The notes under the pieces are model-generated. The model searched no databases, had not been told where the DNA came from, and saw only the letters and a list, made by a program, of their open reading frames with translations. A stretch of DNA of 64,000 bases from Candidatus Moraniibacteriota bacterium. Its GTDB lineage: Bacteria > Patescibacteriota > Minisyncoccia > Moranbacterales > UBA1568. The translations under genes were made by a program, and so were the position numbers. Position 1 is the stretch's first letter, and each line of letters begins with the position of its first letter. Where the stretch lies: the NCBI GenBank assembly GCA_052034935.1, contig JBPOIB010000001.1, positions 74,746 through 138,745 of the forward strand, in the 5' to 3' direction. Below, piece by piece: positions 1-64,000 of the stretch.

Positions 1-716
1 CCAGCCTCAAGGGCTACTGGTCATTCAATGGGACAGATATGTCTGGTACCACAGCCTATGACCGGAGTGGTTCTGGCAATCATGGAACACTGACCAACGG
101 ACCAACGAAAACTGTTGGCAAACTCGGCCAGGGATTGAATTTTGATGTGGTCGATGACTATGTCAATGCCGGGTCCTCAGCCTCACTCGATAACCTGCCC
201 GCGGTGACAGCGAGTTTGTGGATCAAACCAAATTCCTTTGGTGAGGGAAACACCTTTGGAAAATTGATTGGGAAAGACGGAAGTATAACTGCGGGAGCTT
301 GGCAATTGAGCCTACTCAATGGCGCTTCTTGTATTTCAGCTGGTACTCCGACCCAAACCGCATCATTCTTTTTCGCTCAGACTGGAGCAACTGGTAATCA
401 TAGACTCAGTCGTTGTAGTGCAGATAATAGTATTACGCTTAACGAATGGCAACACATTGCCGTGACCTGGGATGGCGCTACTACAGGAGCAAATAATACT
501 GGTGTGCGCCTCTATAAAAATGGGGTGGAAGTATCTTACACTACGACGAGTGCCGCCGGTGTAGATAGTTTGGGTTCTGACGCATCACTCGACCTCATCA
601 TTGGCAACCGCCCGGCCGGTGACCGGACATTTGATGGCAAGATTGATGAGGTCAGGCTATATAATCGAGTATTGTCTCCTGATGAGATTGCGGCGCTGTA
701 TAATCAATCGAGGTAG
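1..716 (+). CDS. LamG/concanavalin A-like lectin domain protein, C-terminal part (5' end outside the window)
   Basis: The frame is open from nt 3 (…LKGYWSFNGTDMSGT…). The C-terminal motif DLIIGNRPAGDRTFDGKIDEVRLYNRVLSPDEIAALY is typical of LamG/laminin-G-like jelly-roll domains. Stop codon at 714-716. Confidence 0.6.
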   Translation, partial: SLKGYWSFNGTDMSGTTAYDRSGSGNHGTLTNGPTKTVGKLGQGLNFDVVDDYVNAGSSASLDNLPAVTASLWIKPNSFGEGNTFGKLIGKDGSITAGAWQLSLLNGASCISAGTPTQTASFFFAQTGATGNHRLSRCSADNSITLNEWQHIAVTWDGATTGANNTGVRLYKNGVEVSYTTTSAAGVDSLGSDASLDLIIGNRPAGDRTFDGKIDEVRLYNRVLSPDEIAALYNQSR

Positions 717-726
717 CGAGATGAAT

Positions 727-821
727 CCCGTTAGAGATTGATGAAACAATAACCATGACTTAGGAATGGCATCAAAATGGAATAGGCAGGATGAGGTTAT
801 CAAATCTGTATCTCTAACGGG
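727..821. mobile_element. MITE-like palindromic-terminus element, copy A (95 bp)
   Basis: CCCGTTAGAGAT at 727-738 and its exact reverse complement ATCTCTAACGGG at 810-821 (12/12 bp). Both are flanked by the direct repeat ATGAAT (721-726 and 822-827). The internal 71 nt is related, in inverted orientation, to the element at 50425-50521. Confidence 0.5.
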
Positions 822-2402
822 ATGAATTACGAATTACTGAATGCTTTGCGTGGTTGGCGTGATGAACAGGCTCGGACTGAGGGCGTAGAGGGGTATCGCG
901 TCTTGAATAATGCGGCACTCGAGGAGCTCGCGCGGACGCTTCCGACGACGAAGGAGGGGCTTTGCGAAGTGAAGGGAATCAAGGACGCGAAGTATCGGAA
1001 ATACGGCAAGACATTGCTTGGTATGATTGCTTCGTTTACGGGCAAAGCGAACGGTACGACGGAGGGTGAGCAAGCGATAGCTGCTTTCGAACAGAGCCTG
1101 GTCGCGTCTCGAGAGAGCACTGCTGGCGAAGATCTAGAAAGTGTGCAGGCCGGTCCGGCGGAGCCGCTCTCGGTCTCGCAATTCCTCGACAGCCTCAATA
1201 TGGAGCTTTCCGGGATGGCTGCCCGGATCAAAGGCGAGGTGTCGAGTGTCGATGTCCGCGAACGGGTCGTGTATTTTAGTTTGAAAGATAGTCAGGATGA
1301 AAGCCTCATCAGTTGTCTTATTTTCCGCTACCAGTATGATGTCTCGGGCGTGAAGCTTGCGATCGGGGACGAGATCATCGTCGAGGGAGCACCGGATATC
1401 TACAAGCCGTCGGGCCGGCTCAGTCTGAAAGTCGGCATCATCGAGTATGCTGGTGAAGGTGAGCTGAAGAAAGCCTATGATGCGCTCTACAAGAAGCTCG
1501 AGTTGTCAGGTGCGTTTGCTCCCGAACGGAAACGACTTATTCCGGAATTTTCCGAGCGGATTGCGCTCATCACTTCCCGTGAAGGAGCAGCCATCGGGGA
1601 CTTCACGATGAATCTGGCTCGCTCTGGCATGCACGTCGATTTCTACCCGACCTTGGTCGAAGGAAAGAAAGCGGTGTTCGAGATCATCGAAGCAATCCGT
1701 TTCTTCAATCAGACACCGGAGCGGTATGATGCGCTCGTCATCATCCGCGGCGGTGGTAGTCTCGAGAGTTTACAGGCTTTCAATACCGAAGCGCTTGCGA
1801 ATGAAGTGCTCGGATCGGTGATTCCGGTTTTGGCGGGTATCGGCCATGAGCGCGATGTCTCGCTCGCAGCGCTCGCGGCCGACCATATGGTCTCGACCCC
1901 AACGGCGACGGCCCGCTATCTCTCGGTTTCGTGGGATGAGGCGCGCGCGAGTTTGGGCAAGCAAACGCTCGCTCTTGATCGGGTGGTGAGCGAATTTCAG
2001 GCTGAAATCGAAACTCGAATCCACAATGCCGAAGAAGCGATGCGGGACATGCTCTCGGCGCTTTCGCAAAAAGTAATCATGACACAGATGGCGTTTCGCG
2101 AAGCGGTGGCGCTTTTCCCAGGTCAGTGCCGTTCGCTTGGTGATCGGATCCAGAATGGTACCGCCTTGTGGAAAACGCATATCGAAGCGGCACTGTCGCG
2201 GAGTCGCGAGGACTTGCGGTCAGCCGGGGAGCGGCTGCGACAGTATGATCCGGTCCGCGTGCTCACGCTCGGGTATTCGATTGTCCGTAAAGAAGGTCGG
2301 ATTCTCCGAGGGAGCGGAGATGTCGCCGTCGGGGACCGTATCGATATACAACTCGGCTCGGGCAGGGTAGAATCGGAAGTAATCACCGTAACACAGTCCT
2401 AA
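822..2402 (+). CDS. xseA: Exodeoxyribonuclease VII large subunit with an N-terminal HRDC domain fused
   Basis: Residues ~5-70 (ELLNALRGWRDEQARTEGVEGYRVLNNAALEELARTLPTTKEGLCEVKGI...YGKTLLGMI) resemble the RecQ/RNase D HRDC fold. They are followed by an OB fold and an XseA catalytic core (ALITSREGAAIGDF..., IIRGGGSLESL..., AGIGHERDVSLAALAADH...). Confidence 0.85.
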   Translation: MNYELLNALRGWRDEQARTEGVEGYRVLNNAALEELARTLPTTKEGLCEVKGIKDAKYRKYGKTLLGMIASFTGKANGTTEGEQAIAAFEQSLVASRESTAGEDLESVQAGPAEPLSVSQFLDSLNMELSGMAARIKGEVSSVDVRERVVYFSLKDSQDESLISCLIFRYQYDVSGVKLAIGDEIIVEGAPDIYKPSGRLSLKVGIIEYAGEGELKKAYDALYKKLELSGAFAPERKRLIPEFSERIALITSREGAAIGDFTMNLARSGMHVDFYPTLVEGKKAVFEIIEAIRFFNQTPERYDALVIIRGGGSLESLQAFNTEALANEVLGSVIPVLAGIGHERDVSLAALAADHMVSTPTATARYLSVSWDEARASLGKQTLALDRVVSEFQAEIETRIHNAEEAMRDMLSALSQKVIMTQMAFREAVALFPGQCRSLGDRIQNGTALWKTHIEAALSRSREDLRSAGERLRQYDPVRVLTLGYSIVRKEGRILRGSGDVAVGDRIDIQLGSGRVESEVITVTQS

Positions 2403-2406
2403 ACGT

Positions 2407-2610
2407 ATGAAGAAAGAATCACTCGGCGAATCGCTCAAGAAACTGGAAGCTATCACGGCTTGGTTCGAGGGCCAGGAGGAAATCGATGTCGAAAAGGCAC
2501 TCGAAAAGGTGAAGGAGGGCGTATCGCTCATCAAAGCGAGCAAGGAACGGCTCCGGGAGGTGGAGAATGAGTTCGAGATCGTGAAGAAGGAGCTCGACAA
2601 GAGCGAATAG
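2407..2610 (+). CDS. xseB: Exodeoxyribonuclease VII small subunit
   Basis: A 67-aa helical protein (SLEKLEAITAWFEG...DVEKALEKVKEGVSLIKASKERL) lying 4 nt after xseA. Confidence 0.85.
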   Translation: MKKESLGESLKKLEAITAWFEGQEEIDVEKALEKVKEGVSLIKASKERLREVENEFEIVKKELDKSE

Positions 2611-2660
2611 ACCAAAGCCGGTGCTATACTGAAACAAGAAAACAAACAAAATTTTTTATC

Positions 2661-4361
2661 ATGCATCGGTTTTCAGGAGACATTTCTATCGTGCTCGGCG
2701 GCGCGGCCGGACAAGGCGTCCAGACCGTTGAGACGCTTCTGGTCCAAGTCCTGAAGCGCGAGGGCTATCATGTCTATGCATCGAAGGAATACATGTCGCG
2801 TATCCGCGGCGGAAGCAATTCGACTGAGATCCGTCTCACCTCGAAGAAACGGCGCGCGTATGTCGACCGGATCGACCTTTTGTTCGCGCTCGACAAAAAT
2901 GTCATCCCACATCTCGAACGCCGAACTTCCAAGGATACGATTGTCATCGGCGAGAAGGAAAAAGTTTGCGATACCGAATGCCGGGTAATCGATGTGCCCT
3001 TCACACGTTTCGCCAACGAGCTCGGCCACCCGATCTATACGAGCACGGTCGCGGTCGGTGTCGTTCTCGGGATGCTCAAGGCCGAAGAATCAGTCTTTCA
3101 TGATTACCTCCGGGAGCATTTCGCCCGGAAAGGCGAAGAAGTGGTCGCGAAGAATATCGAAGCCGCCAAAATGGGCTATGTTCATGGTACGCATATCTCT
3201 TTCCTCGAAGGCGTCGAGATTTCTATTCCTCGGAACCGCGATCCCGAAGAGACGCTCCTCATGGAGGGGATTGAAAGCGTCGGTCTCGGAACACTTGCGG
3301 CCGGTTGCAATTACATTAGCTCGTATCCGATGTCGCCGGGCACGGGCCTTTTGACGTTCCTCGCCGCCCATAAAAAAGAATTCGGCGTGGTCGTCGACCA
3401 GGCAGAGGATGAGATCGCCGCTATCAATCAGGGCCTCGGCGCCTGGTACGCCGGTGCTCGCGCGGTCGTGACGACTTCGGGCGGCGGCTTCGCGCTCATG
3501 GGTGAGGGCGTGAGTCTTGCTGGCATCATCGAAACTCCGGTCGTCGTCCATGTCGGGCAGCGTCCCGGCCCGGCGACAGGGCTCCCGACTAGGACCGAGC
3601 AGGCCGACCTCAATCTCGTCCTGTACGCCGGACACGGCGAATTCCCGCGCGCCATCTTTGCGCCGGGTACGCCTGAAGAGGCATATCATGCGATGACGCA
3701 GGCTTTTTATATCGCGGACAAATACCAGGTTCCGACGTTCGTCCTGACCGATCAATTCCTCCTCGATTCAGTGACGACGGTCGTGCCAAAGAACCTGAAG
3801 GCCGCTTCGGCCGAGCAGCATATCGTCGAAACGAAGGACGACTATGCCCGGTATGCGCTCGCGGAAGATGGTGTGTCGCCGCGCGGCGTCCCTGGTTTCG
3901 GCAAGGGACTTGTCGGCGTCGACTCGGATGAACACGATGTGATGGGTCATATCACGGAAAGCGCGGTCGTCCGGATGGAGCAGCATGGGAAGCGCCTCTC
4001 GAAGATCGAAGGTATCCGATCCGAAGCTCTCGCGCCAGCTATCGATGCACAGTCGAAAAAAGCCAAGACGCTCATCGTTACGTGGGGATCGAATCAGGGC
4101 GTTGTCGAGGAGGCACTCGATCTACTTCAGGACAAGGAACTCGGCCAAATCCATTTCGTCCAAGTCTATCCGCTCGATCCGAAAGGGGAGAAACTCTTCG
4201 CCAAAGCCGAGAAAATCGTCGTGGTGGAAAACAACGCTGTCGGACAGTTTGCCAATCTCCTTGAGCAGGAATACAAAATCACCGTCGCTGAGCGGATCCT
4301 GAAATGCGACGGCAATCCGTTTTCCGTCGAAGAGCTCGTCAAACGTTTCAAAAAACTATGA
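2661..4361 (+). CDS. 2-oxoacid:ferredoxin oxidoreductase, alpha subunit (gamma-alpha fused)
   Basis: An N-terminal gamma-like domain ([13 protein letters not shown]...) is followed by a KorA/PorA-type alpha domain. The stop codon overlaps the beta-subunit start (ATGA). Confidence 0.85.
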
Positions 4362-5215
4362 TCGACAAGAAACTCTACGATATGCCGCATGGCACGGACA
4401 TGGCCTGGTGTCCGGGCTGCGGCAATTTTCCAATCCTGAATATCATGAAGGGCGTACTCTCTGAAATGGATATCCATCCGACCGAGGTCGTCATCTGTTC
4501 GGGTATCGGCCAGGCCGCCAAGACGCCGCACTATCTCCGCGTCCATTACTTCAATGGGCTCCACGGGCGAGCCTTGCCGCCAGCCATCGCCATCAAAACA
4601 AGTAATCCGAAACTAACGGTCATCGCTGAAAGTGGTGATGGTGATACCTATGGCGAGGGCGGGAATCATTTTCTGCATACTATCCGTCGCAATCCAGACA
4701 TCACCAATATCGTCCATAACAACATGATTTACGGCCTCACGAAGGGTCAGGCCTCGCCGACTTCGGAGAAGGGGATGACGACGCCGGTTCAGACGGACGG
4801 GGTCATGCTCGAGCCATTCAATCCACTAGCGGTTGCTCTCGCGGCTGGAGCCACGTTCGTCGCGCGTGCCTTCTCGGGTGATATTCCGCAAGCCAAAGAA
4901 ATCGTGAAGATGGCCATCCAACACAAGGGTTATGCGCTCGTCGATGTCTTCCAGCCGTGTGTCGTTTTCAATAAGCAGAATACGTTTCAGTGGTTCAAGG
5001 AACATACCTATTATCTCGGGAGCGAGCATGATAAGCGCGACAAGGCGAAAGCGCTCGCTCTGGCGCTCGATACGAAGCGGATGGCGATGGGAGTGATTTA
5101 CCAAGAGACCGGACGACCGAGCTATGAGGAACTCGTTCGTGAAGGCAACGACCCGCTCTATGAGCGAAAGCTCGATCAGACGAAGCTCGATGCGCTCATT
5201 GAGAAGTACCGATAG
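4358..5215 (+). CDS. 2-oxoacid:ferredoxin oxidoreductase, beta subunit (TPP-binding)
   Basis: The sequence [32 protein letters not shown] matches the thiamine-PP binding beta subunit of the OFOR family. The ATG at 4358 overlaps the alpha-subunit stop. Confidence 0.85.
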
Positions 5216-5256
5216 AAAAAAACCACCCTTCGAACTTACCCAGGGTGGTTTTTTTT
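5216..5256. terminator. Bidirectional rho-independent terminator between convergent genes
   Basis: An A-run, then stem ACCACCCT (5222-5229) pairing with AGGGTGGT (5242-5249), then a T-run at 5249-5256. It lies between the + gene ending at 5215 and the - gene ending at 5259. Confidence 0.6.
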
Positions 5257-5258
5257 GG

Positions 5259-5609
5259 TTAGTCGAGGCCGAGTTGAATCTTGGCCTCAGGCGTCATTTT
5301 TTCAATGGTCCAGGGCGGGTCAAAGGTGAGAGCCGTCTCGACGTCCTCAATCGTGTCGAGTTCCATGACGCGATCCTCGATTTCTTTTTGGATCTGACCG
5401 AAGAGCGGACAACCCATGGTAGTGAGCGTCATGGTGATGATGCATTTCCCCTCCTTATCTACCGAAACGCCGTAAATCAAACCGAGCTCGACAATCGAGA
5501 TGCCGAGTTCAGGATCGAGCACGAGGTCGAGTTTCCCTCGCACCTGTTCCTCGATAGATTTTTTGAGATCAGCTTTTGGCATAGAGGAAGAAAAAGGGAG
5601 CCGGGACAT
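5259..5609 (-). CDS. DUF59 / MIP18-family Fe-S assembly protein (SufT-like)
   Basis: A ~116-aa protein (SIEEQVRGKLDLVLDPELGISIVELGLIY...MTLTTMGCPL) is the last gene of the suf operon. A GGGAG Shine-Dalgarno sequence precedes the ATG. Confidence 0.7.
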   Translation of the reverse strand: MSRLPFSSSMPKADLKKSIEEQVRGKLDLVLDPELGISIVELGLIYGVSVDKEGKCIITMTLTTMGCPLFGQIQKEIEDRVMELDTIEDVETALTFDPPWTIEKMTPEAKIQLGLD

Positions 5610-5636
5610 CCGACTCCCGAGAAGTGATGGATGTAA

Positions 5637-5906
5637 TTACTCTGGGAAAACCTGCTTACCGTTCTCATCCTTGATTCGGATGGCGGCGACCGGACAGCCG
5701 CGGGCAGCGTTCAGGATGGTTTCCTGGTCGTCCGCATCGACCGTCGAGAGGATGCCTGCCTTGCCGGCGTCATCGAGCGCGAAGGTATTTGGTGCCATCG
5801 CAGTGCAGGGGGCAGCCCCGATGCAGACACCGTGGTCAACTTCGACGGTCCAGCCGTTACTGAGGGTTACCGGACCGGCGGGTTTCGTTTCATCTTTCCA
5901 TGCCAT
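5637..5906 (-). CDS. Small ferredoxin (single [4Fe-4S]/[3Fe-4S] type)
   Basis: An 89-aa protein with a VDHGVCIGAAPC...RGCPVAAI cysteine pattern, sitting between sufU and the DUF59 gene. Confidence 0.75.
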   Translation of the reverse strand: MAWKDETKPAGPVTLSNGWTVEVDHGVCIGAAPCTAMAPNTFALDDAGKAGILSTVDADDQETILNAARGCPVAAIRIKDENGKQVFPE

Positions 5907-5915
5907 AAGATGTAG

Positions 5916-6034
5916 AGCTTTTAAAATTTAGCGTATTTCTTCGTTACAAACTCTGGTGCTCGCCGTCGTATAAAAAATACGACTTACTCCGCCCCTCGTC
6001 TGTTCCTCGAACTCCGCCTAAATTTTTAAAAGCT
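5916..6034. repeat. AT-rich inverted repeats inside the suf operon (internal promoter/operator or attenuator candidate)
   Basis: AGCTTTTAAAATTTA (5916-5930) and TAAATTTTTAAAAGCT (6019-6034) are inverse complements with one indel. A nested pair CGTATTT / AAATACG lies between them. The whole region is the 135-nt gap between sufU and the ferredoxin gene. Confidence 0.4.
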
Positions 6035-6041
6035 TGATTAG

Positions 6042-6416
6042 TTATTTATCTAAAACTTTGCTGGTGAGGGTTTTCTTCAGCGTCTCGAGCGAGAGGAGGC
6101 CGCATTTCAGCCGGGCCGGGGAAAGCGCGACTCCGAGGAGCTCGAGTACAGCTTTCGGTTCGAGCGAGCGCGCCGTTTCGACTGTCTTGCCTTTGACGTA
6201 CTCGGTCAGAAGCGAGGCGGAAGCCTGGGAAATCGCGCAGCCGGAACCGGAAAACCTCACATCCGAAATAGTACCATTTTGGACGGCGATGTCCATGGAA
6301 AGCGAGTCACCGCAGGTTGGATTCTTGGCTTCTGCGTGATTGGTCGGTTGTTCGAGTGAGCCAAAATTCCGCGGGGTGCGGTAGTGGTCGAGGATTTGGT
6401 CCTGGTAGAGACTCAT
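6042..6416 (-). CDS. sufU: SufU/IscU-like Fe-S cluster scaffold (sulfur acceptor for SufS)
   Basis: MSLYQDQILDHYRTPRNFG...NPTCGDSL...SGSGCAISQASAS is an SufU-type NifU-like N-domain. The ORF track begins at an upstream TTG (6440); the ATG at 6416 is preferred. Confidence 0.8.
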   Translation of the reverse strand: MSLYQDQILDHYRTPRNFGSLEQPTNHAEAKNPTCGDSLSMDIAVQNGTISDVRFSGSGCAISQASASLLTEYVKGKTVETARSLEPKAVLELLGVALSPARLKCGLLSLETLKKTLTSKVLDK

Positions 6417-6420
6417 AGGG

Positions 6421-7647
6421 TTAGACGGTAAAGCGTTCAAGGGCGGCTTTTAGCGCGTCGATGAATCGATTGATATCGTCGTTCGTCGTGTAGACCGAGA
6501 AGCTGAGACGGGTTGTCGCCGGGAGCAAAAGTGAACGGTGGAGCGGTGCGGCGCAGTGTTCGCCGGCCCGGACACAGACCTCTTTTTCGCCGAGGATCTC
6601 AGCGATATCGTGCGGATGCATACCCTCGAGAGTAAAGGAAAGGATGCTTGGCCTCTTCTTAGCATCTTCCGTACCGAGGATATGAATCTTTTCGCCGAAG
6701 CTTGTCTTCAGACGGTCAATCGCATACAGAGCGATGAGTTCTTCATGGGCGTGGATATTTTCGACGCCGAGTGTCTTTACATATTGGATTGCCGCCGCGA
6801 GGCCGATGGCGCCAGCGATATTCGGCGTTCCGGCCTCGAGATTTTCCGGGAGCGCCTTGTATATGGTTTCTGAACTGCAGGCATCGAGGACCGTGCCGCC
6901 GCCGACATTTATCGGGCGAAGCTGTTCGAGTGCGGACGGTTTTCCCGTGAGGACGCCGATGCCGGTCGGACCGAAGAGCTTGTGTCCCGAGAAGACGAGG
7001 TAGTCAGCGTTCCAATTCTGGAGGTCGACAATCATGTGTCCCACCGCTTGGCAGGCGTCGACAAGGATGAGGGTCCTTGGGTTTTTTCTGCGGATCGCTG
7101 AGATAAGTTCTTTGACTGGGTTTATCACGCCGAAAACATTCGAGACGGCAGAAAAGGCCACGACCGCTGTTTCGCCGTCGATGAGCGAGACGAGATGCTC
7201 TGGGTCAATCTGACCGCTGGTATCGAAGTGTGCGATCCGAAGCTCGGCACCGCTACGATGTGCGAGTTCTTTCCAGGGAAGGAAATTCGAATGGTGCTCG
7301 AGCTCCGTAACAACGAGGTTCTTCTCTGAATCGACCGTATGTCCAAGGCCGAGCGCGACCTGATTGATGCCATGGGTCGCATTCGCGGTGAAGACGACCG
7401 TCTCCTTGCTTTCAACATTCAAAAACTTTGAGACGGTTTCCCGGGCTTCATCAAAAGCCGCGGTCGCGCTCGCCGCAAGCGGGTAGAGACCGCGGCCAAC
7501 ATTGGCCGAATACTCGAAGTAGTAGCGGTTCATCGCCTCGATGACGGCTTTCGGCTTGAGCGCCGTCGCCGCCGAATCGAGATAAACCAGTCTAGGATTC
7601 GACTCAAAAATAGGAAAGTCCCGACGAATAGTTTTTGGATCGAGCAT
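6421..7647 (-). CDS. sufS: Cysteine desulfurase SufS (class II aminotransferase V)
   Basis: IRRDFPIF...VYLDSAATALKP...HK (PLP lysine)...RAGEHCA. The start is taken at MLDPKTIRRDFP (ATG 7647). Confidence 0.9.
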   Translation of the reverse strand: MLDPKTIRRDFPIFESNPRLVYLDSAATALKPKAVIEAMNRYYFEYSANVGRGLYPLAASATAAFDEARETVSKFLNVESKETVVFTANATHGINQVALGLGHTVDSEKNLVVTELEHHSNFLPWKELAHRSGAELRIAHFDTSGQIDPEHLVSLIDGETAVVAFSAVSNVFGVINPVKELISAIRRKNPRTLILVDACQAVGHMIVDLQNWNADYLVFSGHKLFGPTGIGVLTGKPSALEQLRPINVGGGTVLDACSSETIYKALPENLEAGTPNIAGAIGLAAAIQYVKTLGVENIHAHEELIALYAIDRLKTSFGEKIHILGTEDAKKRPSILSFTLEGMHPHDIAEILGEKEVCVRAGEHCAAPLHRSLLLPATTRLSFSVYTTNDDINRFIDALKAALERFTV

Positions 7648-7651
7648 AAGC

Positions 7652-8242
7652 TTAATCAGTGAGGGTATCGAGAAGAATATGAAAGGCTTCAGTTCTGACA
7701 CCGAGTCTTTCTATTCGTTCCATCGCTTCCTGAAAAAATCCTGACACGAGTAGGTTTCGGGCGGCGGCTTTCGGCAATCCGCGTGATTCGGCAAAAAAGA
7801 GAGCTTCGTCGTTCAGGGGAGCGGTTGTTGCAGCGTGATGGCATTTGACATCATGCGCGAGGATTTCCAGAGCGGGCCGAGCCTGGGATCTGGCAAGAGG
7901 AGAGAGAAGAAGGGTACGGCTTTCCTGCGAGGCATCGGAGCGGTGAGCGTCTTTGTCGATGATAATCGCTCCGTCATAAGTGAACGAAGCAGTGCCACCG
8001 AGCGCTGCTTTTACCAGTGCGGAAGAAACCGTGTCGGGCGCAAGATGTTTCTGCACGAGATCAAGCGATTGTCTCGAGTCGCCAGTGCCAGTATAGAAAG
8101 CGAAAACATGTGCCGCCGCGCCGTGGCTAGCCAGTTCAATCGTGATTTTCCCGGTCCGATTGAGCAGGAAGAAAACTATGTTCTCGCTTTCTTCGAGTCG
8201 GTAGACGGTTTGGGTTTCGCTGGAAATATCGCGGTAGCGCAT
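7652..8242 (-). CDS. sufD: SufD-like Fe-S assembly protein (short form, C-terminal domain only)
   Basis: A 196-aa protein between sufB and sufS with SufB/D-family C-terminal helices (LFFAESRGLPKAAARNLLVSGFF). Confidence 0.65.
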   Translation of the reverse strand: MRYRDISSETQTVYRLEESENIVFFLLNRTGKITIELASHGAAAHVFAFYTGTGDSRQSLDLVQKHLAPDTVSSALVKAALGGTASFTYDGAIIIDKDAHRSDASQESRTLLLSPLARSQARPALEILAHDVKCHHAATTAPLNDEALFFAESRGLPKAAARNLLVSGFFQEAMERIERLGVRTEAFHILLDTLTD

Positions 8243-8248
8243 AGGTGT

Positions 8249-9658
8249 TTAGCCGATCGAGCCTTTCATTTCGAGATTGATGAGACGATTGAGTTCGATC
8301 GAGTACTCGAGTGGGATTTCCTTTACGACGGGATCGATGAAGCCGTTGACGAGAAGCCCCTCCGCATCGCCTTGGCTGATACCGCGCGAAGTGAGGTAGA
8401 ACAGCTTTTCCTCGCCGATGCGCTCGACGGTCGCCTCGTGCTCGATGGTGGCGGTTTCTTCATTGATGCGCATCGTCGGATAGGTGTCCGAGCGTGACTC
8501 TCCATCGAGGAGGAGGGCATCACAGACGACAGAGGCTTTCGCATTGGTCGCGCCGTTTGCAATATGGACCAAGCCGCGGTAGGAAGTGCGCCCACCGTCT
8601 TTGGAAATCGATTTCGAGATGACACGCGAAGTGGTGTCGGGCGCGAGATGAACCATCTTGGCGCCGGCGTCTTGATGTTGACCTTTCCCGGCGTAGGCAA
8701 TCGAGAGAACCTCCCCACGCGCACCTCGGCCAGCGAGATAGACCGCTGGGTACTTCATCGTGACGCCCGAGCCGATATTGCAGTCAATCCACTCCATGAT
8801 AGCGTTTTCTTCGGCCCGGGCGCGCTTGGTGACGAGGTTGTAGATATTCTTGGACCAGTTCTGGACCGTCGTGTACCGGACGCGAGCGCCCTTCTTCACG
8901 AAGATCTCAACGACGGCCGAGTGGAGCGAGCTCGCGCGGTAAATCGGGGCAGTGCAACCTTCGATATAGTGGACCGAACTCCCTTCTTCGGCGATGATAA
9001 GCGTCCGTTCGAATTGCCCGAAGCTTTCGGCATTGATGCGGAAGTAGGCCTGCAGAGGGAGATCAACTTTGACTCCTTTCGGAACATAGACGAATGAACC
9101 ACCACTCCAGACAGCAGAGTTGAGCGCGGCGAATTTGTTATCATTCGGCGGGATGAGCGTGCCGAAGTATTCTTTGATGATGTCCGGATATTTCTTCACC
9201 GCCGTATCCATGTCGCAGAAGATGACACCGAGCTTGGTTAATTCCTTGTGGACGCTTTCGTAGACGACTTCGGATTCATACTGGGCCGAGACTCCAGCAA
9301 GGAAATTCTTTTCGGCTTCGGGGACACCAATCTTGTCGTAGGTGTCTTTGATTTCCTTCGGCAGATCTTCCCAGGTCTGTGACTGTTCGGAGGTGGCCTT
9401 CAGATAGTAAGTGATCTTTTCGAAGTCGATGCCGGAGAGATCAGCGCCCCAATCGGGCATCGGCTTGTCGAGAAAAGTCTGGTAGCTTTTCAAGCGAAAA
9501 TCGCGCATCCATTTCCCCTCGCCTTTGACACCCGAGATTTCCGCGACCGTCGCCGCATCCAAACCAGCGCTCGTCTTGTGAACGGAGCGCTCTGGCATGG
9601 AGAAACCGTACTGATAGTCTCCGAGGTCGATATTCTTTTGATCCGTTTTCCGAGCCAT
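8249..9658 (-). CDS. sufB: Fe-S cluster assembly protein SufB
   Basis: A 469-aa protein with the classic SufB core (…YTTVQNWS…GRGARGEVLSIAYAGKGQHQDAGAKM…). Confidence 0.9.
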   Translation of the reverse strand: MARKTDQKNIDLGDYQYGFSMPERSVHKTSAGLDAATVAEISGVKGEGKWMRDFRLKSYQTFLDKPMPDWGADLSGIDFEKITYYLKATSEQSQTWEDLPKEIKDTYDKIGVPEAEKNFLAGVSAQYESEVVYESVHKELTKLGVIFCDMDTAVKKYPDIIKEYFGTLIPPNDNKFAALNSAVWSGGSFVYVPKGVKVDLPLQAYFRINAESFGQFERTLIIAEEGSSVHYIEGCTAPIYRASSLHSAVVEIFVKKGARVRYTTVQNWSKNIYNLVTKRARAEENAIMEWIDCNIGSGVTMKYPAVYLAGRGARGEVLSIAYAGKGQHQDAGAKMVHLAPDTTSRVISKSISKDGGRTSYRGLVHIANGATNAKASVVCDALLLDGESRSDTYPTMRINEETATIEHEATVERIGEEKLFYLTSRGISQGDAEGLLVNGFIDPVVKEIPLEYSIELNRLINLEMKGSIG

Positions 9659-9739
9659 GGTTGTGACTATTCATTTTCTTTCTTCAAACCGGTGAGGAGT
9701 ACCTCAGCAGTTTTCAGTAAAGAAAATCGTATACTCTTT

Positions 9740-10456
9740 TTAAGTAATGCTCTCAAATCCTTTTTCCTCGATTCGTCTCGCCAGGGCGGCCTTGCCGGTC
9801 TTCACGAGCTGCCCGTCGCGCAGTACGAGGACTTCATCGGGTGCGATCGCTTTCAGGAGCCGGGTTGAGTGAGTGATGAAGACGAGCGTTGTTTCTTTTG
9901 GGAGATGTTTGGCGAGGAATTTGGTAATCGTTTTCAGCGCATCGACGTCGACGCCGGTGTCGATTTCGTCGAAGAGCGCGAAGCGAGGAGAAAGAAGAAC
10001 AGCCTGGAGGGCTTCCAGCTTTTTCTTTTCACCACCAGAAAATCCGGCATTGAGTGAGCGTTTGAGGAGTTCGTCTTTGATTTGGAGCTCAACTGCGTAT
10101 TCAGCGACCAGTTTATGGAGCGCGACCGGTGCAATCTTTTTCTCGAGCGCGAGGCGGAGAAGTTCGAAGACGGTGACGCCGGCGAGTTCCATCGGAGTTT
10201 GGAAAGAAAGGAAAACGCCAAGCCGGGCACGTTCATCCGGTGCAAGGTTTTTCAGATTCTTGTTTCCGAGGAGTACTTTGCTTGAACGGGAGAGGGTATA
10301 TTTTGGATGGCCCATGATGGCACTCGCCAAGGTGGACTTGCCGGACCCATTCGGACCCATGAGGGCATACGTTTTTCCTGGTTTGAAATCAAAAGAAAAA
10401 TCACGCAGAATTTTCTTGTCTTCGACGGAAACGGAGAGGTTCTTGACGGAGAGCAT
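9740..10456 (-). CDS. sufC: Fe-S cluster assembly ATPase SufC
   Basis: Walker A GPNGSGKST, ABC signature LSGGEKKK, and the short length typical of SufC. Confidence 0.9.
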   Translation of the reverse strand: MLSVKNLSVSVEDKKILRDFSFDFKPGKTYALMGPNGSGKSTLASAIMGHPKYTLSRSSKVLLGNKNLKNLAPDERARLGVFLSFQTPMELAGVTVFELLRLALEKKIAPVALHKLVAEYAVELQIKDELLKRSLNAGFSGGEKKKLEALQAVLLSPRFALFDEIDTGVDVDALKTITKFLAKHLPKETTLVFITHSTRLLKAIAPDEVLVLRDGQLVKTGKAALARRIEEKGFESIT

Positions 10457-10458
10457 AA

Positions 10459-10863
10459 TTAGCGGGCGTTATGGGACAATCGTTCGAGCGAGATATCGGA
10501 AAGTGTTTCTTCGATTTTTTCTTCGAGCGTACGCCACACCTGATTGGTCTGGCAGTGACTGACTTGGAGGCAGGGGAGCGTGCCTTTGACGGGAGGAAGA
10601 AACATTTCGATCGGACCATCGAGGACGCGGAGAATGTCCCAGGCACTCGTATCCGTAGCTGATCGGGCGAGTGTATAGCCGCCAGCGACACCTTTGGTTG
10701 CTTCGACAATTCCTCCTTTGCGCAGGGTCTGGAGGATCTTTTCGAGGTAATCCTCAGGCAGGTGCTCGCTCTCGGCTAGGGCGTGAATCGAGAGCGCTCT
10801 GCCGGCCTGAGCGAGAGCGATGGTCGCTCGGAGGCCGTAATAGGCTTTTTTTGATACTTTCAT
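10459..10863 (-). CDS. Rrf2-family transcriptional regulator (IscR/SufR-like), first gene of the suf operon
   Basis: A winged-helix N-terminus MKVSKKAYYGLRATIALAQ...SIHALAESEHLPEDYLEKILQTLRKGGIV. Two Cys (CLQVSHC) plus a distal one resemble the Rrf2 cluster ligands. The start is taken at ATG 10863. Confidence 0.8.
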   Translation of the reverse strand: MKVSKKAYYGLRATIALAQAGRALSIHALAESEHLPEDYLEKILQTLRKGGIVEATKGVAGGYTLARSATDTSAWDILRVLDGPIEMFLPPVKGTLPCLQVSHCQTNQVWRTLEEKIEETLSDISLERLSHNAR

Positions 10864-10867
10864 AATG

Positions 10868-10884
10868 CGGACTAATTCAGTCCG
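10868..10884. promoter_or_regulatory. Inverted repeat CGGACT-aattc-AGTCCG immediately upstream of the Rrf2 start codon (candidate autoregulatory operator)
   Basis: A 6-bp perfect arm pair with a 5-nt spacer in the divergent rrf2/dus intergenic region. A TTGATT-N17-TAGCAT promoter-like sequence for dus follows. Confidence 0.3.
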
Positions 10885-10938
10885 ATATAGAATACCAGTC
10901 TTGATTGGGCCTGTCAATCTTGGTAGCATGGGAAAACT

Positions 10939-11949
10939 ATGGAAACACCCTTTCTCGGATTCTGGGAGAAACTTCCCCGGCCATTCTTTGTTTTAGCCCC
11001 ATTGGCCAATATTACGGACTATAGTTTCCGGCAGTTCATGACGCGCTACCAAAAGCCGGATGTGCTCTGGACTGAGTTCGTGGCAGCGGATGGATTGGTG
11101 CATCCCAAGGGTCGTGAAGCGCTTATCCGAGACCTCCGTTTTGATGACAATGAGCGGCCGATCGTGGCACAGCTCTTTACCAGCCGTCCAGAAAACATGT
11201 TCGAGGCGGCGAAGCTCGTGAAGGAGCTTGGGTTCGACGGAATCGATATCAATATGGGTTGTCCCGACAAGAACGTAATGAAGCAAGGCGCGGGGGCGGC
11301 TTGCATGAAGGATCCGGAACTGGCACAAAAAGTGATTTTGGCAGCGATGGCTGGCGTTCGGGCGGATGGTAAAGAACCGATTCCTATCTCGGTGAAAACG
11401 CGGCTTGGATTCAATCAGGATGACCTGGAAATGTGGCTGCCGAAAATCCTTGAGACGAAACCGGCGGCTATCACGCTTCATCTCCGGACCAAGAAAGAGA
11501 TGTCACTTGTCCCGGCGCATTGGGAGCGAATGACGCGCGCTGTCGAAATCGCGCGCGGCAGTGGCACGCTCATCCTGGGTAATGGCGATGTGAAGACAGT
11601 GGCTGAAGGCCGGCAGAAATGCGCTGAGACCGGCTGCGATGGCATCATGATCGGCCGAGGGGTATTCGGAAATCCGTGGGTATTCGACGAAACAAAAACA
11701 TCGGTAACCGTTCGGGAGCGTCTCGAAGCGGTCCTCTTGTTAACGGAAATTTTTGTTTCGACTTGGGGCGAGACGAAGAGCTTTGAACTGCTCAAAAAAC
11801 ACTTCCAAGCCTACATCGTCGGCTTTCCCGGCGCGCGGGAGCTGCGGGCTGCGTTGATGCTCTCGCATGACGGTGTGGCCGTACGGACAGTTGTTGAACA
11901 ATTTCTCGCATCGCATACTGGGCGTTCAAACGAAGTGATTCCTTTATAA
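10939..11949 (+). CDS. dus: tRNA-dihydrouridine synthase
   Basis: A FMN TIM-barrel with LAPLANITDYSFRQF, IVAQLF, GIDINMGCPDKNV, ITLHLRTK. Confidence 0.85.
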   Translation: METPFLGFWEKLPRPFFVLAPLANITDYSFRQFMTRYQKPDVLWTEFVAADGLVHPKGREALIRDLRFDDNERPIVAQLFTSRPENMFEAAKLVKELGFDGIDINMGCPDKNVMKQGAGAACMKDPELAQKVILAAMAGVRADGKEPIPISVKTRLGFNQDDLEMWLPKILETKPAAITLHLRTKKEMSLVPAHWERMTRAVEIARGSGTLILGNGDVKTVAEGRQKCAETGCDGIMIGRGVFGNPWVFDETKTSVTVRERLEAVLLLTEIFVSTWGETKSFELLKKHFQAYIVGFPGARELRAALMLSHDGVAVRTVVEQFLASHTGRSNEVIPL

Positions 11950-12007
11950 GAAAAAAACGCCCCCGATGCATGCGATGCACCGAGGGACGATGGAGGCCGT
12001 ACTTGGC

Positions 12008-13084
12008 CTAGCTGCGAGGGAGACACTTCCAAGGAATCTCTTGGCCGGCGCGAAGCGGCGTGAGCCGGGCGTCACCGAACGCGATGTCCGCCGGCAGTGG
12101 CCAGGAGTTTCGGACGAGCTGGACCAAGTCCGTATTCTTGGGGAGGCCGTAGAAGTCCGGGCCATGGAAACTCGCGAAGCCCTCGAGCACTTCGAGAGCG
12201 CCGGCCGCCTCGAATGCTTCCGCGTAGAGCTCGAGTGCTGAGAGGGCGGTGAAACAACCGGCATGGCCGCCGGTATGTTCTTTCAGATGCGCGGCATGGG
12301 GCGCTGAGTCGGTCCCGAGGAAGAAGCGGTCGCTGCCCGAAGTGACCGCACGGACAAGGGCCAGCCGATGGTGCTCGCTCTTCAGGACAGGTAGGCAGTA
12401 GAAGTGCGGCTGTAGTCCGCCGGTGAAGAGCGCATTCCGGCTGTAGAGAAGGTGCTGTGGCGTCACGGTCGCGGCCGTGAAGGGGTCGTTCGCACCGATC
12501 ACGTAGGCTGCGCCTTCGGCCGTAGTCACATGCTCGAGCACGATCCTGAGTCCAGGGAAGTCACGGCGGAGCGGGATGAGCACGTCTTCGATGAAGCGTG
12601 CTTCGCGGTCGAAGATGTCGACTGCGGGATCGGTCACTTCGCCGTGAACGCAGAGGACGAGACCCTCGCGCTCCATTGCTTCGAGCATGGGATAGATCTT
12701 CCGGATGTCGGTTACGCCGGCCTGACTGTTGGTGGTTGCGCCGGCCGGGTAGTACTTGCAGGCGACGATGAGGCCGCTTCCCTTGGCACGCCGCATCTCT
12801 TCGGGAGAGGTTTCATCCGTGAGGTAGAGCGTCATGAGCGGCGTGAAGTACACGCGCTCCCAGTCGAGCGCCGCCATGATGCGGGCGTGGTAGGTCATCG
12901 CCTCTTCGGTCGTCCGTACGGGCGGCTTCAGGTTAGGCATGACGATGGCGCGGTTGAATTGCCGCGCGCTGTAGCCGGCGACCGTTTTCAGAGCATCGCC
13001 ATCGCGGAGATGGAGGTGCCAGTCGTCGGGACGCACCATGACGATGTTCCTGGGCGTGCCGTTCTCTTCATACTGGATCTGCAT
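12008..13084 (-). CDS. pyrC: Dihydroorotase, class II (E. coli-type)
   Basis: PDDWHLHLRDG near the N-terminus, ~358 aa, and an AAAGGAG Shine-Dalgarno before the ATG. The local GC is ~64%. Confidence 0.85.
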   Translation of the reverse strand: MQIQYEENGTPRNIVMVRPDDWHLHLRDGDALKTVAGYSARQFNRAIVMPNLKPPVRTTEEAMTYHARIMAALDWERVYFTPLMTLYLTDETSPEEMRRAKGSGLIVACKYYPAGATTNSQAGVTDIRKIYPMLEAMEREGLVLCVHGEVTDPAVDIFDREARFIEDVLIPLRRDFPGLRIVLEHVTTAEGAAYVIGANDPFTAATVTPQHLLYSRNALFTGGLQPHFYCLPVLKSEHHRLALVRAVTSGSDRFFLGTDSAPHAAHLKEHTGGHAGCFTALSALELYAEAFEAAGALEVLEGFASFHGPDFYGLPKNTDLVQLVRNSWPLPADIAFGDARLTPLRAGQEIPWKCLPRS

Positions 13085-13126
13085 ATCATGCTCCTTTCGA
13101 GCGTTGGAAAAACCGGAAGGTCAAGC

Positions 13127-14125
13127 TTAGGCGAGATGCTTCTGCAGCCGTTCACTGTCGTTCACGAGGTCCATGAAGAACCGCGGTCCTTGGCGATACC
13201 AGGCTGGTCCGGAAGTGCACTGGACAGCCCGAGCGCCGACATCGAGGTAGTCAGCAGCATCGTCACCCGTGAGAATGCCGCCGCAGCCGATGAGATCGAT
13301 CTTGCTCCAGGGCGGGAGCTGCTCGAGCGTTCGTTTGATCAAGCCGATTGAAATCGGCTTCAGGATCGGTCCCGAGAGCCCGGCCCGGCCGTCGAAGGGT
13401 GTCGTTACTGGCGCACCATCCGATCTGAGCACGCGGCAATTGGCGAGCGTGTTGCTGAAGACGATCGCGCGCACGAACGGGTAACGATCGATGAGTCTGA
13501 CCATCGTCTCGACGAAACCCTCCGGCACTACTGGGACATTGGTGAAGTCGATGCCGGGGTGGGCCTGCGAGAGTGCATCGCGTTCGGATGCGGTGATGTA
13601 GGGCGAGAGCTTGATCCAGATCGGCTTCGTGAGCTGGCCGCCGCGGTGGAGCTTTTCCAGGGCGACGAGCGTCGCTTGAGCGTTCTCGCAGCTGTAGGCA
13701 TCGGGGACCTTTCCGGTATTGCCGCAGCCCCAGTTCACTTCGATGGCCGTGATACTGTCCCGGCGGTTGGCGAGCCAAACGCACATCGCGTATTCATCGG
13801 CTGAGAAAGCGGCGATGCTCGCAATGGTCGGCCGGTCGACCGGGACAGTGTCGAAGCGCTCGAGCGATTCTTCAATGCCCGGGTTCGGCATTCCGAACGA
13901 GTTGAGTCCGATTCCGTGTTCGCGAAAATCCGTCCAGTCGTCCGGCCATTGCACAACGCCATCGTTCTGAGGGCGTTCATGCTGGGTGAACGAACCGGCG
14001 ATGACCGCACCGAGCGAAACGTCACTTCGCAGGTACGGGATGAGATGACGTGGGTCCTTGCAGACGCCGGCACCAAGGATGATGGGGAGGGAAAGCGTCA
14101 GTCCGCCCACCGAGTAGGTTTCCAT
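13127..14125 (-). CDS. pyrD: Dihydroorotate dehydrogenase, class 1-like (Cys active-site base)
   Basis: IEVNWGCGNTGK matches the class-1 DHOD motif (L. lactis NLSCPNVPGK), and GCGGILTGDDAADYLDVGARAVQ matches its C-terminal FMN site. The start is placed at the ATG preceded by AAAGGAG (the track ORF begins at an upstream alternative start). Confidence 0.75.
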   Translation of the reverse strand: METYSVGGLTLSLPIILGAGVCKDPRHLIPYLRSDVSLGAVIAGSFTQHERPQNDGVVQWPDDWTDFREHGIGLNSFGMPNPGIEESLERFDTVPVDRPTIASIAAFSADEYAMCVWLANRRDSITAIEVNWGCGNTGKVPDAYSCENAQATLVALEKLHRGGQLTKPIWIKLSPYITASERDALSQAHPGIDFTNVPVVPEGFVETMVRLIDRYPFVRAIVFSNTLANCRVLRSDGAPVTTPFDGRAGLSGPILKPISIGLIKRTLEQLPPWSKIDLIGCGGILTGDDAADYLDVGARAVQCTSGPAWYRQGPRFFMDLVNDSERLQKHLA

Positions 14126-14345
14126 GGTCAACTCCTTTCGGGGTTTGGTTGTCAAAGGTCGAAACCCTCGGGAATCGAGGATTGGCGGCATTCTACCAGC
14201 TGGAATCGGACTGTCAATCAATGTGGAACGGGCATTTTCGGCCAGCATCTTTACAATCAGTGAGCGTTGCGGTAGGCTCGAGGCGTTCCTAAAGACCCGG
14301 GGAAATACCCCGGATTTGTTCTTACCCAAACGAAAGGACGAGGTC

Positions 14346-15620
14346 ATGGATACCACCGAAGTCGGCCTCGTGCTTGAAGTACGGACCACTGAAACGATTC
14401 GGCCCGAAGTGAAAGATCGGGCGAAAGAAATGCTGGCTGCTGTTTTGACGAAGGCCGGCATGACGGGCTGCTGGCGCTATGACATCCTCATGAGCGAATA
14501 TCGAGCCCTGCCGGATCCATCGCTGTATCGGATGTCGGCAGCGCTTTTGGGCGATACCAAGAGCATGCTCCATATCGCTGTTCGCTCCAGTCTCATGCCC
14601 GGCGGAGCCGTCGCTGGCATTTTGCGCCAGACGGGATTCGTCGATTTTCAGGGACTGCTCAATCGTCTCTTGCCGGCCATCGATGATGGCAACCGGTCCA
14701 ATTGGCAGCCGACTGTCGTCCGAGAAGAGCGGACATCGATGGCACCGAGGGGATTGGCCGATATCGAGGCCGAGCTCGAGAAAGAGCGAATGCAGCCGCA
14801 AGGCTCTCCGATCCGGTCGCTTCCGTTTGTAGATGGCACCGGCCGCGTGATGAGAAACGAGGATGCTCATCGGAGAATGCGGGCCATTCCGCCAAGAAAT
14901 CCGGTTCGCTCTTCGGAGCCGCATGACGTTCGTACGCCCGTGCTTCCAGCTTGGCCACCGCCTAGTCGCTTGGCTTGTCAAGACGGACCGACCTGCGGGA
15001 TGGCTGTTGAAAGAGTCGACCGGGCGATACCGGCGGCAGTATCGCCGCCTGCCTTGCATCAGAATGTCCCGAACGGGATAGAAGGAGAGACAAGCATGTC
15101 TTCATTCGACGACGAGCAACGGCTCGAACGATTTCTCATCGCAGCGGTCCGCGGTACCGCGGACGGCGTTTTTTCCGGCAAAGCGGTCACGCCGGTGGTG
15201 AAGGAGGTTTTTCCGGAGCGCTCCGGCAAAGGGCTGGTCGGGGGGCTGTTCTTCAGGCTGGAAGGTCTGAAGTGGATTACCCGCTTCGCTCCGGGGCAAT
15301 ACCAGCTGGAACGACTGTTTCTGGATGCACATCAGGAAGAGCTGGGGCATGTCAAGCTCTCGCCACGTCCGGCATTGCCGCACGCCAAACCGAAGCCGCG
15401 GAAAGCGGCCGGTAAGCCGTCGGCTGTTTCGGCAGAGCCGGCAATGTCTTCGCCGGGCACTTTCGAGGACTGGGTCAAGTCGCTCGCAGAAGAGCGTTTG
15501 GTTTTGACTGAGGCAGTAACGAGAGCAAGGGGAGCGCTCGCCGCTTTCGATGAGCGCTATCGAATCGCGCTCGGTCCGCTGCATGAACAGCTCTATCCCG
15601 TTCCGCCCGAAGCCGGCTGA
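14346..15620 (+). CDS. Hypothetical protein (no recognisable domain; Pro/Arg-rich central region)
   Basis: A 424-aa ORF in high-GC DNA. AAAGGACGAGG lies 3 nt before the ATG, and GC3-rich codon usage is consistent with coding. No motif was recognised. Confidence 0.45.
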   Translation: MDTTEVGLVLEVRTTETIRPEVKDRAKEMLAAVLTKAGMTGCWRYDILMSEYRALPDPSLYRMSAALLGDTKSMLHIAVRSSLMPGGAVAGILRQTGFVDFQGLLNRLLPAIDDGNRSNWQPTVVREERTSMAPRGLADIEAELEKERMQPQGSPIRSLPFVDGTGRVMRNEDAHRRMRAIPPRNPVRSSEPHDVRTPVLPAWPPPSRLACQDGPTCGMAVERVDRAIPAAVSPPALHQNVPNGIEGETSMSSFDDEQRLERFLIAAVRGTADGVFSGKAVTPVVKEVFPERSGKGLVGGLFFRLEGLKWITRFAPGQYQLERLFLDAHQEELGHVKLSPRPALPHAKPKPRKAAGKPSAVSAEPAMSSPGTFEDWVKSLAEERLVLTEAVTRARGALAAFDERYRIALGPLHEQLYPVPPEAG

Positions 15621-15704
15621 ATCTGGTCGCCTGTTCTCATCCCGTGTCGTAGCAAGAGCTGCGGCACGGTTTTTTTGTCGAATCTTGCGAGTTTTGGGGA
15701 GTCG

Positions 15705-15734
15705 TTGAAGGAGATTTGTCGCCCGTGATATACT
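15705..15734 (+). promoter_or_regulatory. Sigma70-like promoter TTGAAG-N18-TATACT (TG-extended) upstream of the small ORF/ftsB
   Basis: A TTGAAG box, then TGATATACT ending 18 nt before the ATG at 15752. A T-run terminator-like sequence lies upstream at ~15672. Confidence 0.35.
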
Positions 15735-15751
15735 AGCTGAGGAAGAAATCT

Positions 15752-15862
15752 ATGAGTTTTAAGTCGCGCCACAAGAAGATTTATTATGTCTGGGTCGTCA
15801 TTTCGGCCTTGGTCGCGCTTTCTATGGTGCTCTTTCTCATCGCGCCGTTATTCATGTACTAG
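15752..15862 (+). CDS. Small (36 aa) single-TM membrane protein
   Basis: MSFKSRHKKIYYVWVVISALVALSMVLFLIAPLFMY. A GAGGAAG Shine-Dalgarno lies 7 nt upstream, and a promoter is present. It shares the MSF(K/R)S N-terminus with the downstream FtsB-like gene. It is too short for the ORF track. Confidence 0.35.
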   Translation: MSFKSRHKKIYYVWVVISALVALSMVLFLIAPLFMY

Positions 15863-15871
15863 GTCTGGCGT

Positions 15872-16264
15872 ATGAGCTTCCGATCCCTGTGGACCCGCCT
15901 GGGACTGGTCGTCCTCATCGGTATCGGCATCGCCGCCGGTTGGGCGAGCTTCGGCCAATATGAGCGAAGCGTCCGGATCCAGGCCGAAATCGATACGCTG
16001 CGCCGCGAAGCTGAGCGTATCGAGCGGGAAAACGCAACGCTCTCGGAGAAAATCCAGTTCTTTGCTTCGCCCGACTTCAAGGAAAGCGAGGCAAAAGAGA
16101 AGCTCGGGCTGCGCCGCCAGGAGGAGAAGGTAGTGGCAATCGAAGGTGATCTGCGGCTCCCTCCGAAAGAAGGTATCGAAAGAGTTGACGATGGGAATAC
16201 GGCTCATATGGTTGCTTGGGATGTGCCCAATTATGAGAAGTGGTGGAAGCTTTTTTCGAAATGA
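15872..16264 (+). CDS. ftsB: Septum formation initiator family protein (FtsB/DivIC-like)
   Basis: An N-terminal TM helix, then a coiled coil (IQAEIDTLRREAERIERENATLSEKIQFFASPDF…EAKEKLGL) characteristic of FtsB/DivIC. Confidence 0.7.
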   Translation: MSFRSLWTRLGLVVLIGIGIAAGWASFGQYERSVRIQAEIDTLRREAERIERENATLSEKIQFFASPDFKESEAKEKLGLRRQEEKVVAIEGDLRLPPKEGIERVDDGNTAHMVAWDVPNYEKWWKLFSK

Positions 16265-16288
16265 TCCGTATAATGTAAGAGTGATTCT

Positions 16289-17341
16289 ATGGAGATTCAA
16301 CTGCCGATAAAACCATTCCGTCCTCAGTGGCCCCGGCTCGTGGCGGCTTTGGTTGGATTTCTGTTCCTTCTGATACTTGGTGTCTTGGTCCTCGTCTATA
16401 AATTTCCGGATACGGCTTTCGGTCGGATTTTTGTTGCTCGCTTTCCGTTTCCGGTCATCATGATCGGCCAAGGGGTGGCAGTGACGACCAGTGGTCTTGC
16501 CGAGAACCGTAAGGCACTGCAGAATTTTTATGAATCGCAAGATTTTTCCCAGATCGGCATGCGTGTCGATTTTTCGACAGATGATGGGAAGAAGCGGCTG
16601 AAGCTCAAAGAAAAAGACCTGGTGAATAAGATGCTCGAAGACCGGGTGATCCGGATGCTGGCGGAAGATCGGGGAATCAGCGTGACAGCCGAGGCGGTCG
16701 CTGAAGCGACGACCGTGAAGATGGAAGAGCTCGGAACGACAGACAGGGTCGAACAATCACTCGCCCGTTTGTATGGCTGGACCATCGCCGATTTTCAGGA
16801 GGAGATCGTCCGTCCAGCGATGTATGAGGAGGCGCTCTACGCCGAATATGCCAAGGAAGTTGATCAGACGAAACCGAAAGAAAAAATTGGCCTGGCGGAA
16901 AAGGCTCTGAAGGAAAAGAAACCGTTTGTCGATGTCGTCCGGATGTATTCTGAAGGAGAGACAAGTGAAACTGGTGGAGACCTTGGCTGGTACGTTCTCG
17001 AGGATCTCGTTCCGGAACTGCGCAGTGCCGTAGACAACGCAGCTCTGAAGGTAGCGACGGGAGTAATTGAAAGCGATCTCGGCTACCATATCATGTTCGT
17101 GGAAGAGACGAGGGTCGAGAATGATGTTCGCTCATACCATTTGAAGCAGGTATTCACTCGAAAAGTGAGCTTTGTCGATTGGTTGTCGGAAAAGATGAGG
17201 AACCTGCCGATCAGCGTTTTATCGCGCGAGTATGAGTGGAATGCTGATGAGGCCCGGATTGAATTTCGTACCGAAACAATGAAACAGTTCGAGCGTCAGG
17301 TCCGTGAAAATTTAGAGAGTGATCCGACGCTGATTTTCTAG
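16289..17341 (+). CDS. Membrane-anchored peptidyl-prolyl cis-trans isomerase, parvulin type (PrsA/SurA-like)
   Basis: An N-terminal TM helix and a chaperone-like region, then a PpiC domain (GGDLGWY…LGYHIMFVEE). Confidence 0.75.
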   Translation: MEIQLPIKPFRPQWPRLVAALVGFLFLLILGVLVLVYKFPDTAFGRIFVARFPFPVIMIGQGVAVTTSGLAENRKALQNFYESQDFSQIGMRVDFSTDDGKKRLKLKEKDLVNKMLEDRVIRMLAEDRGISVTAEAVAEATTVKMEELGTTDRVEQSLARLYGWTIADFQEEIVRPAMYEEALYAEYAKEVDQTKPKEKIGLAEKALKEKKPFVDVVRMYSEGETSETGGDLGWYVLEDLVPELRSAVDNAALKVATGVIESDLGYHIMFVEETRVENDVRSYHLKQVFTRKVSFVDWLSEKMRNLPISVLSREYEWNADEARIEFRTETMKQFERQVRENLESDPTLIF

Positions 17342-17371
17342 CAGTATAATCTCCACTAACTGTCAAAAGCT

Positions 17372-18664
17372 ATGGAAGACCAAAATTTTTCGTCCCCGAA
17401 AACAGCTGACTCGCTGGTGGTACCGCCCGTGGTGATGAATCGTGAAAAGGAACCGGTTACTCCTCGTCCCCGAACACCCTGGGCGACAGTGCTCCTCGTA
17501 GCCTTTCTTTTTGGGCTTGTGGGCGGATATGTCGCCAAGCTCGATACAGCCTCACCTCTCGCTAAGCTTTTCAAAGCGGCAGATCCTACGGTATCTGACG
17601 AAGAAAAAGAACGTCGACCGGTCGCTATCGAGGACCAATCGGTTGTCGGTGTGGTGGAGAGTGCATCACCGGCAGTAGTGAGTATCGTCATTTCCAAAGA
17701 TGTTCCCAGAATGCGCGGCTTTTCCCGGTCACCGTTCGGTTTTCCGTTCTTCTTCAATCAGGATCAGGGGAACGGTGGCGAGGAATCGACCCGGCAAACA
17801 GTAGGTCACGGATCCGGGTTTTTCGTGAGCGCCGATGGCTACATCGTCACGAATAAGCATGTTGTCTCCGACCAGAATGCCGAGTATACGGTGATCACAA
17901 GTGATGAGAAGGAGTTGCCGGCGACCGTACTCGCCCTCGACCCGGTCAATGACGTTGCAATCATCAAGGTGAACGGAGACAATTTTCCAGCCCTGAATCT
18001 GGGGGATTCGGATCAACTCCGGGTCGGAGAAACGGCGATTGCGATTGGTAATCCGCTCGGCGAATTCGCTAACTCTGTTTCGCGCGGGATTATCTCCGGC
18101 CTGAAGCGGCAGGTAACAGCCGGCGTCTCATTCGGCCAGGAGGAAGTCTTGCGGGACATTATCCAGACCGATGCCGCCATCAATCCAGGAAATTCCGGCG
18201 GACCGCTTTTGGCGCTTTCTGGTGAGGTTGTCGGCATCAATGTCGCTGTCGCTCAGGGCGCGGAAAATATCGGTTTTGCAATTCCGGTGAATCAGATCAA
18301 ACGGGCAGTGAAGGAGGTCCGGGAAACCGGAAAAATCGCGGTGCCGTATATCGGAGTGCGCTACGTACTCTTGAATGAGGAGATCGCACGCGAAGCGGGA
18401 CTCGCGGTCAGTTATGGAGCACTGATCCAGCGCGGAGAGCGACTGACTGATTTCGCAGTTATTCCAGGATCGCCGGCGGACAAAGCGGGGCTCATGGAGA
18501 ACGACATTATTCTCGATATTGACGGAGAAAAAATCGATAGCGATCATCCGTTGGCGAACATTATCAGCACGAAGCGGGTCGGCGATACAGTCAAATTACG
18601 CATTTCTCATAAGGGCGAAGAAAAAGAGGTCGCGGTGAAGCTCGAGGAGCGGAGTCAGCAGTAG
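17372..18664 (+). CDS. htrA: HtrA/DegP-family serine protease with PDZ domain
   Basis: Catalytic motifs TNKHVV, D, GNSGGPL, and a C-terminal PDZ (GSPADKAGLMENDIILDIDGEKI). Confidence 0.85.
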   Translation: MEDQNFSSPKTADSLVVPPVVMNREKEPVTPRPRTPWATVLLVAFLFGLVGGYVAKLDTASPLAKLFKAADPTVSDEEKERRPVAIEDQSVVGVVESASPAVVSIVISKDVPRMRGFSRSPFGFPFFFNQDQGNGGEESTRQTVGHGSGFFVSADGYIVTNKHVVSDQNAEYTVITSDEKELPATVLALDPVNDVAIIKVNGDNFPALNLGDSDQLRVGETAIAIGNPLGEFANSVSRGIISGLKRQVTAGVSFGQEEVLRDIIQTDAAINPGNSGGPLLALSGEVVGINVAVAQGAENIGFAIPVNQIKRAVKEVRETGKIAVPYIGVRYVLLNEEIAREAGLAVSYGALIQRGERLTDFAVIPGSPADKAGLMENDIILDIDGEKIDSDHPLANIISTKRVGDTVKLRISHKGEEKEVAVKLEERSQQ

Positions 18665-18760
18665 CGTACCCGGTACCCCTGAGTGAGGAAGACGGTCCTT
18701 GGCACAACCACTGATTTTCGTTAGGATGCAGTCACTTGTTCTGGTTGTCTCGATTATCAG

Positions 18761-19546
18761 GTGCGGATACGTTTCCGCTCAGCTCTCGCTATGATTTTTC
18801 ACTTCACTGTTTTCCTGTTCTCAGCGCTCTTTTTCGGGATGCTCTCGTTTCTTCTCCGTGACCCAATTATCCCATCCTGGACTTGGTACGGACTGACGAC
18901 GTTTGTTTTCACGACGCTTTCGATGGCCGCTTCCCGCCAGTTGACGGGCAAATGGTATCCGGCCTTCCTTCCGAGTGTCGTCTCATTCAGTGCCCTTCTC
19001 CTCCTGTCGCTCATCGATATCGAGTTCGAGCAGAATGCTTTTGTCTGGGTCGCAACTTTGCTTTTCTACAGCTCTCTTCTCGGCATCTATCGGCTGAAGA
19101 TTATTCCTGAAGATGAAACTGCTCGGGCGCTCCTCAATACCGCTGCACTCGCCAGTCTCTTCTTCACCTATGCGGCCGCGTATGGTCTCTATCTCAATTA
19201 CACGGTTCCGATTTCGCTGCTCATGTTTGTTTTCTTTCTTGCGACCGCTATTGTTGCCTTTCAGACGCTTTTTTGGGCCGGTAGGGATGATGTCCGTTCC
19301 GTGTTCCTCTCGGCCGTTGCACTCGGCACTGTTATCGGAGAACTCATCTGGATTGTCCATTTCTGGCCGTTCGGCTATCTAACGGTCGGTGCAGTCATGC
19401 TCGTCTTCTTCTACGGTCTGTGGCGCTACGCCCTCGATCTTCTCCGTCACACAGCAACACTCCGACGCACCATCTTTGAAAGCGCGATACTCCTGATCCT
19501 CATTGCCATCCTCGTTGCAACATCGCCTTGGCGTATGCGGGCATAA
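18761..19546 (+). CDS. Polytopic membrane protein, unknown function
   Basis: A 261-aa protein with ~8 predicted hydrophobic helices and no recognisable motif. Confidence 0.55.
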   Translation: MRIRFRSALAMIFHFTVFLFSALFFGMLSFLLRDPIIPSWTWYGLTTFVFTTLSMAASRQLTGKWYPAFLPSVVSFSALLLLSLIDIEFEQNAFVWVATLLFYSSLLGIYRLKIIPEDETARALLNTAALASLFFTYAAAYGLYLNYTVPISLLMFVFFLATAIVAFQTLFWAGRDDVRSVFLSAVALGTVIGELIWIVHFWPFGYLTVGAVMLVFFYGLWRYALDLLRHTATLRRTIFESAILLILIAILVATSPWRMRA

Positions 19547-19596
19547 GGAGCATTGCCGAAACGGGGAAAGTATGTTAGAAACCGTCTAGGCTTATT

Positions 19597-20772
19597 ATGG
19601 AAATTTCCGCTGTGATCAAAAAAACTATCCGTACCATCCTCTCGTTGACTATCGCAGCAGTTGTAGCCGGTGTTTCTGGCGCCTTTGCCTATACGGTGCT
19701 GTTTCCTCAGCTCACTGTTTGGCCGTGGACAGAGCGCTTTTCTTGGCCCGCTCCGATCAAAAATACGACCACGGTTATCGAGCGTACCGAACAGATACTT
19801 CTTTCCCCCGAAGAGGGCATAGAGCGGTTTATCACGGCTCCACGCACTGCGGTCGTGAGTGTAGTTGCCTTTCCAGAGGTGCAAAATGCGCGAGCTCTCT
19901 CCTCTTCCGGAGCGGCTAAAAGCGTCATTCCAGGCCTGCTCATCACGAATGACGGGCTGGTTGCCACGTATAGTGCAGAAAAACCGCCGGTTGAAAATCG
20001 CCGGTTCAGTGTGTTTTTTTCGGATGGTCAGAGCTCTGATGCGACATTCATCGGGTTTGATACGGTTAGGAACATCGCTTACTATCGAACGGCGCGTTCC
20101 GATACGCCCTCGATCGCCTTTACGAATTCGGCCGATATCAAGCCGGGCCGGCGCTTCATTGCGATTGCTAGGAATGCGAACGGAGACGGTGAAAAAGTTG
20201 CGGCCGGCGTGATTAGTGAATATGCACGCACGTTCAATCTTTCGGGGAAAACGGTTGCATCAACCGATAAATGGGAAGGCGTTTTCTTTCTTGATCGAGA
20301 GATAGACCCGGCTTTTTCTGGTGGAGCAGTAGTGGCGATGAATGGTGAATTGATTGGCCTTATCGGCATGACAGTGCTTGACGGGGAGGAGCGTGTTTTT
20401 GTGCTTCCGGCGAACGCCCTGCGGCAATCGTTCGAACGTGTGGTGGAACGGCCTGATGACGCCTCTCGACAGGATTTTGGTGCCTACTACCTACCTTTGA
20501 CGCCAGCGACGGCGCGAGTGCTTGGTCTTGTCCGTGATCGCGGCGCCTACATCTATACCCCCTCTGAAAAAAACAGTCTAGCTGTTATTTCTGGCTCGCT
20601 TGCTGAACGGATGGGCGTCCGGTACGGAGACATCATTATCTCCGTAAATGGTACCGAGATTGATCTCGATCGGCCGTTCTCGGTTGCGCTCGATAGCGTT
20701 GCGACCGGCGGTGAAGTGGTGCTTGCGGCTGATCGGGGAGGAAAGAGAATTGAACTTCGCGGAGTGCGCTAG
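19597..20772 (+). CDS. HtrA-like protein with PDZ domain, probably catalytically degenerate
   Basis: An N-terminal TM helix and a trypsin-fold-like region in which the His box reads ITNDGLV and the Ser box reads FSGGAV, instead of TNxHV / GNSGGP. The C-terminal PDZ is intact (GDIIISVNGTEI). Confidence 0.6.
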   Translation: MEISAVIKKTIRTILSLTIAAVVAGVSGAFAYTVLFPQLTVWPWTERFSWPAPIKNTTTVIERTEQILLSPEEGIERFITAPRTAVVSVVAFPEVQNARALSSSGAAKSVIPGLLITNDGLVATYSAEKPPVENRRFSVFFSDGQSSDATFIGFDTVRNIAYYRTARSDTPSIAFTNSADIKPGRRFIAIARNANGDGEKVAAGVISEYARTFNLSGKTVASTDKWEGVFFLDREIDPAFSGGAVVAMNGELIGLIGMTVLDGEERVFVLPANALRQSFERVVERPDDASRQDFGAYYLPLTPATARVLGLVRDRGAYIYTPSEKNSLAVISGSLAERMGVRYGDIIISVNGTEIDLDRPFSVALDSVATGGEVVLAADRGGKRIELRGVR

Positions 20773-20876
20773 TTGTAGTTATGTGGCAAAGAGTTATAAA
20801 AGGCTTGAAGAGGCCTTTTTTTCTTTGACACTGGTCGAGAGAGTCCGTACAATGAAGGAAATTACTGCCCTGTCAT

Positions 20877-22133
20877 ATGCGACAATCATCACTTTTTACG
20901 AAGACTTTGAAGACTGCGCCGGCCGACGAAGTGAGTCGCAATGCGTCGCTGCTCATCCGCGCCGGCTATGTCCATAAGGAGATGGCAGGCGTCTATAGCT
21001 ACTTGACGCTGGGACTCCGGACGCTCGAGAAAATCATCTGTATCATCCGGGAAGAGATGAATGTGGCTGGTGGCAATGAGATTCTCATGCCGGCGCTCCA
21101 GGACAAGCAACTCTGGCAGAAAACGGACCGCTGGGACGACACCAAGGTTGATAACTGGTTCAAGACCGAGTTCAAGTCCGGTGGCGAAACTGGCCTCGGC
21201 ATCACGCATGAAGAGCCGGTGACGAATATGATGCGCGGCCATATCGCTTCGTATCGTGACTTGCCGAAGTCCGTCTACCAATTTCAAACGAAGTTTCGAA
21301 ATGAGCTCCGAGCCAAGAGCGGTATCATGCGCGGAAAAGAGTTTCTCATGAAAGATCTCTACACCTTTGATCGCAGTGATGAAGAGCATCAGAAATCGTA
21401 TGTCCGGGTGCGCGAGGCCTATTTCCGAGTCTTCGATCGGCTTGGAATCGGTGAACGAACACATGTGACGTTCGCTTCGGGTGGAATTTTCAGCCGGTTT
21501 TCCGAAGAGTTCCAGACGGTTTCTGATGCGGGCGAAGATGTCATCTATGTCCACGAACAGAAAGGCATCGCGCTCAACAAGGAAGTCATGACCGATGACG
21601 TACTCACCGAGCTTGCTGTCGAACGCAAGGATCTGGTGGAGCGAAAATCGATTGAGGTGGGGAATATTTTCCATCTTGGAACGAAGTTTTCCGAACCGCT
21701 CGGTCTGACGTATAAAGACGAGTCGGGTGAATCACATCCAGTGGTGATGGGCTGCTACGGTATCGGCCCAACTCGGCTCCTTGGTACTATCGTCGAAGTA
21801 CTGGCGGACGAAAAAGGCTTGGTCTGGCCGAAATCAATTGCGCCATTCCAAGTCCACCTGCTCTCGCTCGGGGCAGACGAAAAGGCAGCTGAGATTTATA
21901 CCCTCTTAACGAAGGCGGGGATTGAAGTTTTGTATGACGATCGGGATATGCGTGCCGGCGAGAAATTCGCCGAATCGGATTTGCTTGGGATTCCATACCG
22001 CGTTGTTGTTGGTAGGCGTTCGGTCGAGAGCGGCGAAGCAGAAGTGAAATTGCGGACCGGGGAGCGGACAGATACTATCGCGTTTGAAAAGCTTATTGAT
22101 TATTTCCATACCGCGTATGTCAAAGGCGAATAG
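20877..22133 (+). CDS. proS: Prolyl-tRNA synthetase, short bacterial-type form lacking the INS editing domain
   Basis: Class II motifs (FRNELRAKSGIMRGKEF, GCYGIGPTRL) with a C-terminal anticodon-binding domain. At 418 aa it is much shorter than ~570-aa bacterial ProRS. Confidence 0.85.
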   Translation: MRQSSLFTKTLKTAPADEVSRNASLLIRAGYVHKEMAGVYSYLTLGLRTLEKIICIIREEMNVAGGNEILMPALQDKQLWQKTDRWDDTKVDNWFKTEFKSGGETGLGITHEEPVTNMMRGHIASYRDLPKSVYQFQTKFRNELRAKSGIMRGKEFLMKDLYTFDRSDEEHQKSYVRVREAYFRVFDRLGIGERTHVTFASGGIFSRFSEEFQTVSDAGEDVIYVHEQKGIALNKEVMTDDVLTELAVERKDLVERKSIEVGNIFHLGTKFSEPLGLTYKDESGESHPVVMGCYGIGPTRLLGTIVEVLADEKGLVWPKSIAPFQVHLLSLGADEKAAEIYTLLTKAGIEVLYDDRDMRAGEKFAESDLLGIPYRVVVGRRSVESGEAEVKLRTGERTDTIAFEKLIDYFHTAYVKGE

Positions 22134-22839
22134 TGTTGCAGTGAAGAAGGGTGAGCGGATTATTATCTCGCTCGGCGGCTCGCTTTTAGTTCCGGAGTCG
22201 ATTGACGACGTGTTTGTCGCGAATTTCAAGAAGTTCATCATTGCGCACATCAAGAAGGGGTATCGTTTTATTCTAGTGACGGGTGGCGGACGGACGGCGC
22301 GCAAGTATATTGAATCGGCCGCGACAGTGACGAAGATCAATGATGAGGATCGTGACTGGCTAGGCATTCACGCGACCCGCATGAATGCACATCTTGTTCG
22401 GACGATTTTCCGCGAATATGCCCATCCGCGGATTAACACGAATCCACATGATTTGGAGGATTTTTACTCAGCACCGGAGCCGATTCTGGTCGCCGCTGGC
22501 TGGCGTCCGGGGTTTTCGACGGACTTTGATGCGGTTGTACTCGGGAAATACCTCGGAGTGAAGCGTATCGTGAACCTCTCCAATATCGAGCGTGTCTATG
22601 ACAAGGATCCTCGCCATAATAGCGACGCGAAGCCGTTCGATCGGTTGACGTGGAAGGAATTCCGAAAAATCGTCGGCAAGAAATGGAATCCGGGCATGAA
22701 TGTCCCATTCGATCCGATTGCTTCAGCGATGGCTGACGAAGAAGGGATGGAGGTCGCAATCATGAACGGTGGCGACCTTGGCAATGTGACGGGGTATATT
22801 GCTGGAAAAAAATTCGTCGGTACACTTATCCGGAACTAG
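22117..22839 (+). CDS. pyrH: UMP kinase
   Basis: An amino-acid-kinase fold with IISLGGSLL, ILVTGGGRTARKY. The start is chosen at MSKAN and overlaps the proS end by 17 nt. The alternative is a later GTG. Confidence 0.75.
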   Translation: MSKANSVAVKKGERIIISLGGSLLVPESIDDVFVANFKKFIIAHIKKGYRFILVTGGGRTARKYIESAATVTKINDEDRDWLGIHATRMNAHLVRTIFREYAHPRINTNPHDLEDFYSAPEPILVAAGWRPGFSTDFDAVVLGKYLGVKRIVNLSNIERVYDKDPRHNSDAKPFDRLTWKEFRKIVGKKWNPGMNVPFDPIASAMADEEGMEVAIMNGGDLGNVTGYIAGKKFVGTLIRN

Positions 22840-22840
22840 T

Positions 22841-23800
22841 ATGGGTGTCGAGAAAGTCCTTACCGCCCTGCCGCATGGATTCTGCGCTGGTGTCGCGCGG
22901 GCGGTGAAGGCAGTCGAAGATACGATTGAGTTTTTCGGCGCTCCCGTCTATGTCAAACACGAAATCGTCCATAACGTTCATGTTGTAGAAACGCTTGCTA
23001 AGAAAGGCGCGATAACGGTCGAAACATTGAGCGAAGTTCCAGAGGGGGCGGTGGTAGTCTTCTCCGCCCATGGATCACCACGCGTTCACTATGATGAGGC
23101 GAAGGAACGAGGCATCCATCTCATCGACGCGACCTGTCCCCTCGTGACGAAAGTCCATCTCGAAGTAGTCCGTTTTATCAAGGAAGGGTATTCCGTCATT
23201 TATATCGGGCATAAAGGGCATATTGAGGGAGTCGGAGTGCTCGGCGAAGCACCCGGGACGTTGATTCCGATAGTTGAGTCCGTTGGTGATGTCATGGCGC
23301 TTGATTTGCCAGTGGCTGAAAAAATGGTCTATCTTACTCAGACGACTCTTTCGGTCGACGAAACAAGGGAGGTTATTGCCGCATTGAAGCAGAAGTACCC
23401 TGGTATTAGTGCTCCTCCGCTGGAGGATATCTGTTATGCGACTACCAATCGCCAAGAAGCGGTGAAAGCGCTCGCGAGGGTGACGCCGGTCGTCATTGTG
23501 GTCGGTTCGAAAGCTTCCTCGAATTCGAATCGACTGCGCGAGACAGCTGAGCAGTCGGGTGCGCGTGCTTATCTCGTTGATGATGCGTCTGAAATACAGC
23601 CAGAGTGGCTTAGAGGGGTCTCGGTAGTCGGCGTGACCGGCGGAGCGAGCGCTCCCGAAGATCGGATTCAAGGTGTCATCCAGTACTTTGTTGAACGAGG
23701 TGCCGTAGCGGAACTCTTTTCGGTCAAGGAGGAAAAGATGTTTTTTGCTGAGCCGGTAGAACTCATGCGTATCCGACGCGAGCGGTCATCTCACGTATGA
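22841..23800 (+). CDS. ispH: 4-hydroxy-3-methylbut-2-enyl diphosphate reductase
   Basis: PHGFCAGVARAV, SAHGSP, ATCPLVTKVH, and HKGHIEG match conserved IspH/LytB residues including the three Cys ligands. Confidence 0.85.
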   Translation: MGVEKVLTALPHGFCAGVARAVKAVEDTIEFFGAPVYVKHEIVHNVHVVETLAKKGAITVETLSEVPEGAVVVFSAHGSPRVHYDEAKERGIHLIDATCPLVTKVHLEVVRFIKEGYSVIYIGHKGHIEGVGVLGEAPGTLIPIVESVGDVMALDLPVAEKMVYLTQTTLSVDETREVIAALKQKYPGISAPPLEDICYATTNRQEAVKALARVTPVVIVVGSKASSNSNRLRETAEQSGARAYLVDDASEIQPEWLRGVSVVGVTGGASAPEDRIQGVIQYFVERGAVAELFSVKEEKMFFAEPVELMRIRRERSSHV

Positions 23801-24915
23801 AACTCGCTCTCCAAGTGAGTGATCTCGACCATGCTCGCATCGACGGGACACGCGTCTATGTCCGCGAACTTTTGAAACGCTTTGGGCCTCTTTCGCCGGG
23901 AACGGAGTTTTTCCTCTATCATCAGACCAGGTTTAATCCGGCTCTTGCTCCTCCAACGACCGTGAATTATACCGAACGCGTGGTTCCGTTTCCTCTCGCC
24001 TGGATGCAGACGAGGTTTGCTTGGGAAATGTGGCGAACCCTTCCGGAAAAACTCTTTTTGCCGATTCAGGCCGCGCCGTTCATACTTCCTGCCTCGATCG
24101 ATGTCACCATAACCATCCATGATCTCGCTTTCAAGCATTTTCCGGAAACGTTTCCGAAAAAACATCTGTGGAAACTGAACTTCATGCTCGATACGGCTGT
24201 TCGTCAGGCAAATCGGCTCATCGCGGTCTCGGAATCGACGAAGCGGGATCTCCTCGAGTTTTTTCCAACGCTCGATGAGAAAAAAATTCGAGTCATCCAC
24301 CATGGTCTCGATGCCAATTTTTTCGCCCAGGAACTGTCCAAGAGCGAGCTTTCAGAAACACTCCGCCCCTGGGGTCTCCAGCCGAAATCATACGTTCTCT
24401 ATGTCGGGGCGCTCCAGCCAAGAAAGAATTTAGCTCGTTTGATGCAGGCGTTTGAACAGGTAAAAGCGACGTATCCTGAAATGAAGCTCGTGCTCGCTGG
24501 CGAACCGGCCTGGTTGGCAGATAGTATTCTCACGGTCAGAGAAAAGAGCCCGTATCGAACGGATATCGTTCTGACAGGGAGGGTTGACTCCAACAGACTT
24601 CGCGCGCTGTACCGGGGCGCCCGGGTCTTTGCTTTCCCCTCGCTTTATGAAGGCTTCGGTTTGCCGCTCCTTGAAGCGTTTGCCTCTGGCGTGCCGGTGC
24701 TGACAACTGACAATTCGAGTTTGCGCGAAGTAGCGGGTGAAGGAGCGCTTTATGCGGAAGCTACGGATAGTACCGATATAGCTGAAAAACTTGGCCGACT
24801 TTGGTCAGATGATACGCTCCGGAAGATACTTCAGGAAAAAGGAAACCAGGAGCTTCAACGTTTCTCATGGGATAAGACTGCCCGCGAGACTCTCGATTAC
24901 ATTCTGAATTCCTGA
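23797..24915 (+). CDS. Glycosyltransferase family 1 (GT4-type)
   Basis: The C-terminal Glycos_transf_1 core (YVGALQPRKN…FAFPSLYEGFGLPLLEAFASGVPVLTTDNSSLREVAG). The start overlaps the ispH stop (ATGA). Confidence 0.8.
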   Translation: MKLALQVSDLDHARIDGTRVYVRELLKRFGPLSPGTEFFLYHQTRFNPALAPPTTVNYTERVVPFPLAWMQTRFAWEMWRTLPEKLFLPIQAAPFILPASIDVTITIHDLAFKHFPETFPKKHLWKLNFMLDTAVRQANRLIAVSESTKRDLLEFFPTLDEKKIRVIHHGLDANFFAQELSKSELSETLRPWGLQPKSYVLYVGALQPRKNLARLMQAFEQVKATYPEMKLVLAGEPAWLADSILTVREKSPYRTDIVLTGRVDSNRLRALYRGARVFAFPSLYEGFGLPLLEAFASGVPVLTTDNSSLREVAGEGALYAEATDSTDIAEKLGRLWSDDTLRKILQEKGNQELQRFSWDKTARETLDYILNS

Positions 24916-25323
24916 TTATTTCACCTCGGAATTTCTGAGAAAAAGCCAGGCGATGATGAGATACCCTCCAGTGGAGAGCGGAATACTCCACCAGGGAAAA
25001 CGATAATGAGCGATTATTATCGTACCGACGACGAAAAGACCAGTCATCCAGATAAGACGAGTGGGTGCTGTCTTCTCTGAATCAGTCTCCGGTAAACTTC
25101 TCCGTAAGCGAGCGAGCAGCGCCGTGAGGGTGATGAGGAAGACGCTAAATTTGACGAGCGAAAGGCGTGCGGTGACGAAGGTCGGGAGGAGCACTTCAAG
25201 GGCGTAGAGTCCGGCAAAGATGATCCAGCCGAGGAGGACGGCATCGAAAAGAAGGTTGGCAAAAATAGCAAGGCTACCGTTTTTTTTCGTGCGTTCGAGG
25301 AGTCCGTCCAGTGGAGATGTCAT
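24916..25323 (-). CDS. Small 4-TM membrane protein (possibly GtrA-like)
   Basis: A 135-aa protein with four hydrophobic segments, adjacent to glycosyltransferases. The family assignment is weak. Confidence 0.4.
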   Translation of the reverse strand: MTSPLDGLLERTKKNGSLAIFANLLFDAVLLGWIIFAGLYALEVLLPTFVTARLSLVKFSVFLITLTALLARLRRSLPETDSEKTAPTRLIWMTGLFVVGTIIIAHYRFPWWSIPLSTGGYLIIAWLFLRNSEVK

Positions 25324-25333
25324 AAGATAGCTG

Positions 25334-26488
25334 TTATTTCAGTCCGAATCGAGTAAGTAGCCGGTCCTTTACCTTCGCGAGGAGTATTGCTCCATTTTCG
25401 GCATCGAGGCGTGTGTCGAATGCGAGTGTAAGCGTCGAGATATCGATGGCGACATCATTTCCCGAGAGGGTTACTTCATAGTCTGATCCAACCGAACCAG
25501 CGAGGGATTTGAGGTCGATGGTGCAATCGAGGGTGCGTGGGAGGAGACCGGCCTTGGCTGAGCAGGCCGCCTCGAGAGAGGTATCGGGCGCAGTAGTGAC
25601 GATCGGATGAGTTTTTGAGAGGAGGAAATCAAGGTAGTCGCCGGAGTTTAGGGGGCGGCGAAAACCGGATTCGATGAGGAAATACTCGCCAGTGTCTTGG
25701 TTTTGGAAAAGCGTTCCGTCGGGATGCGGCGCTCCCATGAGAAAAATCCGGCCGCGCTTATAGATGCCGAGATCCTCCTCGTTTCCTGGAATGACGTCTT
25801 CAAAGCGGTAACCGAGCGCGAGAAATATTTCGGCGCTCCCGATCGGCCGCATATCACGCTCGCTTGTGATAAGAAAGATGCCGTCGGCGAACGAGACGAG
25901 ACTGCCGACACGGAAGCCGATGAATTCATTGGACACAGGGTGCTGCGCGCGCCATTCAGGACTTTCGATCCGGGCGGCGGCCATCGGGAAACGCGAAAGG
26001 AAGGCGGTTTCGCTGACGAACGGATAGAGCTGATCCCCCGAAAGCTGGTAGTAGGTGTCTTCAATACGGAAGAGTGAGGTCATGTCAGGGCGTTCGACGG
26101 GCGCGCCAAGTGGAAAGAGATAGGCTCGGTAGTTTTTTCGAATGACCACGTCGATAGAGGTAGGGGTCGCGGATCGCTTCTCAAGGTCAATGCCGACCGA
26201 AAGGACAGAGAAATCACCGAGTGGGCTCGTATTCGCGACCAGCTTTTCTGAGGGATTGATTTTTCCGTTCGTCTTGACTGAATCGTCGGTTCCGCGCGGA
26301 TCAAAGATCTGATTCTTGCTTGATTTCGGGTTCCGGAAATCGAAACCGGTCGTGATCGTCGGAAAAAGAAAGCTGTAAGCGAGCGCTCCACCAGAAAGAA
26401 ACAGAACAATAAAGAGCATAATGCGGAGCCGGACGTAGAGGGGCTGTAGTGCGTCGGGAATTGGCGTAAAGGGCGGGTGCATGATCAT
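25334..26488 (-). CDS. Membrane-anchored hypothetical protein
   Basis: A 384-aa protein with one N-terminal TM helix, no recognisable motif, and co-orientation with the GT-C gene. Confidence 0.5.
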   Translation of the reverse strand: MIMHPPFTPIPDALQPLYVRLRIMLFIVLFLSGGALAYSFLFPTITTGFDFRNPKSSKNQIFDPRGTDDSVKTNGKINPSEKLVANTSPLGDFSVLSVGIDLEKRSATPTSIDVVIRKNYRAYLFPLGAPVERPDMTSLFRIEDTYYQLSGDQLYPFVSETAFLSRFPMAAARIESPEWRAQHPVSNEFIGFRVGSLVSFADGIFLITSERDMRPIGSAEIFLALGYRFEDVIPGNEEDLGIYKRGRIFLMGAPHPDGTLFQNQDTGEYFLIESGFRRPLNSGDYLDFLLSKTHPIVTTAPDTSLEAACSAKAGLLPRTLDCTIDLKSLAGSVGSDYEVTLSGNDVAIDISTLTLAFDTRLDAENGAILLAKVKDRLLTRFGLK

Positions 26489-26496
26489 GGATGGTC

Positions 26497-28242
26497 TTAC
26501 TCGGTGATTCGGAAGAGAAGCGCGTCGCTCGTTACCTCAAGCTTTTCCGGCGCAGCATACGGGGCCTTTGCGCTGAGAGCGGAGAAAGAGAAAGAGATGG
26601 TCTGGATAGGGAGGAGTCGATCACCGAAAGCGCCATAATAGCGTCCGAGAGAATCTTCAGCCGCGAGGAGATAGGTGCGGTCGAACTGCGATCGATCGAG
26701 CCGGGCGTAGTCTTCGGGATTGAAGAAATAAACGGCGTTCTTTCCAGAGAGAGAGGAAAGCGGTCCCGCGATGAGCGCGAAGGGATCACCGGATGCGCCA
26801 CGGTCAATCAGAATAAGATCGCGCTCAGTGAAAAGCGCCGCCAGATACTCTGCCTGAGCGAGAAGGCCTCGCTGTTCTCTTGTCTGAATGGCCTGAAGAG
26901 CGGGATAACACTGGAAGGCGAAGAGGATGGTAAAAACAGCGGGAATGACACGGCTTCTCCAGGTATGAGCAGACTGTGCGGCAAGCCCCTCGATGAGGCA
27001 GATAGTCGCGAGGAGAAAGAGTGGAAAGAGTGTGAAGGCGTAGCGTCGGAGGAGCCAGGGATGGTCATCAGAGATATGTCCGTTGATGAGGTAGAGGAAC
27101 GTCGGTGCGGCGATGAGAACGGGTATAAGGAGAGTGAAGCGGCGTTTCATGATGCCGAAGAGGAGCGAGGCGATGCCGAGAATGAAAATAGGGAAGAGGC
27201 CGTAAGAGAAAAGAATCGGACCGAGCGCGGGATCGGAGCTGCTCCCGGCTGCCGCCGTTCCGCTCAGTTCCTGCCAGTACTTGAGCGCCGCTTTGCCGAT
27301 CATGGTGTAGAAGGGCAGGTTCATGAAAAGGTCACGGAGAAAGAGGAGGATGAAGAAAAGCAGTGTCGGGATCACCCAGTGTTTGGGGAGCGCGAAGAGA
27401 TGGGAACGCAGATGAGGTCGCCAGATGAGCAGGAAGAAGGTGATAGCGGCAATGACGAATCCTTCAATCCGTGTCAGGGCGAAGAGAAAGGCTGTAAGAA
27501 TGACGAGCGGGAGAAAGCGAGTATCATTATCACGATCGAGTTTTGTCAGGGCGCCGGCGAGGACGAGATAGAGAAGCAGGGCGAGGTTTTCGGTGAGGGC
27601 GAGCTCGGTAAGCCAGATCGTAATGAATGATGTCGCAAAGAGTCCGGTCCCGTAGAACGCGGAGCGGCGGGACACGAAGAGACAAAGAAGCTCAAAAAAC
27701 GACCAGCCGGAAAGAACGAAGAGAAAAGCGTTTCCGACGAGGAGCCCGTGGATGCCGAACCAGCTGACGAAGAGTGCGAGGTAGCTGGTGTAGCCGAGCG
27801 GAAACTGTGTGATGAGCGCGCCTGATTCCGTATAGGAAAACCCAGGGAAATTGAGCGCTCGTCCGGGTCCGTAGATGTCGAAAAAAACATCCGATGCCGC
27901 GCTTCGGAAAGCGAGCTCATGATTCTCTGCGAGTTCTACGGCAGCGAGACCGATCGAGCCCTGGTCACGGCCGGTGAAGATGCTCGGTTCGGCTCGGAAT
28001 GCGATGATGAATGCAAGGAATGCGAGGCTCGCGAGTAAAAGAAGGCGGCCGTGGTCTTTGGACCGGAAAAGTGCAGTGATGGCTATGCTAGTGGCTCCGA
28101 AAAAGAGGATGAGCGCGAGCGATGCGAAGAGCGGGGAAAACCAACCGAAGAGAGCAAGCGTGAGAGCAAGCATGAGAGCAAGCACAAAACCGGAGAGTGC
28201 GGTCAGCCATGGCGTCCGCAAGAAGGCGGGGAGGAAGTTCAT
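26497..28242 (-). CDS. GT-C superfamily glycosyltransferase (PMT/ArnT-like, ~15 TM)
   Basis: A 581-aa polytopic membrane protein. The first-loop DQGSIGLAAVELAE region and overall topology resemble GT39/GT83 enzymes. Confidence 0.55.
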   Translation of the reverse strand: MNFLPAFLRTPWLTALSGFVLALMLALTLALFGWFSPLFASLALILFFGATSIAITALFRSKDHGRLLLLASLAFLAFIIAFRAEPSIFTGRDQGSIGLAAVELAENHELAFRSAASDVFFDIYGPGRALNFPGFSYTESGALITQFPLGYTSYLALFVSWFGIHGLLVGNAFLFVLSGWSFFELLCLFVSRRSAFYGTGLFATSFITIWLTELALTENLALLLYLVLAGALTKLDRDNDTRFLPLVILTAFLFALTRIEGFVIAAITFFLLIWRPHLRSHLFALPKHWVIPTLLFFILLFLRDLFMNLPFYTMIGKAALKYWQELSGTAAAGSSSDPALGPILFSYGLFPIFILGIASLLFGIMKRRFTLLIPVLIAAPTFLYLINGHISDDHPWLLRRYAFTLFPLFLLATICLIEGLAAQSAHTWRSRVIPAVFTILFAFQCYPALQAIQTREQRGLLAQAEYLAALFTERDLILIDRGASGDPFALIAGPLSSLSGKNAVYFFNPEDYARLDRSQFDRTYLLAAEDSLGRYYGAFGDRLLPIQTISFSFSALSAKAPYAAPEKLEVTSDALLFRITE

Positions 28243-28308
28243 AGTGGCTCTATTATACGCAAAATCAGGTCCGGCTTCAATTTACCAAAGACTCTCAAAG
28301 GCGGTACA

Positions 28309-30786
28309 ATGAAAGAAATACAAAAAGACTGCTCCATGGGCTTTTTTTTCTGGTACTACACGAAAGGGATCGCGGGCATCGCGCATATCGCGCGCGGCTA
28401 TGTTCGCTATGTCTGGCATCGTTTCAATATCGCCGGTCTTTTTCGGACGCTCCTCTCCCCCTGGCATCGCGATGTGAGTTTCCAGACCTGGCGCGGCTTC
28501 CATCCGATCCTTGCGGCGGAAGCGCTCATCAATAACCTCGTGACACGGATACTGGGCGGTGTCATGCGTCTTGCTGTCATCGCTTTCGGTCTGGGCATGA
28601 TGCTTCTCGTTGGTGCGTTGGTACTGGTGCTCTCCGGATTCGCGTTTGTCGCGCCGATCCTTCTCGTCGGAGGTAGCTTCGTGCTTGGTCTCATCCTCGG
28701 AACCGTCTTCGGGATTGCTCTTTTTATCGCCGCGGCGGTCGTTATCTTGGTCGGCGTTCTCGCGTGGCACGAATCGGAACGCAATTCCAAAGACTATACG
28801 CTTGAGCCCGAGCATGCGCCTTGGCGTGACCGGGCGCTTCTCCGACTCGGAATTCCGCCCAAGGAAGTATCGGCCGAAAATATCGCTACGCTTGAGAACC
28901 GGGAAGCATTCCTCACTTCGCGTCGGATCGCGCCCGAGCTTTTCGACCAGGCTTGGGAAGTTGAGCGACAGCGCTATCTCGAAAAAGAGCAGGTAGAACG
29001 CTTCTGGGATTGGGGGCAGCTGAAGAAAGCACCGCGGATTGGTAAGTACTGGTCATATGCTTACACACCGCACCTTGACCATTACGTCATCGATCTCTCC
29101 GAGGGCGATAACTCTAACTATCGCGGTCAGCAGGCGATCGGCCGGGAGAAGACCATCGAGATGCTCGTCCTCACGCTGACTCGCCCGACGGATAACAGCG
29201 CTCTTCTCGTCGGCGATCCCGGTATCGGCAAGCGCACTATCGTGCATGCCCTGGCCGAGCGGATCCGCGAAAACCAGTTTACACACCCTGCGCTCGATGA
29301 AGCGCGCTTCGTCATTTTCGATCTCGGCCAGGTCATCTCGGATGCTCGGAGCCAGGGAACGGACCCGAAGGGTCTCCTCCGTGATCTCCTGAATCAGGTG
29401 GTGTACGCCGGAAATGTCGTCCTCATCATTGAGGGCATCGATATGTTTCTCGATCCGAGCAATGACATGGCGGTCGGGGATGTCCTCAATGACTATCTCT
29501 CTCTCCCGACGTGCCGTATCATCGGGCTGATGACGGGTGAAGCGTATCATACGCTCGGCCAGCGGCAGATTCCCGCGCTCAAGTACTTCGAAACTGTTCA
29601 GGTGCTGGAGCCAACGCGCGAAGACACGATTCGCATCCTGCTCGATACGTTCAAGACGCTTGAGAAAAACCGGCCGGTCTTCACGCTCCAAGCGCTCCAT
29701 GGAATCGTCGAGGGCGCCGAGCGCTACAATTGGGAAATGCCATTTCCGGAGCGGGCGATTGACCTCGCTCAGGAAGTACTCGTCTATTGGGAGAAGCATC
29801 CTGAATTGCCGTTCATCGAGCGAACGATTGTCGAGGACTTCCTTGAGGAAAAATCGGGGATTCCGATGGGAGAGGCGAGCGAGGAAGAGCGCGAGAAACT
29901 TCTCAATCTCGAGTCCCTCCTCCATGAGCGGGTCATCGGTCAGGCGCTCGCCATCAAGCAGATGTCGGAGGCATTCCGGAAAGCACGCTCAGGACTCGGC
30001 AATGACAAGAAGCCGATCGGGTCCTTCCTTTTCCTCGGTCCAACCGGTGTCGGCAAGACGGAGACCGCGAAAGCACTCGCCGCCGTCTATTTCGGTGACG
30101 AGGACCGGATGGTGCGGCTTGATATGAGCGAATTCCAGACACCCCAGTCCATCGATGAGCTCATCGGATCGGCTGAAATGAATGTCCAGGGTCGGATGAC
30201 GACACTCATGAAAGAACACCCGTACTCGATCCTACTCCTTGACGAGCTTGAGAAAGCGTACCCTCGCGCCCTTGACCTTTTCCTTCAGATCCTTGATGAG
30301 GGCTATGTGACGGACGGCTTCGGTCACAAGGTGAATTTCCGGAACGCTATCATCATCGCGACCTCGAATGCGGGTGCTGATATCATCCATGCAGCGACGG
30401 CGGAGGGTCGGTCGATGGTCGATGTTGAGGACGAGCTCATGAGCACGATCATCTCGAAGGGGCTTTTTCGCCCGGAATTCCTCAACCGCTTCGACGGCGT
30501 GATTCTGTTCAATTCGCTTACGGCTGAAGAAATGGAACAGGTCACCGCGCTTAAGCTTCAGGCGTTCGCTGACAAGCTCTACACGGAGAAGAAAATCCAT
30601 CTCTCGTTCACGCCGGAAGCAATCCGTGCGGTTGTAGCGAACGGCTATGAACGCGAGTACGGCGCCCGCTCGATCAATCGCTACATTGCCGATGTCGTGG
30701 AGGATACGATCGTGAAACAGCTTCTCCAGGGTACATTGGTCGAAGGTGCAGAGGTCACCTTCACCGAGGCGGATCTGGCCGAATAG
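28309..30786 (+). CDS. Membrane-anchored Clp/Hsp100-family double AAA+ protein (degenerate D1, canonical D2)
   Basis: The N-terminal ~190 aa carries ~4 TM helices in place of a Clp N-domain. D1 reads IGREKTIEMLVLTLTRPTDNSALLVGDPGIGKRT (Walker A degenerate, K-R-T) with a Walker B-like LIIEGID. D2 is canonical: VIGQALAIKQ…GPTGVGKTETAKALA, LLLDELEKA, sensor ATSNAG. No ClpB M-domain and no IGF/L loop were seen. The start was moved to ATG 28309 (Shine-Dalgarno AAAGG), because the track ORF start overlaps the convergent GT-C gene. Confidence 0.8.
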   Translation: MKEIQKDCSMGFFFWYYTKGIAGIAHIARGYVRYVWHRFNIAGLFRTLLSPWHRDVSFQTWRGFHPILAAEALINNLVTRILGGVMRLAVIAFGLGMMLLVGALVLVLSGFAFVAPILLVGGSFVLGLILGTVFGIALFIAAAVVILVGVLAWHESERNSKDYTLEPEHAPWRDRALLRLGIPPKEVSAENIATLENREAFLTSRRIAPELFDQAWEVERQRYLEKEQVERFWDWGQLKKAPRIGKYWSYAYTPHLDHYVIDLSEGDNSNYRGQQAIGREKTIEMLVLTLTRPTDNSALLVGDPGIGKRTIVHALAERIRENQFTHPALDEARFVIFDLGQVISDARSQGTDPKGLLRDLLNQVVYAGNVVLIIEGIDMFLDPSNDMAVGDVLNDYLSLPTCRIIGLMTGEAYHTLGQRQIPALKYFETVQVLEPTREDTIRILLDTFKTLEKNRPVFTLQALHGIVEGAERYNWEMPFPERAIDLAQEVLVYWEKHPELPFIERTIVEDFLEEKSGIPMGEASEEEREKLLNLESLLHERVIGQALAIKQMSEAFRKARSGLGNDKKPIGSFLFLGPTGVGKTETAKALAAVYFGDEDRMVRLDMSEFQTPQSIDELIGSAEMNVQGRMTTLMKEHPYSILLLDELEKAYPRALDLFLQILDEGYVTDGFGHKVNFRNAIIIATSNAGADIIHAATAEGRSMVDVEDELMSTIISKGLFRPEFLNRFDGVILFNSLTAEEMEQVTALKLQAFADKLYTEKKIHLSFTPEAIRAVVANGYEREYGARSINRYIADVVEDTIVKQLLQGTLVEGAEVTFTEADLAE

Positions 30787-30888
30787 TCCAGTGGTTGCCG
30801 GATCGGCCCGGTACCGGACCTGTTTTGAAAACTAATGGTACGCTGGTACGTAGTAGGTAGAGAAGGTAGCTAAAAATAAAAAAAACAT

Positions 30889-32343
30889 ATGCGCACCGAA
30901 GGTTCACATAAGGCACTAGCGTTTGCGGTCGGGACATTCATGCTGTTCGGGGGTTATTTTGCCTACGCCTCCTATCTCTCGGGGATTCCCAGTACCTTGC
31001 CGTTTATTCAGACCATCTCAGCCAAGGATGGTGAGGATGACAGTAACGATGAGGAGGAAGATGACAATGAGGACGAAGAGAAGGAACAAGAGAAGGCTGA
31101 GAAAGAAAAGGAAAAGGCAGCGGAAAAGAAGAAAAAAGAAGATGAGAAAAAACGAGAGGCTGCCAAGAAGGCCGCTGAACGGTCTTACAAATCTTCGAAT
31201 TCTGGTTCAGGAAGCGGTGTGAAGCTTCGCAGCGACGGAACAGTCGACGATGACTCTTTTGAGGATGAGTCGGAAGATGATGACTATGTGAATGGCGTGA
31301 AGGTCCGTGGTGATGGCAGTGTCGATGATGATGCCGAAGAGAACGAGGTCGGGGATGATCGAATGGAACAGCGTTCGGGCAAGGATGAGCGCGAAGCCAT
31401 GTACAAGGACCGGGAGAAGACGCTCGAGCGTGTGAATGAGAAGATTGCTCAGGCCGAAGAGAAGATACTGGAAAAGCAGGCCGAGGGCGTCGATGTGACG
31501 GCAGCCCTGGCCGAGCTCGAGAAGGCAAAGGCAAAAGTTGCCGGTATTGAATCCGCTTTTGCGACCGGAGCGGTTGTGGATATCAAATCCCTCGTGAAAG
31601 AAGTGGAGCGTCTCGCGCATTTCTCTCGTGGCAAAGTACTGAAGGCTTCGGAGGATGTCGCAAAAGATGTCGCGAAGGTCGCGAAGCGCATCGCTCAGAC
31701 CAAAGAGAAGATTGCTTATCTCAAAGCAATGGGCGGCGATGCGACCAGCTATGAATCGAGCCTGTCGGAGGCAGAATCCGCCTTTGCTGACGCGAAGTCG
31801 AAAATCGCCCTCGGAGGCAGCGACCTCCTCGCGGGCCTGACGTCCTTGGAGATTGTTGAGCGGCGGGTGAAGTCGATCAAGAATTCAGTCGAAGGAGCAT
31901 TGCTCGCTCTCGGAGTTTCCGACGAGGATGAGTTCGAGACCGAGCATGATGAGGATGTCGAGGATGCCTCGGATGATCTCGTCGAACTGGCGGAAGCCGA
32001 TGAGGACCATCTCTCGCTCAAGAATCTCGCCAAGACCCATAAGGAAGAGGCAATCAAAGTCTCTGGTCTCGTCTCTCGGCTCGATGACCGCAGCCGAATC
32101 GTCCGTGGCCTTGTTGGAAACGATTCCGATATCCTGAACGAGCTCCAGAACGAAGTAGCTATTAATGAAGCGCGGATAGCGGCGATGCAGACGGCGGTGG
32201 CCGAGATCGAGGATCAGGACCTGTCTGAACTCATAAATGAGAAGATTGGCGATCTCAAATCTGAGAACGCGAAGCTCGCGAACTTCATTAGTTCTCAGTC
32301 TCTCGAAACCGGAGTCTTTGGCTGGTTCTTCAAATTGTTTTAA
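30889..32343 (+). CDS. Membrane-anchored acidic low-complexity / coiled-coil protein
   Basis: An N-terminal TM, then a D/E/K-rich tract (DGEDDSNDEEEDDNEDEEKEQEKAEKEKEK…) encoded by a purine-rich repeat at ~31020-31160. Two VK(L/V)R(S/G)DG(T/S)VDDD repeats follow, then long heptad-like helices, and a C-terminal GVFGWFFKLF. Confidence 0.6.
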   Translation: MRTEGSHKALAFAVGTFMLFGGYFAYASYLSGIPSTLPFIQTISAKDGEDDSNDEEEDDNEDEEKEQEKAEKEKEKAAEKKKKEDEKKREAAKKAAERSYKSSNSGSGSGVKLRSDGTVDDDSFEDESEDDDYVNGVKVRGDGSVDDDAEENEVGDDRMEQRSGKDEREAMYKDREKTLERVNEKIAQAEEKILEKQAEGVDVTAALAELEKAKAKVAGIESAFATGAVVDIKSLVKEVERLAHFSRGKVLKASEDVAKDVAKVAKRIAQTKEKIAYLKAMGGDATSYESSLSEAESAFADAKSKIALGGSDLLAGLTSLEIVERRVKSIKNSVEGALLALGVSDEDEFETEHDEDVEDASDDLVELAEADEDHLSLKNLAKTHKEEAIKVSGLVSRLDDRSRIVRGLVGNDSDILNELQNEVAINEARIAAMQTAVAEIEDQDLSELINEKIGDLKSENAKLANFISSQSLETGVFGWFFKLF

Positions 32344-32371
32344 AAGAAACAATACTAGAGTGGAAATTAGG

Positions 32372-32394
32372 GGCCCGGATTTTCCGGGCTTTTG
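32372..32394 (+). terminator. Rho-independent terminator
   Basis: GCCCGG-attt-CCGGGC followed by TTTT, after the acidic protein gene. Confidence 0.55.
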
Positions 32395-32451
32395 ATTTAT
32401 AGTAAATTGTTTAAATCTGCTAGAATAAAAAAGCACTATTTTTGAAAAAAT

Positions 32452-32913
32452 ATGAAATTTGTTCAGGTTAGCGTCGGAAAAAAACAAAAAATAGTCATCA
32501 GTCTGTTCGTCATAATACTGATAGTAGTTTTTGCTCTGGTGATAAAGAGAGTCTACGTTGATCGTGATTATCTTTTGATAAATGAGGTTGTGTGCGATCC
32601 CGGTACGGAGACGTGTTTCAAGCGGCTGTGTGAAGAATGCGAGGCGGAAGGCGAAGAATATGAGTTTTATAAAAAACAGTTCGTTTCTGCAAAGAATGTT
32701 TCGATGTGTAACCCGAGCCAAGAAGAATGCTCAGAGCTTATATGTGCTGAAACCGAGGGCTGTCAGGAACAATACTGCGACGAGACAAATGTTCCAGAGG
32801 GCGAGGAGTGTTCTAGTGCCGAAGATGCTTCCTCTGAAGACGAACCGTCTGATACCGAGGGAGAGGTAGATGAGGAAGGTGTCGTTGAATCTCCAGAGAA
32901 TGAAGGAGCTTAA
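32452..32913 (+). CDS. Small membrane-anchored Cys-rich, poly-acidic protein
   Basis: A 153-aa protein with an N-terminal TM, then 10 Cys in a D/E-rich ectodomain (CDPGTETCFKRLCEECEAEGEE…CAETEGCQEQYC…), and an acidic tail EGEVDEEGVVESPENEGA. The gene is ~38% GC, far below its surroundings. Its stop codon lies 3 nt before the ATP-grasp start. Confidence 0.55.
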   Translation: MKFVQVSVGKKQKIVISLFVIILIVVFALVIKRVYVDRDYLLINEVVCDPGTETCFKRLCEECEAEGEEYEFYKKQFVSAKNVSMCNPSQEECSELICAETEGCQEQYCDETNVPEGEECSSAEDASSEDEPSDTEGEVDEEGVVESPENEGA

Positions 32914-32916
32914 TCT

Positions 32917-34212
32917 ATGCGCGTACTGTTCATCTCCCGAGAGCTTGGGGCCTCTGAACTTGTGCTCAAATTGAAGGCCGAGGGCTGTGAAGTGAAGCTC
33001 TACATACAGGACGAGGCGGTTTCAGACTGTCTAGAGGGGATGATTTCAAAGGTAGATGACTGGAAATCAGAGCTTCCTTGGGTCGGAAAAGATGGACTTC
33101 TCGTTTTTGATGATATCGGTTTCGGCGATGACCAATCCAGACTGAGGAAAGAAGGCTATCGGGTTGTTGGCGGAAGTGCTGGCGGCGACCAGATTGAAAT
33201 AAATCGACTGGTTGGAAAGCAGGTGCTCGAAGCGAGTAGTATGCTGGTATTACCAGCTCATACCTTTTCTCATCCCTCTGAAGCGAAAAAATTTCTCCTC
33301 GCGCACGCCGATTCTCGGTGGGTAGTAAAGGTGAACAATGGACATGTGAGCTCCCTCTGTTATATTGGGCAGCTTCAGGATCAGAGCGACCTCCTCGGCA
33401 TTCTCGATTTGTATGAGGAACGAGGGATAAAAGATGTCTACCTCCAGCAGCGTGCGGAAGGAGTGGAGGTAGGGGTGGGCCGCTACTTCAATGGCAACGA
33501 CTGGGTTGGTCCGATTGAGATGAATGTAGAGCACAAATCTCTGATGTCTGGGAATGTCGGACCGAAGACCGCAGAGATGGGAACACTCATGTGGTACGAC
33601 GCTGATGAGAGTAATCCGCTTTTCCTCGCGACACTCTCCCGGCTCAAAAAGCATCTGTCGGACATCGATTTTCGAGGAGATGTCGATATAAATTGTATCG
33701 TAAATGGCGATGGCGTCTGGCCTCTTGAGTTTACGGCGCGATTCGGTAATCCTGCGACGGCACTTCAGATTGAGCTGCACGACTCTCCCTGGGGAGAATT
33801 CTTGTCTGCTATTGCTGACGGGAAGCAGTATGATCTCAAATATAAAAAAGGGTTCGGAATAACAGTCACGCTCGCCGTGCCTCCTTACCCATATTGCTTC
33901 GAGCTTGATTCAGCTGAGACGTCCAAGGGTTTGCCGGTGGCATTCACGAGATTCGTCGCCTCGGAAGAACTCGTTCATTACGGTTTCGAAGAGGTTAGCA
34001 CCGACAGTAAAGGTCGGCTATATATCTCCGGAAGCCGGGGGTGTGTCGCTCATATTTCTGGCCACGGAAAGACTATCGAGTTGGCTCGTAAGGGAGCGTA
34101 TGATCGGGTGAAAAACCTGATTGTCCCAAAATCATTCTATCGAACGGATATTGGTCTGGAGTTCATCGAGCATGACTGCGATAGGCTCAAGCAGTGGGGA
34201 TGGTTAAAATAA
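32917..34212 (+). CDS. PurD-family ATP-grasp ligase, divergent (lacks canonical N-terminal GGGGREHA loop)
   Basis: EFTARFGNPATA… and the C-terminal DIGLEFIE align with PurD EFNCRFGDPETQ… / DIGWRAIE. The ATP-grasp core is present (VVKVNNGHVSS…). The N-terminus (RVLFISRELGASELVLKLKAEGCEV) is not PurD-like. Confidence 0.65.
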   Translation: MRVLFISRELGASELVLKLKAEGCEVKLYIQDEAVSDCLEGMISKVDDWKSELPWVGKDGLLVFDDIGFGDDQSRLRKEGYRVVGGSAGGDQIEINRLVGKQVLEASSMLVLPAHTFSHPSEAKKFLLAHADSRWVVKVNNGHVSSLCYIGQLQDQSDLLGILDLYEERGIKDVYLQQRAEGVEVGVGRYFNGNDWVGPIEMNVEHKSLMSGNVGPKTAEMGTLMWYDADESNPLFLATLSRLKKHLSDIDFRGDVDINCIVNGDGVWPLEFTARFGNPATALQIELHDSPWGEFLSAIADGKQYDLKYKKGFGITVTLAVPPYPYCFELDSAETSKGLPVAFTRFVASEELVHYGFEEVSTDSKGRLYISGSRGCVAHISGHGKTIELARKGAYDRVKNLIVPKSFYRTDIGLEFIEHDCDRLKQWGWLK

Positions 34213-34221
34213 AAGGACCCT

Positions 34222-35184
34222 ATGATTGAATATCATCAATGGCTGCTTGTGGCTTTCATCGCGCCGACGCTCTGGGCCATCACGAATATCATTGATGTAT
34301 ATTTTGTCGAGTCGATATACCGTGACGAGTATGATGGAGCGATCATCTCCGGTCTCTTCCAGATTCTTCCGTGGATTTTTGTGCCGATTGGCCTTATTTC
34401 ATTCGCGCTCTCTGAGTATCAGGCAACCCCACTTTTCTTTGCCGGGTTCTTCTATATTACCGCTCTCTTCTTCTTCTTTCGCTGCTTGTTCAGACAAAAC
34501 GACGCTTCCCTCATCCAGATCCTCTGGAATCTGAATGTCCCGCTCACTCTCTTCGCCAGCTGGCTTTTGTGGCAATCGCCGCTCCACCCTGTACAGTACG
34601 TCGGCTGTGCGCTTGTATTTCTGGGAGTTTGCGCGCTGACAATAAAGGGCCAAGTACCGTTCGCTATGATTCGGTCCGTCGCCCTTCCGGTCTCTGGCGC
34701 CATTGTGTTCCTCACACTCAGTATGCTGCTTTCTGGATATGGCTACGATCGTAGCACCGGCAATTTCTTTGGTTCGTACCTTCTCTTTTCACTTGGTTCT
34801 TTCGCTGCCGCCATTGGGCTGACGCTTATCCGAATGCTGTCCCGGAGATCATCACAGGAGGCGCATACTGTTGCTCATCTCGCTAGGCTTTCCTCAAAGT
34901 ACTTCATCGTTTTTTTTCTAGCTGAGCTTTTGGCGCTCTTCGGCACGATTGCTTCTCAGCGGGCACTTGATTTGAGTCCCTCAGTCGGTCTTGTGGCGAC
35001 CATAGAAAGTTTGACCCCGGCGATCATTATTCTCCTCAGTATTATCCTGGCTCTGACCATGAAAGTATTCCGGCCAGACGATGCTCGATGGGGTAAGCTC
35101 CTTCAGGAACAGACATTCGGGATGAAGGCCAAAATCATTTCCACGGTTATTATTGCTGTAGGTATCTACTGTATTGCCCGCTAG
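34222..35184 (+). CDS. 10-TM membrane protein, DMT/EamA-like transporter (putative)
   Basis: Two 5-TM halves typical of the drug/metabolite transporter superfamily. No other motif was seen. Confidence 0.45.
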   Translation: MIEYHQWLLVAFIAPTLWAITNIIDVYFVESIYRDEYDGAIISGLFQILPWIFVPIGLISFALSEYQATPLFFAGFFYITALFFFFRCLFRQNDASLIQILWNLNVPLTLFASWLLWQSPLHPVQYVGCALVFLGVCALTIKGQVPFAMIRSVALPVSGAIVFLTLSMLLSGYGYDRSTGNFFGSYLLFSLGSFAAAIGLTLIRMLSRRSSQEAHTVAHLARLSSKYFIVFFLAELLALFGTIASQRALDLSPSVGLVATIESLTPAIIILLSIILALTMKVFRPDDARWGKLLQEQTFGMKAKIISTVIIAVGIYCIAR

Positions 35185-35211
35185 AGGGTAAAATCTGTTA
35201 AAATATAAAGT

Positions 35212-36879
35212 ATGTTCTGCACCGATATCCCATCTCCAATTGCTCTTATTTTTTCGAGCAGCACGCCCACCTTGCTGTACTATTCGCATCTCCCGGTCAT
35301 TTTCACAGCGCTTATTGTGGGGTTGCTTGTCTACTCGAAGAATAAGAGCCTTGAGAGCAGACTTCTCCTGGCCTTGGTTTCACTCTTTTCTCTCTGGAAT
35401 TTTATCGACTTGATAAATTGGACGAACATCGACAGTCGGATAATCATGGTTTCTTGGACATTCATGAATTTTGTCTTCGTCCTCATCCCGGCGGTGGCCC
35501 TGTATTTTTCGTACGTCTTTCTTGAAAAGAAGGAGCCCCCGCTCTTCTTTTTTTTGGCGGGTATCATCCCGTTCTTCCCATTTGCATTTCTTTTACCAAC
35601 GAGTCTAAATCTGATCGGATTTGACCTGTCGATTTGTGAAGCGGTAGACGGTGAATTCAACTTCTACTTCCATCTTCTTCAGGCATTTTATTTCGCCTGG
35701 CTTATAGCCTTTCTGGTTTACCAGTGCATTAAGAACTGGCGGAACAATAGAAAACCAGTCATCCTCTTTTCATCGGGAATAGCCTTCTTTATCTCGAGTT
35801 TCTATGCAGGGAATCTTGTCGCGGATCTTCTGGACACATGGGAATTCGAGCAGTATGGTCTTTTCGGAATGCTTGTCTTTCTCACACTCCTCGTGATTAT
35901 GATTGTCAAATATGAGGCGTTCAATATCAAGATACTTGCGGCCCAGGCGCTCATGGGGGGATTCATCGTCCTGATTGGAGCTGAATATTTCTTTGTCTCT
36001 TCGACGACTGGTCTTGTTTTGACGACGATAACCTTTTTGCTAGCTGTTGTCTTTGCCTATTTCCTCATTCGTTCAGTGCGGCTCGAGATAGCACGCAAAG
36101 AGCAGTTGCAGGATATTGCCAACCGACTCTCCGTAGCTAATGCGGAACTGCATCGGCTCGATACAGCCAAGAGCGAGTTCATCTCAATCGCATCGCATCA
36201 ACTGCGGACGCCGCTGACTGCAATCAAGGGATTTGTTTCTCTTCTTCTCGAAGGAGCGTACGGCAAACTCGAGCCACCGGTTGCTGATACGCTCAACAAA
36301 GTCTACCTTGCCAATGCTCGCCTTATGAATCTGGTTGAGAATCTCCTCAATATTTCGCGAATCGAAGCGGGTCGCATTCAGTATCAGTTTGTGCCGACGC
36401 GGGTCGAAGAGCTCCTCGAGGAGCTTCGGGATATTTTCCAGTTGGCGGCCCACGAAAAAGGCATCACGCTTCAAATAGCTGTTCCGGAAAAGCCGCTTCC
36501 AATTCTCTCTCTCGACAGCGCTAAAATTCGCGAGGTTATCTCGAACGTAATTGACAATGCAATCAAGTACACCGAAACAGGTTCGGTCACCGTTGTTTCG
36601 GAACTCGTAGGGGAGAAAGTGATTATCACTGTTGCTGATACTGGGGTTGGTATCGATCCGGATGATTTACCGCACCTATTCCAAAAATTTGAACGTGGCA
36701 AGAATGCTGCCCAGATCAATGTCTCGAGCACTGGTCTCGGACTCTATGTCGGCAAGAACTTCATCGAGGCGCACGGCGGGACGATTCGGGCCGAGTCGGC
36801 TGGAAAGGGAAAGGGCTCCCGGTTTATCCTGGAGTTCCCGCTTCAGACGCTGAAGCTTGAAAAGAAGGCTCTGGGCTGA
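35212..36879 (+). CDS. Sensor histidine kinase with N-terminal multi-TM (7TM-like) sensor domain
   Basis: ~8 TM helices, then a HisKA H-box (EFISIASHQLRTPLTAIKG) and HATPase_c N/G boxes (NVIDNAIKYT, DTGVGID, GTGLGLYV). Confidence 0.85.
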   Translation: MFCTDIPSPIALIFSSSTPTLLYYSHLPVIFTALIVGLLVYSKNKSLESRLLLALVSLFSLWNFIDLINWTNIDSRIIMVSWTFMNFVFVLIPAVALYFSYVFLEKKEPPLFFFLAGIIPFFPFAFLLPTSLNLIGFDLSICEAVDGEFNFYFHLLQAFYFAWLIAFLVYQCIKNWRNNRKPVILFSSGIAFFISSFYAGNLVADLLDTWEFEQYGLFGMLVFLTLLVIMIVKYEAFNIKILAAQALMGGFIVLIGAEYFFVSSTTGLVLTTITFLLAVVFAYFLIRSVRLEIARKEQLQDIANRLSVANAELHRLDTAKSEFISIASHQLRTPLTAIKGFVSLLLEGAYGKLEPPVADTLNKVYLANARLMNLVENLLNISRIEAGRIQYQFVPTRVEELLEELRDIFQLAAHEKGITLQIAVPEKPLPILSLDSAKIREVISNVIDNAIKYTETGSVTVVSELVGEKVIITVADTGVGIDPDDLPHLFQKFERGKNAAQINVSSTGLGLYVGKNFIEAHGGTIRAESAGKGKGSRFILEFPLQTLKLEKKALG

Positions 36880-36919
36880 TACGCTCTAGACTGGCAGTTT
36901 CGAACTAATAACCATTGCT

Positions 36920-37753
36920 ATGCAAAGAATACTCCTTGTTGAAGATGATCCGTTCATTTCTGAGATTTACACAAAAAAGCTCGGATCATCAGGATTCGAG
37001 GTGATACCGGCGTTGACCGGCCGGGATGCGTTGAAGAAAATACAGGAAACGCCGTTCGACCTCGTCATGCTCGACATGGTTTTGCCGGAGCTCTCCGGTA
37101 TGGAGATTCTGCGCGAACTCCGGACGAATAAGGACTACGATGCGAATCTCAAAGTCGTCGTTTTCAGCAATCTCTCGGGACCTCAGGAGCGTCAGGATGC
37201 GGTTTCCGCTGGTGCGAACGGATTTATCTCAAAGACGGACTTCACCCCATCTGAAGTCGTCGTCGAGGTGAGGCGTTATCTCGAGCAGTTCGCTTCTCAA
37301 GCGAAAAACGCGGACCGAATCATTATCGAACCAAAGAGAGAGGTATCTTCGGTACCGACGGAGGAACAGACATCGAAGCGTATCCTCCTTATCGAAGATG
37401 AACCGGTGTTCATCGAGATGTTCGGCAAGGCATTGACGGACGCGGGATATACCGTTGTGACCGAGCGAAACGGTCAGAACGGGCTGGATCGGGCCAGGAC
37501 AGGAGAATTTGATCTCATCGTAACGGACCACCTCCTTCCGGTGGTGTCCGGCAAGGAGATTATTCAGGCTCTCCGAGGTGATGAAGCGTTCAAGTTTCTC
37601 CCTATCTTTCTTCTGACGGCCTCTCTGGAAGAGGAAGAGGTGAAAGATCTTCAGGCTTCGGGGGCGGTCAATCGTTCCTTCCTGAAGACTCAGGTGACAC
37701 CGAGCGAGCTTGCAGCAACAGTAGATTCATTTTTTTCCGGGCAAGCTTCCTAA
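36920..37753 (+). CDS. Response regulator with two tandem receiver domains and no output domain
   Basis: REC1 (ILLVEDDPF…DLVMLDMVLPELSG) and REC2 (ILLIEDEPVF…DLIVTDHLLPVVSG), each with an acceptor Asp and a conserved Lys. There is no DNA-binding or enzymatic domain. Confidence 0.8.
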   Translation: MQRILLVEDDPFISEIYTKKLGSSGFEVIPALTGRDALKKIQETPFDLVMLDMVLPELSGMEILRELRTNKDYDANLKVVVFSNLSGPQERQDAVSAGANGFISKTDFTPSEVVVEVRRYLEQFASQAKNADRIIIEPKREVSSVPTEEQTSKRILLIEDEPVFIEMFGKALTDAGYTVVTERNGQNGLDRARTGEFDLIVTDHLLPVVSGKEIIQALRGDEAFKFLPIFLLTASLEEEEVKDLQASGAVNRSFLKTQVTPSELAATVDSFFSGQAS

Positions 37754-37773
37754 ATATCTTGATTCGAATACAT

Positions 37774-39102
37774 ATGCAAGAACGAACGCTCGTGAGCGAA
37801 GCGGTTGGTAAGACGGGGGAGGTAATCGGGCTTTCCGGCTGGATTTCCGTTCGTCGCGACCATGGAAAGCTTATTTTCTTCGAACTGCGTGATCGGAGTG
37901 GCTCAGTGCAACTCGTTGTGACGCCGGAAAAAGCTGAAGTTATCGAAGCGGCCAAAGACGTACGGGTAGAGTACGCAGTTGCGGTATCCGGACTTGTCAA
38001 AGCCCGGCCAGCGAAAAAGGGTGCTGAGGTGGTACGTGCCACGGATCAGATCGAAATCGAAGTGATGGCCATATCGACCTTGAGCAAACCAACGGAAGAT
38101 CTCCCAATTGACGTCTCTTCACCGGAAATGAATCTCCAGTTGGAAACACTGCTTACCAATCGGACGGTCGCGCTCCGTAATCCGAAAATCCAGGCAATCT
38201 TCGGGATTTACAGCGCACTTCTCGAGGGGTACGCCGATTTCATGCGAAGCGAAGGCTTCCGGGAGATCAAGACGCCGAAAATCCTCTCAGCAGCAACTGA
38301 AGGTGGCGCAAACTTCTTCAAGATCAAATATTTCGATCGTGACGCCTATCTTGCCCAAAGTCCCCAATTTTACAAACAGGCCGGCATGAGCGCTTTTGAA
38401 CGTGTTTTCGAGATCGGGAGCGTTTTTCGGGCGGAGCCGAGCTATACGACTCGTCATGTGACTGAGTTCACCGGGCTCGACGCGGAAATGGGCTTCATCG
38501 ACAGTATGGAAGACGTCATGGCGATGCTCGAAAAAACAATGCATCATGTGATGCAGCATATCGGTGCGCGCTGTCAGCCGGAGCTCGCTTTGTACGGTGC
38601 GACGATCCCGGAACCGGTTGCGATTCCGCGCATCCGACTTTCCGAAGCGTTCGAGATTCTGAAGCAAGAATATGGTAAAGAATTAGAGGAGGGTGATATC
38701 GACAGCGAGGGAGAGCGGATGATTGGGGAATATGTGAAGGAGAAGTATCACTCGGATTTCGTCTTCCTGACCCACTATCCGACGGCTACTCGCGCGTTCT
38801 ATAGCTTGCCCAGTCCGGAAAACTCAAAGCTCTGTGAATCGTATGATCTCGTTTTCCGTGGTGTTGAGATTGCTTCAGGTGCACAGCGCGTCCATGACTA
38901 TGTTCAGTTGAGGGAGATTATCGAAGGACGTGGACTCGATCCGGAAGCCTTCAAGGACTATCTCGATATCTTCAAATATGGCGCTCCGCCGCATGGCGGC
39001 TGGGGTCTCGGAAGCGAGCGCATCGTCCAGAAGCTGCTTGGTCTCGCTTCTATTAAAGAAGCGATTCTCTACCCGCGCGATGTGAAGCGGCTCACCCCCT
39101 AG
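37774..39102 (+). CDS. aspS: Aspartyl-tRNA synthetase, archaeal/eukaryotic-type (class IIb, ~440 aa)
   Basis: An OB-fold N-domain and motif 2 FRAEPSYTTRHVTEFTGLDAEMGF, which is closer to archaeal AspRS (…D.EM.F) than to AsnRS. Motif 3 is GGWGLGSERI. The start is at ATG 37774; the track ORF starts at an upstream TTG. Confidence 0.75.
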   Translation: MQERTLVSEAVGKTGEVIGLSGWISVRRDHGKLIFFELRDRSGSVQLVVTPEKAEVIEAAKDVRVEYAVAVSGLVKARPAKKGAEVVRATDQIEIEVMAISTLSKPTEDLPIDVSSPEMNLQLETLLTNRTVALRNPKIQAIFGIYSALLEGYADFMRSEGFREIKTPKILSAATEGGANFFKIKYFDRDAYLAQSPQFYKQAGMSAFERVFEIGSVFRAEPSYTTRHVTEFTGLDAEMGFIDSMEDVMAMLEKTMHHVMQHIGARCQPELALYGATIPEPVAIPRIRLSEAFEILKQEYGKELEEGDIDSEGERMIGEYVKEKYHSDFVFLTHYPTATRAFYSLPSPENSKLCESYDLVFRGVEIASGAQRVHDYVQLREIIEGRGLDPEAFKDYLDIFKYGAPPHGGWGLGSERIVQKLLGLASIKEAILYPRDVKRLTP

Positions 39103-39168
39103 AGTTCGCTTGAGCCGGGAGGTAATTTCAGCTATGATAGGGGAATCCTTTTAGACCCCTTTTTTGCT

Positions 39169-40254
39169 ATGCCTGCATCCTGGACTCTCTTTTTGAAAAA
39201 CCTGTATGGCCGGTTTTTTGGGAATTTGACCCAGGATATCGGAATTGATCTCGGAACGGCGAATACACTGGTCTATGTCCGTGGCCGAGGCATTGTCATT
39301 AATGAGCCATCCGTTGTTGCTATCAATCAGCGGACCGGACAGATTCTTGCAATCGGCCGGGAGGCAAAAAAGATGGTTGGCAAGACGCCGGGTCATATCG
39401 TCGCAATTCGGCCCCTTGTCGATGGTGTCGTTTCGGATTTCGAGATCACTCAGCAGATGCTCCGCTACTTCATCGGCAAGGTGACGGAAGGAAGCTTCAA
39501 GTTTCTCCGTCGCCCTCGCGTGCTTATCGGTATCCCGTCAGGCGTGACGGAAGTAGAAAAGCGCGCCGTGATCGAAGCGGCGATGAATGCCGGTGCTCGT
39601 CAGGCTTTCCTTATCGATGAGCCGATGGCGGCGGCGATTGGCGGCCGGCTACCGGTTATCGATGCGGCCGGTAACATGGTCGTCGATATCGGTGGCGGAA
39701 CGACCGAAATAGCAGTGATCTCTCTCGGCGGCGTCGTCATCGCGCGCAGCCTCCGGATCGCGGGCGATGAAATGAATGAAGACATCATCCGGTATTCTCG
39801 TGATGAGTTCAATCTGCTCGTTGGTGAACGGACAGCCGAAGACGTCAAGATCGCGATCGGTAGTGCCTTTCCTCTGAAAGAGCGTCTCCAGTATTCGATC
39901 CGTGGGCGTGACCTTGTTTCAGGTCTGCCGAAAGAGGTTGTCATCACGGATGAGCATGTCCGCGAGGCACTTTCGCGCTCGATCCGTATTATCGTGAATA
40001 ATATCAAAACACTCATCGAGGAAACTCCACCCGAACTTATTTCCGATATCATGCAGCGTGGCATAGTCATCTCGGGCGGCGGCAGTCTCATCCGCGGCCT
40101 CGACAGGCTTATTGCCAGTCAGACGGGGATTCCAGTGAAACTGGTTGATGATCCGTTAACTGCCGTGGTCCGAGGTACCGGCATCGTGCTCGATGACATG
40201 GACACGCTCAAGGATGTCTTGATCGAGGACGAGCGGGGCGGACCGTTAAAGTAA
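39169..40254 (+). CDS. mreB: Rod shape-determining protein MreB
   Basis: Actin-fold motifs (DIGIDLGTANTLVYV, DIGGGTTEIAVIS, VISGGGSLIRGLD) with a ~20-aa N-terminal extension. Confidence 0.9.
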   Translation: MPASWTLFLKNLYGRFFGNLTQDIGIDLGTANTLVYVRGRGIVINEPSVVAINQRTGQILAIGREAKKMVGKTPGHIVAIRPLVDGVVSDFEITQQMLRYFIGKVTEGSFKFLRRPRVLIGIPSGVTEVEKRAVIEAAMNAGARQAFLIDEPMAAAIGGRLPVIDAAGNMVVDIGGGTTEIAVISLGGVVIARSLRIAGDEMNEDIIRYSRDEFNLLVGERTAEDVKIAIGSAFPLKERLQYSIRGRDLVSGLPKEVVITDEHVREALSRSIRIIVNNIKTLIEETPPELISDIMQRGIVISGGGSLIRGLDRLIASQTGIPVKLVDDPLTAVVRGTGIVLDDMDTLKDVLIEDERGGPLK

Positions 40255-40261
40255 TATATCC

Positions 40262-41083
40262 ATGAGAAGGGAAGAATCTTTTTTCCGCAGAAACAGCGTC
40301 CGGGCGGTGGGAGCGGTGTTTTTTATCTGGGTGATTGCTCTCATTCTTCCGGAGAGCATAACGAAAAGCCTGAAGCATATCATCGCTCCAATCGCGGCTC
40401 CAATCGAGGGTGTTATGGCCTGGACCGCATTCGAAATCCGTGACCTATCATCTTTTCTTTCTTCGATTGGCGACCTGAAGCGTGAGAACGAGCGTCTGGA
40501 AACGGAGCGGTTAGTTCTTTCTCAAAATAACGGCCGTCTCCGTGAGCTTGAGGAAGAAAATCGTTTGCTCCGCGAAGCGCTTCGTCTCCCTCTTGATACG
40601 GAGCTCGCGGCCATACCGGCCGAAGTCATCGGCCGCGATCTGAATGGTGTCTCGATGAGCCTGATACTCAATCGAGGCAGTGTTGATGGTGTCGAGATGG
40701 GGATGGCGGTCGTGGTTGGAACCGGAAACTTAATCGGACGTATCGTCGCGGTGCATCTGACGAGCGCGGAGGTCCGTCTTTTGTCACATGCCGAGAGTAC
40801 GGTCGCAGCCCGGATTGCCGGTTCCTCGATCCAAGGAGTGATTCGTGGCGACCACGGCCTCGGTCTTGTCTTTGATATGGCGCTTTCGGGGGAGGCACTT
40901 GAGCCCGGGGCGCCACTCATCACTTCGGGTCTGGGTGATGCTTTGCCGAAAGGTCTCGTCATCGGAGAAATCCGGGAAGTCCGTCCATCGGCCGACCGGC
41001 TTTTTCAGCAGGCGACGGTGGCCGTACCGGTTGCCTTCAGTGATGTCCGCTACGCTTCCATCATCAAACGCTCTTCACCATGA
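40262..41083 (+). CDS. mreC: Rod shape-determining protein MreC
   Basis: An N-terminal TM, a coiled coil, and a beta-rich C-terminus, immediately downstream of mreB. Confidence 0.8.
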   Translation: MRREESFFRRNSVRAVGAVFFIWVIALILPESITKSLKHIIAPIAAPIEGVMAWTAFEIRDLSSFLSSIGDLKRENERLETERLVLSQNNGRLRELEEENRLLREALRLPLDTELAAIPAEVIGRDLNGVSMSLILNRGSVDGVEMGMAVVVGTGNLIGRIVAVHLTSAEVRLLSHAESTVAARIAGSSIQGVIRGDHGLGLVFDMALSGEALEPGAPLITSGLGDALPKGLVIGEIREVRPSADRLFQQATVAVPVAFSDVRYASIIKRSSP

Positions 41084-41586
41084 GTATTTTCGTCCAACGT
41101 TCGGCGCTTTTTCTTGTCCTTGCTGTCTTCCAGTACTCATTCCTCGATATTCTGTGGCCGTCGTTTCCTGCTCCGGCTGCCATGATTGCTCTCATTGTGT
41201 CGCAGGTTTTTCTGAACGGTTTCGAGAAGGGCGGCCTCTGGTCGCTTTTTGCCGTCGGACTTTTTCTTCTTCTTGGTCAGAGCGATCATATTTTCGTTCT
41301 GTTTGGAGTCCTTATCGCCTACGGGACGGGCTTTCTCTCTCGCCGACTGGTCATCGAGCGTCCGGTCCAGACGAGCTTTCTCCTCGCCTGCACGAGCGCC
41401 GGATTCGCTGCAACGTATATAATTGTGATAGTCTTGTTTTTCCAACATCCGCTGGTAGTGTGGTCACTCTTCGGAAATATTCTTCAGACTCTTTTTGTCT
41501 TCCCGGTCATTTTCTTTATTCTAACAACATGGGAAAGATATGTGAGGGAAAGCGCAATGTCTGAATTCCGCGGGCTGCGGACCTGA
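41080..41586 (+). CDS. mreD: Rod shape-determining protein MreD (polytopic membrane)
   Basis: A 168-aa hydrophobic protein overlapping the mreC stop. Position and size fit MreD. Confidence 0.65.
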   Translation: MSIFVQRSALFLVLAVFQYSFLDILWPSFPAPAAMIALIVSQVFLNGFEKGGLWSLFAVGLFLLLGQSDHIFVLFGVLIAYGTGFLSRRLVIERPVQTSFLLACTSAGFAATYIIVIVLFFQHPLVVWSLFGNILQTLFVFPVIFFILTTWERYVRESAMSEFRGLRT

Positions 41587-41591
41587 AATCT

Positions 41592-43460
41592 ATGTTTTTC
41601 TCTCGTAATACCCGCCGTCAATATGACGCGACAGAAATCGATGATGCTGTTCTGACGCTGTCTCGGCCGGAGGCAGCACGCATCGAATGGGCGCTTCAGA
41701 GGTCGCCGGTCCGATTCTTTTTCTTTGCTGCCTGCTTTGGCCTGCTTCTTCTCGGCGGACGACTCGTCTATCTCAATGTCCTGAAGGGCGGATACTATGG
41801 AGAGATAGCAGCGCGCAATAGTCTTCGATCGATCATCCTGGCTGCTCCGCGCGGCATCATCTTCGACCGTTTTGGTGAACCGCTCGTGAAGAATACGCCC
41901 AGTCTGGATGGTTTGGTGATTCCGGCCTCATTGCCGCAGGACCCCGCGCTTCGTGATCAGGTGCTCTCGCTCGCGGAAAGTATTTTTCAGCCAGAGACCG
42001 GAGCATGGCGCGAAGCGGTCCTCCAGCAGGATTTTCGACCGGGCGAGGCGCTTATTATCCGCCAGGATATTTCTCAGGAACAAGCAATCATCTACTACAG
42101 CCAGGCGAATGCTCTTCCCGGAATTGGGCTTCAGAAATCAGCGCGCCGTGAGTATATCAACGGCCCGATGTTCGCGCACGTGCTCGGATACGAAGGTAAA
42201 ATCAGGAAGGAGGAGCTTGATGAGAATCCGGACTATCTTTTTACTGATTCGATCGGTAAACAGGGAGTAGAGCGTTCGTACGAATCACTGCTCCGCGGAA
42301 CACATGGGCGCGAGATAGTCGAAGTGGATTCGCTCGGAAGAATCCAGAAGGAGCTCGGCATTGTTCCGCCGAAACCGGGTCAGGATATCTCGCTCACTCT
42401 CGACAAGGGTCTTTCAGAAAAGATTTACACGACGCTCGCTGACTGGTTTGTGGCAAATGATCTGAAGGCGGGGGCTGCAATCGCGCTTGATCCGCGCTCA
42501 GGCGCAATCCGGGCACTCATCTCCTATCCGAGCTACGATAATAATCTCTTTTCAGGCGGCATCGAGCAGTCGGCCTACGCGAAGCTTATCACTGACGAGA
42601 AAAGACCGCTCTTCAATCGGGCGATCGGGGGCGAGTATCCGCCTGGGTCGACTATCAAGCCGGTATTGGCTGCCGCCGCGCTCGCCGAGGGAGTGGTAAC
42701 ACCGGAGACAGTCATCGAGAGCCGGGGTGGAATCAGTGTCGGCCAATCATTCTTCGGCGACTGGAAAGCGCATGGCTTCACTGATCTGCGCCGGGCAATC
42801 GCGGTCTCGAGTGATGTCTACTTTTACTCGATTGGCGGCGGTTATGGCGGGATTCGAGGACTTGGTATGGAGCGGATGAAACGTTATGAAGAATACTTCG
42901 GTTATGGGCGGAAAACTGGCATCGATCTGCCGAGCGAAGCGGACGGTCTCTTGCCGGATCCGGAATGGAAGCGTCAGAAAATCGGTGAGCGTTGGTATAT
43001 CGGTGACGACTATAATGCTTCAATCGGGCAGGGATACGTCACCGCAACACCGCTCCAGATCCTGAATTCGATTGCGACAATCGCCAATGGCGGGACACGC
43101 TACACGCCTCATGTCCGAGCGTCATCTGATACGAGCGATCCGGACTTCCCGAAAGAAAGTGTTGCTGTCCCCGCAGATATCCTTCGCGTCGTCCGGGAAG
43201 GGATGCGTGAAACAGTGACCGAAGGGACAGCTCAGTCGCTTCAATCTCTGCCGGTCGCGGTAGCTGGAAAGACGGGGACGGCACAGTACGGTGGTAAAGA
43301 AAATACGCATGGCTGGTTCGTCTCCTTCGCGCCCTATGAGAACCCGGAGCTGGCGCTCATTGTTCTTGTCGAGGGTCAGGAAAAAGACAGTACCTATCAT
43401 GCAGTCCCGATTACGCAGGCGATCTATGAGTGGTACTTCAATCGTGAAAAAAAGCTTTAG
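41592..43460 (+). CDS. mrdA: Penicillin-binding protein 2 (elongasome transpeptidase)
   Basis: A PBP dimerisation domain, then transpeptidase motifs STIKP, SSD(V), and KTGTA. It follows mreD. Confidence 0.85.
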   Translation: MFFSRNTRRQYDATEIDDAVLTLSRPEAARIEWALQRSPVRFFFFAACFGLLLLGGRLVYLNVLKGGYYGEIAARNSLRSIILAAPRGIIFDRFGEPLVKNTPSLDGLVIPASLPQDPALRDQVLSLAESIFQPETGAWREAVLQQDFRPGEALIIRQDISQEQAIIYYSQANALPGIGLQKSARREYINGPMFAHVLGYEGKIRKEELDENPDYLFTDSIGKQGVERSYESLLRGTHGREIVEVDSLGRIQKELGIVPPKPGQDISLTLDKGLSEKIYTTLADWFVANDLKAGAAIALDPRSGAIRALISYPSYDNNLFSGGIEQSAYAKLITDEKRPLFNRAIGGEYPPGSTIKPVLAAAALAEGVVTPETVIESRGGISVGQSFFGDWKAHGFTDLRRAIAVSSDVYFYSIGGGYGGIRGLGMERMKRYEEYFGYGRKTGIDLPSEADGLLPDPEWKRQKIGERWYIGDDYNASIGQGYVTATPLQILNSIATIANGGTRYTPHVRASSDTSDPDFPKESVAVPADILRVVREGMRETVTEGTAQSLQSLPVAVAGKTGTAQYGGKENTHGWFVSFAPYENPELALIVLVEGQEKDSTYHAVPITQAIYEWYFNREKKL

Positions 43461-43480
43461 CTAAGCCAGAAAATCAAGAG

Positions 43481-43509
43481 TTGACAGTGGCTGATAGCTG
43501 TAGTAGGAT
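43481..43509 (+). promoter_or_regulatory. Sigma70-like promoter TTGACA-N17-TAGGAT for greA
   Basis: A consensus -35 at 43481-86 and a -10 at 43504-09, ~60 nt upstream of the greA ATG. Confidence 0.4.
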
Positions 43510-43569
43510 GGGTGGCATCGTGTGACTCTGAAAGAAATAAAAAGTCCAATCCACTAGAAGTTTGAAACT

Positions 43570-44025
43570 ATGTCCCGAATATTCACTGAAGAAGGTCTGA
43601 AGAAGCTTGAGCAAGAACTTGAAGACCGTAAGACACGTGTCCGTCAGGAGATCGCGCATTCGATTAAAGAAGCTAAAGAACAGGGCGACCTCTCGGAGAA
43701 CGCCGAGTACACTGAGGCGAAGCGTCACCAGAATGAGAATGAGACTCGGATTGCCGAGGTTGAAGCCTTGATCAAGGAATCGGTGGTCGCTGTCCCGCAC
43801 AAGAAATCATCCAAAGTCCAGGTCGGCTCGAAGGTTTCAGTGAAGGTGCAGAGCAAGGAGATGGAGTTCGAGATTGTCGGCGCGAACGAGGTTGACCCGT
43901 CGAACGGAAAGATTTCGAGCGAGTCGCCGCTTGGCAAGGAATTCATGGGCAAAGAGAAGGGCGAGACCGTGACGGTCGCTGCTCCGGCTGGACACATCAA
44001 ATACGAGATTCTCTCGGTGAAATAA
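43570..44025 (+). CDS. greA: Transcription elongation factor GreA
   Basis: The N-terminal coiled-coil signature GDLSENAEY is followed by an FKBP-like C-domain. Confidence 0.85.
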   Translation: MSRIFTEEGLKKLEQELEDRKTRVRQEIAHSIKEAKEQGDLSENAEYTEAKRHQNENETRIAEVEALIKESVVAVPHKKSSKVQVGSKVSVKVQSKEMEFEIVGANEVDPSNGKISSESPLGKEFMGKEKGETVTVAAPAGHIKYEILSVK

Positions 44026-44049
44026 TCAAGGTTGTCCTTGTCTCTTCTT

Positions 44050-44072
44050 CCGCCCGAAAGGGCGGTTTTTCT
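44050..44072 (+). terminator. Rho-independent terminator after greA
   Basis: CCGCCC-gaaa-GGGCGG followed by TTTTT. Confidence 0.65.
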
Positions 44073-44101
44073 TTCTTTGACGCTTGCTTTGAGCCAAAAA
44101 A

Positions 44102-45601
44102 ATGGGTAGAGTGGACTATATGCGCGAAGATATTCTTGCTGTAAAACATGAGAAATTAGCCAAGCTGGTTTCAGCGGCCGGCACCGCTTACCCTGAAAAA
44201 GCATTCCGGACTCATACGAACCAGGAAGTACTTGAACGTTTCGACGAATTCAATGGTACCGCCACACAGGTTTCTGTGGTTGGTCGCTTGCGATCACTCC
44301 GAACGATGGGTAAGATTGCTTTTTGTCATGTCGAGGACGGGAGTGGAAAAATACAGGGATTTTTCTCGCAGGAAATGCTTGCCCCGGTTGATGTGCCACA
44401 AGATAAGGACACATTTACCCTTTTTAAAGAAACCGTGGAACTCGGAGATTTCATCTCAATGACGGGCACGGTGTTTCTGACGAAACAGAACGAGAAAAGC
44501 ATCCGTGTCGAGAATTGGCAGATGCTTTCGAAATCGCTCCTTCCGCTCCCGACCGAGTTCTATGGCCTGAAGGATGAAGAGGAGCTGCTTCGTCGACGTT
44601 ATCTGGATCTGGTGATGAATCCGGAGATCCGCGAGCTTTTTGTGAAGAAAAACGCGTTCTGGCAGACGGTGCGTGGCTTTCTCGCGAAGCGGAATTTCCT
44701 CGAAGTGCAGACACCGGTGCTTGAACATGTACCGGGTGGAGCGGAGGCGGAACCGTTCATTACGCATCATCATGCCCTTGATCAGGATTTCTACCTGCGC
44801 ATCTCGCTCGAACTCCCGCTGAAGCGGCTCCTCGTGGGTGGTTATGAACGCGTGTTCGAAATCGGCCGTGTTTTCCGAAACGAAGGTATCGACCGTGAAC
44901 ATCTCCAGGAATTTGACCACATTGAGTTCTACAGCGCCTACACCGATTTTGAGACCGGCTGTGCCATGGTCGAGGAGCTCTATCGAGAAATCGTCCGAGC
45001 GGTGGCTGGAGACGGACTGACAACGACCCATGAAGGCGAGACACTCGATTGGTCCAAGCCGTTTCCGCGCGTCGATTACTTCGAAGCGTTCCAGAAAGAA
45101 ACCGGACTCGATCTGTCGGAAGATATTTCGGTCGAGATACTTCGCGCCAAAGCGGACGAGCTCCATATCAAATATGAGGAATCAGCCGGTAAAGGCCGGC
45201 TCATCGACACCATCTACAAGAAGACGGTTCGTCAGAAATTGATTCAGCCCTGCATCCTAGTCGGCCACCCAGTCGAGGTATCGCCCTTGGCGAAGCTTGA
45301 TCCGGCGAATTCTCGCCGTACGCTTCGTATGCAGCCGATTGCAGGGCGAAGTGAACTGGGTAATGGTTTCGCCGAGCTCAATGATCCGATTGACCAACGA
45401 TCTCGTTTTGAGGCGCAAATGAAGCTGCGTGAGGCGGGTGACGGTGAAGCCCAGATGCTTGATGAAGATTTTCTCGAGGCGCTCGAGTATGGGATGCCGC
45501 CAGCCTTCGGCTTTGGAATGAGCGAACGACTCTTTGCCGTGCTCATGAACAAAAGCGTTCGGGAGACGGTCATCTTCCCACCAATGAAGGAAAAAGGGTA
45601 G
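44102..45601 (+). CDS. lysS: Lysyl-tRNA synthetase, class II
   Basis: An OB anticodon-binding domain and class IIb motifs (FRNEGID…, GGLGIGIDR-like GFGMSERL). Confidence 0.9.
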   Translation: MGRVDYMREDILAVKHEKLAKLVSAAGTAYPEKAFRTHTNQEVLERFDEFNGTATQVSVVGRLRSLRTMGKIAFCHVEDGSGKIQGFFSQEMLAPVDVPQDKDTFTLFKETVELGDFISMTGTVFLTKQNEKSIRVENWQMLSKSLLPLPTEFYGLKDEEELLRRRYLDLVMNPEIRELFVKKNAFWQTVRGFLAKRNFLEVQTPVLEHVPGGAEAEPFITHHHALDQDFYLRISLELPLKRLLVGGYERVFEIGRVFRNEGIDREHLQEFDHIEFYSAYTDFETGCAMVEELYREIVRAVAGDGLTTTHEGETLDWSKPFPRVDYFEAFQKETGLDLSEDISVEILRAKADELHIKYEESAGKGRLIDTIYKKTVRQKLIQPCILVGHPVEVSPLAKLDPANSRRTLRMQPIAGRSELGNGFAELNDPIDQRSRFEAQMKLREAGDGEAQMLDEDFLEALEYGMPPAFGFGMSERLFAVLMNKSVRETVIFPPMKEKG

Positions 45602-45669
45602 ACAGCTGCTCGGGAAAACGCTAGATTGAGAGCGGTCCGGTGCTTTCTGGCGGAGGGAGACGAAAATTT

Positions 45670-45746
45670 GGTCGCATAGTTCAGTTGGTTAGAACGTTCG
45701 ATTCACATTCGAAAGGTCCCTGGTTCGAGTCCAGGTGCGACCACCA
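45670..45746 (+). tRNA. tRNA-Val (anticodon CAC), CCA encoded
   Basis: A cloverleaf read by hand: acceptor GGTCGCA/TGCGACC, D-arm GTTC/GAAC, anticodon stem TTCGA/TCGAA with loop TTCACAT, and T-arm CCTGG-TTCGAGT-CCAGG. Confidence 0.85.
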
Positions 45747-45762
45747 AATATATTTCTTGAGT

Positions 45763-47088
45763 ATGCTCGACATCGGATTCATTCGGGACAACGAAGCGGC
45801 CATTCGTTCGGCAATCATGAACAAGAATCTCTCGCTGGATCTTGACCATCTGATTGCTGTAGACAAAGAGCGGCGCGAGCTCCTCCAAAAGATGGAGGAG
45901 TTGAAGTCGCTCAAGAATGACATCAATACTCTCATCCAATCAGCTGCCTCGCCGGAGGAACGGGCGGAAGTGATCGCGAAAGGGAAGGAGATTAAAGCTG
46001 CGCTCGAGGTGGTGGAGCCGGACTGGCGGCGAGTCAAGGCGGAATTCGATGTCCTCATGGCGGCAGTGCCCAATATCGTCTCTCCGGATACGCCGATTGG
46101 CAAAAGCGATGCGGAAAACAAGGAGGTGCTCGTTTCAGGTAATAAGCCGTCTTTTCCGTTCGCTCCGAAAACACATATCGAAATCGGCCATGACCTGGAC
46201 ATCCTTGACCTTGAGCGGGGTGCGAAGGTTGGCGGCTACAGAGGTTATTATGTGAAGAATGAGGGCGTTCTTCTCGTCATGGGACTCATGATGTATGCAC
46301 TCCAGAAGCTTGCCGCCAGAGGCTATCAGCCGATGATTCCACCGACTCTGGTCAAAGGGTTTCCACTTTTCGGCTCCGGCTATTTCAAGGGTCTCGACTA
46401 CGATCAGTCAATCGATGAAGTCTATGAAGTGGCGTCCGCTGACAAAGAGAGTGACGGCAGCATCTCGAAAGAACAGAAGTTCCTTGTTGGTACTGCCGAA
46501 CCATCGCTTCTTGCCTACTATAGCGACGAGGTGCTCGACGAGTCTGTCCTCCCGCTCCGGCTGGCGGGTTTCAGTCAGTGCTACCGTAGTGAGATTGGCT
46601 CTTATGGCAAGGATACCAAGGGGATGTACCGCGTCCATGAATTCATGAAGGTGGAGCAGGTTGTCATCGCGCCGGCCGATATCGCGCTCGCCGATTCACT
46701 CCAGGAAGAGATGATCGGCCTGTCCGAAGAGATGCATCAAGAGCTTGGGTTACCATATCGCAAGATCCAGATCTGCACTGGCGATATGAGCGCGGGGAAA
46801 TATCGTGCGTTCGATCTGGAGGCGTGGATGCCGGGAATGAACCGCTATGGTGAAACTGGCTCAGCCTCGAACTTCCTTGATTGGCAGGCCCGTCGGCTCA
46901 ATGTGAAGTATACTGAGGGAAGAACAGGTGAGAAGCGCTACGTGTATATGCTCAACAATACAGCACTTCCGACGCCGCGTGTCCTTATTGCCATTCTTGA
47001 AAATAATCAGGAGAGCGATGGGAGTGTTCGGGTACCGGAAGTTTTGCGGCCATTCGTGGGCAAGGATCGGATTCAGAAAAAAGGATAG
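45763..47088 (+). CDS. serS: Seryl-tRNA synthetase
   Basis: An N-terminal coiled-coil arm and class II core (RSEIGSYGKDTKGMYRVHEF, GETGSASN). The start is at ATG 45763; the upstream part of the track ORF runs through the tRNA. Confidence 0.9.
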   Translation: MLDIGFIRDNEAAIRSAIMNKNLSLDLDHLIAVDKERRELLQKMEELKSLKNDINTLIQSAASPEERAEVIAKGKEIKAALEVVEPDWRRVKAEFDVLMAAVPNIVSPDTPIGKSDAENKEVLVSGNKPSFPFAPKTHIEIGHDLDILDLERGAKVGGYRGYYVKNEGVLLVMGLMMYALQKLAARGYQPMIPPTLVKGFPLFGSGYFKGLDYDQSIDEVYEVASADKESDGSISKEQKFLVGTAEPSLLAYYSDEVLDESVLPLRLAGFSQCYRSEIGSYGKDTKGMYRVHEFMKVEQVVIAPADIALADSLQEEMIGLSEEMHQELGLPYRKIQICTGDMSAGKYRAFDLEAWMPGMNRYGETGSASNFLDWQARRLNVKYTEGRTGEKRYVYMLNNTALPTPRVLIAILENNQESDGSVRVPEVLRPFVGKDRIQKKG

Positions 47089-47153
47089 GTGGCATTGACC
47101 GGAAGGGTGGTTTTGGTACAATGCCTAAAGTTTTGATTTTGCCGGAAAAATTT

Positions 47154-47226
47154 GGGTGCGTAGCTCAGTCGGTAGAGCAGTGGCCTTTTAAGCCAACGGT
47201 CGAGGGTTCGATTCCCCCCGCACCCA
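47154..47226 (+). tRNA. tRNA-Lys (anticodon UUU), no encoded CCA
   Basis: Acceptor GGGTGCG/CGCACCC, D-arm GCTC/GAGC, anticodon loop CTTTTAA, and T-loop TTCGATT. There is one G-A at pair 27-43 and one A-C in the T-stem. Confidence 0.75.
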
Positions 47227-47236
47227 CAAAACGAAA

Positions 47237-47262
47237 AGTCCCCGCTCGGGGATTTTTGTTTT
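47237..47262 (+). terminator. Rho-independent terminator after tRNA-Lys
   Basis: GTCCCC-gctc-GGGGAT followed by TTTTTGTTTT. Confidence 0.55.
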
Positions 47263-47380
47263 GGGTAGGAGGAAGCCAACTGATTGGCTTCCGGGGGGTG
47301 GGGGGGCAGAAATCTGGCCACGTCGGTGGATAGATTATCTGTGACCGATTCCCACTGCCCCTACCAAAGAATGTTTTAGA

Positions 47381-47409
47381 AACGCCCCCCTCGGGCGTTT
47401 TCTGTTTTT
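47381..47409 (+). terminator. Second rho-independent terminator-like hairpin
   Basis: ACGCCC-ccctc-GGGCGT followed by TTTCTGTTTTT. With the previous terminator it brackets a ~120-nt structured GC-rich segment. Confidence 0.5.
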
Positions 47410-47446
47410 CAGGTCATGGTATAATCAGGGAGAAATCTTTCCACCT

Positions 47447-48625
47447 ATGTTGCGAAAAATAACGCACCTTACCTTGCTTCCCGCTACTCTTCTCATGCTC
47501 TCGGGCTGCAGTCTGAAACCACCGATTGTTGGAAATACCCCAGCGAATCCCGATCAAGATCCCAATGCCTTTAGTGCTACGGTTGAACCGGGGAGTATCT
47601 GGCGCTCCGATGATGGCGGTAAGTCATTCGCCCCAAAGGTATATGTCGATGAGAAGCGCAAGGTAACGAAGGCAGACGTTCTCAATATCTCCTTTCTTCT
47701 TCGGGAGGATGAAGAAACGCGAACTCAGACGGCCGAAATCCGTCGCGTCCCGGACATCTATGTCGGTACGATTGATGACATGATTTTCAAGACAGTTGAT
47801 GGTGCCGAAGTCTGGGAGCCAGTCAACTTTCCTCCGCAAAAAGTCTATAGCTTTGTCGCCTCCAAGCGGAGCGTCGATCGGATGTATGCAACCGGAGCGG
47901 TTGCGGGAAGAGGAAAAATATTTCGCACCATTGACGGTGGCGAGACATGGAAGGATGTTTACAGCGAACCAGGGGCTGGTACAACTATCGTCTCGTTGGC
48001 AGAGCATCCGATGGACATCAATCTCCTCTACGCTGGAACGAGTGCTGGGACGGTGGTCCTGAGTCGTGACGGCGGAGAAACCTGGAAGAATGTCGGAACA
48101 GCAGTAAACGGACCGATTACCGGTATTGTCTTCGATGCCAAAGAAAAGAACATAGTGTACCTCCTTGCCTTCAATTCGAAGATCTACACGACGTCAGACG
48201 CCGGTGATACCTGGAAAGACCTCGATACGCTGCGGACCGAAGAGAAGAAAAAAAATCCTGATTCTGCAGCGAAACCAGTTGTCGCGATGCAGGCCATCAA
48301 TATCCTCGTCGCTGATCCCTATATCTCAGGCACGATTTATGCTGGCACGAAAACGGGAATCTTCCGAAGCCGCGATTTCGGGATCAACTTTGAAAGGATG
48401 AATATCATCGAGAGCGCGGAGAAGTTCCCCATTCGGGCGCTCGCCATCAATCCGAAGAATTCGAATGAAATCGTTTTTGTTGCTGGCCGGACATTTTATA
48501 AGTCCATGAATGGCGGAGATACCTGGTCGGTTGAGCTCCTCTCTGTCGACCGAGAAGTCTCCGTCCTCACCTATGATCCGCTCTATCCAGAAGTACTGTA
48601 TCTCGGACTCCGTAAACTGAAATAA
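47447..48625 (+). CDS. Lipoprotein with BNR/Asp-box-like beta-propeller repeats (Ycf48/sortilin-like)
   Basis: A lipobox LLMLSGC. A repeated S/D-x-DGG-x-(S/T)-W motif occurs at least 6 times (DGGKSF, DGAEVW, DGGETW x2, DAGDTW, NGGDTW). Confidence 0.7.
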   Translation: MLRKITHLTLLPATLLMLSGCSLKPPIVGNTPANPDQDPNAFSATVEPGSIWRSDDGGKSFAPKVYVDEKRKVTKADVLNISFLLREDEETRTQTAEIRRVPDIYVGTIDDMIFKTVDGAEVWEPVNFPPQKVYSFVASKRSVDRMYATGAVAGRGKIFRTIDGGETWKDVYSEPGAGTTIVSLAEHPMDINLLYAGTSAGTVVLSRDGGETWKNVGTAVNGPITGIVFDAKEKNIVYLLAFNSKIYTTSDAGDTWKDLDTLRTEEKKKNPDSAAKPVVAMQAINILVADPYISGTIYAGTKTGIFRSRDFGINFERMNIIESAEKFPIRALAINPKNSNEIVFVAGRTFYKSMNGGDTWSVELLSVDREVSVLTYDPLYPEVLYLGLRKLK

Positions 48626-48642
48626 TCTCTCCTAAAAGTCAT

Positions 48643-49200
48643 ATGACCAAAGACATCATTGAAAGCAAGAAAGAGTCCTTCCTGAAAGCGGTCACTCATT
48701 TCACCGAGGAAGCGGGGACGCTTCGGACCGGTCGGGCGAACCCGGGCATTGTCGAAGGGCTGCTCGTTGACTACTACAATGCAAAGACTCCACTCATTCA
48801 GATGGCGAGTATTTCCGTGCCGGAACCGCGCCAGATCGTTATCTCTCCCTGGGACAAGGGTGTGCTTTCTCAAATTGAGGCAGCTGTCCGCGAATCCGAC
48901 CTCGGCCTCAATCCGGTGAACGATGGCTCGGTGGTTCGGATCACCCTGCCAGCCTTGACGGAAGAGCGGCGCCGGGAGTTGGTGAAGACACTCAATAGTC
49001 GGGCGGAAGAAGCTCGAATTTCCATTCGCACGATTCGAGAAGAAGCCTGGAAAGAGATTCAGGAGGCCGAAAAGGAGGGGCTCATCAGCGAGGATGATAG
49101 ATTTCGCGGCAAGGATGAGCTTCAGAAAGTGATTGATGAATATAACGGACAACTGGAGACAATCCGAGAGAAAAAAGAGGCGGAAATAATGACGGTATAA
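48643..49200 (+). CDS. frr: Ribosome recycling factor
   Basis: A 185-aa protein with the conserved RRF core (RTGRANPGIVEGLLVDYYN…RITLPALTEERRRELVK). Confidence 0.9.
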   Translation: MTKDIIESKKESFLKAVTHFTEEAGTLRTGRANPGIVEGLLVDYYNAKTPLIQMASISVPEPRQIVISPWDKGVLSQIEAAVRESDLGLNPVNDGSVVRITLPALTEERRRELVKTLNSRAEEARISIRTIREEAWKEIQEAEKEGLISEDDRFRGKDELQKVIDEYNGQLETIREKKEAEIMTV

Positions 49201-49223
49201 ATAAACACATCGCTTGATCGCTT

Positions 49224-50366
49224 ATGCTCACGATTCTCATTTTCGTTTTGGTCCTGGGAGTACTCGTCTTTGTTCACGAGCTCGGTCACTTTGCCGTCGC
49301 TCGCTTTCACGGCATCAAGGCGGATGAATTCGGTTTCGGCTTTCCGCCCCGGATTTTCGGTGTCGTCAAAGACGAAACGACCGGAAAGTATCATTTCGTG
49401 AGAGGGAATGCTGATGTCGCGAGCGAGAATACGGTCTACTCGCTCAACTGGATACCGCTCGGCGGCTTCGTCAAAATCAAAGGCGAGGACCGGAATGCGG
49501 CGGCCGGCGCTGACAGCTTTGCGGAACGCAGCGCTTGGACGAGGATCAAGGTGCTCGGGGCTGGTGTTTTCATGAATTTCCTCCTGGCCTGGCTCCTTTT
49601 CTCGGTCGTGCTCATGCTTGGATTCCCAGAGCAGGTCGATCCGGAGAGGAGTGGACAGTACGGACCGACGAGCATCCAGATTCTCCAGGTTCAGCCGGAG
49701 ACTCCAGCGGATGAAATGGGTCTCAAGGCCGGAGATGTGCTGCTTCAGCTTGACCGTACGCCGGTCGTCACCCTTGATGGCGTTTCGAGCTACATTCGCG
49801 AACATCGCGGACAATCGATTGCGATCGAAGTACGGCGTGGCGACGAGATCGTGACGCTTTCCGCGACGCCGCGAGTGTCTGCACCCGAAGGCGAGGGTGC
49901 ACTCGGCATCAGCTTCTCCGAGACGGCCATCGTCAGCTATCCGTGGTACCAGGCGATCCGACTCGGCTTCGAGCAGACCTATGTGAAGACGGCGGAGATC
50001 CTTGGTGCGCTCGGCGGTATGGTGGCGAGTGTCTTCACCGGAGCGAAAACCCAGGTTGATATCGCCGGACCGGTCGGCATCGTTAACCTGACGAAAGACA
50101 TGAGTGACCTCGGAATCACCTATCTCCTCTATTTCGCCGCCATCCTCTCGATCAACCTCGGCATCATCAATATCCTCCCGATCCCGGCGCTCGACGGCGG
50201 GCGCATCCTCTTTGTTCTGATCGAGAAAATCAAGGGTTCGCCGGTCTCGACGAGAGTGGAAGGATATGTGCACCAGATCGGATTCATCCTCCTCATTATC
50301 CTCATGGTTCTGGTTACCTTGAATGACATTATCCGGCTCGATTTTTGGAGCCGCTTTACCAGCTGA
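49224..50366 (+). CDS. rseP: Site-2 protease RseP (M50 zinc metalloprotease with PDZ)
   Basis: HELGHF zinc motif, a PDZ domain (GLKAGDVLLQLDRTPV), and the LDGG motif in the C-terminal TM region. Confidence 0.85.
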   Translation: MLTILIFVLVLGVLVFVHELGHFAVARFHGIKADEFGFGFPPRIFGVVKDETTGKYHFVRGNADVASENTVYSLNWIPLGGFVKIKGEDRNAAAGADSFAERSAWTRIKVLGAGVFMNFLLAWLLFSVVLMLGFPEQVDPERSGQYGPTSIQILQVQPETPADEMGLKAGDVLLQLDRTPVVTLDGVSSYIREHRGQSIAIEVRRGDEIVTLSATPRVSAPEGEGALGISFSETAIVSYPWYQAIRLGFEQTYVKTAEILGALGGMVASVFTGAKTQVDIAGPVGIVNLTKDMSDLGITYLLYFAAILSINLGIINILPIPALDGGRILFVLIEKIKGSPVSTRVEGYVHQIGFILLIILMVLVTLNDIIRLDFWSRFTS

Positions 50367-50424
50367 AAACCGCTTCGACGTGGGATGATTGCTCCAGGTG
50401 GAGGCAGAGAAGAGCCCTATTGAC

Positions 50425-50521
50425 CCCGTTAGAGATAACGTGGGTTTTTCATGCGAAACGCCCTGCCGATAATGCCTGAGATGAAGCGTTTTCGATGCCT
50501 AATAACCGAATCTCTAACGGG
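50425..50521. mobile_element. MITE-like palindromic-terminus element, copy B (97 bp, inverted relative to copy A)
   Basis: CCCGTTAGAGAT at 50425-50436 and ATCTCTAACGGG at 50510-50521. It is flanked by TTGAC (50420-24) and G+TTGAC (50522-27); the right flank forms the -35 box of the downstream promoter. The interior shares GGCATC(G)AAAA / CCTGCC blocks with copy A in reverse orientation. Confidence 0.5.
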
Positions 50522-50522
50522 G

Positions 50523-50551
50523 TTGACAAAAAGCTCTTTTTTTGCTAGTAT
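50523..50551 (+). promoter_or_regulatory. Sigma70 consensus-like promoter TTGACA-N17-TAGTAT
   Basis: TTGACA at 50523-28 and TAGTAT at 50546-51, 30 nt upstream of the wzz-like ATG. The same TTGACAAAAG…TAGTAT architecture recurs at 54516 and 63733. Confidence 0.5.
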
Positions 50552-50581
50552 TCAACGTTACTTCATTATTACTCAAAGGCT

Positions 50582-51211
50582 ATGCCGATGAACAATGTTT
50601 TGGCTCTACTGTGGGGAAAAAAGGGGAGTGTCTTCCTTTTTGGTGTCTTCGTGTCCGCTGCGGTCTTCTTCGTTGAGACAGCGGTATCGCCGCGTTACGC
50701 TGTGCGAACCGACTTCATGGTGGTACAATCATCTGGCTCTCAGGACTTCTATACGCTTTTCAAATCGTCCGAATACCTGAGCAAGGTCCTTTCCGAATCG
50801 CTCTATAGCGAGCGCTTCATCAACGCCGTCATTGAGACGGGCAAGGTGAGCGCACAGGGATTCTTGCCGACCAATAAGAAAGACCGGCTCACTGCTTGGC
50901 GCTCGATGGTCGCGGTCGAAAAGAATATCGAACTCGGCATGCTTGCCGTGACCGTGAAGTCCGATACCGAGAAAGAGGCGTCGAAGACGATGGACGCGAT
51001 TTCGGATGTTCTCATTAACCGCAACAAAGAATTCCGCGGCGGCGATGAGAAGGCGATCGAGATCCGCATCCTCTCCGGTCCGATCAGCGACCGTAATCCG
51101 AACCCGAAAGACCTACTTGTACTCGCTCTCGCAGGGTTCATCGCCGGCGCTTTCATCCGCTCCGCCTGGATCGCGGTGAAAGTCATCGATACTTCAGCGA
51201 AACGAGGATAA
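50582..51211 (+). CDS. Wzz/chain-length-determinant-like protein (two TM, short periplasmic domain)
   Basis: An N-terminal TM followed by SPRYAVRTDFMVV (the P-x-Y-x-A…V pattern of Wzz N-termini), and a C-terminal TM (LLVLALAGFIAGAFI). Confidence 0.55.
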   Translation: MPMNNVLALLWGKKGSVFLFGVFVSAAVFFVETAVSPRYAVRTDFMVVQSSGSQDFYTLFKSSEYLSKVLSESLYSERFINAVIETGKVSAQGFLPTNKKDRLTAWRSMVAVEKNIELGMLAVTVKSDTEKEASKTMDAISDVLINRNKEFRGGDEKAIEIRILSGPISDRNPNPKDLLVLALAGFIAGAFIRSAWIAVKVIDTSAKRG

Positions 51212-51349
51212 TATTTCTGGAGAAAGAGGGGGCTCTCGCCTCCTCTGGACCATCTCTCTCGAGAACGAGGGGGTTGTTCCAGAGGATAGCGTCGAAAAAG
51301 TTCGTTCAAAACTTACTGCTTACAATCAATCAACACAAGGAGTCTTAGC

Positions 51350-52210
51350 ATGCGATTCACATCGCTCGCTCTCATGTCAGTCCTGACGGTGCTCGTTGGC
51401 TGTTCGTCACTTCCCCGCGATAGCGGCTTCGAAGTGCGGACGGTTGAAGCGACCGGCCGCCAGGAGCCGTGGCAGAACCGCGCGCTCAACCGCAGCGTGT
51501 TCGCCAAGAACGGCATCGCAGTGGTCTACGTCGCACTGCCGCAGCCGCTCCCGGAAAAGTGGAAGAAAGAATTCGTCGACACCGCCCGAACCTACGAGGT
51601 CCGGGAGGGACGGCGGAAAGTCTCGAAGTCGCTGGTCCGGGAAGTATTTCGCGCCGTCGCGACCTATGGTCCGAACGAGGTATCGATCTATGACGCCGTC
51701 GTCGATCGGGACAAGGGCTTCATGGTCCTCATCCCGGTTTCCGATCGGCGCCGGATTGAAGGGAAGTCCCTCCATATCTTGTCTTCGGACGGGAAGTGGG
51801 GGATGACGACCCTCGGTGTCATGCTCGAGTTCGAGAAGGGGTTCGCCCCGGACCGGATTCTCGCCACACCGAGCTCGCTCGTGACCCAAGTGATCCATCT
51901 TGATCCGGAAGGCGACGAGAATGCGAGGCGCATGCTTGATCGTCTGGTCAAGTCTTTCCCCGAGCCGTTCTGGTTCCGGGGCAAGGCCGAAGCCTACATC
52001 GGCAAAAGCGATGTGGTCACCGTCATCGCCGAATTCACTTCGGTCGACAGTGCAGCCGATCGGCTGATCTCGTGTACGAGCCTCAAGCTCGGACCGAATA
52101 CCGTCGCGGCACTCCCTCTCGTCGCGACACTCTATGCCTACCAGGCCGTGAGCGCGCTGACCAAGGAAGACTGCTACCAACCGATCCGTCTCCCGGATGC
52201 CCCGACATAA
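51350..52210 (+). CDS. Lipoprotein, unknown function
   Basis: A signal peptide with lipobox LVGCSS, 286 aa, and an AAGGAG Shine-Dalgarno. GC rises to ~62% from here. Confidence 0.55.
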   Translation: MRFTSLALMSVLTVLVGCSSLPRDSGFEVRTVEATGRQEPWQNRALNRSVFAKNGIAVVYVALPQPLPEKWKKEFVDTARTYEVREGRRKVSKSLVREVFRAVATYGPNEVSIYDAVVDRDKGFMVLIPVSDRRRIEGKSLHILSSDGKWGMTTLGVMLEFEKGFAPDRILATPSSLVTQVIHLDPEGDENARRMLDRLVKSFPEPFWFRGKAEAYIGKSDVVTVIAEFTSVDSAADRLISCTSLKLGPNTVAALPLVATLYAYQAVSALTKEDCYQPIRLPDAPT

Positions 52211-52374
52211 GGGCAGCCGGATCCGAGTCGGAGCGATCTGTAAAGAAAGGAGCTCATCCGTGAGCGACCCATCCGTTTTGAAACCGTCCAGGGATCAAGC
52301 GTGGGTCGCTCATATCGACCCACCTTTGTTCCTGGGTTTACCAAATGAACCTATGGCTGAAGGAGGCCGAAATC

Positions 52375-54354
52375 ATGACTGACTCTGTCCAATCCGGCGC
52401 TCCTAAAAGCGTCCAAACCCACGCGACGAGCGATCGTCCGTGGTACTTCCATCCTGTCGCAATCATCATCACTGCCGTCCTCATCGCCATCGTGGCAAGC
52501 TTCCTCACCTTCACCCCTCAGGGTGCGGCGTGGATGAAGTCCCTCCGGGCTTCGGGTACGGCTGTTCCGATGGCTGTGGCTCCCGCTGCTTCGGCTGCCG
52601 AGACGGCTGCCAGCGCTGCTGCCCAGGCTGAACCGCAACCGGCGGCAGCTGACGCAGCGACCGAACCCAAGACCTACACGGTCGAAAAGGACGACTGGCT
52701 CTCGCTGGTTTTCCCGAACGACTGGAAGTCTGTCTGCGAACTGAACCGCGACATCCTGAAGAAGGGTTGCGGTCACATCGTCGAGGGCCAGGTGCTGAAG
52801 CTCCCCGAAGGCGTCCAAGCCACGGAAAAGAGCGCCCGCGCCAGGAAGCCCCAAGGCAAAAAGGTCGTCAAGACCGAAAAGCCCCAGGCTTCGCGTGCGG
52901 TTCTGCCGAAGACAAACGCTGCAGGCGAAATCCTGTACGCGAGAGTCGGCGCGGCACCCCTGAACGGCTGCGGCAAGCGCGACATCGCTGATATCAGCAA
53001 GGAAGCATGGAATGTGCTCGGCCTGTCGGAAGACGACCAAGCTTACCTCGTGCTGAATGCTGACCTGAAGTACGGTCCGCGCATCAATGCCACGGCCCAT
53101 TCCGGCATCGTGCAGCTCGTGCCCGACATGCGTCTCGATCAGGTCACCTTCTGCCGCAAGGGCAAGGTGGTCGCGATCGGTCCCATGCGCACGGCCTGGA
53201 ATCAGGATACGGCGGTCTACGGCGAACGGTTCGTGCTTCCTTCCGGCAAGTTGCTGGTGTGGATGCGCAACTGCTTCAATTGGGTCATCCTCCCCGAGGA
53301 GAAGAAGGCACTTCCTGTGCCCCCTCCTCTCCCCGAGGAGCCCCCGATCGAGCCGCTGCCGCCCGAACTACCTGTCTCAGTGCCACTGCCTGTGGTCCCG
53401 CCGCCGACCGTCGCCGAAGCCCCCAAAGGCCTGTGCGATTGGATCGACATGGCTGGCGCCCTCGGCCAGCACCATGTCCCTCGTCAGAACGGGGACAAGG
53501 CAAGCTCTGACTTCCTCACCTTCGTCTTGGACTGCCAACAGCGCCTCGAAAGCAATGATGGTTCCTGGGGCATCGGTGGGAAGGCTGAATACTCTGCCTG
53601 GCATGGGACTGCCAACCGTGGTGTCGGCAAGTACGAAGGCTGGAACTACAAGGCGATGGTTTCGTACCGCCAGATTATGGACGAAGGGTACGACTGGGGT
53701 GTGGCCGCCGGCGTCGGGCATCAGCGCGAGCGCTACCATCAGGACAAGTACGCTTCTCGAAGCGACTATGACCTGGTGACCGTCTCGCTGGTCCATAACG
53801 ACTACCGTCGCCGCATGGCCGGTGAGACCTGGGACGTGGAACGCCAGTATTACGGCGGCATCACGATCCCGATCGCATCGGAGCTCAGCCACACGTGGAA
53901 CGGCGAGAAGATCGCCGACACGTCCGGTATGGGTCGCCTCAAGTTCGGCGTCCAAGCTGGCGCCCGCTGGTGGTTCTACGAGTCCCAAGATCTGCCGTTC
54001 CTGCCGTATCTCGAAGGCGGACTGTTCGTCCAGCATCCGACGAGCGCGTCGGGCAATGCCATGATCGGTATCGCTGATCCGGCCCGCATCTGTGGCATCG
54101 GCATCGGCATCGACCAGGACTTCCAGAACGGCGGCAACCCCGTCGGTGCCTGGGGATGGAACTGCGACCCCTTCCAGGGTGCTCGTGTCGTCCGCTCCAA
54201 GTACCGCAAGCATCAGGTCATTACCGATGCAGCGAGGAGGGGCGTCACGATCGAGGAGAAGGACGGGTATATCCAGAGCATCCGCTTTGGACCAGAATGG
54301 CTCAAGACGCAAGGTCTGACCATCGTGCCCGCTCCCGATTCGAGTAAGCAGTAA
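52375..54354 (+). CDS. Membrane-anchored LysM-domain protein with Pro-rich linker and large uncharacterised C-terminal domain
   Basis: GAAGGAGG Shine-Dalgarno 7 nt before ATG 52375. A TM helix, then LysM (YTVEKDDWLSLVFPN…GHIVEGQVLKLP), a linker PVPPPLPEEPPIEPLPPELPVSVPLPVVPPP, and a ~320-aa Trp/Gly-rich domain of unknown fold. Confidence 0.6.
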   Translation: MTDSVQSGAPKSVQTHATSDRPWYFHPVAIIITAVLIAIVASFLTFTPQGAAWMKSLRASGTAVPMAVAPAASAAETAASAAAQAEPQPAAADAATEPKTYTVEKDDWLSLVFPNDWKSVCELNRDILKKGCGHIVEGQVLKLPEGVQATEKSARARKPQGKKVVKTEKPQASRAVLPKTNAAGEILYARVGAAPLNGCGKRDIADISKEAWNVLGLSEDDQAYLVLNADLKYGPRINATAHSGIVQLVPDMRLDQVTFCRKGKVVAIGPMRTAWNQDTAVYGERFVLPSGKLLVWMRNCFNWVILPEEKKALPVPPPLPEEPPIEPLPPELPVSVPLPVVPPPTVAEAPKGLCDWIDMAGALGQHHVPRQNGDKASSDFLTFVLDCQQRLESNDGSWGIGGKAEYSAWHGTANRGVGKYEGWNYKAMVSYRQIMDEGYDWGVAAGVGHQRERYHQDKYASRSDYDLVTVSLVHNDYRRRMAGETWDVERQYYGGITIPIASELSHTWNGEKIADTSGMGRLKFGVQAGARWWFYESQDLPFLPYLEGGLFVQHPTSASGNAMIGIADPARICGIGIGIDQDFQNGGNPVGAWGWNCDPFQGARVVRSKYRKHQVITDAARRGVTIEEKDGYIQSIRFGPEWLKTQGLTIVPAPDSSKQ

Positions 54355-54382
54355 GTCCACAAGTCGGGGGAGTTCCCTCGTA

Positions 54383-54420
54383 GGGGCGGCGTCGATCACA
54401 CTCGATGCCGCCCTTTTTCT
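54383..54420 (+). terminator. Rho-independent terminator
   Basis: A 12-bp stem GGGCGGCGTCGA / TCGATGCCGCCC with loop TCACAC, followed by TTTTT. Confidence 0.6.
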
Positions 54421-54515
54421 TTTTCCGTCGCAGTAAGGTGGACAAGAGTAAAAAAAGCCGATTGCAGCAGTCATTTTGAGGCTCATGAAAGCCATTTTTT
54501 TATACTGATACGGGC

Positions 54516-54544
54516 TTGACAAAAGCCAGTTTTTGCTCTAGTAT
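54516..54544 (+). promoter_or_regulatory. Promoter TTGACA-N17-TAGTAT
   Basis: TTGACAAAAGCC…TAGTAT, ~85 nt upstream of the ATG at 54628. A strong hairpin (CCGGCATTTCCC-ggat-GGGAAATGGCG, 54563-54590) lies in the 5'UTR. Confidence 0.5.
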
Positions 54545-54627
54545 GTAGGGTCATCTTCCTTGTCCGGCATTTCCCGGATGGGAAATGGCGAACCTCTTTA
54601 CCAACCAGCCTTGAAAGGGCGTACACC

Positions 54628-55344
54628 ATGAAGACCTCCGTCTCCATCCTGATGGCTTTCGCCATCGCCATCCTGCCGGGTCTCGCGCTCGCGCAGGCCA
54701 AGCCCACCGTCGCCGTCGATGGCAACACCGATGCCGTGGGCAAGCTGCTTCCGACCGGTGGCACCAGCATGACCGCCACCTCCGACGGCAAGACCACGAC
54801 CCTGACCTTGCGCCAGCTGTACGCCTTCGGCGAAGCCGGCCTCGGCAAGGGCGAGAACGGCGCCAAGAAGAAGCTCGACATGGAGCAGGGCACCGCGTAC
54901 ATGCTGCGGGCCAATTCCCGCGACTGGCGCGGCGGCCGGACCGCGGCAAGCGTCAAGCTCGACGACGACAAGGGTGCGGTCATCCTGGCCAAGGGTGTGA
55001 TCACCGACAACACGGTGACGTTCACGTTCCCGAGCGGCCGCGCGAAGCCGGGCGATCCGTTCGACTGCAAGAGCACCAATTTCCTGGTGCAGCCCAAGAG
55101 CGGCAACCGTGCCGATCGTGCCTGGCTCGGCCACCCCGGCTGGGCCGCCGCCAACACGGCGCCGAACATCGGCGACTACATGGTCCTCGCGGGTGACGAT
55201 GCCCGTTTCCCGGCGACCGCGCTCTGCTATGACGCGAACGGCAAGCTGGTGCCGCTGACCCCGGCCATGCGCGCCGAGCTCTCGAAGATCATCAACAAGC
55301 CCGAAGGCGCCGACAAGGCGACCCGGGTGGCCGCGGACAACTGA
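54628..55344 (+). CDS. Secreted protein, unknown function
   Basis: A signal peptide (MKTSVSILMAFAIAILPGLALAQA), 238 aa, no known motif. High-GC codon usage. Confidence 0.6.
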   Translation: MKTSVSILMAFAIAILPGLALAQAKPTVAVDGNTDAVGKLLPTGGTSMTATSDGKTTTLTLRQLYAFGEAGLGKGENGAKKKLDMEQGTAYMLRANSRDWRGGRTAASVKLDDDKGAVILAKGVITDNTVTFTFPSGRAKPGDPFDCKSTNFLVQPKSGNRADRAWLGHPGWAAANTAPNIGDYMVLAGDDARFPATALCYDANGKLVPLTPAMRAELSKIINKPEGADKATRVAADN

Positions 55345-55367
55345 CCTGCAAGCCTGCCGCAAGCCCG

Positions 55368-55412
55368 AAGGGCTCCCAACCGAACGCAACACGTTCACCG
55401 GGAGCCCTTTTT
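55368..55412 (+). terminator. Rho-independent terminator (long loop)
   Basis: AAGGGCTCCC … GGGAGCCCTT followed by TTTTT. Confidence 0.5.
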
Positions 55413-55439
55413 CATACCTAAAAATAGCGTTTTCATTCA

Positions 55440-55468
55440 TTGACAAGAAAGACTTTTTATAGTATCAT
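55440..55468 (+). promoter_or_regulatory. Promoter TTGACA-N17-TATCAT
   Basis: TTGACAAGAAAG…TAGTATCAT, ~105 nt upstream of ATG 55573. Confidence 0.45.
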
Positions 55469-55572
55469 GGGGAGTCAATTCCGGGCTTGAATAAAGCCTG
55501 GCATTGGCAGGTTTTTCAAGTCCCTTCCCATCTAGTCTGATTTATTTTCAGGCCACAACTCAGGAGTTTGCC

Positions 55573-56118
55573 ATGCAAGCCACACGTCCCTTTTTCTCGT
55601 TCCGCATCGCCTGCGCCGTACTGCTTCTCATCGGCGTCGCGTTCCTTGCGAACCCGGCCCGTGCGGAGACCGTCAAGGTCGAAGGCAATGCGCCCACCCC
55701 GACCATCGTGAGCATCGTGGCCAAGGGTGCCGGCCAAGGTGAAGTCACCATCACCGGTGTCCAGTTGAAGTCCAGCCTGTCCTACTGCCTCATCGGCGTG
55801 GGGCGCGGCAACTGGTACGGCACTGCGACCAAGGTCCAGCTCGAGAAGATCGGCTGCGCCAAGGCCGTCAGCGGTTCGGTAACCGTGCCGATCCGTCTCG
55901 ATGCCAAGCGCTACGAAGCGAACGGCAGCGTCATCGGCTACATCCCGATCGTGACCGACGCGAACGGCGTCATCATCGATTGGCCGCAGAAGCCCGTCGG
56001 TGCTCTCACGTTCGAGCGCACGAGCGGCAAGCCGGATGAGGCCATCGCCGTCTTCTGGGCGACGAACGGCCAACCAAAGCTCGCCACGGCCGAACAAGCC
56101 ATGACCATCAACGACTAA
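55573..56118 (+). CDS. Secreted protein, unknown function
   Basis: A signal peptide ending ANPARA, 181 aa, and an AGGAG Shine-Dalgarno. The start was moved to ATG 55573 from the upstream alternative in the track. Confidence 0.6.
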   Translation: MQATRPFFSFRIACAVLLLIGVAFLANPARAETVKVEGNAPTPTIVSIVAKGAGQGEVTITGVQLKSSLSYCLIGVGRGNWYGTATKVQLEKIGCAKAVSGSVTVPIRLDAKRYEANGSVIGYIPIVTDANGVIIDWPQKPVGALTFERTSGKPDEAIAVFWATNGQPKLATAEQAMTIND

Positions 56119-56127
56119 GGAGAACGC

Positions 56128-56877
56128 ATGTTCCATCGACTCATCGGAGCGCTCCTTGCGCTCCTTGTCTCGGGCTTCGTCTGGTCCGCGCCCTGTGCAC
56201 CGGGCTTGCCTGAGCGCCTCATCCCAGAGGCGGGGAAGGAGGGCACCGCCTTCTTTGCGAGCGAGACCATCAAGGACGAGTACCAGAATCCGGCCTGGAT
56301 GGCCAGGCAGAAGTTCGACCGTCTGGTTGGCATGTGGAACGCCGTGACGGTGTACCCCTGCGACCGCGGCCGGCCGGCGACGATCGAGTTCCACTCGTTC
56401 GAGATCGTCCGGCTCGACAAGACGACTGGCCGTCTCGTGCCCGAGCTCACCCTCGTGTTCGATGGTTCCACTGGCTCGTCGTTCGACGACATCAGCCAAT
56501 GGAAACGCGCCCCCGAATGGTGGGTGAACGGCCGGGCTGATCGCGAGCCTTCGGTCGTCAGCGTGAAAAGCGGCGTGTTCCGGGTCGACCTGAAGTCGGT
56601 GCCCGACAACATCGTCCACATGTGGACGAGCCGCATCGCTGCCAAAGCTGGCGAGATCTACGGTATCCGGGCGAAGGTCCGGATCGCCGGCGATGCCCGC
56701 TTGCAGGTCGCCATGGATTACTGGAAGGGCTTCGAAAGCCCCGAAGGAAGGCCCTGGAAGCCGGCTTGTGAAGGCATGGCCAACTGCGAAGCTTGGCTCG
56801 GCGACTGGTACGGCGATACCGGTGGCAAGTTCGTCACTGTCGTCTCGCCGCGGTCACTCCTCGGCAAGTCCTACTAG
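56128..56877 (+). CDS. Secreted protein, paralog A of a tandem pair
   Basis: A signal peptide and AAGGAG Shine-Dalgarno. It shares TAFFA(S/T)ETI…EYQ, LVGM(W/L)NAVTVYPCDRG, GDARLQ…MDYW(K/R)G, and C(E/Q)AWL…GDT.GKFVT blocks with 57051-57818. Confidence 0.65.
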   Translation: MFHRLIGALLALLVSGFVWSAPCAPGLPERLIPEAGKEGTAFFASETIKDEYQNPAWMARQKFDRLVGMWNAVTVYPCDRGRPATIEFHSFEIVRLDKTTGRLVPELTLVFDGSTGSSFDDISQWKRAPEWWVNGRADREPSVVSVKSGVFRVDLKSVPDNIVHMWTSRIAAKAGEIYGIRAKVRIAGDARLQVAMDYWKGFESPEGRPWKPACEGMANCEAWLGDWYGDTGGKFVTVVSPRSLLGKSY

Positions 56878-56895
56878 CAGCAATGCTGCTCTCTC

Positions 56896-56935
56896 GGCCC
56901 CAATGGATTTACAATCCGGCGGGGCCTGTTTTTTT
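56896..56935 (+). terminator. Rho-independent terminator
   Basis: GGCCCC …19 nt… GGGGCC followed by TGTTTTTTT. Confidence 0.5.
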
Positions 56936-57050
56936 ATCCGCTCATACCCTTGACAAAATATAAAATAAGGAGCATTATATAAAGTCATTTTCCAGACACT
57001 TCCGTTTGGAAGTGACGCCCTTTCAGCCCCTTACCAATAGGAGTTCCGCC

Positions 57051-57818
57051 ATGAAGGCAATCTGGAAATCATTTTTCGCTTTCGTTTTCGTCCTGTCCGG
57101 CCTGAGCCCGGCCATGTCCCAGACCCTGTCTGGCGTCTGCCCAGCACCGGTGCCGACCGCGAGTCCGACCATCCCGCAAGGCGTGGCGACTGGCGACACG
57201 GCCTTCTTCGCGACCGAGACGATCGCGCCGGAGTATCAGCCGCCCTCGAACATGTACAACCAGGGCTTCAACTACCTGGTGGGCATGCTGAATGCGGTGA
57301 CGGTCTATCCGTGCGATCGCGGCAAGGCAGCCAAGATCGAACTGAACAGCCTGCGCGTCATCCAGCGTGATTTCGTTGGCGTCGAAACGGTGGTGCAGCA
57401 CGTCACCTTCGGCCGCGGCTGGCAGAAGCCCAACAGTCTGGTCTACAAGACCTTTTACCGCGAACCGGGCTGGTTCACGAGCGGTGCGCCCGAAGCGCAG
57501 CCGACGCTCGCCTCGATCGCGCAGCAGACCTACGCCGTCGACCTGCGGTCCATCCCGAAGGGTATCTTCCATGCCTGGACGAATCCGCGGACGCCGGCCA
57601 TACCCGGCTATGCCTATTTCGTCGAAGTGGTGGTCCGGGTGACGGGTGATGCGCGCCTGCAGCTCGGCATGGACTACTGGCGCGGCAGCGACTCGGACTA
57701 CACCGGCTGGACGCCCGGCTGCACCGGTTCGAACAACTGCCAAGCGTGGCTGTCGAACTGGCTCGGCGACACGAAAGGCAAGTTCGTGACCTGGCGGGCG
57801 CCGTCGATGGCCTTCTGA
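57051..57818 (+). CDS. Secreted protein, paralog B of a tandem pair
   Basis: A signal peptide (MKAIWKSFFAFVFVLSGLSPAMSQ) and an AGGAG Shine-Dalgarno. It is a paralog of 56128-56877, and has its own promoter-like TTGACA at 56950. Confidence 0.65.
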   Translation: MKAIWKSFFAFVFVLSGLSPAMSQTLSGVCPAPVPTASPTIPQGVATGDTAFFATETIAPEYQPPSNMYNQGFNYLVGMLNAVTVYPCDRGKAAKIELNSLRVIQRDFVGVETVVQHVTFGRGWQKPNSLVYKTFYREPGWFTSGAPEAQPTLASIAQQTYAVDLRSIPKGIFHAWTNPRTPAIPGYAYFVEVVVRVTGDARLQLGMDYWRGSDSDYTGWTPGCTGSNNCQAWLSNWLGDTKGKFVTWRAPSMAF

Positions 57819-57861
57819 CGACTCCTGCGAGATTCCATTCTCGCGTACTCGCCTGATGACA

Positions 57862-57900
57862 AGCCTCACTTTTCGCAACCACGAAGGGTGAGGCTGTTTT
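57862..57900. terminator. Bidirectional terminator between convergent genes
   Basis: AGCCTCAC …18 nt… GTGAGGCT followed by a T-run. It sits between the + gene ending 57818 and the - gene ending 57905. Confidence 0.5.
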
Positions 57901-57904
57901 ATTT

Positions 57905-59299
57905 CTAGTAAGAATCCTGCAGCTCGCGGGGGAGCGAGTGATGGAAGAGGGCGAGGAAACCGCCGACGACGATCGCGAGGATCCACTGGACCGGGGTATT
58001 CTTGAAGACATTGTCGGAGAGGCTTGCGATGACGAGGGTCGCGAGGAGGAGTAGGAGAAGGACTGCCATGTTCTTCAGGCTGTGGCTCGGGGAAAGGCGC
58101 TTCACCTGGATGATCGGAAAGGCGAAAGTGACGAGATAGAGCACAAGGACACCGAGACCGACCAGGCCGCCTTCGACATAGAACTTCACGAAATCGTTGT
58201 GGGACTCGTTCGAGCCGAAACGTTCGCCCCGCAGCTGCTCGGAGGAGATGCGAAAGGTGTCGAGGCCGCTGCCGTAGCGGACTCGCTCTTCAAGTTGGGT
58301 CTTCAAGATCATGTCGTGCCAGAGGTTTTGCCGCCAGACGATCGATGAGTCGGCCGTCGGATTGAGCGCTTCGACGACGCGCTCCTTCACGGCCGGAACG
58401 AAAGCGGTGAGCACGATCGGGAGCAGGATGAGCGGCAGGAGGAGAAAACGAAAGCGCCAAAGCGCGAGGAGGAGTAGGAAGACAAAGAGCGCGACCCACG
58501 CGATGCGCGCGAACGTGAGGAGGAGCGTGAAGAGGACGAGGCTGATATAGAGGAGCGTGAGGAGTCGCGCACCGTCTTTCCGGGCGTAGACGATCCCGTA
58601 GATGGTCGCGACGGCGGCCACGGTGAAGAGGTAGAGACTGAAGACATTCGGATGGCTGAAGGTGCCGAAGATGCGGAGAGCGGAAACGTTCTCGTCGGAG
58701 AGTCCGATGCCGAAGGCGAACTGGTAGAGTCCGAAGGTAATCGGGATGAGACTTGAAATGAAGATCGCCATGAGAAGCCGCCGGTAATCGCGGTAGCGCT
58801 CCACACTCGCATAGGCGATGAAGCCGACGACGAAGAGGTCGAAGATGCGAAGCGCTTCCTGAGCCGTGCTCGACGGTGAGATCGAATAGACGAGGGTGCC
58901 GAGACCCCAGGTGATGACGAGGCCGTAGGGGACGACGAGCGCATAGCGGGTGAGCGCGCGGGCGTGGAGGAGGATGAAGACGATGCCGAAGCCGGCGATG
59001 CCGAGGCCGAGGAGCTGGGAAAGCGAGAGCGACAGTCCGAAGAGATCGAGCGCGAGGTATTGGGACGAATAATCGAGCGACATGCGGACCACGATGAGCG
59101 TCATGAGGAGCGCGAGCGGATTCCGGAAGAGCGCGACAATCCCGGCGATGCCCGCCATGAGCGCGACCGGGAGGAGAAGTGAGACTTTGGCGAAAACCGC
59201 GAGGAGTGCGAAAAGCGAGAATAAGGCGAGTGAAACGAGATAGGCGCGCGGGTCGGCCCAGATCGGTGTCTCTTTCAGCGCGGAAAGCTCGGGATTCAT
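57905..59299 (-). CDS. O-antigen ligase / Wzy_C-family polytopic membrane protein
   Basis: ~12 TM helices, with RIFGTFSHPNVFSLYLF matching the Wzy_C motif R..G.....H.N..S.YL. Confidence 0.7.
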   Translation of the reverse strand: MNPELSALKETPIWADPRAYLVSLALFSLFALLAVFAKVSLLLPVALMAGIAGIVALFRNPLALLMTLIVVRMSLDYSSQYLALDLFGLSLSLSQLLGLGIAGFGIVFILLHARALTRYALVVPYGLVITWGLGTLVYSISPSSTAQEALRIFDLFVVGFIAYASVERYRDYRRLLMAIFISSLIPITFGLYQFAFGIGLSDENVSALRIFGTFSHPNVFSLYLFTVAAVATIYGIVYARKDGARLLTLLYISLVLFTLLLTFARIAWVALFVFLLLLALWRFRFLLLPLILLPIVLTAFVPAVKERVVEALNPTADSSIVWRQNLWHDMILKTQLEERVRYGSGLDTFRISSEQLRGERFGSNESHNDFVKFYVEGGLVGLGVLVLYLVTFAFPIIQVKRLSPSHSLKNMAVLLLLLLATLVIASLSDNVFKNTPVQWILAIVVGGFLALFHHSLPRELQDSY

Positions 59300-59958
59300 G
59301 ATGGTTTTTTCCAGACAAGCGTATACGTCATCGCGAGCCCGAAAAAGCGGTTTGGGATGAGCTTGAAGTTGTCGATACCGGCTTCTTTGGCGAGGGCGGA
59401 GAGTTCCGGACCGGTGAGGAGTCTCATATAGTCGCCGGCAGCCCAGCCTTTGCCGAGCCTCGTCGCGACCCAGTCGAAACCAGCTTTCGGAAGCAGGATG
59501 TGAAGGAGTGGAATCCGGGTGTGGATCTCGATCGGGAAATGCCGGTTCGGCATGGTGAGATAACCGCGCTTTCCCACGCGGTAGAGCTCAGTAACGAAAG
59601 CAAGCTGCTGGTCGCGTTCGCCGACGTGCTCGATGACGGCGTTCGAGTAGGCGATGTCAAACTGATTATCGGTGAACGGTAGTTTTGTCCCGTCGGCCGA
59701 AACTGCCGTGACCGACGGGTAGCGATCCTGGAATGCACTGAGATCAGATTCGATCGCGACGGCGGTGATATTTTCCGGATGCGTGTAGTGTTGCTCAAGG
59801 TAGTTATCGGACGGCGAGTATTCGGTGACGTTCACGCCAACATCGACAATCCGGTCATCTGGGCCCGGAGTCATGAGAGCGAGAAATTGAGCCCATTTCT
59901 TGGTGCGGCTTTTTTCCGAGACGGATGCGGCGAGCGCTTCGATCAATGGGAGGGGCAT
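59296..59958 (-). CDS. Class I SAM-dependent methyltransferase
   Basis: IVDVGVNV (motif I-like) …FDIAYSNAVIEHV (motif II/III). The stop overlaps the ligase start (ATGA). The start is uncertain: ATG 59958 is chosen, with upstream alternatives to 60021. Confidence 0.65.
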   Translation of the reverse strand: MPLPLIEALAASVSEKSRTKKWAQFLALMTPGPDDRIVDVGVNVTEYSPSDNYLEQHYTHPENITAVAIESDLSAFQDRYPSVTAVSADGTKLPFTDNQFDIAYSNAVIEHVGERDQQLAFVTELYRVGKRGYLTMPNRHFPIEIHTRIPLLHILLPKAGFDWVATRLGKGWAAGDYMRLLTGPELSALAKEAGIDNFKLIPNRFFGLAMTYTLVWKKPS

Positions 59959-59998
59959 AGGGTAGGAAGAATCAAAAGGATTCAGTATACTGCATGAT

Positions 59999-61210
59999 AT
60001 GCGCGTGCTTCTCATCAACAAGTTCCACTACCTGAAAGGCGGGGCGGAACGGGCATATTTCGACACTGCCCATATTTTAACAGAAAACGGCCATGAGGTC
60101 GCTTTCTTTGCCATGAAGCATCCGGAGAATCTCACGACCCCGTGGCAGCGGTTTTTTGTCTCGCAGGTTGACTACCATGACGAGCGCGCGGGACTCTGGA
60201 CCAAACTCCGAGCTGCGGCGCATATCATTTGGAACTTCGAAGCGGCCCGGAATCTCGAAGCACTCATTCTCGAGTGGAAGCCCGATGTCGCCCATCTGCA
60301 CAATATCTATCATCAGCTCTCACCCTCGATTCTCTGGACGCTGCGGAAGCATAAGGTGCGGGTCGTCATGACGCTTCACGACTACAAGCTCATCTCGCCG
60401 AACTATAGTCTTCTGGTGCGCGGCAAGGTCTGGGATTCGACGAGTGGTGTCTGGGCGATTTTCGATCAGGCGGTCCAGAATTCGACGTTGAAAAGCGCGA
60501 TTTGCGCTTTCGAAAAATGGATTCACGGGTTTCTTCGAAGCTACAGTAAGGTTGACATGTATCTCGCGCCGAGCCGTTTCCTCATCGAGCGTTTCCGCCA
60601 GGCGGGCTTTCATCATCCGATTAAGCATATCGTCCAGCCGATCCGCCCCTTTCCACCAGAGCCGGAGTATCAGGAGGGCGGCTACTTTCTCTATTTAGGA
60701 CGCCTCGCCGAAGAGAAAGGCGTAGCGACGCTTATTGAAGCTGCGTGGGAGCTTCAGAATGAGGTGAAGATAAAAATCGTCGGGAACGGCCCGGATGAGG
60801 CGAAGCTGCGGGCTTTAGCTAAAGGACTCGGTAATATCGAGTTCCTCGGCTACAAGACTGGAGAGGAGTGGGAAGCGGTGCTCCGTGGCGCCCGCGCCCT
60901 TGTCTTACCCTCACTTTGGTATGAGAACATGCCCTATGTCATCCTCGAGGCACTGTCGCGCGGCAAGCCCGTCATCGCCTCGCGCATGGGCGGCATCCCG
61001 GAGCGGGTTATCGAGGGCGTGAGCGGCTGGCTTTTCGAAGCGGGCAATTCCAACGATCTCGTCCGGGCGATACGGAAGCTGATGCTGTTTCCGTCGCCGG
61101 AGAAACTTTCCGAGACGTGCTATAAAAGTGTTTCGGATGCTCGGCCGGAGAGCTATTATGAAGAATTGATGAAAGTCTACTCGGGTCCGCGCATTGATCC
61201 GCCCCTGTAA
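59999..61210 (+). CDS. Glycosyltransferase family 1 (GT4-type)
   Basis: An N-terminal GT4 fold, and C-terminal YLGRLAEEKG…LPSLWYENMPYVILEALSRGKPVIASRMGGIPE. Confidence 0.8.
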   Translation: MRVLLINKFHYLKGGAERAYFDTAHILTENGHEVAFFAMKHPENLTTPWQRFFVSQVDYHDERAGLWTKLRAAAHIIWNFEAARNLEALILEWKPDVAHLHNIYHQLSPSILWTLRKHKVRVVMTLHDYKLISPNYSLLVRGKVWDSTSGVWAIFDQAVQNSTLKSAICAFEKWIHGFLRSYSKVDMYLAPSRFLIERFRQAGFHHPIKHIVQPIRPFPPEPEYQEGGYFLYLGRLAEEKGVATLIEAAWELQNEVKIKIVGNGPDEAKLRALAKGLGNIEFLGYKTGEEWEAVLRGARALVLPSLWYENMPYVILEALSRGKPVIASRMGGIPERVIEGVSGWLFEAGNSNDLVRAIRKLMLFPSPEKLSETCYKSVSDARPESYYEELMKVYSGPRIDPPL

Positions 61211-61294
61211 GGGTCACTTATCGACCCTTGCAATTTTCTATAATTCGTGCTATACTTTTAGACGTGTCAAATTTTTGTTCCTTAGGAGTTGATT

Positions 61295-61501
61295 TTGAGT
61301 GAAAAAAGGCATTACCGTAACCGGTATCCTGAGCTTGAGGCGGATGCAAAACACCGCCGTTCGTTGCGTCGCATCAGCTGGGGCGCAGCAATCATCTGCG
61401 TCGCGCTCGTTGGTGCGTGCATCTGGATTGTCCTCGCAGCCCAGAGTGAATCAATCACCGTCGAGGATCCCTTTCCAACCGGGAATGTGTGGAGCAGATA
61501 A
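61295..61501 (+). CDS. Small single-TM protein (TTG start), hypothetical
   Basis: An AGGAG Shine-Dalgarno 6 nt before TTG. 68 aa, with a basic N-terminus then a TM helix (AAIICVALVGACIWIVLAA). Confidence 0.3.
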   Translation: MSEKRHYRNRYPELEADAKHRRSLRRISWGAAIICVALVGACIWIVLAAQSESITVEDPFPTGNVWSR

Positions 61502-61514
61502 GTCTGCAAAGAGT

Positions 61515-61556
61515 AGGGCCCGAATGCAAACGCGTTCGGGCCCTCAAAATTTTTTA
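61515..61556. terminator. Bidirectional rho-independent terminator
   Basis: A 10-bp stem AGGGCCCGAA / TTCGGGCCCT with a 10-nt loop, flanked by an A/T run. It lies between convergent genes. Confidence 0.65.
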
Positions 61557-61576
61557 TACGAAGGAGTGGCGGGACT

Positions 61577-63688
61577 TCAATTCTCCGCGATACGAAGGCG
61601 CGAATCGAGAATGCGGAAATCATTGCGGTCGGGGAAGGCAAGGAGCGGATTGATGTCGAGTTCTTCAATCTCCGGAAACTCGATGGCAATTTGCGAGAGA
61701 CGGGCGATGTATTCTTTGAGCCGTTCCAGATCGATCGGGTCGCTGCCGCGCGCACCGAGGAGAAGTGGTAAGCTTTTGAGCTCACCGAGCATCTCATCGA
61801 TGTCCGACGGCAGAAGCGGTGCGAAACGCATCGCGACATCCTTGAAAGTTTCGACGTAAATGCCGCCGAGGCCAACGACGACGAGCGTGCCGAGGCCCGG
61901 CTCCTTCTTCAATCCGAGGAGGAGCTCTCGCCCTCCGGTCTTGGCCATCTCAGCGATGGTTGCCCCCTCAATGCGAGCGTCGGGAACATTGGCCTGTACG
62001 GTCGCGATGAGGTGTTCGAAGGCTTGATCGGCTTCATCCGGATCGATACCGAGGAGTACGCCACCGACGTCAGATTTGTGGATGATATCGGGCGATGCGA
62101 TCTTCAGGACCACCGGAGTACCGAGGGATTCGGCGAAATGCCGCGCCTCTTCGGCGGTTGTCACGAGCGCGCTTTTCAAGAAGGGGAAATCGGCGCATTT
62201 GAGGAATTCGGCCGCCTGGTATTCGCCGAGCGAGAATTGTTTTTTTGACCGGACCTCAGTCAGGATCGCCTTTGCTTTTTCAATCTCCATCGGAAAGCTG
62301 GTAGGCGACTCGCTTTTCGCTTCGCGTTTCATCCGGGCGAAACGAGCGAGAGTCCCGAGCGCCCGCGCACCGCTTTCGGGATAGAGTAGGTTCGGAATCC
62401 GACCTTGTTGGAGGATCCGCTGGCCCTTGCCGACGAGCCGGTCGCCGGAAAACACAGTCACGATCGGGAGCGCGGGGTATTTCTTCCGGAGCCGCAGAAT
62501 CGCTTCGGCTGTTTTTTCCGCCTCGGTCATGGTCTGCGGCGTGAGGACAACGAGGATCATGTCGACCGAATCGTCACTGGCAACAACGCCAAGCGCCTGT
62601 TCGTAGCGCGCGGCGAGCGCATCGCCGAGGACATCGATCGGATTCAGGGTATTGGCGGCCGGAGGGAGGATCGCTTTGAGTGCTTCGACCGTCGCCGGAT
62701 CAAGCGAGGCGAGCGTGAGACCGCTCTCGATCGCGGCATCCGTCGCGAGGACGCCGAAGCCGCCCGCGTTCGTCACGATAGCCACTCGGTCGCCTTTCGG
62801 GAGCGGGTTCTGGTCCAAGACGAGGAGGAGCTCCATGAGCTCCTGGAAATTTCCGGCCCGGAACATCTTCGCCTGGCGGAACAGCGCATCATAGGCTGCA
62901 TCGCTCCCGGCCACTGCACCGGTGTGCGAGCTCGAGGCATGGGTTCCCGCTTCGGTCGTGCCGCTTTTCAAGGCGACGATTGGCTTCGATTTCTTTGCGC
63001 TGATATTGCTTCGGCCGAGCGTGATGAAGCCGGCGGCATCCAGGATGTTCTCGGTATACATGCCGATCGTCCGCGTATCCTCATCCTTGAAAAGATGCTC
63101 GAGGAGGCGCTTCTCATCAAGTACCGCTTTGTTGCCGATCGAGGCGAAGAGCGAGAAACCGAGTTTGTCCTGCGTGAGGTCGAGGAAAGCGCTCGTCAAA
63201 GCGCCGCTCTGCGAGAAGAACGCGATGCTGCCGGTTGCCGGAATCGACGAGGCGAAGGAGGCGTTGAGGTATTGGCTCGGATGGATGAAGCCGAGACAGT
63301 TCGGACCGAGGACGGAAATATTGAACTCTTCGGCGATTGATTGGATCTCGGCTTCGAGCGCCGCGCCGGCCGCGCCGCTTTCCTTGAAACCGGCCGAGAT
63401 GATGACGGCCGCGCGGACCATATGTTCGCCCGCCTCGCGGAGCACGGAGGGGACGATCTTGGCGGGGACGATGATGATCGCGAGCTCAGCCTTGCCCGGA
63501 ATGGCATCGAGGGACGGATAGCATGGCCGATCGAAGAGCTCATCGGTTTTCGGATTGATGAGAAAAACCTCGCCGGTGTAGTCGCTTTTAACGAGGTTCT
63601 TGGTGACGTCGTTGCCGACGGATCCCGGCGTCGTAGAGGCACCGATCACCGCGACCGAGCGGGGAGAGAAAAGGCTATGGAGAGACAT
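61577..63688 (-). CDS. Acetyl-CoA synthetase (ADP-forming), fused alpha-beta (NDP-forming acyl-CoA synthetase family)
   Basis: An N-terminal CoA-binding Rossmann domain (SVAVIGAS…PGSVG), a succinyl-CoA-synthetase-like His region (…GHTGAVAG…), and a C-terminal ATP-grasp. The start is at ATG 63688; the track ORF begins at an upstream GTG. Confidence 0.8.
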   Translation of the reverse strand: MSLHSLFSPRSVAVIGASTTPGSVGNDVTKNLVKSDYTGEVFLINPKTDELFDRPCYPSLDAIPGKAELAIIIVPAKIVPSVLREAGEHMVRAAVIISAGFKESGAAGAALEAEIQSIAEEFNISVLGPNCLGFIHPSQYLNASFASSIPATGSIAFFSQSGALTSAFLDLTQDKLGFSLFASIGNKAVLDEKRLLEHLFKDEDTRTIGMYTENILDAAGFITLGRSNISAKKSKPIVALKSGTTEAGTHASSSHTGAVAGSDAAYDALFRQAKMFRAGNFQELMELLLVLDQNPLPKGDRVAIVTNAGGFGVLATDAAIESGLTLASLDPATVEALKAILPPAANTLNPIDVLGDALAARYEQALGVVASDDSVDMILVVLTPQTMTEAEKTAEAILRLRKKYPALPIVTVFSGDRLVGKGQRILQQGRIPNLLYPESGARALGTLARFARMKREAKSESPTSFPMEIEKAKAILTEVRSKKQFSLGEYQAAEFLKCADFPFLKSALVTTAEEARHFAESLGTPVVLKIASPDIIHKSDVGGVLLGIDPDEADQAFEHLIATVQANVPDARIEGATIAEMAKTGGRELLLGLKKEPGLGTLVVVGLGGIYVETFKDVAMRFAPLLPSDIDEMLGELKSLPLLLGARGSDPIDLERLKEYIARLSQIAIEFPEIEELDINPLLAFPDRNDFRILDSRLRIAEN

Positions 63689-63732
63689 TTTTTGTGTTGG
63701 TTCACTTCCTAGTTTACCTGAGGCGGAGGCAA

Positions 63733-63761
63733 TTGACAAAAGCACCGCTCCCTGGTAGTAT
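63733..63761 (+). promoter_or_regulatory. Promoter TTGACA-N17-TAGTAT
   Basis: TTGACAAAAGCACC…TAGTAT, 40 nt upstream of ATG 63801. Confidence 0.5.
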
Positions 63762-63800
63762 CGTCAATCACGGTCAAACCGTTTAATGCTCAGAACACGT

Positions 63801-64000
63801 ATGAAAGAAACGCTCCTCCACCAGTGGAATACCTGGAAAAACGGCCTGCTCGCGCTCGGTCTTGTTCTCGCTGTCCTCGGTCCGGTTGTCGCTTTCGGCG
63901 GCTCGAAGGCGATCTATGTCGATAAGGATAATGACGGTTCGGAAGACGGTTCGCGCAACCACCCGTACCAGAGTATCGACAAGGCACTCCGCAAAGCCAA
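63801..64000 (+). CDS. Secreted protein, N-terminal fragment (3' end outside window); possible parallel beta-helix family
   Basis: A signal/TM segment (LLALGLVLAVLGPVVAF), then KAIYVDKDNDGSEDGSRNHPYQSIDKAL, which resembles the N-terminus of pectin-lyase-fold/DUF1565 proteins. Confidence 0.45.
   Translation, partial: MKETLLHQWNTWKNGLLALGLVLAVLGPVVAFGGSKAIYVDKDNDGSEDGSRNHPYQSIDKALRKA

Follow-up and report, generated by a model that had tools for sequence, protein, structure and literature searches.

Ssn proteins are single-domain GIY-YIG nucleases of ~94 aa that act specifically on hairpin repeats in single-stranded DNA (ssDNA), and an IS-like repeat-gene-repeat layout was noted for them by the authors (Chenal et al. 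2025, PMC11893778). They bind the hairpin repeat and cut just upstream of the hairpin (PMC11893778). Miniature inverted-repeat transposable elements (MITEs) of bacteria, e.g., Correia, RUP, and ERIC, are non-coding units of ~50–150 bp that have inverted repeats at their ends and are flanked by short target duplications; they occur in multiple intergenic copies, often near gene starts, and some are deletion derivatives of a coding parent. Typical insertion sequences measure roughly 0.7 kb and up. In REP/BIME-RAYT and REPIN systems, a small nuclease gene of the HUH Y1 fold (IS200/IS605-like TnpA) lies within its own palindromic repeats and inverted gene-less doublets are dispersed intergenically, and in the intergenic mosaic of Neisseria (dRS3-flanked RS), variable segments of 50–150 bp lie within a conserved inverted repeat and may form tandem arrays.

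The locus compared here with these systems lies in a window of 64 kb, i.e., the whole stretch of DNA that was analysed (coordinates refer to its plus strand). A first-pass annotation had described a 95-bp element with 12-bp terminal inverted repeats and a 6-bp target duplication at the start of xseA, had read it as a MITE, and had named a structured RNA as the alternative. The observation was confirmed: CCCGTTAGAGAT (727–738) and ATCTCTAACGGG (810–821) are exact reverse complements with 71 nt between them, and ATGAAT is found on each side (721–726 and 822–827). The right-hand ATGAAT forms the first codons of the 526-aa HRDC-XseA open reading frame (ORF; 822–2402), the start codon of which abuts the element at offset 0 and in the orthologs of which the Pfam domains HRDC, tRNA_anti_2, and Exonuc_VII_L were all found. 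The left-hand copy lies 4 nt past the stop of a LamG-like ORF (end at 716) and is the stranded original start codon, now the first codons of the ORFlet MNPVRD* (721–741). In the 13-bp model derived from the whole family (see below), the left terminal inverted repeat is T + CCCGTTAGAGAT (726–738), the interior spans 739–809, and the right terminal inverted repeat is ATCTCTAACGGG + A (810–822), its last A being the A of the xseA ATG. The target copies are TGAA at 722–725 and TGAA at 823–826, the latter within the working xseA start. The duplicated TGAA together with the terminal A of the element has thereby rebuilt the xseA ATG directly against the terminus.

Searching for empty sites, which had been proposed as a check of the MITE reading, returned element-free sites in syntenic Moranbacteria-like relatives for both copies present in the window. 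At copy 1, i.e., the xseA copy, the empty site of locus L254 reads TAG atcaaagaacattc ATGAAC tacgaa and that of L256 holds a single ATGAAT; deletion of the element and one repeat copy in silico yielded the same junction. The 95-bp element is thus a real insertion at the xseA start, with related genomes lacking it at the same site. Compared with its orthologs in L253 and L255, the interior of copy 1 has 89–94% identity, although third codon positions of xseA are only 48–69% identical across these genomes. Because the tract of high identity between the window and L255 comprises the element and runs on for ~100 nt into xseA, selection on the interior is not claimed. The xseA genomes with and without the element show recombination, and their xseA identity matrix is not tree-like; this prevents any dating of the insertion and any inference of precise excision, which had been considered for the L254 lineage and was dropped.

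The second copy, reported earlier at 50425–50521, was recovered with perfect CCCGTTAGAGAT and ATCTCTAACGGG ends, a 73-nt interior, and flanking direct repeats (aTTGAC/gTTGAC). Under the 13-bp model its left terminal inverted repeat, C + CCCGTTAGAGAT, spans 50424–50436, the interior 50437–50509, and the right terminal inverted repeat, ATCTCTAACGGG + G, 50510–50522. The left target copy TTGA (50420–50423) is the stranded half of a −35 box, and the right TTGA belongs to a rebuilt promoter-like site (50523–50551; 10/12 promoter matches) upstream of the gene at 50582, consisting of TTGACA, a 17-nt spacer, and a TG-extended TAGTAT. The orthologous loci L279 and L280 carry the same promoter with a single TTGACA-17-TAnTAT and no element, and a decayed copy occupies the same site in L277. 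The insertion of copy 2 is equivalent to that of copy 1, the duplication here having rebuilt a −35 box (TTGACA-17-TAGTAT). In both copies alike the perfect inverted repeat measures 14 bp. Their interiors could not be aligned in either orientation (score at or below the shuffle mean), and sequence comparison of the copy 1 interior with copy 2 and with the nuclease gene described below detected no relation. In copy 2, positions 50483–50491 (minus strand AAACGCTTC, then ATCTC) form a weak remnant of the 3′ end of that nuclease gene, with a score of 25 vs. 15.2 ± 3.1 in shuffles, which was equalled by 7 of 1000 shuffles.

Counting copies in other genomes, a further check proposed for the MITE reading, returned many more of them. 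The paired 22-base pattern, for which ~1 match is expected by chance in a 596-Gb genome collection, had at least 120 matches there and at least 120 in a metagenome collection. Paired ends were located on more than 240 contigs of Patescibacteria, Omnitrophota, Nitrospirota, Planctomycetota, and other phyla, including a Nitrospirota contig of 1.72 Mb and Omnitrophota contigs of 420–593 kb, and the 12-mer ends are the same from phylum to phylum. Short units measure 48 to ~124 bp. A single terminus pair was present in 185 of 241 sources (240 loci plus the window), two copies in the 64-kb window, and four matches on the single contig JACPBG010000001.1, while clusters or arrays of units were seen in some genomes (L047, L089, L109). 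The L047 array, with 30-bp palindromic junctions and 27-nt “spacers”, was considered as CRISPR-like; solitary units with target duplications dominate the family and no cas context was seen. Carriage by phages was likewise discarded (0 matches in viral contigs), as were integron attC sites, the arms of which stand in the opposite order to RYYYAAC…GTTRRRY (GTTAGAG 5′ and CTCTAAC 3′ here, by inspection), the copies being solitary between housekeeping genes with no integron context.

Alignment of 261 copies showed that the base beside each 12-mer is a 13th inverted-repeat pair of the Y:R type (95% complementary vs. 49% expected, z = 17), and that the direct repeat is strongest at L−5 to L−2 matched with R+2 to R+5 (z = 4.4, 15.5, 13.6, and 6.3). 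Given this covariation and these z-scores, a 13-bp inverted repeat with a 4-bp T-N-N-A duplication fits better than 12 bp with 6 bp, a small correction to the anatomy first described. The family consensus is Y-CCCGTTAGAGAT…ATCTCTAACGGG-R, flanked by the duplicated symmetric target (R)T-N-N-A(Y), the target of copy 1 being TGAA and that of copy 2 TTGA. Left and right flank hexamers agree at 3.78 of 6 positions vs. 2.54 ± 0.07 for shuffled partners, the polarity of the flanks is fixed relative to interior and gene orientation, and some old copies (L247, L034) have no matching duplication.

The position at a start codon is a rule of the whole family and not a peculiarity of the xseA locus. An ORF of at least 80 codons begins at offset 0 of one end in 66 of 198 short copies, and at both ends in none; in a control placed 50 nt further out, 3 such starts were counted. 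Part of this excess could reflect survivorship in gene-dense genomes instead of targeting.

The same positional bias is what a cis-regulatory RNA would lead one to expect, i.e., a ~95-nt transcript whose 14-bp closing helix at a start codon or promoter tunes translation or stability of the downstream gene, the spread of the unit being secondary. Shuffled sequences fold much less well than either window copy (z = −3.9 to −5.5 for the copies), the frame of the left ORFlet runs across the 5′ arm of the stem, orthologs preserve the copy 1 interior well, and a subterminal hairpin in one subfamily has compensatory changes in 5 of 7 pairs (rows hand-picked). The fold score, however, is dominated by the inverted repeat itself, the interiors of the copies are completely different, and the high-identity tract of copy 1 that extends into xseA is in keeping with recent common descent instead of selection on the interior. 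As copy 2 lies upstream of the −35 box, it is probably outside the transcript of that gene. Scans with Rfam covariance models were negative for the window (gathering threshold), for positions 650–900 (even at E ≤ 1), and for the elements in 16 loci (no overlapping match). An RNA function does not account for the flanking direct repeats, which, like presence/absence at the same site, are signatures of DNA insertion; as the primary explanation the structured RNA lacks support and is considered very improbable. The hairpin of copy 1, where transcribed, may have a putative effect on xseA translation. An intrinsic terminator was dismissed for want of a T-tail, and C/D-box-like or hammerhead-like motifs (UGAUGA in copy 1) are absent from copy 2 and the other copies.

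The same termini bound a ~274-bp unit with one gene, which encodes an 86-aa single-domain GIY-YIG nuclease (Pfam PF01541, E = 1e−17, residues 1–68 of 86; no other domain), and intact 274-bp units with these termini and ATGAA-type flanks were found at L197, L199, L241, L257, and L267. The nearest solved structure is the UPF0213 protein BH0048 (1ZG2, E = 6e−8). At least 2251 homolog clusters were retrieved, nearly all of 86 aa, and loci selected by the protein carry perfect termini. The last four codons (SLTG) are the right terminus of the element; among protein-selected 86-aa homologs, TG is C-terminal in 79 of 79 and FLSLTG in 59 of 79, and over-called N-termini read MNPVRD, i.e., ATGAAT plus the terminus. 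Identity by codon position is ~0.78/0.89/0.55, with catalytic motifs at least 90% conserved, and by sequence comparison the ORF is under purifying selection. The gene has no room for a promoter of its own, its stop overlaps the start of the next gene by 4 nt (ATGA; GGA-TGA) in every context examined, and at L267 both gene junctions overlap. A syntenic slot between YqeY and a holin-like gene holds the nuclease in different species. No multi-locus identical nuclease copies, a sign of recent jumps, were seen, each identical protein examined being at a single locus. In the 64-kb window no nuclease gene was detected (tblastn, E > 1), and a trans-acting source in this genome is therefore assumed.

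The partner suggested earlier, an IS630/Tc1- or IS200/605-like transposase, did not hold: the duplication is T-N-N-A and not TA, inverted repeats are present, and the only gene between the termini is the GIY-YIG nuclease, no transposase of any kind having been found between termini in 1.6 Mb of loci. Ends of the Tn3, IS5, or IS982 type were set aside on the same count. GIY-YIG enzymes hydrolyse DNA and are not known to ligate it or carry out strand transfer, and the label “transposase” for the nuclease is on this account unproven.

GIY-YIG is the classic fold of homing endonucleases, and a free-standing enzyme of this kind could cut empty alleles, the element then being copied by homologous repair and the short copies being decayed homing sites. 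The weak NCBIfam match of the 86-aa protein to a group I intron endonuclease, the occupation of one slot in different species, and the tract shared by the window and L255, which resembles a co-conversion tract, agree with such a process. Homing nevertheless does not predict conserved terminal inverted repeats within the element, target duplications, or insertions at numerous unrelated loci that have only T-N-N-A in common, and the 86-aa protein has none of the DNA-binding domains of known GIY-YIG homing enzymes; we regard this origin as hardly credible.

Some short copies are demonstrably internal-deletion derivatives of the nuclease unit, judged by the gene remnants that they retain. Such remnants were recognised in ~40 short copies; the 3′ remnant …CGCTTCCT is kept in 34, a gene-profile match was obtained in 5 (0 in shuffles), and one 57-nt interior family joins both ends of the nuclease gene. 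The proposition that all short copies arose in this way was not upheld, remnants being detectable in a minority only. Interiors fall into 26 small families that recur at different loci and in different genomes, and 188 of 256 are singletons. Target duplications, the recurrence of one interior family at unrelated loci, and presence/absence polymorphism among close relatives together require insertion events.

The closest analogue of the nuclease unit is the Ssn/NTS system. Both combine a single-domain GIY-YIG protein of ~90 aa (86 aa here) with a gene between its own conserved inverted repeats and with many gene-less repeats scattered intergenically and sometimes clustered, and the left flank here, (T/G)TCAT-CCCG, is loosely like the NTS sequence CGTCAT-TCCCG. 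In contrast to the NTS/SRM, which is a self-contained hairpin of 20–50 nt, the half-sites here pair across the whole unit (48 to ~124 nt; 274 bp with the gene). The published SRM motif HGTCWY-N0-2-YYVSBRH-N0-5-WNVSBRG-N0-2-RNCYNB was absent from the window and from the ±500 bp around 11 nuclease genes (0 matches in each); the NTS consensus used as positive control matched. Target duplications and empty sites as found here are not reported for NTS, and the hosts, here mainly Patescibacteria, are absent from the text of that study (PMC11893778). Further differences are that the terminus encodes the C-terminus of the protein and that the units are arranged at start codons or ATGA overlaps.

With this precedent, the family could also be a domesticated repeat system, in which a host ssDNA nuclease, as Ssn in Neisseria, has the scattered terminus pairs as its recognition sites, these being retained for their modulation of natural transformation, recombination, or repair of the DNA that they flank, and all insertions being ancient and fixed. 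DNA uptake is probably important to many Patescibacteria, and the purifying selection on the nuclease ORF, the common YqeY/nuclease/holin-like slot, the conservation of the copy 1 interior relative to xseA third positions, and arrays resembling those of Neisseria NIME/dRS3 would all suit such a role. Against it stand the presence/absence polymorphism at two sites among close relatives, the decayed copy in L277, and the insertion events that target duplications and a shared interior family at unrelated loci demand. Domestication is not exclusive of mobility, which it follows in the REP/RAYT manner, and as an account of the whole family we judge it unlikely.

Mobility remains the preferred reading. 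The sequence at 726–822 of the window is taken, with a probability of roughly 70%, to be a non-autonomous, gene-less member of a family of mobile DNA elements of very small size, the full form of which encodes a GIY-YIG nuclease. Terminal inverted repeats, a duplication with empty sites, small dispersed non-coding copies, and ends in common with a coding element were all found, so that the MITE interpretation stands as regards a non-autonomous inverted-repeat insertion with target duplication, copies, and empty sites, and needs correction as regards the type of partner and the size of the duplication. As the window copies share only their ends and most interiors are mutually unrelated, this is not a classic homogeneous MITE family. 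It resembles MITEs in the size of its non-coding units and in their dispersal; it differs in that the parent encodes an 86-aa GIY-YIG nuclease, not a DDE, serine, tyrosine, or HUH transposase, and at 274 bp is far below typical insertion sequences. REP/RAYT systems share the layout of gene and doublets, by analogy the model of single-strand hairpin recognition, and probably a continuum from selfish to domesticated, but have the HUH fold in place of GIY-YIG, REPs that are individually palindromic without target duplication, and IS200/605 relatives without terminal inverted repeats. The Neisseria mosaic is alike in its variable segments within conserved ends and differs in repeat sequence and host phyla, solitary units with target duplications predominating here. 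A literature search on the terminus sequence and on GIY-YIG elements in candidate phyla returned nothing relevant beyond the Ssn paper; the family is thus previously undescribed, while analogous to the known Ssn/NTS and MITE types.

In the mechanism that we propose, the termini would serve as the nuclease's cis site, which it probably recognises in the form of an ssDNA hairpin, by analogy with Ssn; gene-less copies would be mobilised in trans by a nuclease whose gene lies elsewhere in the genome or in the population. Full-length copies would hijack host translation signals: translation from the host start codon would run on into the left terminus; at the other end, the nuclease stop (GGA-TGA) overlaps the regenerated host ATG and would pass ribosomes on to the host gene again. 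Ribosomes translating the window's ORFlet across the 5′ arm of the 14-bp stem would likewise melt the hairpin and make the xseA AUG accessible. Taken to its full extent, the proposal is that no known protein-coding DNA element able to mobilise itself is smaller than the 274-bp unit, and that this unit, present in at least five bacterial phyla, is the first GIY-YIG-driven DNA transposon. Its 86-aa enzyme would recognise the two 13-bp ends of the unit when these form a single-strand hairpin, make its cut at T-N-N-A, and insert base-precisely at start codons, stop/start overlaps, and −35 boxes, with the host signal rebuilt and translation coupled to the host gene; gene-less copies such as that at xseA would be passengers. 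This extended version is put forward tentatively, and we think it possible rather than probable.

If the nuclease does mobilise these units, DNA transposition would gain a new chemistry (GIY-YIG), and the size limit for autonomous elements would be lowered. This would also explain the thousands of orphan 86-aa genes in candidate-phyla genomes that are annotated as “GIY-YIG nuclease family” or misnamed “excinuclease ABC subunit C”. One third of the copies lie exactly on start codons, a source of gene-caller artefacts such as MNPVRD-extended proteins and misplaced starts. The work extends the very recent studies of Ssn as sequence-specific ssDNA nucleases, which are of biotechnological interest, and contributes a protein family that is large and very uniform and has a well-delimited candidate recognition sequence. 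For the hosts, the element would represent a parasite design that spares dense genomes: the TGAA duplication keeps both the upstream stop and the downstream start, and the overlap of nuclease stop and host ATG would allow ribosomes to return to the host gene.

In the window, the left inverted repeat of copy 1, CCCGTTAGAGAT (727-738), was found by sequence inspection to be the exact reverse complement of the right arm ATCTCTAACGGG (810-821), with 71 nt between the arms and ATGAAT on each side. The right-hand ATGAAT opens the 526-aa HRDC-XseA ORF (822-2402), and the left-hand one lies 4 nt past a LamG-like ORF (end 716) and opens the ORFlet MNPVRD*, so that the layout described in the first-pass annotation was borne out, as was its second copy at 50425-50521 (copy 2). 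In both copies alike, the perfect inverted repeat is 14 bp, and copy 2 is flanked by aTTGAC and gTTGAC. The two interiors could not be aligned in either orientation (score at or below the shuffle mean); only that of copy 2 holds any, weak, remnant of a nuclease gene, and no such gene itself was found in the 64-kb window.

Empty sites, which the annotation had suggested looking for, were found in relatives at both positions. Among Moranbacteria-like xseA orthologs (74-84% amino acid identity), in which the synteny LamG-xseA-xseB-POR is kept, the copy 1 element with a homologous interior is present at loci L253 and L255, and a single hexamer without the element is present at L254 (...TAG atcaaagaacattc ATGAAC tacgaattact) and L256 (...atcagat ATGAAT tacgaattatt). 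Upstream of orthologs of the gene at 50582, only one (G/A)TTGACA occurs at loci L279 and L280, spaced 17 nt from the TAnTAT downstream of it, and the window has ATTGAC, the element, and GTTGACA-17-TAGTAT, i.e., a rebuilt promoter-like site scoring 10/12 in a promoter scan with a TG-extended -10; at L277, which belongs to the same MAG as L255, a decayed copy lies at this position. Both window copies are therefore insertions, and each restored the signal that it had interrupted. Pairwise xseA identities do not fit a tree: two genomes that match the window at 84% and 83% share only 77% identity with each other. Sliding identity of 822-2402 against L253, L254, and L255 varies in a mosaic fashion, a sign of homologous recombination among these Moranbacteria-like populations. 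Given this recombination in both occupied and empty xseA genomes, neither excision nor selection on the interior can be claimed. At L256, the upstream neighbour of xseA (711-1265) has Cas2 and PaaX_M Pfam matches and is not LamG-like; synteny upstream of xseA is thus not fixed.

Further copies were sought with the pattern CCGTTAGAGAT-N55-85-ATCTCTAACGG (22 fixed bases, chance expectation about 1 in 596 Gb), which gave at least 120 matches in a species-representative genome collection and at least 120 in a metagenome collection; none of the viral contigs searched carried it. The length range of 77-107 bp is truncated by the design of the search, and the fetched loci also contain units from about 48 up to about 124 bp. 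Among the matches listed, hosts were mostly Patescibacteria (Saccharibacteria, Parcubacteria/Paceibacterota, Moranbacteria), and others were Omnitrophota, Nitrospirota, Planctomycetota, Elusimicrobiota, and further phyla. This spread is no binning artefact, as carrier contigs include Omnitrophota contigs of 420-593 kb and a 1.72-Mb Nitrospirota contig.

In a set of about 260 non-redundant copies, the 12-mers are adjoined by Y at the left end and by R at the right end, and these two bases are complementary in 95% of copies vs 49% expected (z = 17), so that the inverted repeat has a 13th pair that covaries; one position further out (A...T), there was no covariation beyond consensus (z = 2). Direct repetition of the flanks peaks at L-5..L-2 = R+2..R+5 (z = 4.4, 15.5, 13.6, and 6.3) and is lower, but still significant, toward the outer edge (z = 5-6). 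A 13-bp inverted repeat with a 4-bp T-N-N-A duplication, in a symmetric R-T-N-N-A-Y preference, accounts for this most economically. The "12 + 6" description given earlier suits copy 1 just as well and is only slightly off. With 13 + 4, the duplicated target is TGAA for copy 1 and TTGA for copy 2, and the differing first base of the copy 2 hexamers (A vs G) needs no mutation, the G being part of the element.

Where these termini lie further apart, they enclose an 86-codon ORF. In the clearest unit (L197, 274 bp: ATGAAT, CCCGTTAGAGAT, catac ATG ... cgcttcct, ATCTCTAACGGG, ATGAAA...), the protein consists of one GIY-YIG domain (Pfam E = 1e-17), the terminus A-TCT-CTA-ACG-GG encodes its final codons S-L-T-G, and its stop, GGA-TGA, which the duplicated target supplies, overlaps the start codon (ATG) of a downstream RuvX-like gene. 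A protein-only search yielded at least 2251 clusters (90% identity), nearly all of exactly 86 aa and with generic or wrong database names; with no DNA pattern used, a C-terminal TG was present in 79/79 of the 86-aa matches and FLSLTG in 59. Loci selected by protein (L241, in a complete 619-kb Nomurabacteria genome, L247, L257, and L267) have perfect termini and a 4-nt overlap of the nuclease gene with the next gene. At L267 the TGA of the upstream gene also lies inside the left ATGAAT, and the target was therefore the ATGA stop/start overlap of an operon. The ORF evolves under purifying selection, with codon-position identities of about 0.78/0.89/0.55 and at least 90% conservation of the motif residues Y-x-Y, YTG, R, H, and E. 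Over-called N-termini (MNPVRD, MSPVRD, MIPLET) are the left ATGAAT and terminus read as codons, MNPVRD being the same ORFlet as at copy 1. Public calls (database proteins P0029, P0031, P0055, P0093, and others) are often 93-95 aa, starting MNPVRD or MIPLET, because gene callers take the stranded start codon of the host gene and continue across the left terminus; in some copies this frame runs on into that of the nuclease, so that the longer form may indeed be translated.

Of the short copies, 34 retain ...CGCTTCCT beside the right terminus, the first and last few nuclease codons are joined in a 57-nt family, and a nuclease-gene profile matched five interiors vs no shuffled controls; by sequence, some are clearly internal-deletion derivatives of the nuclease gene. 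Most are not detectably gene-derived, and 188/256 interiors are singletons; the recurrence of 26 interior families at separate loci and in separate genomes speaks for dispersal of gene-less units. One eight-member family (L005 5043, L014 4712, L082 4778, L083 7331, L187 4600, L189 671, L221 2956, L238 1397; different loci, different Patescibacteria) has the core AGCCGxGAGGCGGCTTCGCCTTA, always the same GT(C/A)AAC flank polarity, and no Rfam match. In a 57-60-nt subfamily (L157 1272, L172 3063, L213 436; alignment A1), a subterminal hairpin, GGAAGCGC-TA-GCGCTTCC, lies just inside the right terminus, with 5/7 pairs changing on both sides and 100% of cells pairing in hand-picked rows. In Omnitrophota (L047 5948-6055 and 6423-6474), 51-nt mini-units (12 + 27 + 12) have near-identical interiors, and two in tandem have one GTTCAC hexamer in common, making the junction a 30-bp palindrome, array-like as in Neisseria dRS3/NIME. 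At L089 (5275-6170, on the 1.72-Mb Nitrospirota contig) and L109 (5357-6868), 4-5 terminus-bounded units, some with degenerate termini, cluster around a nuclease gene and look like nested or serial insertions outside Patescibacteria. The interior at L034 (5897-5998) is a complete tRNA-Ala(cgc) gene (5909-5982, minus strand) with flanks ACCCGC/GTGAAA that form no direct repeat; it could be captured cargo, or termini bracketing a tRNA gene by chance. A group I catalytic intron (Rfam RF00028, 82.9 bits) occurs on a Saccharibacteria contig (L104 47-313), a few hundred bases from a short element.

An ORF of at least 80 codons is opened by ATG/GTG/TTG at offset 0 of one terminus in 66/198 elements with enough flank, and at both ends in none of the 198; other offsets (1-29) gave 0-6 each and a control 50 nt further out gave 3. 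Under the 13-bp model, the terminal R plus duplicated TGAA regenerates ATG or GTG. The polarity of the flanks follows the orientation of the interior, oppositely oriented family members having reverse-complemented flanks, and in copies oriented by the 3' remnant of the nuclease gene, ATG(A/G)A is always forward.

The family structurally resembles a MITE/IS pair, and the MITE interpretation is largely right: four of five MITE features tested were found, shared interiors only in part. The proposed links to IS630/Tc1 or IS200/605 were rejected, the gene between the same termini being a GIY-YIG nuclease, as was an integron attC site; the structured-RNA alternative corresponds to no known RNA family. 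Functionally closest are REP/RAYT and Ssn/NTS; Ssn are single-domain GIY-YIG enzymes of about 94 aa that bind a hairpin repeat and cut ssDNA just upstream, in a repeat-gene-repeat layout termed IS-like by their discoverers (PMC11893778). The family was not filed as an Ssn/NTS member, since their published repeat motif (SRM) gave 0 matches with a working positive control and the nearest structure of the nuclease is a UPF0213 protein. All evidence is computational. It shows that insertion occurs with a short duplication, coding and non-coding units have identical ends, placement at expression signals is precise, and the small nuclease is conserved. Based on the Ssn precedent, the termini would be the cis site of the nuclease, probably a hairpin in single-stranded DNA; gene-less copies would be mobilised in trans, and full-length copies would be expressed via the host start codon, with ribosomes returned through the ATGA overlap. 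The finding is real, and, from a limited literature search, the family is apparently undescribed, very small, nuclease-linked, and unusually precise in its placement at gene-expression signals.

Follow-up and report, generated by a model that had tools for sequence, protein, structure and literature searches.

A pyrD-pyrC operon of Patescibacteria with a Burkholderiales-type pyrC and a separately evolving winged-helix neighbour

A GC-rich block in the genome of a Candidatus Moraniibacteriota bacterium carries pyrC, pyrD and an open reading frame of 424 aa (ORF424) between dus and ftsB, and raises the question of whether the three genes share one foreign origin. The first-pass annotation of the window, the 64-kb stretch of DNA analysed here, had read the block, as a candidate, as a horizontally acquired island. 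We consider it probable that the block instead comprises two independent units, a pyrD-pyrC operon of Patescibacteria (CPR) with a Burkholderiales-derived pyrC and a separate ORF424 (Table 1).

Table 1. Positions of the features at the pyrD-pyrC locus, numbered along the window.
Feature	Position	Strand	Basis
dus (tRNA dihydrouridine synthase), conserved left flank	10939..11949	+	Pfam Dus, E=3e-57
Intrinsic-terminator-like hairpin and T-run, directly after pyrC stop	11960..11986	-	12-bp stem, 7 GC pairs
pyrC, type II (E. coli-type) dihydroorotase	12008..13084	-	TIGR00856, motif alignment, tree
pyrD-like, soluble class-1-type FMN DHOD of CPR-only clade	13127..14125	-	Pfam DHO_dh, tree
Conserved 5'-UTR motif CTTTGACAACC	14147..14157	-	upstream of pyrD Shine-Dalgarno (AAAGGAG)
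Sigma-70-like promoter of the pyrD-pyrC operon	14190..14217	-	TTGACA, 16 nt, TG-TAGAAT
Conserved leader/promoter region upstream of ORF424	14245..14345	+	near-identity to L051; GC hairpin 14297-14313
ORF424, lineage-specific protein outside the pyr operon	14346..15620	+	homologues, AF2 model, codon usage
Intrinsic-terminator-like hairpin after ORF424	15642..15669	+	12-bp stem, 8 GC pairs, then T7
ftsB/divIC, conserved right flank	15872..16264	+	Pfam DivIC, synteny

The pyrC product (358 aa) scores 434.1 bits against TIGR00856 (pyrC_dimer), above the equivalog cut-off of 292.95, and its residues 14-353 cover profile positions 2-339 of 341, the full length. This bears out the earlier call of an E. 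coli-type pyrC, made from the motif PDDWHLHLRDG. The segments DDWHLHLRDG, CKYYPAGATTNS, VHGEV, LEHVTT and GTDSAPH match E. coli PyrC column for column, and the HxH motif, the carboxylated-Lys position, the ATTNS loop, HGE and EH all align with it, so that every metal and substrate motif is present. We take the binuclear-metal and catalytic residues of the E. coli enzyme to be H16, H18, carboxylated K102, H139, H177 and D250, with a mobile loop at T109-T110. PyrC is accordingly predicted, from these motifs, to be a Zn-dependent type II dihydroorotase. It has the length and the metal-ligand and loop motifs of known type II enzymes, and differs from them in being encoded by a member of the Patescibacteria and in following a class-1-type pyrD in translation order. 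Its N terminus is also about 10 residues longer than that of E. coli PyrC.

Beyond the host's own clade, the nearest relatives of PyrC are the housekeeping enzymes of GC-rich Burkholderiales (Methylibium, Caldimonas, Comamonas, Acidovorax, Limnohabitans and Variovorax), at 67-74% identity, compared with 53% for E. coli PyrC. In a neighbour-joining tree whose proteobacterial sample comprised the query's best matches and E. coli only, PyrC forms a joint clade with Burkholderiales (bootstrap 97), and E. coli and all other CPR PyrC clades fall outside it. This grouping, apart from both E. coli and other CPR sequences, suggests an old inter-phylum capture, probably towards the CPR lineage. A 71%-identical copy sits in a typical proteobacterial neighbourhood with a GC of 70.7%; GC3 is about 0.95 in the proteobacterial copy versus 0.78 in the window pyrC.

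PyrD (332 aa; start codon checked against P0001) carries the Cys motif NWGCGNTGK and matches Pfam DHO_dh (PF01180) at 94.6 bits (gathering score 27) over residues 5-319, the TIM-barrel domain, in agreement with its annotation as a class-1-type enzyme. The protein begins directly at the β-1 motif and has no N-terminal membrane helix. Its scores lie under all NCBIfam DHOD cut-offs (PRK02506, 87 versus 301; TIGR01037, 85 versus 270; and PRK07259, its top match, 96 versus 269), and its best solved relative is the class 1A L. lactis DHODA. Residues N75, N131, C134, N136, K172 and N225 are invariant or nearly so in 46 CPR sequences, and the catalytic Cys and orotate-binding Asn residues are retained. 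At the position of L. lactis K43, the five canonical DHODs in the alignment all have Lys, whereas every CPR PyrD has Gly (Gly44). Lys23 is invariant in the CPR clade alone and has no counterpart in canonical sequences. Since PyrD misses all DHOD equivalog cut-offs and the canonical active-site Lys, we infer its DHOD activity without treating it as certain; the predicted enzyme would be a soluble FMN dihydroorotate dehydrogenase with a Cys catalytic base.

Like the class 1A enzymes (L. lactis DHODA, PDB 1DOR/2DOR, and the trypanosomatid fumarate-dependent DHODs), PyrD is a soluble single-subunit TIM-barrel type of ~310-330 aa with its Cys base in N-x-x-C-x-N and neither a PyrK partner nor a membrane anchor, and the equivalents of DHODA C130, Asn67/127/132/193 and Lys164 are conserved. 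It departs from them in an identity of only ~25-30%, in extra insertions (profile length 330 versus 311 residues), in the CPR-wide change to Gly of Lys43, an FMN/orotate contact at the end of strand β-2, and in the new invariant Lys of the β-1 loop (GAGVCK). With the class 1B enzymes (PyrD/PyrK heterotetramers; L. lactis DHODB, PDB 1EP1) it shares the Cys base and a comparable profile score (97 bits), but no pyrK-like gene adjoins pyrD in the window and none is evident at related loci. Nor does a PyrK-type FAD/Fe-S partner gene occur among the window's annotated genes or the 25 most frequent neighbour families listed. In the neighbour-joining tree, PyrD groups monophyletically (bootstrap 100) with sequences that all come from Patescibacteria MAGs, as drawn from a genome search whose motif patterns had been built from the CPR clade itself. 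The proposed horizontal acquisition is thus supported for pyrC but not for pyrD: the phylogenies that were to reveal donor lineages lead to Burkholderiales for the one and to a CPR-only clade for the other.

The two genes form a self-contained bicistronic operon, bounded by a promoter and a terminator of its own, as predicted from sequence. The promoter agrees with the consensus at 11 of 12 positions and has a TG extension, and both hexamers are kept at the related loci L002, L052, L046 and L008. The 5'-UTR motif CTTTGACAACC is identical in the window, L002, L052 and L046; no supported consensus structure was found for it. Shine-Dalgarno sequences precede both pyrD and pyrC, across an intercistronic gap of 42 nt.

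We further note that the order ppiC-ftsB-pyrD-pyrC-dus-rrf2-sufC is found again in L002, L003, L008, L022 and L052, where PyrC and PyrD identities are within the range of the flanking genes; dus is also syntenic in L046 and L051. Because pyrD and pyrC adjoin each other at about 24 loci of Patescibacteria (CPR) genomes, and at least five relatives have them between ftsB and dus, the pair is not a recent private acquisition. Inside the window's clade, the tree of PyrC largely agrees with that of PyrD. Gene order is also shared by L022 and L006, whose PyrC is just 36-40% identical and has a host-like GC3, in keeping with a capture of pyrC in the window's lineage. Among mobility hallmarks, no integrase or transposase appears in the annotation of the block's neighbourhood and flanking repeats are only short and at chance level; the tRNAs of the window lie at 45.7 and 47.2 kb, none of them at the pyr block. 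The operon is also missing or broken in some relatives. L051, whose flanking genes are the most similar (Dus 87%, PpiC 76%), has the order dus-ORF423-ftsB without pyrDC, and in L046 a restriction-modification insert has destroyed the pair, leaving 26 codons of pyrD and 41 of pyrC around a C5-methyltransferase cassette.

ORF424 has a history of its own. As first annotated, it lacks a recognisable domain, with no match in Pfam, NCBIfam or PHROG. It is nevertheless a genuine gene and belongs to a small CPR family that has 38 representatives among 1.84 billion proteins; one homologue, P0122, is 68% identical. Its leader is almost identical to that of the L051 homologue, though the proteins are just 68% identical. 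The AF2 model (mean pLDDT 78.5) comprises an N-terminal α/β domain, a disordered Pro-rich linker, a winged helix and a long C-terminal helix, and fold comparison returned solely generic winged-helix matches. ORF424 is thus predicted to be a DNA-binding-type gene, and it is unrelated to the pyr genes: it is missing in L002 and L052, in L046 it flanks the operon on the opposite side, and L051 has it without pyrDC. It may represent a fast-evolving CPR-specific winged-helix protein that entered as a separate insertion and would have only its location in common with the pyr genes.

The base composition of the block also separates its parts. Its GC, given earlier as ~64%, is 60.5% in the window sequence (positions 11950-15700), a rise that is genuine yet smaller and patchier than first described. 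GC reaches 62.0% in the pyrC-pyrD part and 63.2% in pyrC alone, and falls to 54-55% at 14050-14500; the window minus both of its GC-rich islands has 53.2%. The second and larger island, at 51.3-59.3 kb (GC 60-62%, GC3 0.75-0.83), means that the block is not the only GC-rich stretch in the window. Relative to a GC3 of 0.60 ± 0.044 (maximum 0.69) in 22 housekeeping genes, the strong GC3 bias ascribed to the whole block is present in pyrC (0.78; codon-usage distance z=4.3) and pyrD (0.74; z=3.3) and absent from ORF424 (0.64; z=-0.8), which has host-like codons. Atypical synonymous-site composition is confined within the block to pyrC and pyrD, the intergenic region being host-like. Since the codon choice of ORF424 is host-like, its elevated GC reflects an amino-acid composition rich in Pro, Ala, Arg and Gly. 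As a separate observation, pyrD has the GC3 anomaly of pyrC but no Burkholderiales relative, which a single capture of pyrC leaves unexplained.

These patterns can be read in several ways. A single recent island, in which one GC-rich donor supplied pyrC, pyrD and ORF424 as a 3.7-kb block, would fit the elevated GC and GC3 of the two pyr genes, the Burkholderiales affinity of PyrC and the lack of pyrC-pyrD in the relative nearest by flanking genes (L051). It is nonetheless highly improbable, and largely refuted by the native codons of ORF424 and its independent presence and absence, by the CPR-only ancestry of PyrD, and by the presence of the operon at this site in five or more diverged relatives, where synonymous sites of the flanking genes are near saturation; neither an integrase, a tRNA nor flanking direct or inverted repeats mark the block. 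The GC3 excess could instead stem from gene-specific selection or biased gene conversion, in which case composition would say nothing about transfer. An offset of about +0.1 to +0.2 for pyrDC is common to five lineages (host GC3 0.50 to 0.63) despite the almost saturated flanking synonymous sites, and it extends to the CPR-native pyrD. The pyrD-pyrC pairs of L022, L006, L009, L014 and L015 have no such offset, which argues against an excess inherent in these genes, and the pyrC phylogeny indicates transfer independently of composition. We regard this explanation as unlikely.

A further alternative, which we hold as a tentative possibility, is that the ancestor of the window and L051 lost pyrD-pyrC with its promoter and terminator (~11.96-14.24 kb), and that homologous recombination later restored this cassette to the window lineage. 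The donor would have been a Moraniibacteriota relative of somewhat higher GC in which the Burkholderiales-type pyrC was already present, and the cassette would, more generally, circulate among CPR genomes. L051 lacks exactly this cassette while sharing the nearly identical ORF424 leader, and such an exchange would account for the GC3 anomaly of pyrD as well. Composition-corrected four-fold-site identity of the window to L052 and L002 is 0.27-0.38 for pyrC and pyrD, compared with an average of ~0.15 for nine flanking genes, but codon-usage constraint in a strongly biased gene could equally explain the higher synonymous identity, and at the amino-acid level PyrC and PyrD do not clearly exceed the flanks in identity to these two relatives. 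In L008, L003 and L022 the identities of PyrD and PyrC do not track those of the flanks, and in L013 and L017 the pair has a GC3 of 0.6-0.73 versus 0.35-0.39 in the host. Against this, no donor has been identified, and simple loss in L051 is equally parsimonious.

The operon would encode steps 3 and 4 of de novo UMP synthesis, with PyrC cyclising carbamoyl-aspartate to dihydroorotate and PyrD oxidising the latter to orotate. As first noted, pyrB, pyrE and pyrF are not adjacent; tblastn with E. coli protein queries found none of these, nor pyrI, in the 64-kb window, and no carbamoyl-phosphate-synthase or further pyr domain occurs among its Pfam-annotated genes. The view that such an isolated pair would be metabolically odd does not stand, however, as pyrD-pyrC is a recurrent module of Patescibacteria genomes and the same PyrD clade occurs in pyrD-pyrF-pyrE (L028, L030-L032), pyrD-pyrB (L020) and pyrD-pyrC-pyrF (L029) operons. 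This association with pyrF-pyrE or pyrB in other CPR genomes suggests that the pair is most likely anabolic. Both reactions are reversible, and the pair might conceivably run from orotate through dihydroorotate to carbamoyl-aspartate, as in orotate-fermenting clostridia, which would supply a fermentative, respiration-less CPR cell with an electron sink or with aspartate/nitrogen from host-derived orotate. The lack of pyrB, pyrE and pyrF in the window would suit this role, as would its fermentative gene set, which includes 2-oxoacid:ferredoxin oxidoreductase and ADP-forming acetyl-CoA synthetase, and the re-modelled active site of the CPR DHOD clade, for which no electron acceptor is identified. 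The operons shared with pyrF-pyrE and pyrB point to the anabolic direction, though. No ureidosuccinase-type or PyrK-type gene was seen adjoining the pair, and PyrK is a subunit of the known orotate reductase, which belongs to class 1B. A catabolic or redox role is therefore improbable.

Returning to the reading that we prefer, pyrD is a CPR-lineage gene whose operon lies between dus and ftsB in a Moraniibacteriota-like lineage. Before the sampled relatives diverged, pyrC would have been captured from a GC-rich Burkholderiales-type betaproteobacterium, probably replacing an older CPR pyrC in place, and the resulting cassette would then have been inherited, possibly swapped among relatives, and lost in some. 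Our literature search found no paper on a Burkholderiales-type pyrC in a CPR pyrD-pyrC operon. Patchy biosynthetic genes and inter-phylum gene capture are a known pattern in CPR/Patescibacteria, and this locus resembles it: the organism has a small genome and a partial, scattered pathway, and one of the genes is of proteobacterial descent. It differs in that one member of a conserved two-gene operon has apparently been replaced in place, while its partner is lineage-specific.

The first-pass annotation read the stretch at 11950-15700, which carries pyrC, pyrD and an orphan 424-aa ORF (ORF424), as a block of about 64% GC with candidate horizontally acquired pyrimidine genes. The GC anomaly is real, but that figure does not hold throughout: the block is 60.5% GC overall and pyrC-pyrD alone 62.0%, against a window mean of 54.6% and 53.2% for the window minus its two GC-rich stretches. 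In a 300-nt sliding profile, GC begins to rise at ~11.85 kb and falls back at ~15.55 kb, with 59-64% across pyrC and pyrD, a dip to 54-55% at 14.05-14.5 kb and ~60% again over most of ORF424. Relative to a reference of 22 housekeeping genes, codon-usage distance is high for pyrC (GC3 0.78, z=4.3) and pyrD (GC3 0.74, z=3.3). ORF424 (GC3 0.64, z=-0.8) has host-like codons and owes its high GC to its amino-acid composition, which raises codon positions 1 and 2 only; within the block, unusual synonymous positions are thus found in pyrC and pyrD only. The chief outcome in practical terms is that only one-third of the foreign-island reading stands.

A second, larger GC-rich stretch at 51.3-59.3 kb (60-62% GC, GC3 0.75-0.83) indicates that GC-rich patches characterise the genome at large and are not confined to the pyr locus. 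The codons of this island (51300-59300) deviate to the same degree as those of pyrC (z=2.2-4.2). It holds eight ORFs without a Pfam match, from 51.3 to 57.8 kb, one of which weakly resembles an endolysin-like PHROG (E=1.5e-5), and then a Wzy_C O-antigen-ligase-like gene at 57905-59299.

Within the block, pyrD and pyrC form a compact operon, with an AAAGGAG ribosome-binding site ahead of each gene, an intercistronic gap of 42 nt and a hairpin with a T-run directly 3' of pyrC. The promoter hexamers are kept in relatives, and the 11-nt motif in the pyrD 5'-UTR could act as an operator site. The pyrD leader around CTTTGACAACC has no supported consensus RNA structure (-1.7 kcal/mol) and the block has no Rfam match, and a regulatory RNA was rejected on these grounds. 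A mobile-element origin was likewise rejected, since the block lacks a tRNA, an integrase and flanking repeats.

Features of the pyr locus and a possibly pyrimidine-related gene in the window
Feature	Position	Strand	Remarks
pyrC	12008-13084	-	434 bits against a cut-off of 293, E. coli-type dihydroorotase equivalog model
pyrD	13127-14125	-	Pfam DHO_dh, 94.6 bits; start confirmed against protein P0001
11-nt pyrD 5'-UTR motif CTTTGACAACC	14147-14157	-	identical in the window and in relatives' loci L002, L052 and L046
sigma-70-like promoter of pyrD-pyrC	14217-14190	-	11/12 positions, TG extension
ORF424	14346-15620	+	divergent from pyrD-pyrC; own terminator
amino-acid-kinase-family (PF00696) gene, 240 aa	22117-22839	+	assigned at Pfam level only

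The product of pyrC matches E. coli PyrC at every metal-ligand and loop motif in an alignment. Its best matches are a handful of relatives from the CPR (Patescibacteria) at 73-88% identity, followed, among the best 8000 matches, by housekeeping PyrC of Burkholderiales at 65-71% (including Methylibium, Caldimonas, Acidovorax, Comamonas, Limnohabitans, Variovorax and Aquabacterium). One 71%-identical protein is encoded on a contig of 70.7% GC among LysR, ABC-transporter, MFS and GGDEF/EAL genes, which is a normal proteobacterial setting. In a neighbour-joining tree (341 columns, 200 bootstraps), a clade of the window protein, four metagenomic proteins and PyrC from four relatives' loci (L052, L002, L003 and L008) joins the Burkholderiales (bootstrap 97%), to the exclusion of E. 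coli PyrC (53% identical) and of five further CPR PyrC clades (39-59%). The CPR clade is sister to the Burkholderiales sampled here and not demonstrably nested in them, and L008 PyrC shares 74% identity with Methylibium PyrC, just as much as Comamonas PyrC does (72-76%); the direction of transfer is inferred from the ubiquity of this PyrC type in Proteobacteria. Two loci with the same synteny, L022 and L006, have a pyrC of host-like GC3 whose product shows only 36-40% identity. The simplest reading of these sequence comparisons is that, before the window lineage, L052, L002, L003 and L008 diverged, a Burkholderiales-type pyrC would have displaced an older CPR pyrC in situ.

The history of pyrD is a different one. 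Its homologues fall into two sharply separated groups, ~87 proteins scoring 177-770 bits (36-100% identity) and canonical dihydroorotate dehydrogenases (DHODs) at 79 bits or below, and all CPR PyrD form one clade against the latter with a bootstrap of 100. Inside this clade the window protein groups with L002, L052, L003 and L008, mirroring the PyrC tree. This placement within a CPR-only clade indicates that pyrD is a lineage gene and not an import from the pyrC donor. The gene nevertheless has the GC3 excess of pyrC though it lacks a proteobacterial origin; the excess of the pair is present in the window and the same four relatives, and not in L022, L006, L009, L014 and L015.

PyrD scores below every curated NCBIfam DHOD cut-off (best 96 against 269), and the best solved-structure match of the clade profile is the class 1A enzyme of L. 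lactis (DHODA). The catalytic Cys (C134), the orotate-holding N75, N131, N136 and N225, and K172 are shared with DHODA and invariant or nearly so in the CPR clade. In contrast, the position of DHODA K43, a Lys in all canonical sequences aligned, is a Gly in 46 of 46 CPR sequences (Gly44 here), whereas the CPR clade has an invariant Lys that is absent elsewhere, Lys23, within the GAGVCK motif of the beta-1 loop. We infer that Lys23 may take over the role of K43. A bolder proposal, which we regard as improbable, is that the clade is a functionally distinct DHOD class, its lysine moved from the beta-2 position to the beta-1 loop, that uses a different electron acceptor or serves as an orotate reductase in fermentative, non-respiring Patescibacteria, and that may travel with pyrC as an exchangeable two-gene cassette repeatedly recruiting foreign pyrC alleles. 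A full-text literature search found no paper on CPR pyrC/pyrD.

A PyrD-clade profile run against 185,579 species genomes yielded 46 loci, nearly all labelled Patescibacteria. Several are titled 'uncultured Bdellovibrionales bacterium' (L004, L006, L007, L008 and L046) yet match the window in synteny gene for gene, and these labels look like misassignments. One 2.6-kb contig from a 'Synechococcales' (cyanobacterial) bin, L038, carries a CPR-type pyrD with pyrE and is probably a binning contaminant. pyrC immediately follows pyrD in about 24 of the 46 loci. There is no third conserved partner gene, as no family in a Pfam census occurs in more than four of 141 neighbouring ORFs. A NYN-domain gene had been considered as co-transferred with pyrC, wrongly: the genes downstream in L012, L013 and L017 are of phosphatase/endonuclease families.

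In the window, whose nearest named relatives are Candidatus Moraniibacteriota, the surrounding genes include suf, rrf2, dus, ftsB, ppiC, htrA, DUF5656, mreBC and aminoacyl-tRNA synthetases. Gene content and nearest relatives assign the window to the Parcubacteria group of the Patescibacteria. The order ppiC-ftsB-pyrD-pyrC-dus-rrf2-sufC recurs in five relatives (L002, L003, L008, L022 and L052), which indicates that the operon is old at the dus-ftsB site. The operon is also dispensable. In L051, whose flanks are the most similar to those of the window (Dus 87%, PpiC 76%, Rrf2 83%), the locus reads dus-ORF423-ftsB with no trace of pyrC or pyrD, and the segment it lacks (~11.96 to ~14.24 kb of the window) coincides exactly with the operon, promoter and terminator included. 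All that is left in L046 is the first 26 codons of pyrD and the last 41 of pyrC. The interior is taken by a low-GC insert on the opposite strand (10084-12285) encoding a C-5 cytosine DNA methyltransferase (Pfam E=3e-69) and a 267-aa ORF of no family, presumably a restriction-modification cassette. L052 also differs from the window by an inserted 215-aa ORF without a Pfam family between dus and rrf2 (12250-12897). Lineage-specific insertions seem to have a hotspot in the dus-ftsB neighbourhood.

Synonymous divergence bears on whether the cassette is as old as its surroundings. At four-fold sites, nine flanking genes compared between the window and relatives are near saturation, with a composition-corrected excess identity of ~0.15; the same measure for pyrC and pyrD against L052 and L002 is 0.27-0.38. 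It is possible, if somewhat doubtful, that the common ancestor of the cassette is younger than that of the surroundings, which would mean exchange among related genomes and perhaps a return to the window lineage following an earlier loss common to it and L051. Alternatively, the synonymous sites of the cassette may be constrained, and the four-fold-site figures fit both explanations. Better candidates for recent CPR-to-CPR cassette transfer are L013 (737-2814) and L017 (10001-12078), where the contrast between pyrD-pyrC (GC3 0.6-0.73) and the host flanking genes (median GC3 0.35-0.39) is much stronger than in the window.

ORF424 is unrelated to the pyr genes and is a real gene. A homologue 68% identical lies at the same locus in L051, with the N- and C-terminal parts conserved and the middle variable, and L046 has one, 30% identical, on the opposite flank of the pyr remnant. 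Searched exhaustively, 1.84 billion representatives yielded a family of 38 members, some consisting of the N- or C-terminal part only. An AlphaFold model built on the 38-member alignment, confident in its domains, predicts a beta-alpha-beta-beta-beta-alpha domain (residues 8-117), a disordered Pro-rich linker (150-250), a winged helix (255-335) and a long helix (373-409); our best guess is a putative DNA-binding protein. The ~100 nt 5' of ORF424 (14245-14345), which include a GC hairpin at 14297-14313, are near-identical to the region 5' of the L051 homologue, the proteins being only 68% identical, and may form a conserved regulatory leader. A distant family member of 607 aa, P0246, lies near DUF5663 and directly downstream of a VirD4/TraG-like coupling-protein gene (DUF8128, TraG-D_C) in L060 (3264-7824), neighbours that hint at a link with DNA-transfer machinery in CPR.

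Three associations argue that PyrD would act biosynthetically on dihydroorotate/orotate. First, its gene is repeatedly found in close linkage with that of a bona fide dihydroorotase, even in lineages where this partner appears to have been exchanged for a xenologue. Second, the pyrD-pyrF-pyrE operons of Saccharibacteria-type genomes begin with a pyrD of this clade, and their OMP decarboxylase and phosphoribosyltransferase are confirmed by Pfam. Third, pyrD of the clade adjoins pyrB in L020 and forms pyrD-pyrC-pyrF in L029. None of pyrB, pyrE and pyrF lies within the 64-kb window, and neither the window's annotated genes nor the most frequent neighbour families include a pyrK-like gene. Apart from pyrD and pyrC, the window shows just one candidate for a role in pyrimidine metabolism, the PF00696 gene, which by its size may encode UMP kinase (pyrH). 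The organism looks fermentative, and genes for a 2-oxoacid:ferredoxin oxidoreductase and an ADP-forming acetyl-CoA synthetase also lie around the locus.

Taken together, the locus is mostly ordinary: a pyrD-pyrC operon conserved in the CPR, whose pyrC was probably captured long ago from Proteobacteria, and an adjoining lineage-specific gene. None of these results overturns current understanding. Worth remembering are the CPR-only DHOD clade with its apparently relocated active-site lysine, the probable in-place xenologous replacement of one operon partner, and the gain and loss of the cassette. The operon is a clean example of a lineage-specific gene whose partner was apparently swapped for a xenologue from another phylum. 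The lysine change sets apart an uncharacterised subfamily of DHODs that has no name in curated models and is relevant both to DHOD enzymology and to metabolic reconstructions of the CPR. Patescibacteria are generally portrayed as incapable of nucleotide synthesis; the conserved pyrD-pyrC module, tied elsewhere to pyrF-pyrE or pyrB, indicates that part of the radiation keeps or re-equips de novo pyrimidine steps.

Follow-up and report, generated by a model that had tools for sequence, protein, structure and literature searches.

A conserved Clp/Hsp100 variant of Patescibacteria with a predicted membrane anchor, a degenerate first AAA+ module, and an intact second one

INTRODUCTION

The characterized Hsp100/Clp machines are, to our knowledge, all soluble, carry tyrosines in their pore loops, and work with a peptidase or an Hsp70 partner. 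In ClpB-type disaggregases, coupling to DnaK runs through the M-domain. Hsp100-type rings are also found at membranes, as with HSP101 in the Plasmodium PTEX and Hsp93/ClpC at the chloroplast inner envelope, and in FtsH a cytoplasmic AAA+ ring is held at the membrane by N-terminal helices. Two-ring proteins such as NSF, p97/Cdc48, and Pex1/Pex6 use one ring mainly for assembly and the other as the motor. Torsin is activated by LAP1/LULL1. Torsins are relatives of Clp/Hsp100 proteins that associate with the membrane by way of a hydrophobic domain at the N terminus and have no aromatic residues in their pore loops (PMC5425593).

Here we analyze a gene, TM-Clp, in a 64,000-nucleotide stretch of DNA (the window) from a Candidatus Moraniibacteriota bacterium. 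The original prediction from this DNA, a membrane-tethered Hsp100 with a dead first module (D1), a live second one (D2), and neither an M-domain nor a ClpP-docking loop, was correct in its overall architecture, which proved to be conserved lineage-wide. A literature search for membrane-integrated Hsp100 or Clp proteins in CPR/Patescibacteria found no paper that describes one. We conclude that TM-Clp is a conserved, uncharacterized variant of the well-known Clp/Hsp100 chaperone family.

RESULTS

Gene structure and family assignment

TM-Clp comprises, in order, an N-module, a hydrophobic block, a putative Clp N-domain remnant, D1, D2, and ClpB_D2-small (Table 1). The start at 28309 in the original prediction is possible and would give an 825-aa product, but the ATG at 28336 is used by the exact 816-aa version in public collections and by most homologues. 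Residues are numbered here from the ATG at 28309, so that the ATG at 28336 is M10. Neither a separate upstream gene for the membrane region nor a frameshift near 28.85 kb, both considered in the original prediction, was found, as the enclosing open reading frame (28051..30786, plus strand) is unbroken. Together with a single stop-to-stop frame of at least 816 codons and the same layout in 70 of the 73 complete species-representative loci, this rules out a frameshift or assembly artifact joining two genes.

Table 1 Positions of TM-Clp, its domains and motifs, and the adjoining operon within the window
Feature	Position	Strand	Remark
Third operon gene, 135 aa	24916..25323	-	Polytopic membrane protein
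Second operon gene, 384 aa	25334..26488	-	N-terminal membrane anchor; without family match
GT-C-fold membrane glycosyltransferase (by fold), 581 aa	26497..28242	-	Head-to-head with TM-Clp; invariant GRDQG motif
Divergent intergenic region	28243..28335	.	Back-to-back promoter-like hexamers, consensus matches only
TM-Clp gene	28336..30786	+	816 aa from ATG at 28336
N-module, residues 10-87	28336..28569	+	Aromatic, basic; motifs FFxWYY, TLxSPW[KH]RD, WRGFHP, NxxxRxxGxxxR
Hydrophobic membrane block, residues 88-153	28570..28767	+	From hydropathy and per-column statistics, 62 sequences
Soluble helical linker, residues 154-252	28768..29064	+	Read as collapsed Clp N-domain remnant
D1 AAA+ module, residues 253-510	29065..29838	+	Aligns to ClpC D1; fold kept, catalytic motifs degenerate
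D1 Walker A GDPGIGKRT	29212..29238	+	Lys kept; Mg-binding Thr/Ser replaced by Arg or Lys
D1 pore-1 loop VISDARSQGTDPKG	29332..29373	+	Without KYR tyrosine; aligned against AGTKYRG of ClpC and other references
D1 Walker B VVLIIEGIDMF	29416..29448	+	Asp-Glu replaced by Glu-Gly; Glu-Asn in most relatives
D1 arginine-finger site PALKYFETVQV	29572..29604	+	ERRF replaced by LK[YF]F
D2 AAA+ module, residues 541-735	29929..30513	+	Catalytically complete by motif; most conserved region
D2 Walker A GPTGVGKTE	30037..30063	+	G[PSA][TS]G[VS]GKTE in all 89 family sequences
D2 pore-1 loop LIGSAEMNVQGRMTT	30160..30204	+	4 residues shorter than canonical GAPPGYVGYEEGG; without tyrosine
D2 Walker B ILLLDELEKA	30229..30258	+	Motif alignment
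D2 sensor-1 IIIATSNAG	30349..30375	+	Motif alignment
D2 arginine finger RPEFLNRFD	30469..30495	+	Motif alignment
ClpB_D2-small C-terminal domain	30517..30759	+	Pfam PF10431
D2 sensor-2 EYGARSINR	30655..30681	+	Motif alignment (GAR)

There are about 90 full-length homologues, with 37 to 95% identity to TM-Clp, and the named relatives all belong to Patescibacteria. Motifs were compared in an alignment of 89 family sequences (TM-Clp and its relatives) with canonical Clp references, in which the degenerate D1, the intact D2, and the pore loops without tyrosine hold across 88 full-length relatives. The layout is that of a class-I Clp/Hsp100 protein, with tandem AAA+ modules, a C-terminal D2-small domain, and the Clp fold. 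Pfam assigns D2 to AAA_2 (residues 568 to 729, E 5e-43) and the C terminus to ClpB_D2-small (PF10431; residues 737 to 817, E 4.7e-18), and on D1 gives nothing better than weak generic P-loop matches. The closest PDB relatives are ClpC, ClpB, and ClpA (E 4e-97 to 1e-74), and a Foldseek comparison of the AlphaFold2 (AF2) monomer model (pLDDT 85) with ClpC and ClpB protomers superposed about 580 columns at a target TM-score of about 0.8. Conservation, measured as the mean majority-residue frequency per region, is highest in D2 (0.75), followed by the N-module (0.62) and D1 (0.61), and lowest in the membrane block (0.38), a low value of the kind expected of membrane anchors.

It is scarcely credible that TM-Clp is an anti-phage defense ATPase resembling DolB of the Dodola system, or an assembly or frameshift artifact in which two genes were fused. 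PADLOC does match the D2 region (DolB, E 2e-36; PDC-M37B, E 8e-30), but these matches are limited to the generic AAA_2 core, and a PADLOC scan of the TM-Clp neighbors gave none. TM-Clp is also single copy, syntenic, and conserved among species-level genomes, in a housekeeping-like context beside housekeeping genes, and the same uninterrupted frame in nearly all complete loci speaks against an artifact. On the generic D2 match, the neighbors without a match, and the conserved context, we rejected a DolB identity.

The two AAA+ modules

The corrupted Walker A and the Walker B lacking Asp-Glu that had been proposed for D1 were both verified, and D1 remains degenerate when aligned with the canonical references. 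Its Walker A follows the pattern GxPG[IV]G[KR][KRQ][ST] in the family. None of the catalytic elements of an AAA+ module (GK[ST], hhhhDE, and the arginine fingers) is retained in TM-Clp, and the same is true family-wide; both D1 arginine fingers are, by alignment, lost. D1 is nevertheless still under purifying selection, at a conservation of 0.61 against 0.75 for D2. The canonical D2 of the original prediction was likewise borne out at the positions given for its Walker A, Walker B, and sensor-1, and all of the catalytic motifs, including the arginine finger and sensor-2, are present and near-invariant in the 89 sequences.

The pore-1 loops depart from the class-I pattern in both modules. D1 has DARSQG in place of the KYR tyrosine, and D2 has AEMNVQ where class-I Clp proteins have GYVG. 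The D2 loop is variable, and the wider family conserves no aromatic position in it, whereas members of the Moranbacteria clade keep aliphatic positions, [ML]-[NG]-[VI], that might grip a polypeptide. Two readings turn on these loops. In the first, which is rather unlikely, TM-Clp would be a nucleotide switch or scaffold that does not thread its client, as in Torsins, and the D2 ATP cycle would control how a membrane complex assembles, comes apart, or changes conformation while the pore stays unoccupied. The absence of a conserved aromatic pore-loop residue from both rings and the shortened, variable D2 loop fit this reading, as do the Clp/Hsp100 kinship, N-terminal hydrophobic membrane association, and nonaromatic pore loops of Torsins themselves (PMC5425593). 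However, D2 retains its own arginine finger, sensor-1, sensor-2, and Walker B Glu, unlike Torsin, and thus looks like a self-sufficient, fast ATPase, and the two-ring Clp body with D2-small is the layout of a ring translocase.

That layout, together with the complete D2 motor, would suit an unfoldase or extractase that is conventional apart from its membrane tether, comparable to a protease-free FtsH or to Msp1, and that pulls membrane or aggregated proteins through its pore with the aliphatic residues conserved in the Moranbacteria clade; anchoring would place the pore beside membrane clients. We consider this decidedly unlikely, as both rings lack the tyrosine, the D2 loop is unconserved in the wider family, and there is neither an M-domain for DnaK coupling nor a ClpP loop. 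The M-domain is taken to be absent because the D1-D2 segment is 60 aa (59 to 61 in the family), close to the 61 to 63 aa of ClpA-like references and far from the 182 aa of the ClpB-like reference, as had been predicted. The earlier proposal of an envelope-associated unfoldase or disaggregase therefore stands in part: the conserved pairing with a GT-C gene (see below) upholds the link to the envelope, but the two pore-1 loops without tyrosine, the short and variable D2 loop, and the missing M-domain weaken the unfoldase or disaggregase activity.

A membrane-tethered equivalent of ClpA or ClpC that serves ClpP in regulated proteolysis is very improbable, even though ClpC and ClpA are the closest relatives by sequence and structure and some databases label relatives "ATP-dependent Clp protease ATP-binding subunit." As predicted, the ClpP-docking loop is missing: the region has no [ILVMA]G[FL] tripeptide in TM-Clp or in 85 of the 88 relatives. 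LGF or IGF is present in four of the five reference Clp sequences of the alignment, the ClpA-like ones included, and absent from the ClpB-like reference P0098. The NCBIfam equivalog scores are far under their cut-offs (ClpB, 380 versus 1232 bits; ClpA, 353 versus 993), and the ClpV/TssH cut-off is missed as well (299 versus 885). No ClpP or second Clp gene was found in the window or in the fetched loci with an approximate ClpP query.

Membrane block, N-module, and Clp N-domain remnant

The membrane part was expected to hold about four transmembrane helices. We find instead a single uncharged block, with an uncharged stretch at residues 88 to 111, W/Y112, P116, hydrophobic stretches at 117 to 130 and 133 to 152 separated by a turn at 131 and 132, and W/Y153. 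Its KD-defined span is 81 to 153 and its length 65 to 73 residues, and conserved Arg and aromatic belt residues flank it. AF2 places two long helices across the block (residues 66 to 130 and 132 to 160, pLDDT 86 to 93), which points to two or three spans rather than about four. In relatives the hydrophobic block measures about 37, 56, or 65 to 70 aa, lengths that do not suit one simple topology.

The N-module that precedes the block belongs to no Pfam family, and the N-terminal 260 aa returned only noise from Pfam and NCBIfam (e.g., Claudin_2, E 0.0013). Its invariant or near-invariant residues are W15, Y16, G20, P51, W52, D55, G63, P66, N76, R80, G83, and R87. A profile search with the N-module found 1324 representative proteins, hundreds of which are stand-alone proteins of about 125 aa; a word-based homologue search started from one of the stand-alone proteins gave seven matches, all to close Sungbacteria relatives. 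In all four of the stand-alone cases examined in other Parcubacteria, the N-module gene lies 0 to 15 nt upstream of a TM+Clp-like gene. Because the N-module is a separate gene directly upstream there, the Moranbacteria TM-Clp is, judged by gene order, a fusion of the N-module with a TM+Clp-like gene. As a separate membrane protein in other Parcubacteria, the N-module is likely to be a docking or regulatory element.

The original prediction had the membrane region standing in place of the ClpA/ClpB N-domain. The N-domain appears to be reduced rather than simply replaced, with residues 154 to 252 forming a soluble remnant. In hhalign comparisons this linker matches the region after the membrane block of longer relatives (92.8%, E 4e-7, with a deletion of about 40 aa), and that region in turn matches Clp_N (93.2%, E 3e-7). 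Compared with Clp_N directly, the linker scores poorly (P 0.03), and a Pfam scan of TM-Clp gave no Clp_N match. We interpret the linker as a shortened Clp N-domain remnant because of this two-step relationship, which is transitive only.

Gene neighborhood

TM-Clp is transcribed away from a three-gene operon across a region with promoter-like hexamers on both strands, all of them consensus matches: TTGAAG, 17 nt, and TATAAT on the minus strand (10/12 consensus match) and TTTACC, 18 nt, and TACAAT on the plus strand, ending at 28310. The first operon gene is assigned to the GT-C glycosyltransferases by fold comparison only. Its AF2 model (pLDDT 90) matches ALG12, ALG9, STT3, PglB, ArnT, and AftA in Foldseek (E 3.5e-8 to 1e-4), and PDB sequence-profile, Pfam, and NCBIfam searches were blank. 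The 384-aa gene accompanies the GT-C gene in most loci, and the 135-aa gene shows detectable conservation in closer relatives only.

A GT-C homologue lies head-to-head with TM-Clp in 63 of 80 species-representative loci, down to about 35% TM-Clp identity. The pairing is missing from 12 of the 75 loci with sufficient flank, and neither the fused members that diverge most nor the split systems have it, so the association may reflect clade-level synteny rather than an obligatory partnership. On the other side of TM-Clp, the acidic surface-protein gene that had been offered as context is syntenic no further than the closest relative and, for this reason, is no evidence for function.

GT-C enzymes work on the outer face of the membrane. 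The GT-C neighbor raises the possibility of a protein-export motor, as with HSP101 in PTEX or Bcs1, that pushes substrates, possibly clients of the GT-C enzyme, through a channel built from its own helices and the N-module. This reading would account for an AAA+ ring fused to membrane helices and for a conserved extra membrane subunit, whether split or fused. It is quite improbable, however, as TM-Clp has no gripping tyrosines, its membrane block is conserved less than any other region, a pattern one would not expect of a channel, and the neighborhoods inspected contain no secretion-system genes.

DISCUSSION

Based on these features, our preferred reading, held tentatively at a probability of about 0.4, is that TM-Clp forms a ClpP-independent, membrane-integrated hexamer in which D1 is a scaffold and D2 the sole motor. 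The client would be a membrane-proximal one with a link to surface glycosylation, probably handled without processive threading. As in other class-I Clp proteins, six subunits would assemble into a ring, here at the cytoplasmic face of the membrane, where six sets of two or three helices would hold it. The D1 ring would be static and nonhydrolyzing, the D2 ring would do all of the work, and no protease would be fed. Without gripping tyrosines, and with a D2 loop that is short and varies among relatives, processive unfolding is improbable; TM-Clp would more likely do short-range conformational work on a partner that lies in or close to the membrane. Because the GT-C operon is conserved head-to-head with TM-Clp, the pathway served may be the assembly of surface glycoconjugates.

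A bolder proposal, which we regard as unlikely, is that the N-module and TM-Clp, split or fused, form a machine specific to Patescibacteria and a new functional class of Hsp100, in which threading has been abandoned and D2 hydrolysis drives a GT-C-dependent process of surface glycosylation. In these ultra-small episymbionts, such a machine might, for example, assemble, gate, or export surface glycoproteins.

The TM-Clp family appears to be membrane integral and is conserved through a large uncultivated radiation; its motor ring is live by its motifs, but the canonical gripping residues, the loop for a protease, and the domain that couples to Hsp70 are all absent. Its conservation indicates that TM-Clp is functional; if so, it extends the uses of a Clp ring and would be a bacterial equivalent of membrane-associated relatives that are still poorly understood, Torsin among them. 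Its occurrence in split and fused forms also reveals a new conserved membrane partner, the N-module, and the GT-C pairing offers a lead, open to testing, into how the envelope is made in Patescibacteria, a group in which the biology of the cell surface is largely unknown.

TM-Clp overlaps only in part with each of the described systems. HSP101 and chloroplast Hsp93/ClpC differ from it in being soluble, docked to separate membrane proteins, and equipped with canonical pore loops and active rings. NSF, p97/Cdc48, and Pex1/Pex6 share one mostly structural ring, as the motifs suggest for TM-Clp, but are of a different AAA+ clade, and their active ring keeps aromatic pore loops. FtsH resembles TM-Clp in having an AAA+ ring tethered by N-terminal membrane helices, if the ring of TM-Clp is oriented as we infer. 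FtsH, however, has a single classical AAA module whose pore loop is aromatic, with an M41 protease fused to it, whereas TM-Clp has two Clp-type modules and no protease (no Pfam match to Peptidase_M41). With Torsins, TM-Clp shares Clp/Hsp100 kinship, an N-terminal hydrophobic region, and pore loops without aromatics; Torsins are single-module, lumenal, eukaryotic proteins without an arginine finger of their own, whereas TM-Clp is bacterial, has two modules, and supplies its own finger. ClpB/Hsp104 gives the top NCBIfam score (380 bits), is about 40% identical in D2, and also lacks the ClpP loop; TM-Clp departs from it in the missing M-domain, the dead D1, the absence of pore tyrosines, and the predicted membrane anchor. 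ClpC and ClpA, the top PDB matches in sequence and fold, have the same tandem AAA+ modules, short D1-D2 linker, D2-small domain, and full set of D2 motifs. Compared with them, TM-Clp has a degenerate D1, no pore tyrosine in either ring, no ClpP loop, and an apparently collapsed N-domain; its membrane block at the N terminus and its novel N-module are additions.

Architecture of TM-Clp

We conclude that TM-Clp, the product of the gene under study, is a Clp-type ATPase that is conserved and integrated in the membrane; its first AAA+ module (D1) is structural and its second (D2) complete. It has no M-domain, ClpP loop or pore tyrosines, and it is coupled to a novel membrane module. Its function is inferential. 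Pfam detects AAA_2 at residues 568 to 729 (E 5e-43; numbering from ATG 28309) and ClpB_D2-small at 737 to 817, with only weak generic P-loop matches over D1. The NCBIfam models for ClpB, ClpA, ClpG, ClpK and ClpV match at 300 to 380 bits, far below their cut-offs of 885 to 1900. The closest solved relatives are Staphylococcus aureus ClpC (E 4e-97) and Escherichia coli ClpB and ClpA; the AlphaFold2 prediction, for which 62 sequences of the family were used (mean pLDDT 85), superposes on these protomers over ~580 columns, with a target TM-score of ~0.8. Databases label the relatives "AAA family ATPase" or "Clp protease ATP-binding subunit," and a literature search for membrane-integrated Hsp100/Clp proteins in CPR/Patescibacteria turned up no publication that describes one.

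The original prediction of a dead D1 and a live D2 was borne out when 89 family sequences were aligned with five canonical Clp proteins. The D1 Walker A motif is GDPGIGKRT (family pattern GxPG[IV]G[KR][KRQ][ST]), and therefore a basic residue follows Lys where the Mg-binding Thr/Ser would stand. In Walker B, IIEGID (family IE[NG]I), the Asp-Glu pair is missing, the arginine-finger pair ERRF has become LK[YF]F, and the pore-1 loop reads SDARSQG where the references have AGTKYRG. The D2 motifs are canonical and nearly invariant (GPTGVGKTE, LLLDELEKA, sensor-1 TSN, RPEFLNRFD, and sensor-2 GAR). Mean majority-residue frequency is 0.61 in D1, 0.75 in D2, and 0.38 in the membrane block; D1 is not decaying. 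D1 would be the scaffold and D2 the only motor, a division known from the rings of NSF, p97, and Pex1/Pex6.

The D2 pore-1 loop, AEMNVQ ([ML][NG][VI]x within the clade), is 4 residues shorter than GAPPGYVGYEEGG. In the broader family, represented at 50% identity, the loop varies and no aromatic residue in it is conserved. TM-Clp is probably not a processive unfoldase; with such loops, we consider it unlikely that the protein is a conventional extractase that happens to be tethered, and an export motor is less probable again. That D2, with its complete ATPase motifs, serves purely as a nucleotide switch is the strongest of the alternatives, although we do not favor it. The M-domain is indeed missing, as the D1-D2 segment spans 59 to 61 aa (61 to 63 aa in the ClpA-like references, 182 aa in the ClpB-like one). 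The ClpP-docking tripeptide, likewise predicted to be absent, is lacking in TM-Clp and 85 of 88 relatives; LGF or IGF occurs in four of the five references, the ClpB-like one being the exception. TM-Clp would be independent of ClpP, and a role as its partner is very improbable.

The membrane module and gene start

Residues 10 to 87 form a conserved aromatic and basic N-module (FFxWYY, TLxSPW[KH]RD, WRGFHP, and NxxxRxxGxxxR) that matches no Pfam family. An uncharged block follows (residues 88 to 153), flanked by the nearly invariant R80 and R87, with hydrophobic segments at 88 to 111, 117 to 130, and 133 to 152 and a Gly/Pro/polar turn at 131 to 132. W/Y112, P116, and W/Y153 occur in 40, 60, and 53 of 62 sequences, respectively. 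AlphaFold2 places two long helices across this region (66 to 130 and 132 to 160; pLDDT 86 to 93). The block and these helices make two or three transmembrane helices more likely than the roughly four first proposed. Because both flanks are net positive, we favor cytoplasmic placement of both ends, which would leave two membrane-crossing helices plus a brief re-entrant segment; the hydrophobic blocks of relatives (about 37, 56, and 65 to 70 aa) fix no single topology.

The ClpA/B N-domain was thought to have been replaced by the membrane region. Instead, it appears to have shrunk to a collapsed remnant, with the membrane region placed ahead of it, since the soluble, helical residues 154 to 252 align, with a ~40-aa deletion, to the post-membrane region of ~890-aa relatives (hhalign 92.8%, E 4e-7), which in turn matches Clp_N (93.2%, E 3e-7).

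The reading frame is stop-free over 28051..30786, and it has no frameshift near 28.85 kb, where one might have detached the membrane region. Among 73 complete loci, each taken from a species-representative genome, 70 share this layout in a single stop-to-stop frame at least 816 codons long; a defense system or an artifact is the least probable reading of all. ATG 28309 gives 825 aa and ATG 28336 (M10) gives 816 aa. We prefer the latter, because public collections contain an identical 816-aa protein, encoded on a contig of 399,564 bp, most homologues begin with the corresponding M[NSH]FF, and a plus-strand promoter-like -10 hexamer, TACAAT, overlaps ATG 28309. The 9-residue difference has no effect on the other results.

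Distribution and origin by fusion

A full-length search returned ~90 proteins of ~816 aa (37 to 95% identity), those named being from Moranbacteria, Patescibacteria, or Minisyncoccota. With the N-terminal profile and one genome per species, 123 loci were confirmed, of which 80, labeled Moranbacteria, Parcubacteria, Paceibacteria, or Patescibacteria, were kept. Many TPA MAGs with the Moranbacteria-type gene and synteny (L016, L017, L019 to L023, and many others) carry the title "uncultured Bdellovibrionales" or "Micavibrio," and one relative the label "Undibacterium sp."; all of them are probably Patescibacteria bins under a wrong taxonomic name.

Searched exhaustively with HMMER against 1.84 billion representatives, the profile gave 1324 matches, and 702 of these reach E <= 1e-10. 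Of the 150 top-listed matches, 148 yielded sequences; 51 of these have at least 600 aa and are TM-Clp proteins, and 80 have under 200 aa. The short ones are real stand-alone ~125-aa proteins ending after the first hydrophobic segments, from Sungbacteria and Parcubacteria where named. In all four cases examined (two complete, one partial, and one cut after 58 aa), the short gene lies 0 to 15 nt upstream of a Clp-like gene. The 850- to 870-aa partner has two transmembrane helices of its own, a fuller Clp_N-like domain, and an intact D2 behind a degenerate D1. The Moranbacteria gene is therefore a two-gene unit in fused form, and throughout the group the N-module has a functional link to the Clp ATPase.

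Genomic neighborhood

Features of the window and of homologous loci in other genomes
Feature	Source	Coordinates	Strand	Remarks
Polytopic membrane protein, 135 aa	window	24916..25323	-	three-gene operon
Anchored protein, 384 aa	window	25334..26488	-	three-gene operon
GT-C neighbor, 581 aa	window	26497..28242	-	three-gene operon, head-to-head with TM-Clp gene
Divergent intergenic region	window	28243..28335		back-to-back promoter-like hexamers; -35 hexamers abut at 28280/28281
TM-Clp gene	window	28336 (or 28309)..30786	+	
Acidic protein, 484 aa	window	30889..32343	+	coiled-coil-looking, N-terminal hydrophobic segment; no family match
Cys-rich acidic protein, 153 aa	window	32452..32913	+	no family match
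ATP-grasp protein, 431 aa	window	32917..34212	+	sub-threshold GARS_A and GARS_C matches
Mechanically listed ORF	window	45640..47088	+	
tRNA-Val	window	45670..45746	+	
Split locus	L008	3084..6093		Sungbacteria or other Parcubacteria
Split locus	L011	108..3061		Sungbacteria or other Parcubacteria
Split locus	L093			Sungbacteria or other Parcubacteria
Split locus	L094			Sungbacteria or other Parcubacteria
Region beside divergent family member	L006	8363..16278		four or five ~200-aa paralogous genes, WxL-domain surface protein, 3649-aa protein with Peptidase_S74 domain

The three operon proteins have no sequence-family match, and a GT4 glycosyltransferase gene lies beyond them. The AlphaFold2 model of the 581-aa protein (pLDDT 90) matches ALG12, ALG9, STT3, PglB, ArnT, AftA, and DPY19 (E 3.5e-8 to 1e-4), which indicates a GT-C fold. 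Its first loop carries an invariant GRDQG motif, and one homologue is annotated as "glycosyltransferase family 39" in an NCBI record. Of the 80 species loci, 63 have a homologue in divergent orientation upstream of the TM-Clp gene, and the pairing extends to TM-Clp identities of ~35%. Homologues are lacking in 12 loci with enough flank (5 more were too short), and they are absent beside the split systems and beside those fused members that diverge most.

Downstream, the two acidic proteins are syntenic in the closest relative (L001) only. The ATP-grasp protein, also conserved there, may be a divergent PurD-like enzyme. The ORF overlapping tRNA-Val begins upstream of it; if this ORF is a true gene, translation must begin at a more downstream position. 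Within the window, G+C varies between 0.47 and 0.62, reaching 0.58 to 0.62 in 12001..16000 and 52001..58000 compared with 32001..36000.

Proposed role and relation to known systems

We envisage a TM-Clp hexamer at the cytoplasmic membrane face, which would act on a partner close to the membrane and connected with surface glycosylation. The protein should interest AAA+ specialists and students of the envelope biology of Patescibacteria. Functionally, the closest analogy is Torsin, which is Clp-related, membrane-associated, and without aromatic pore loops (PMC5425593). Unlike Torsin, however, TM-Clp keeps its own arginine finger.
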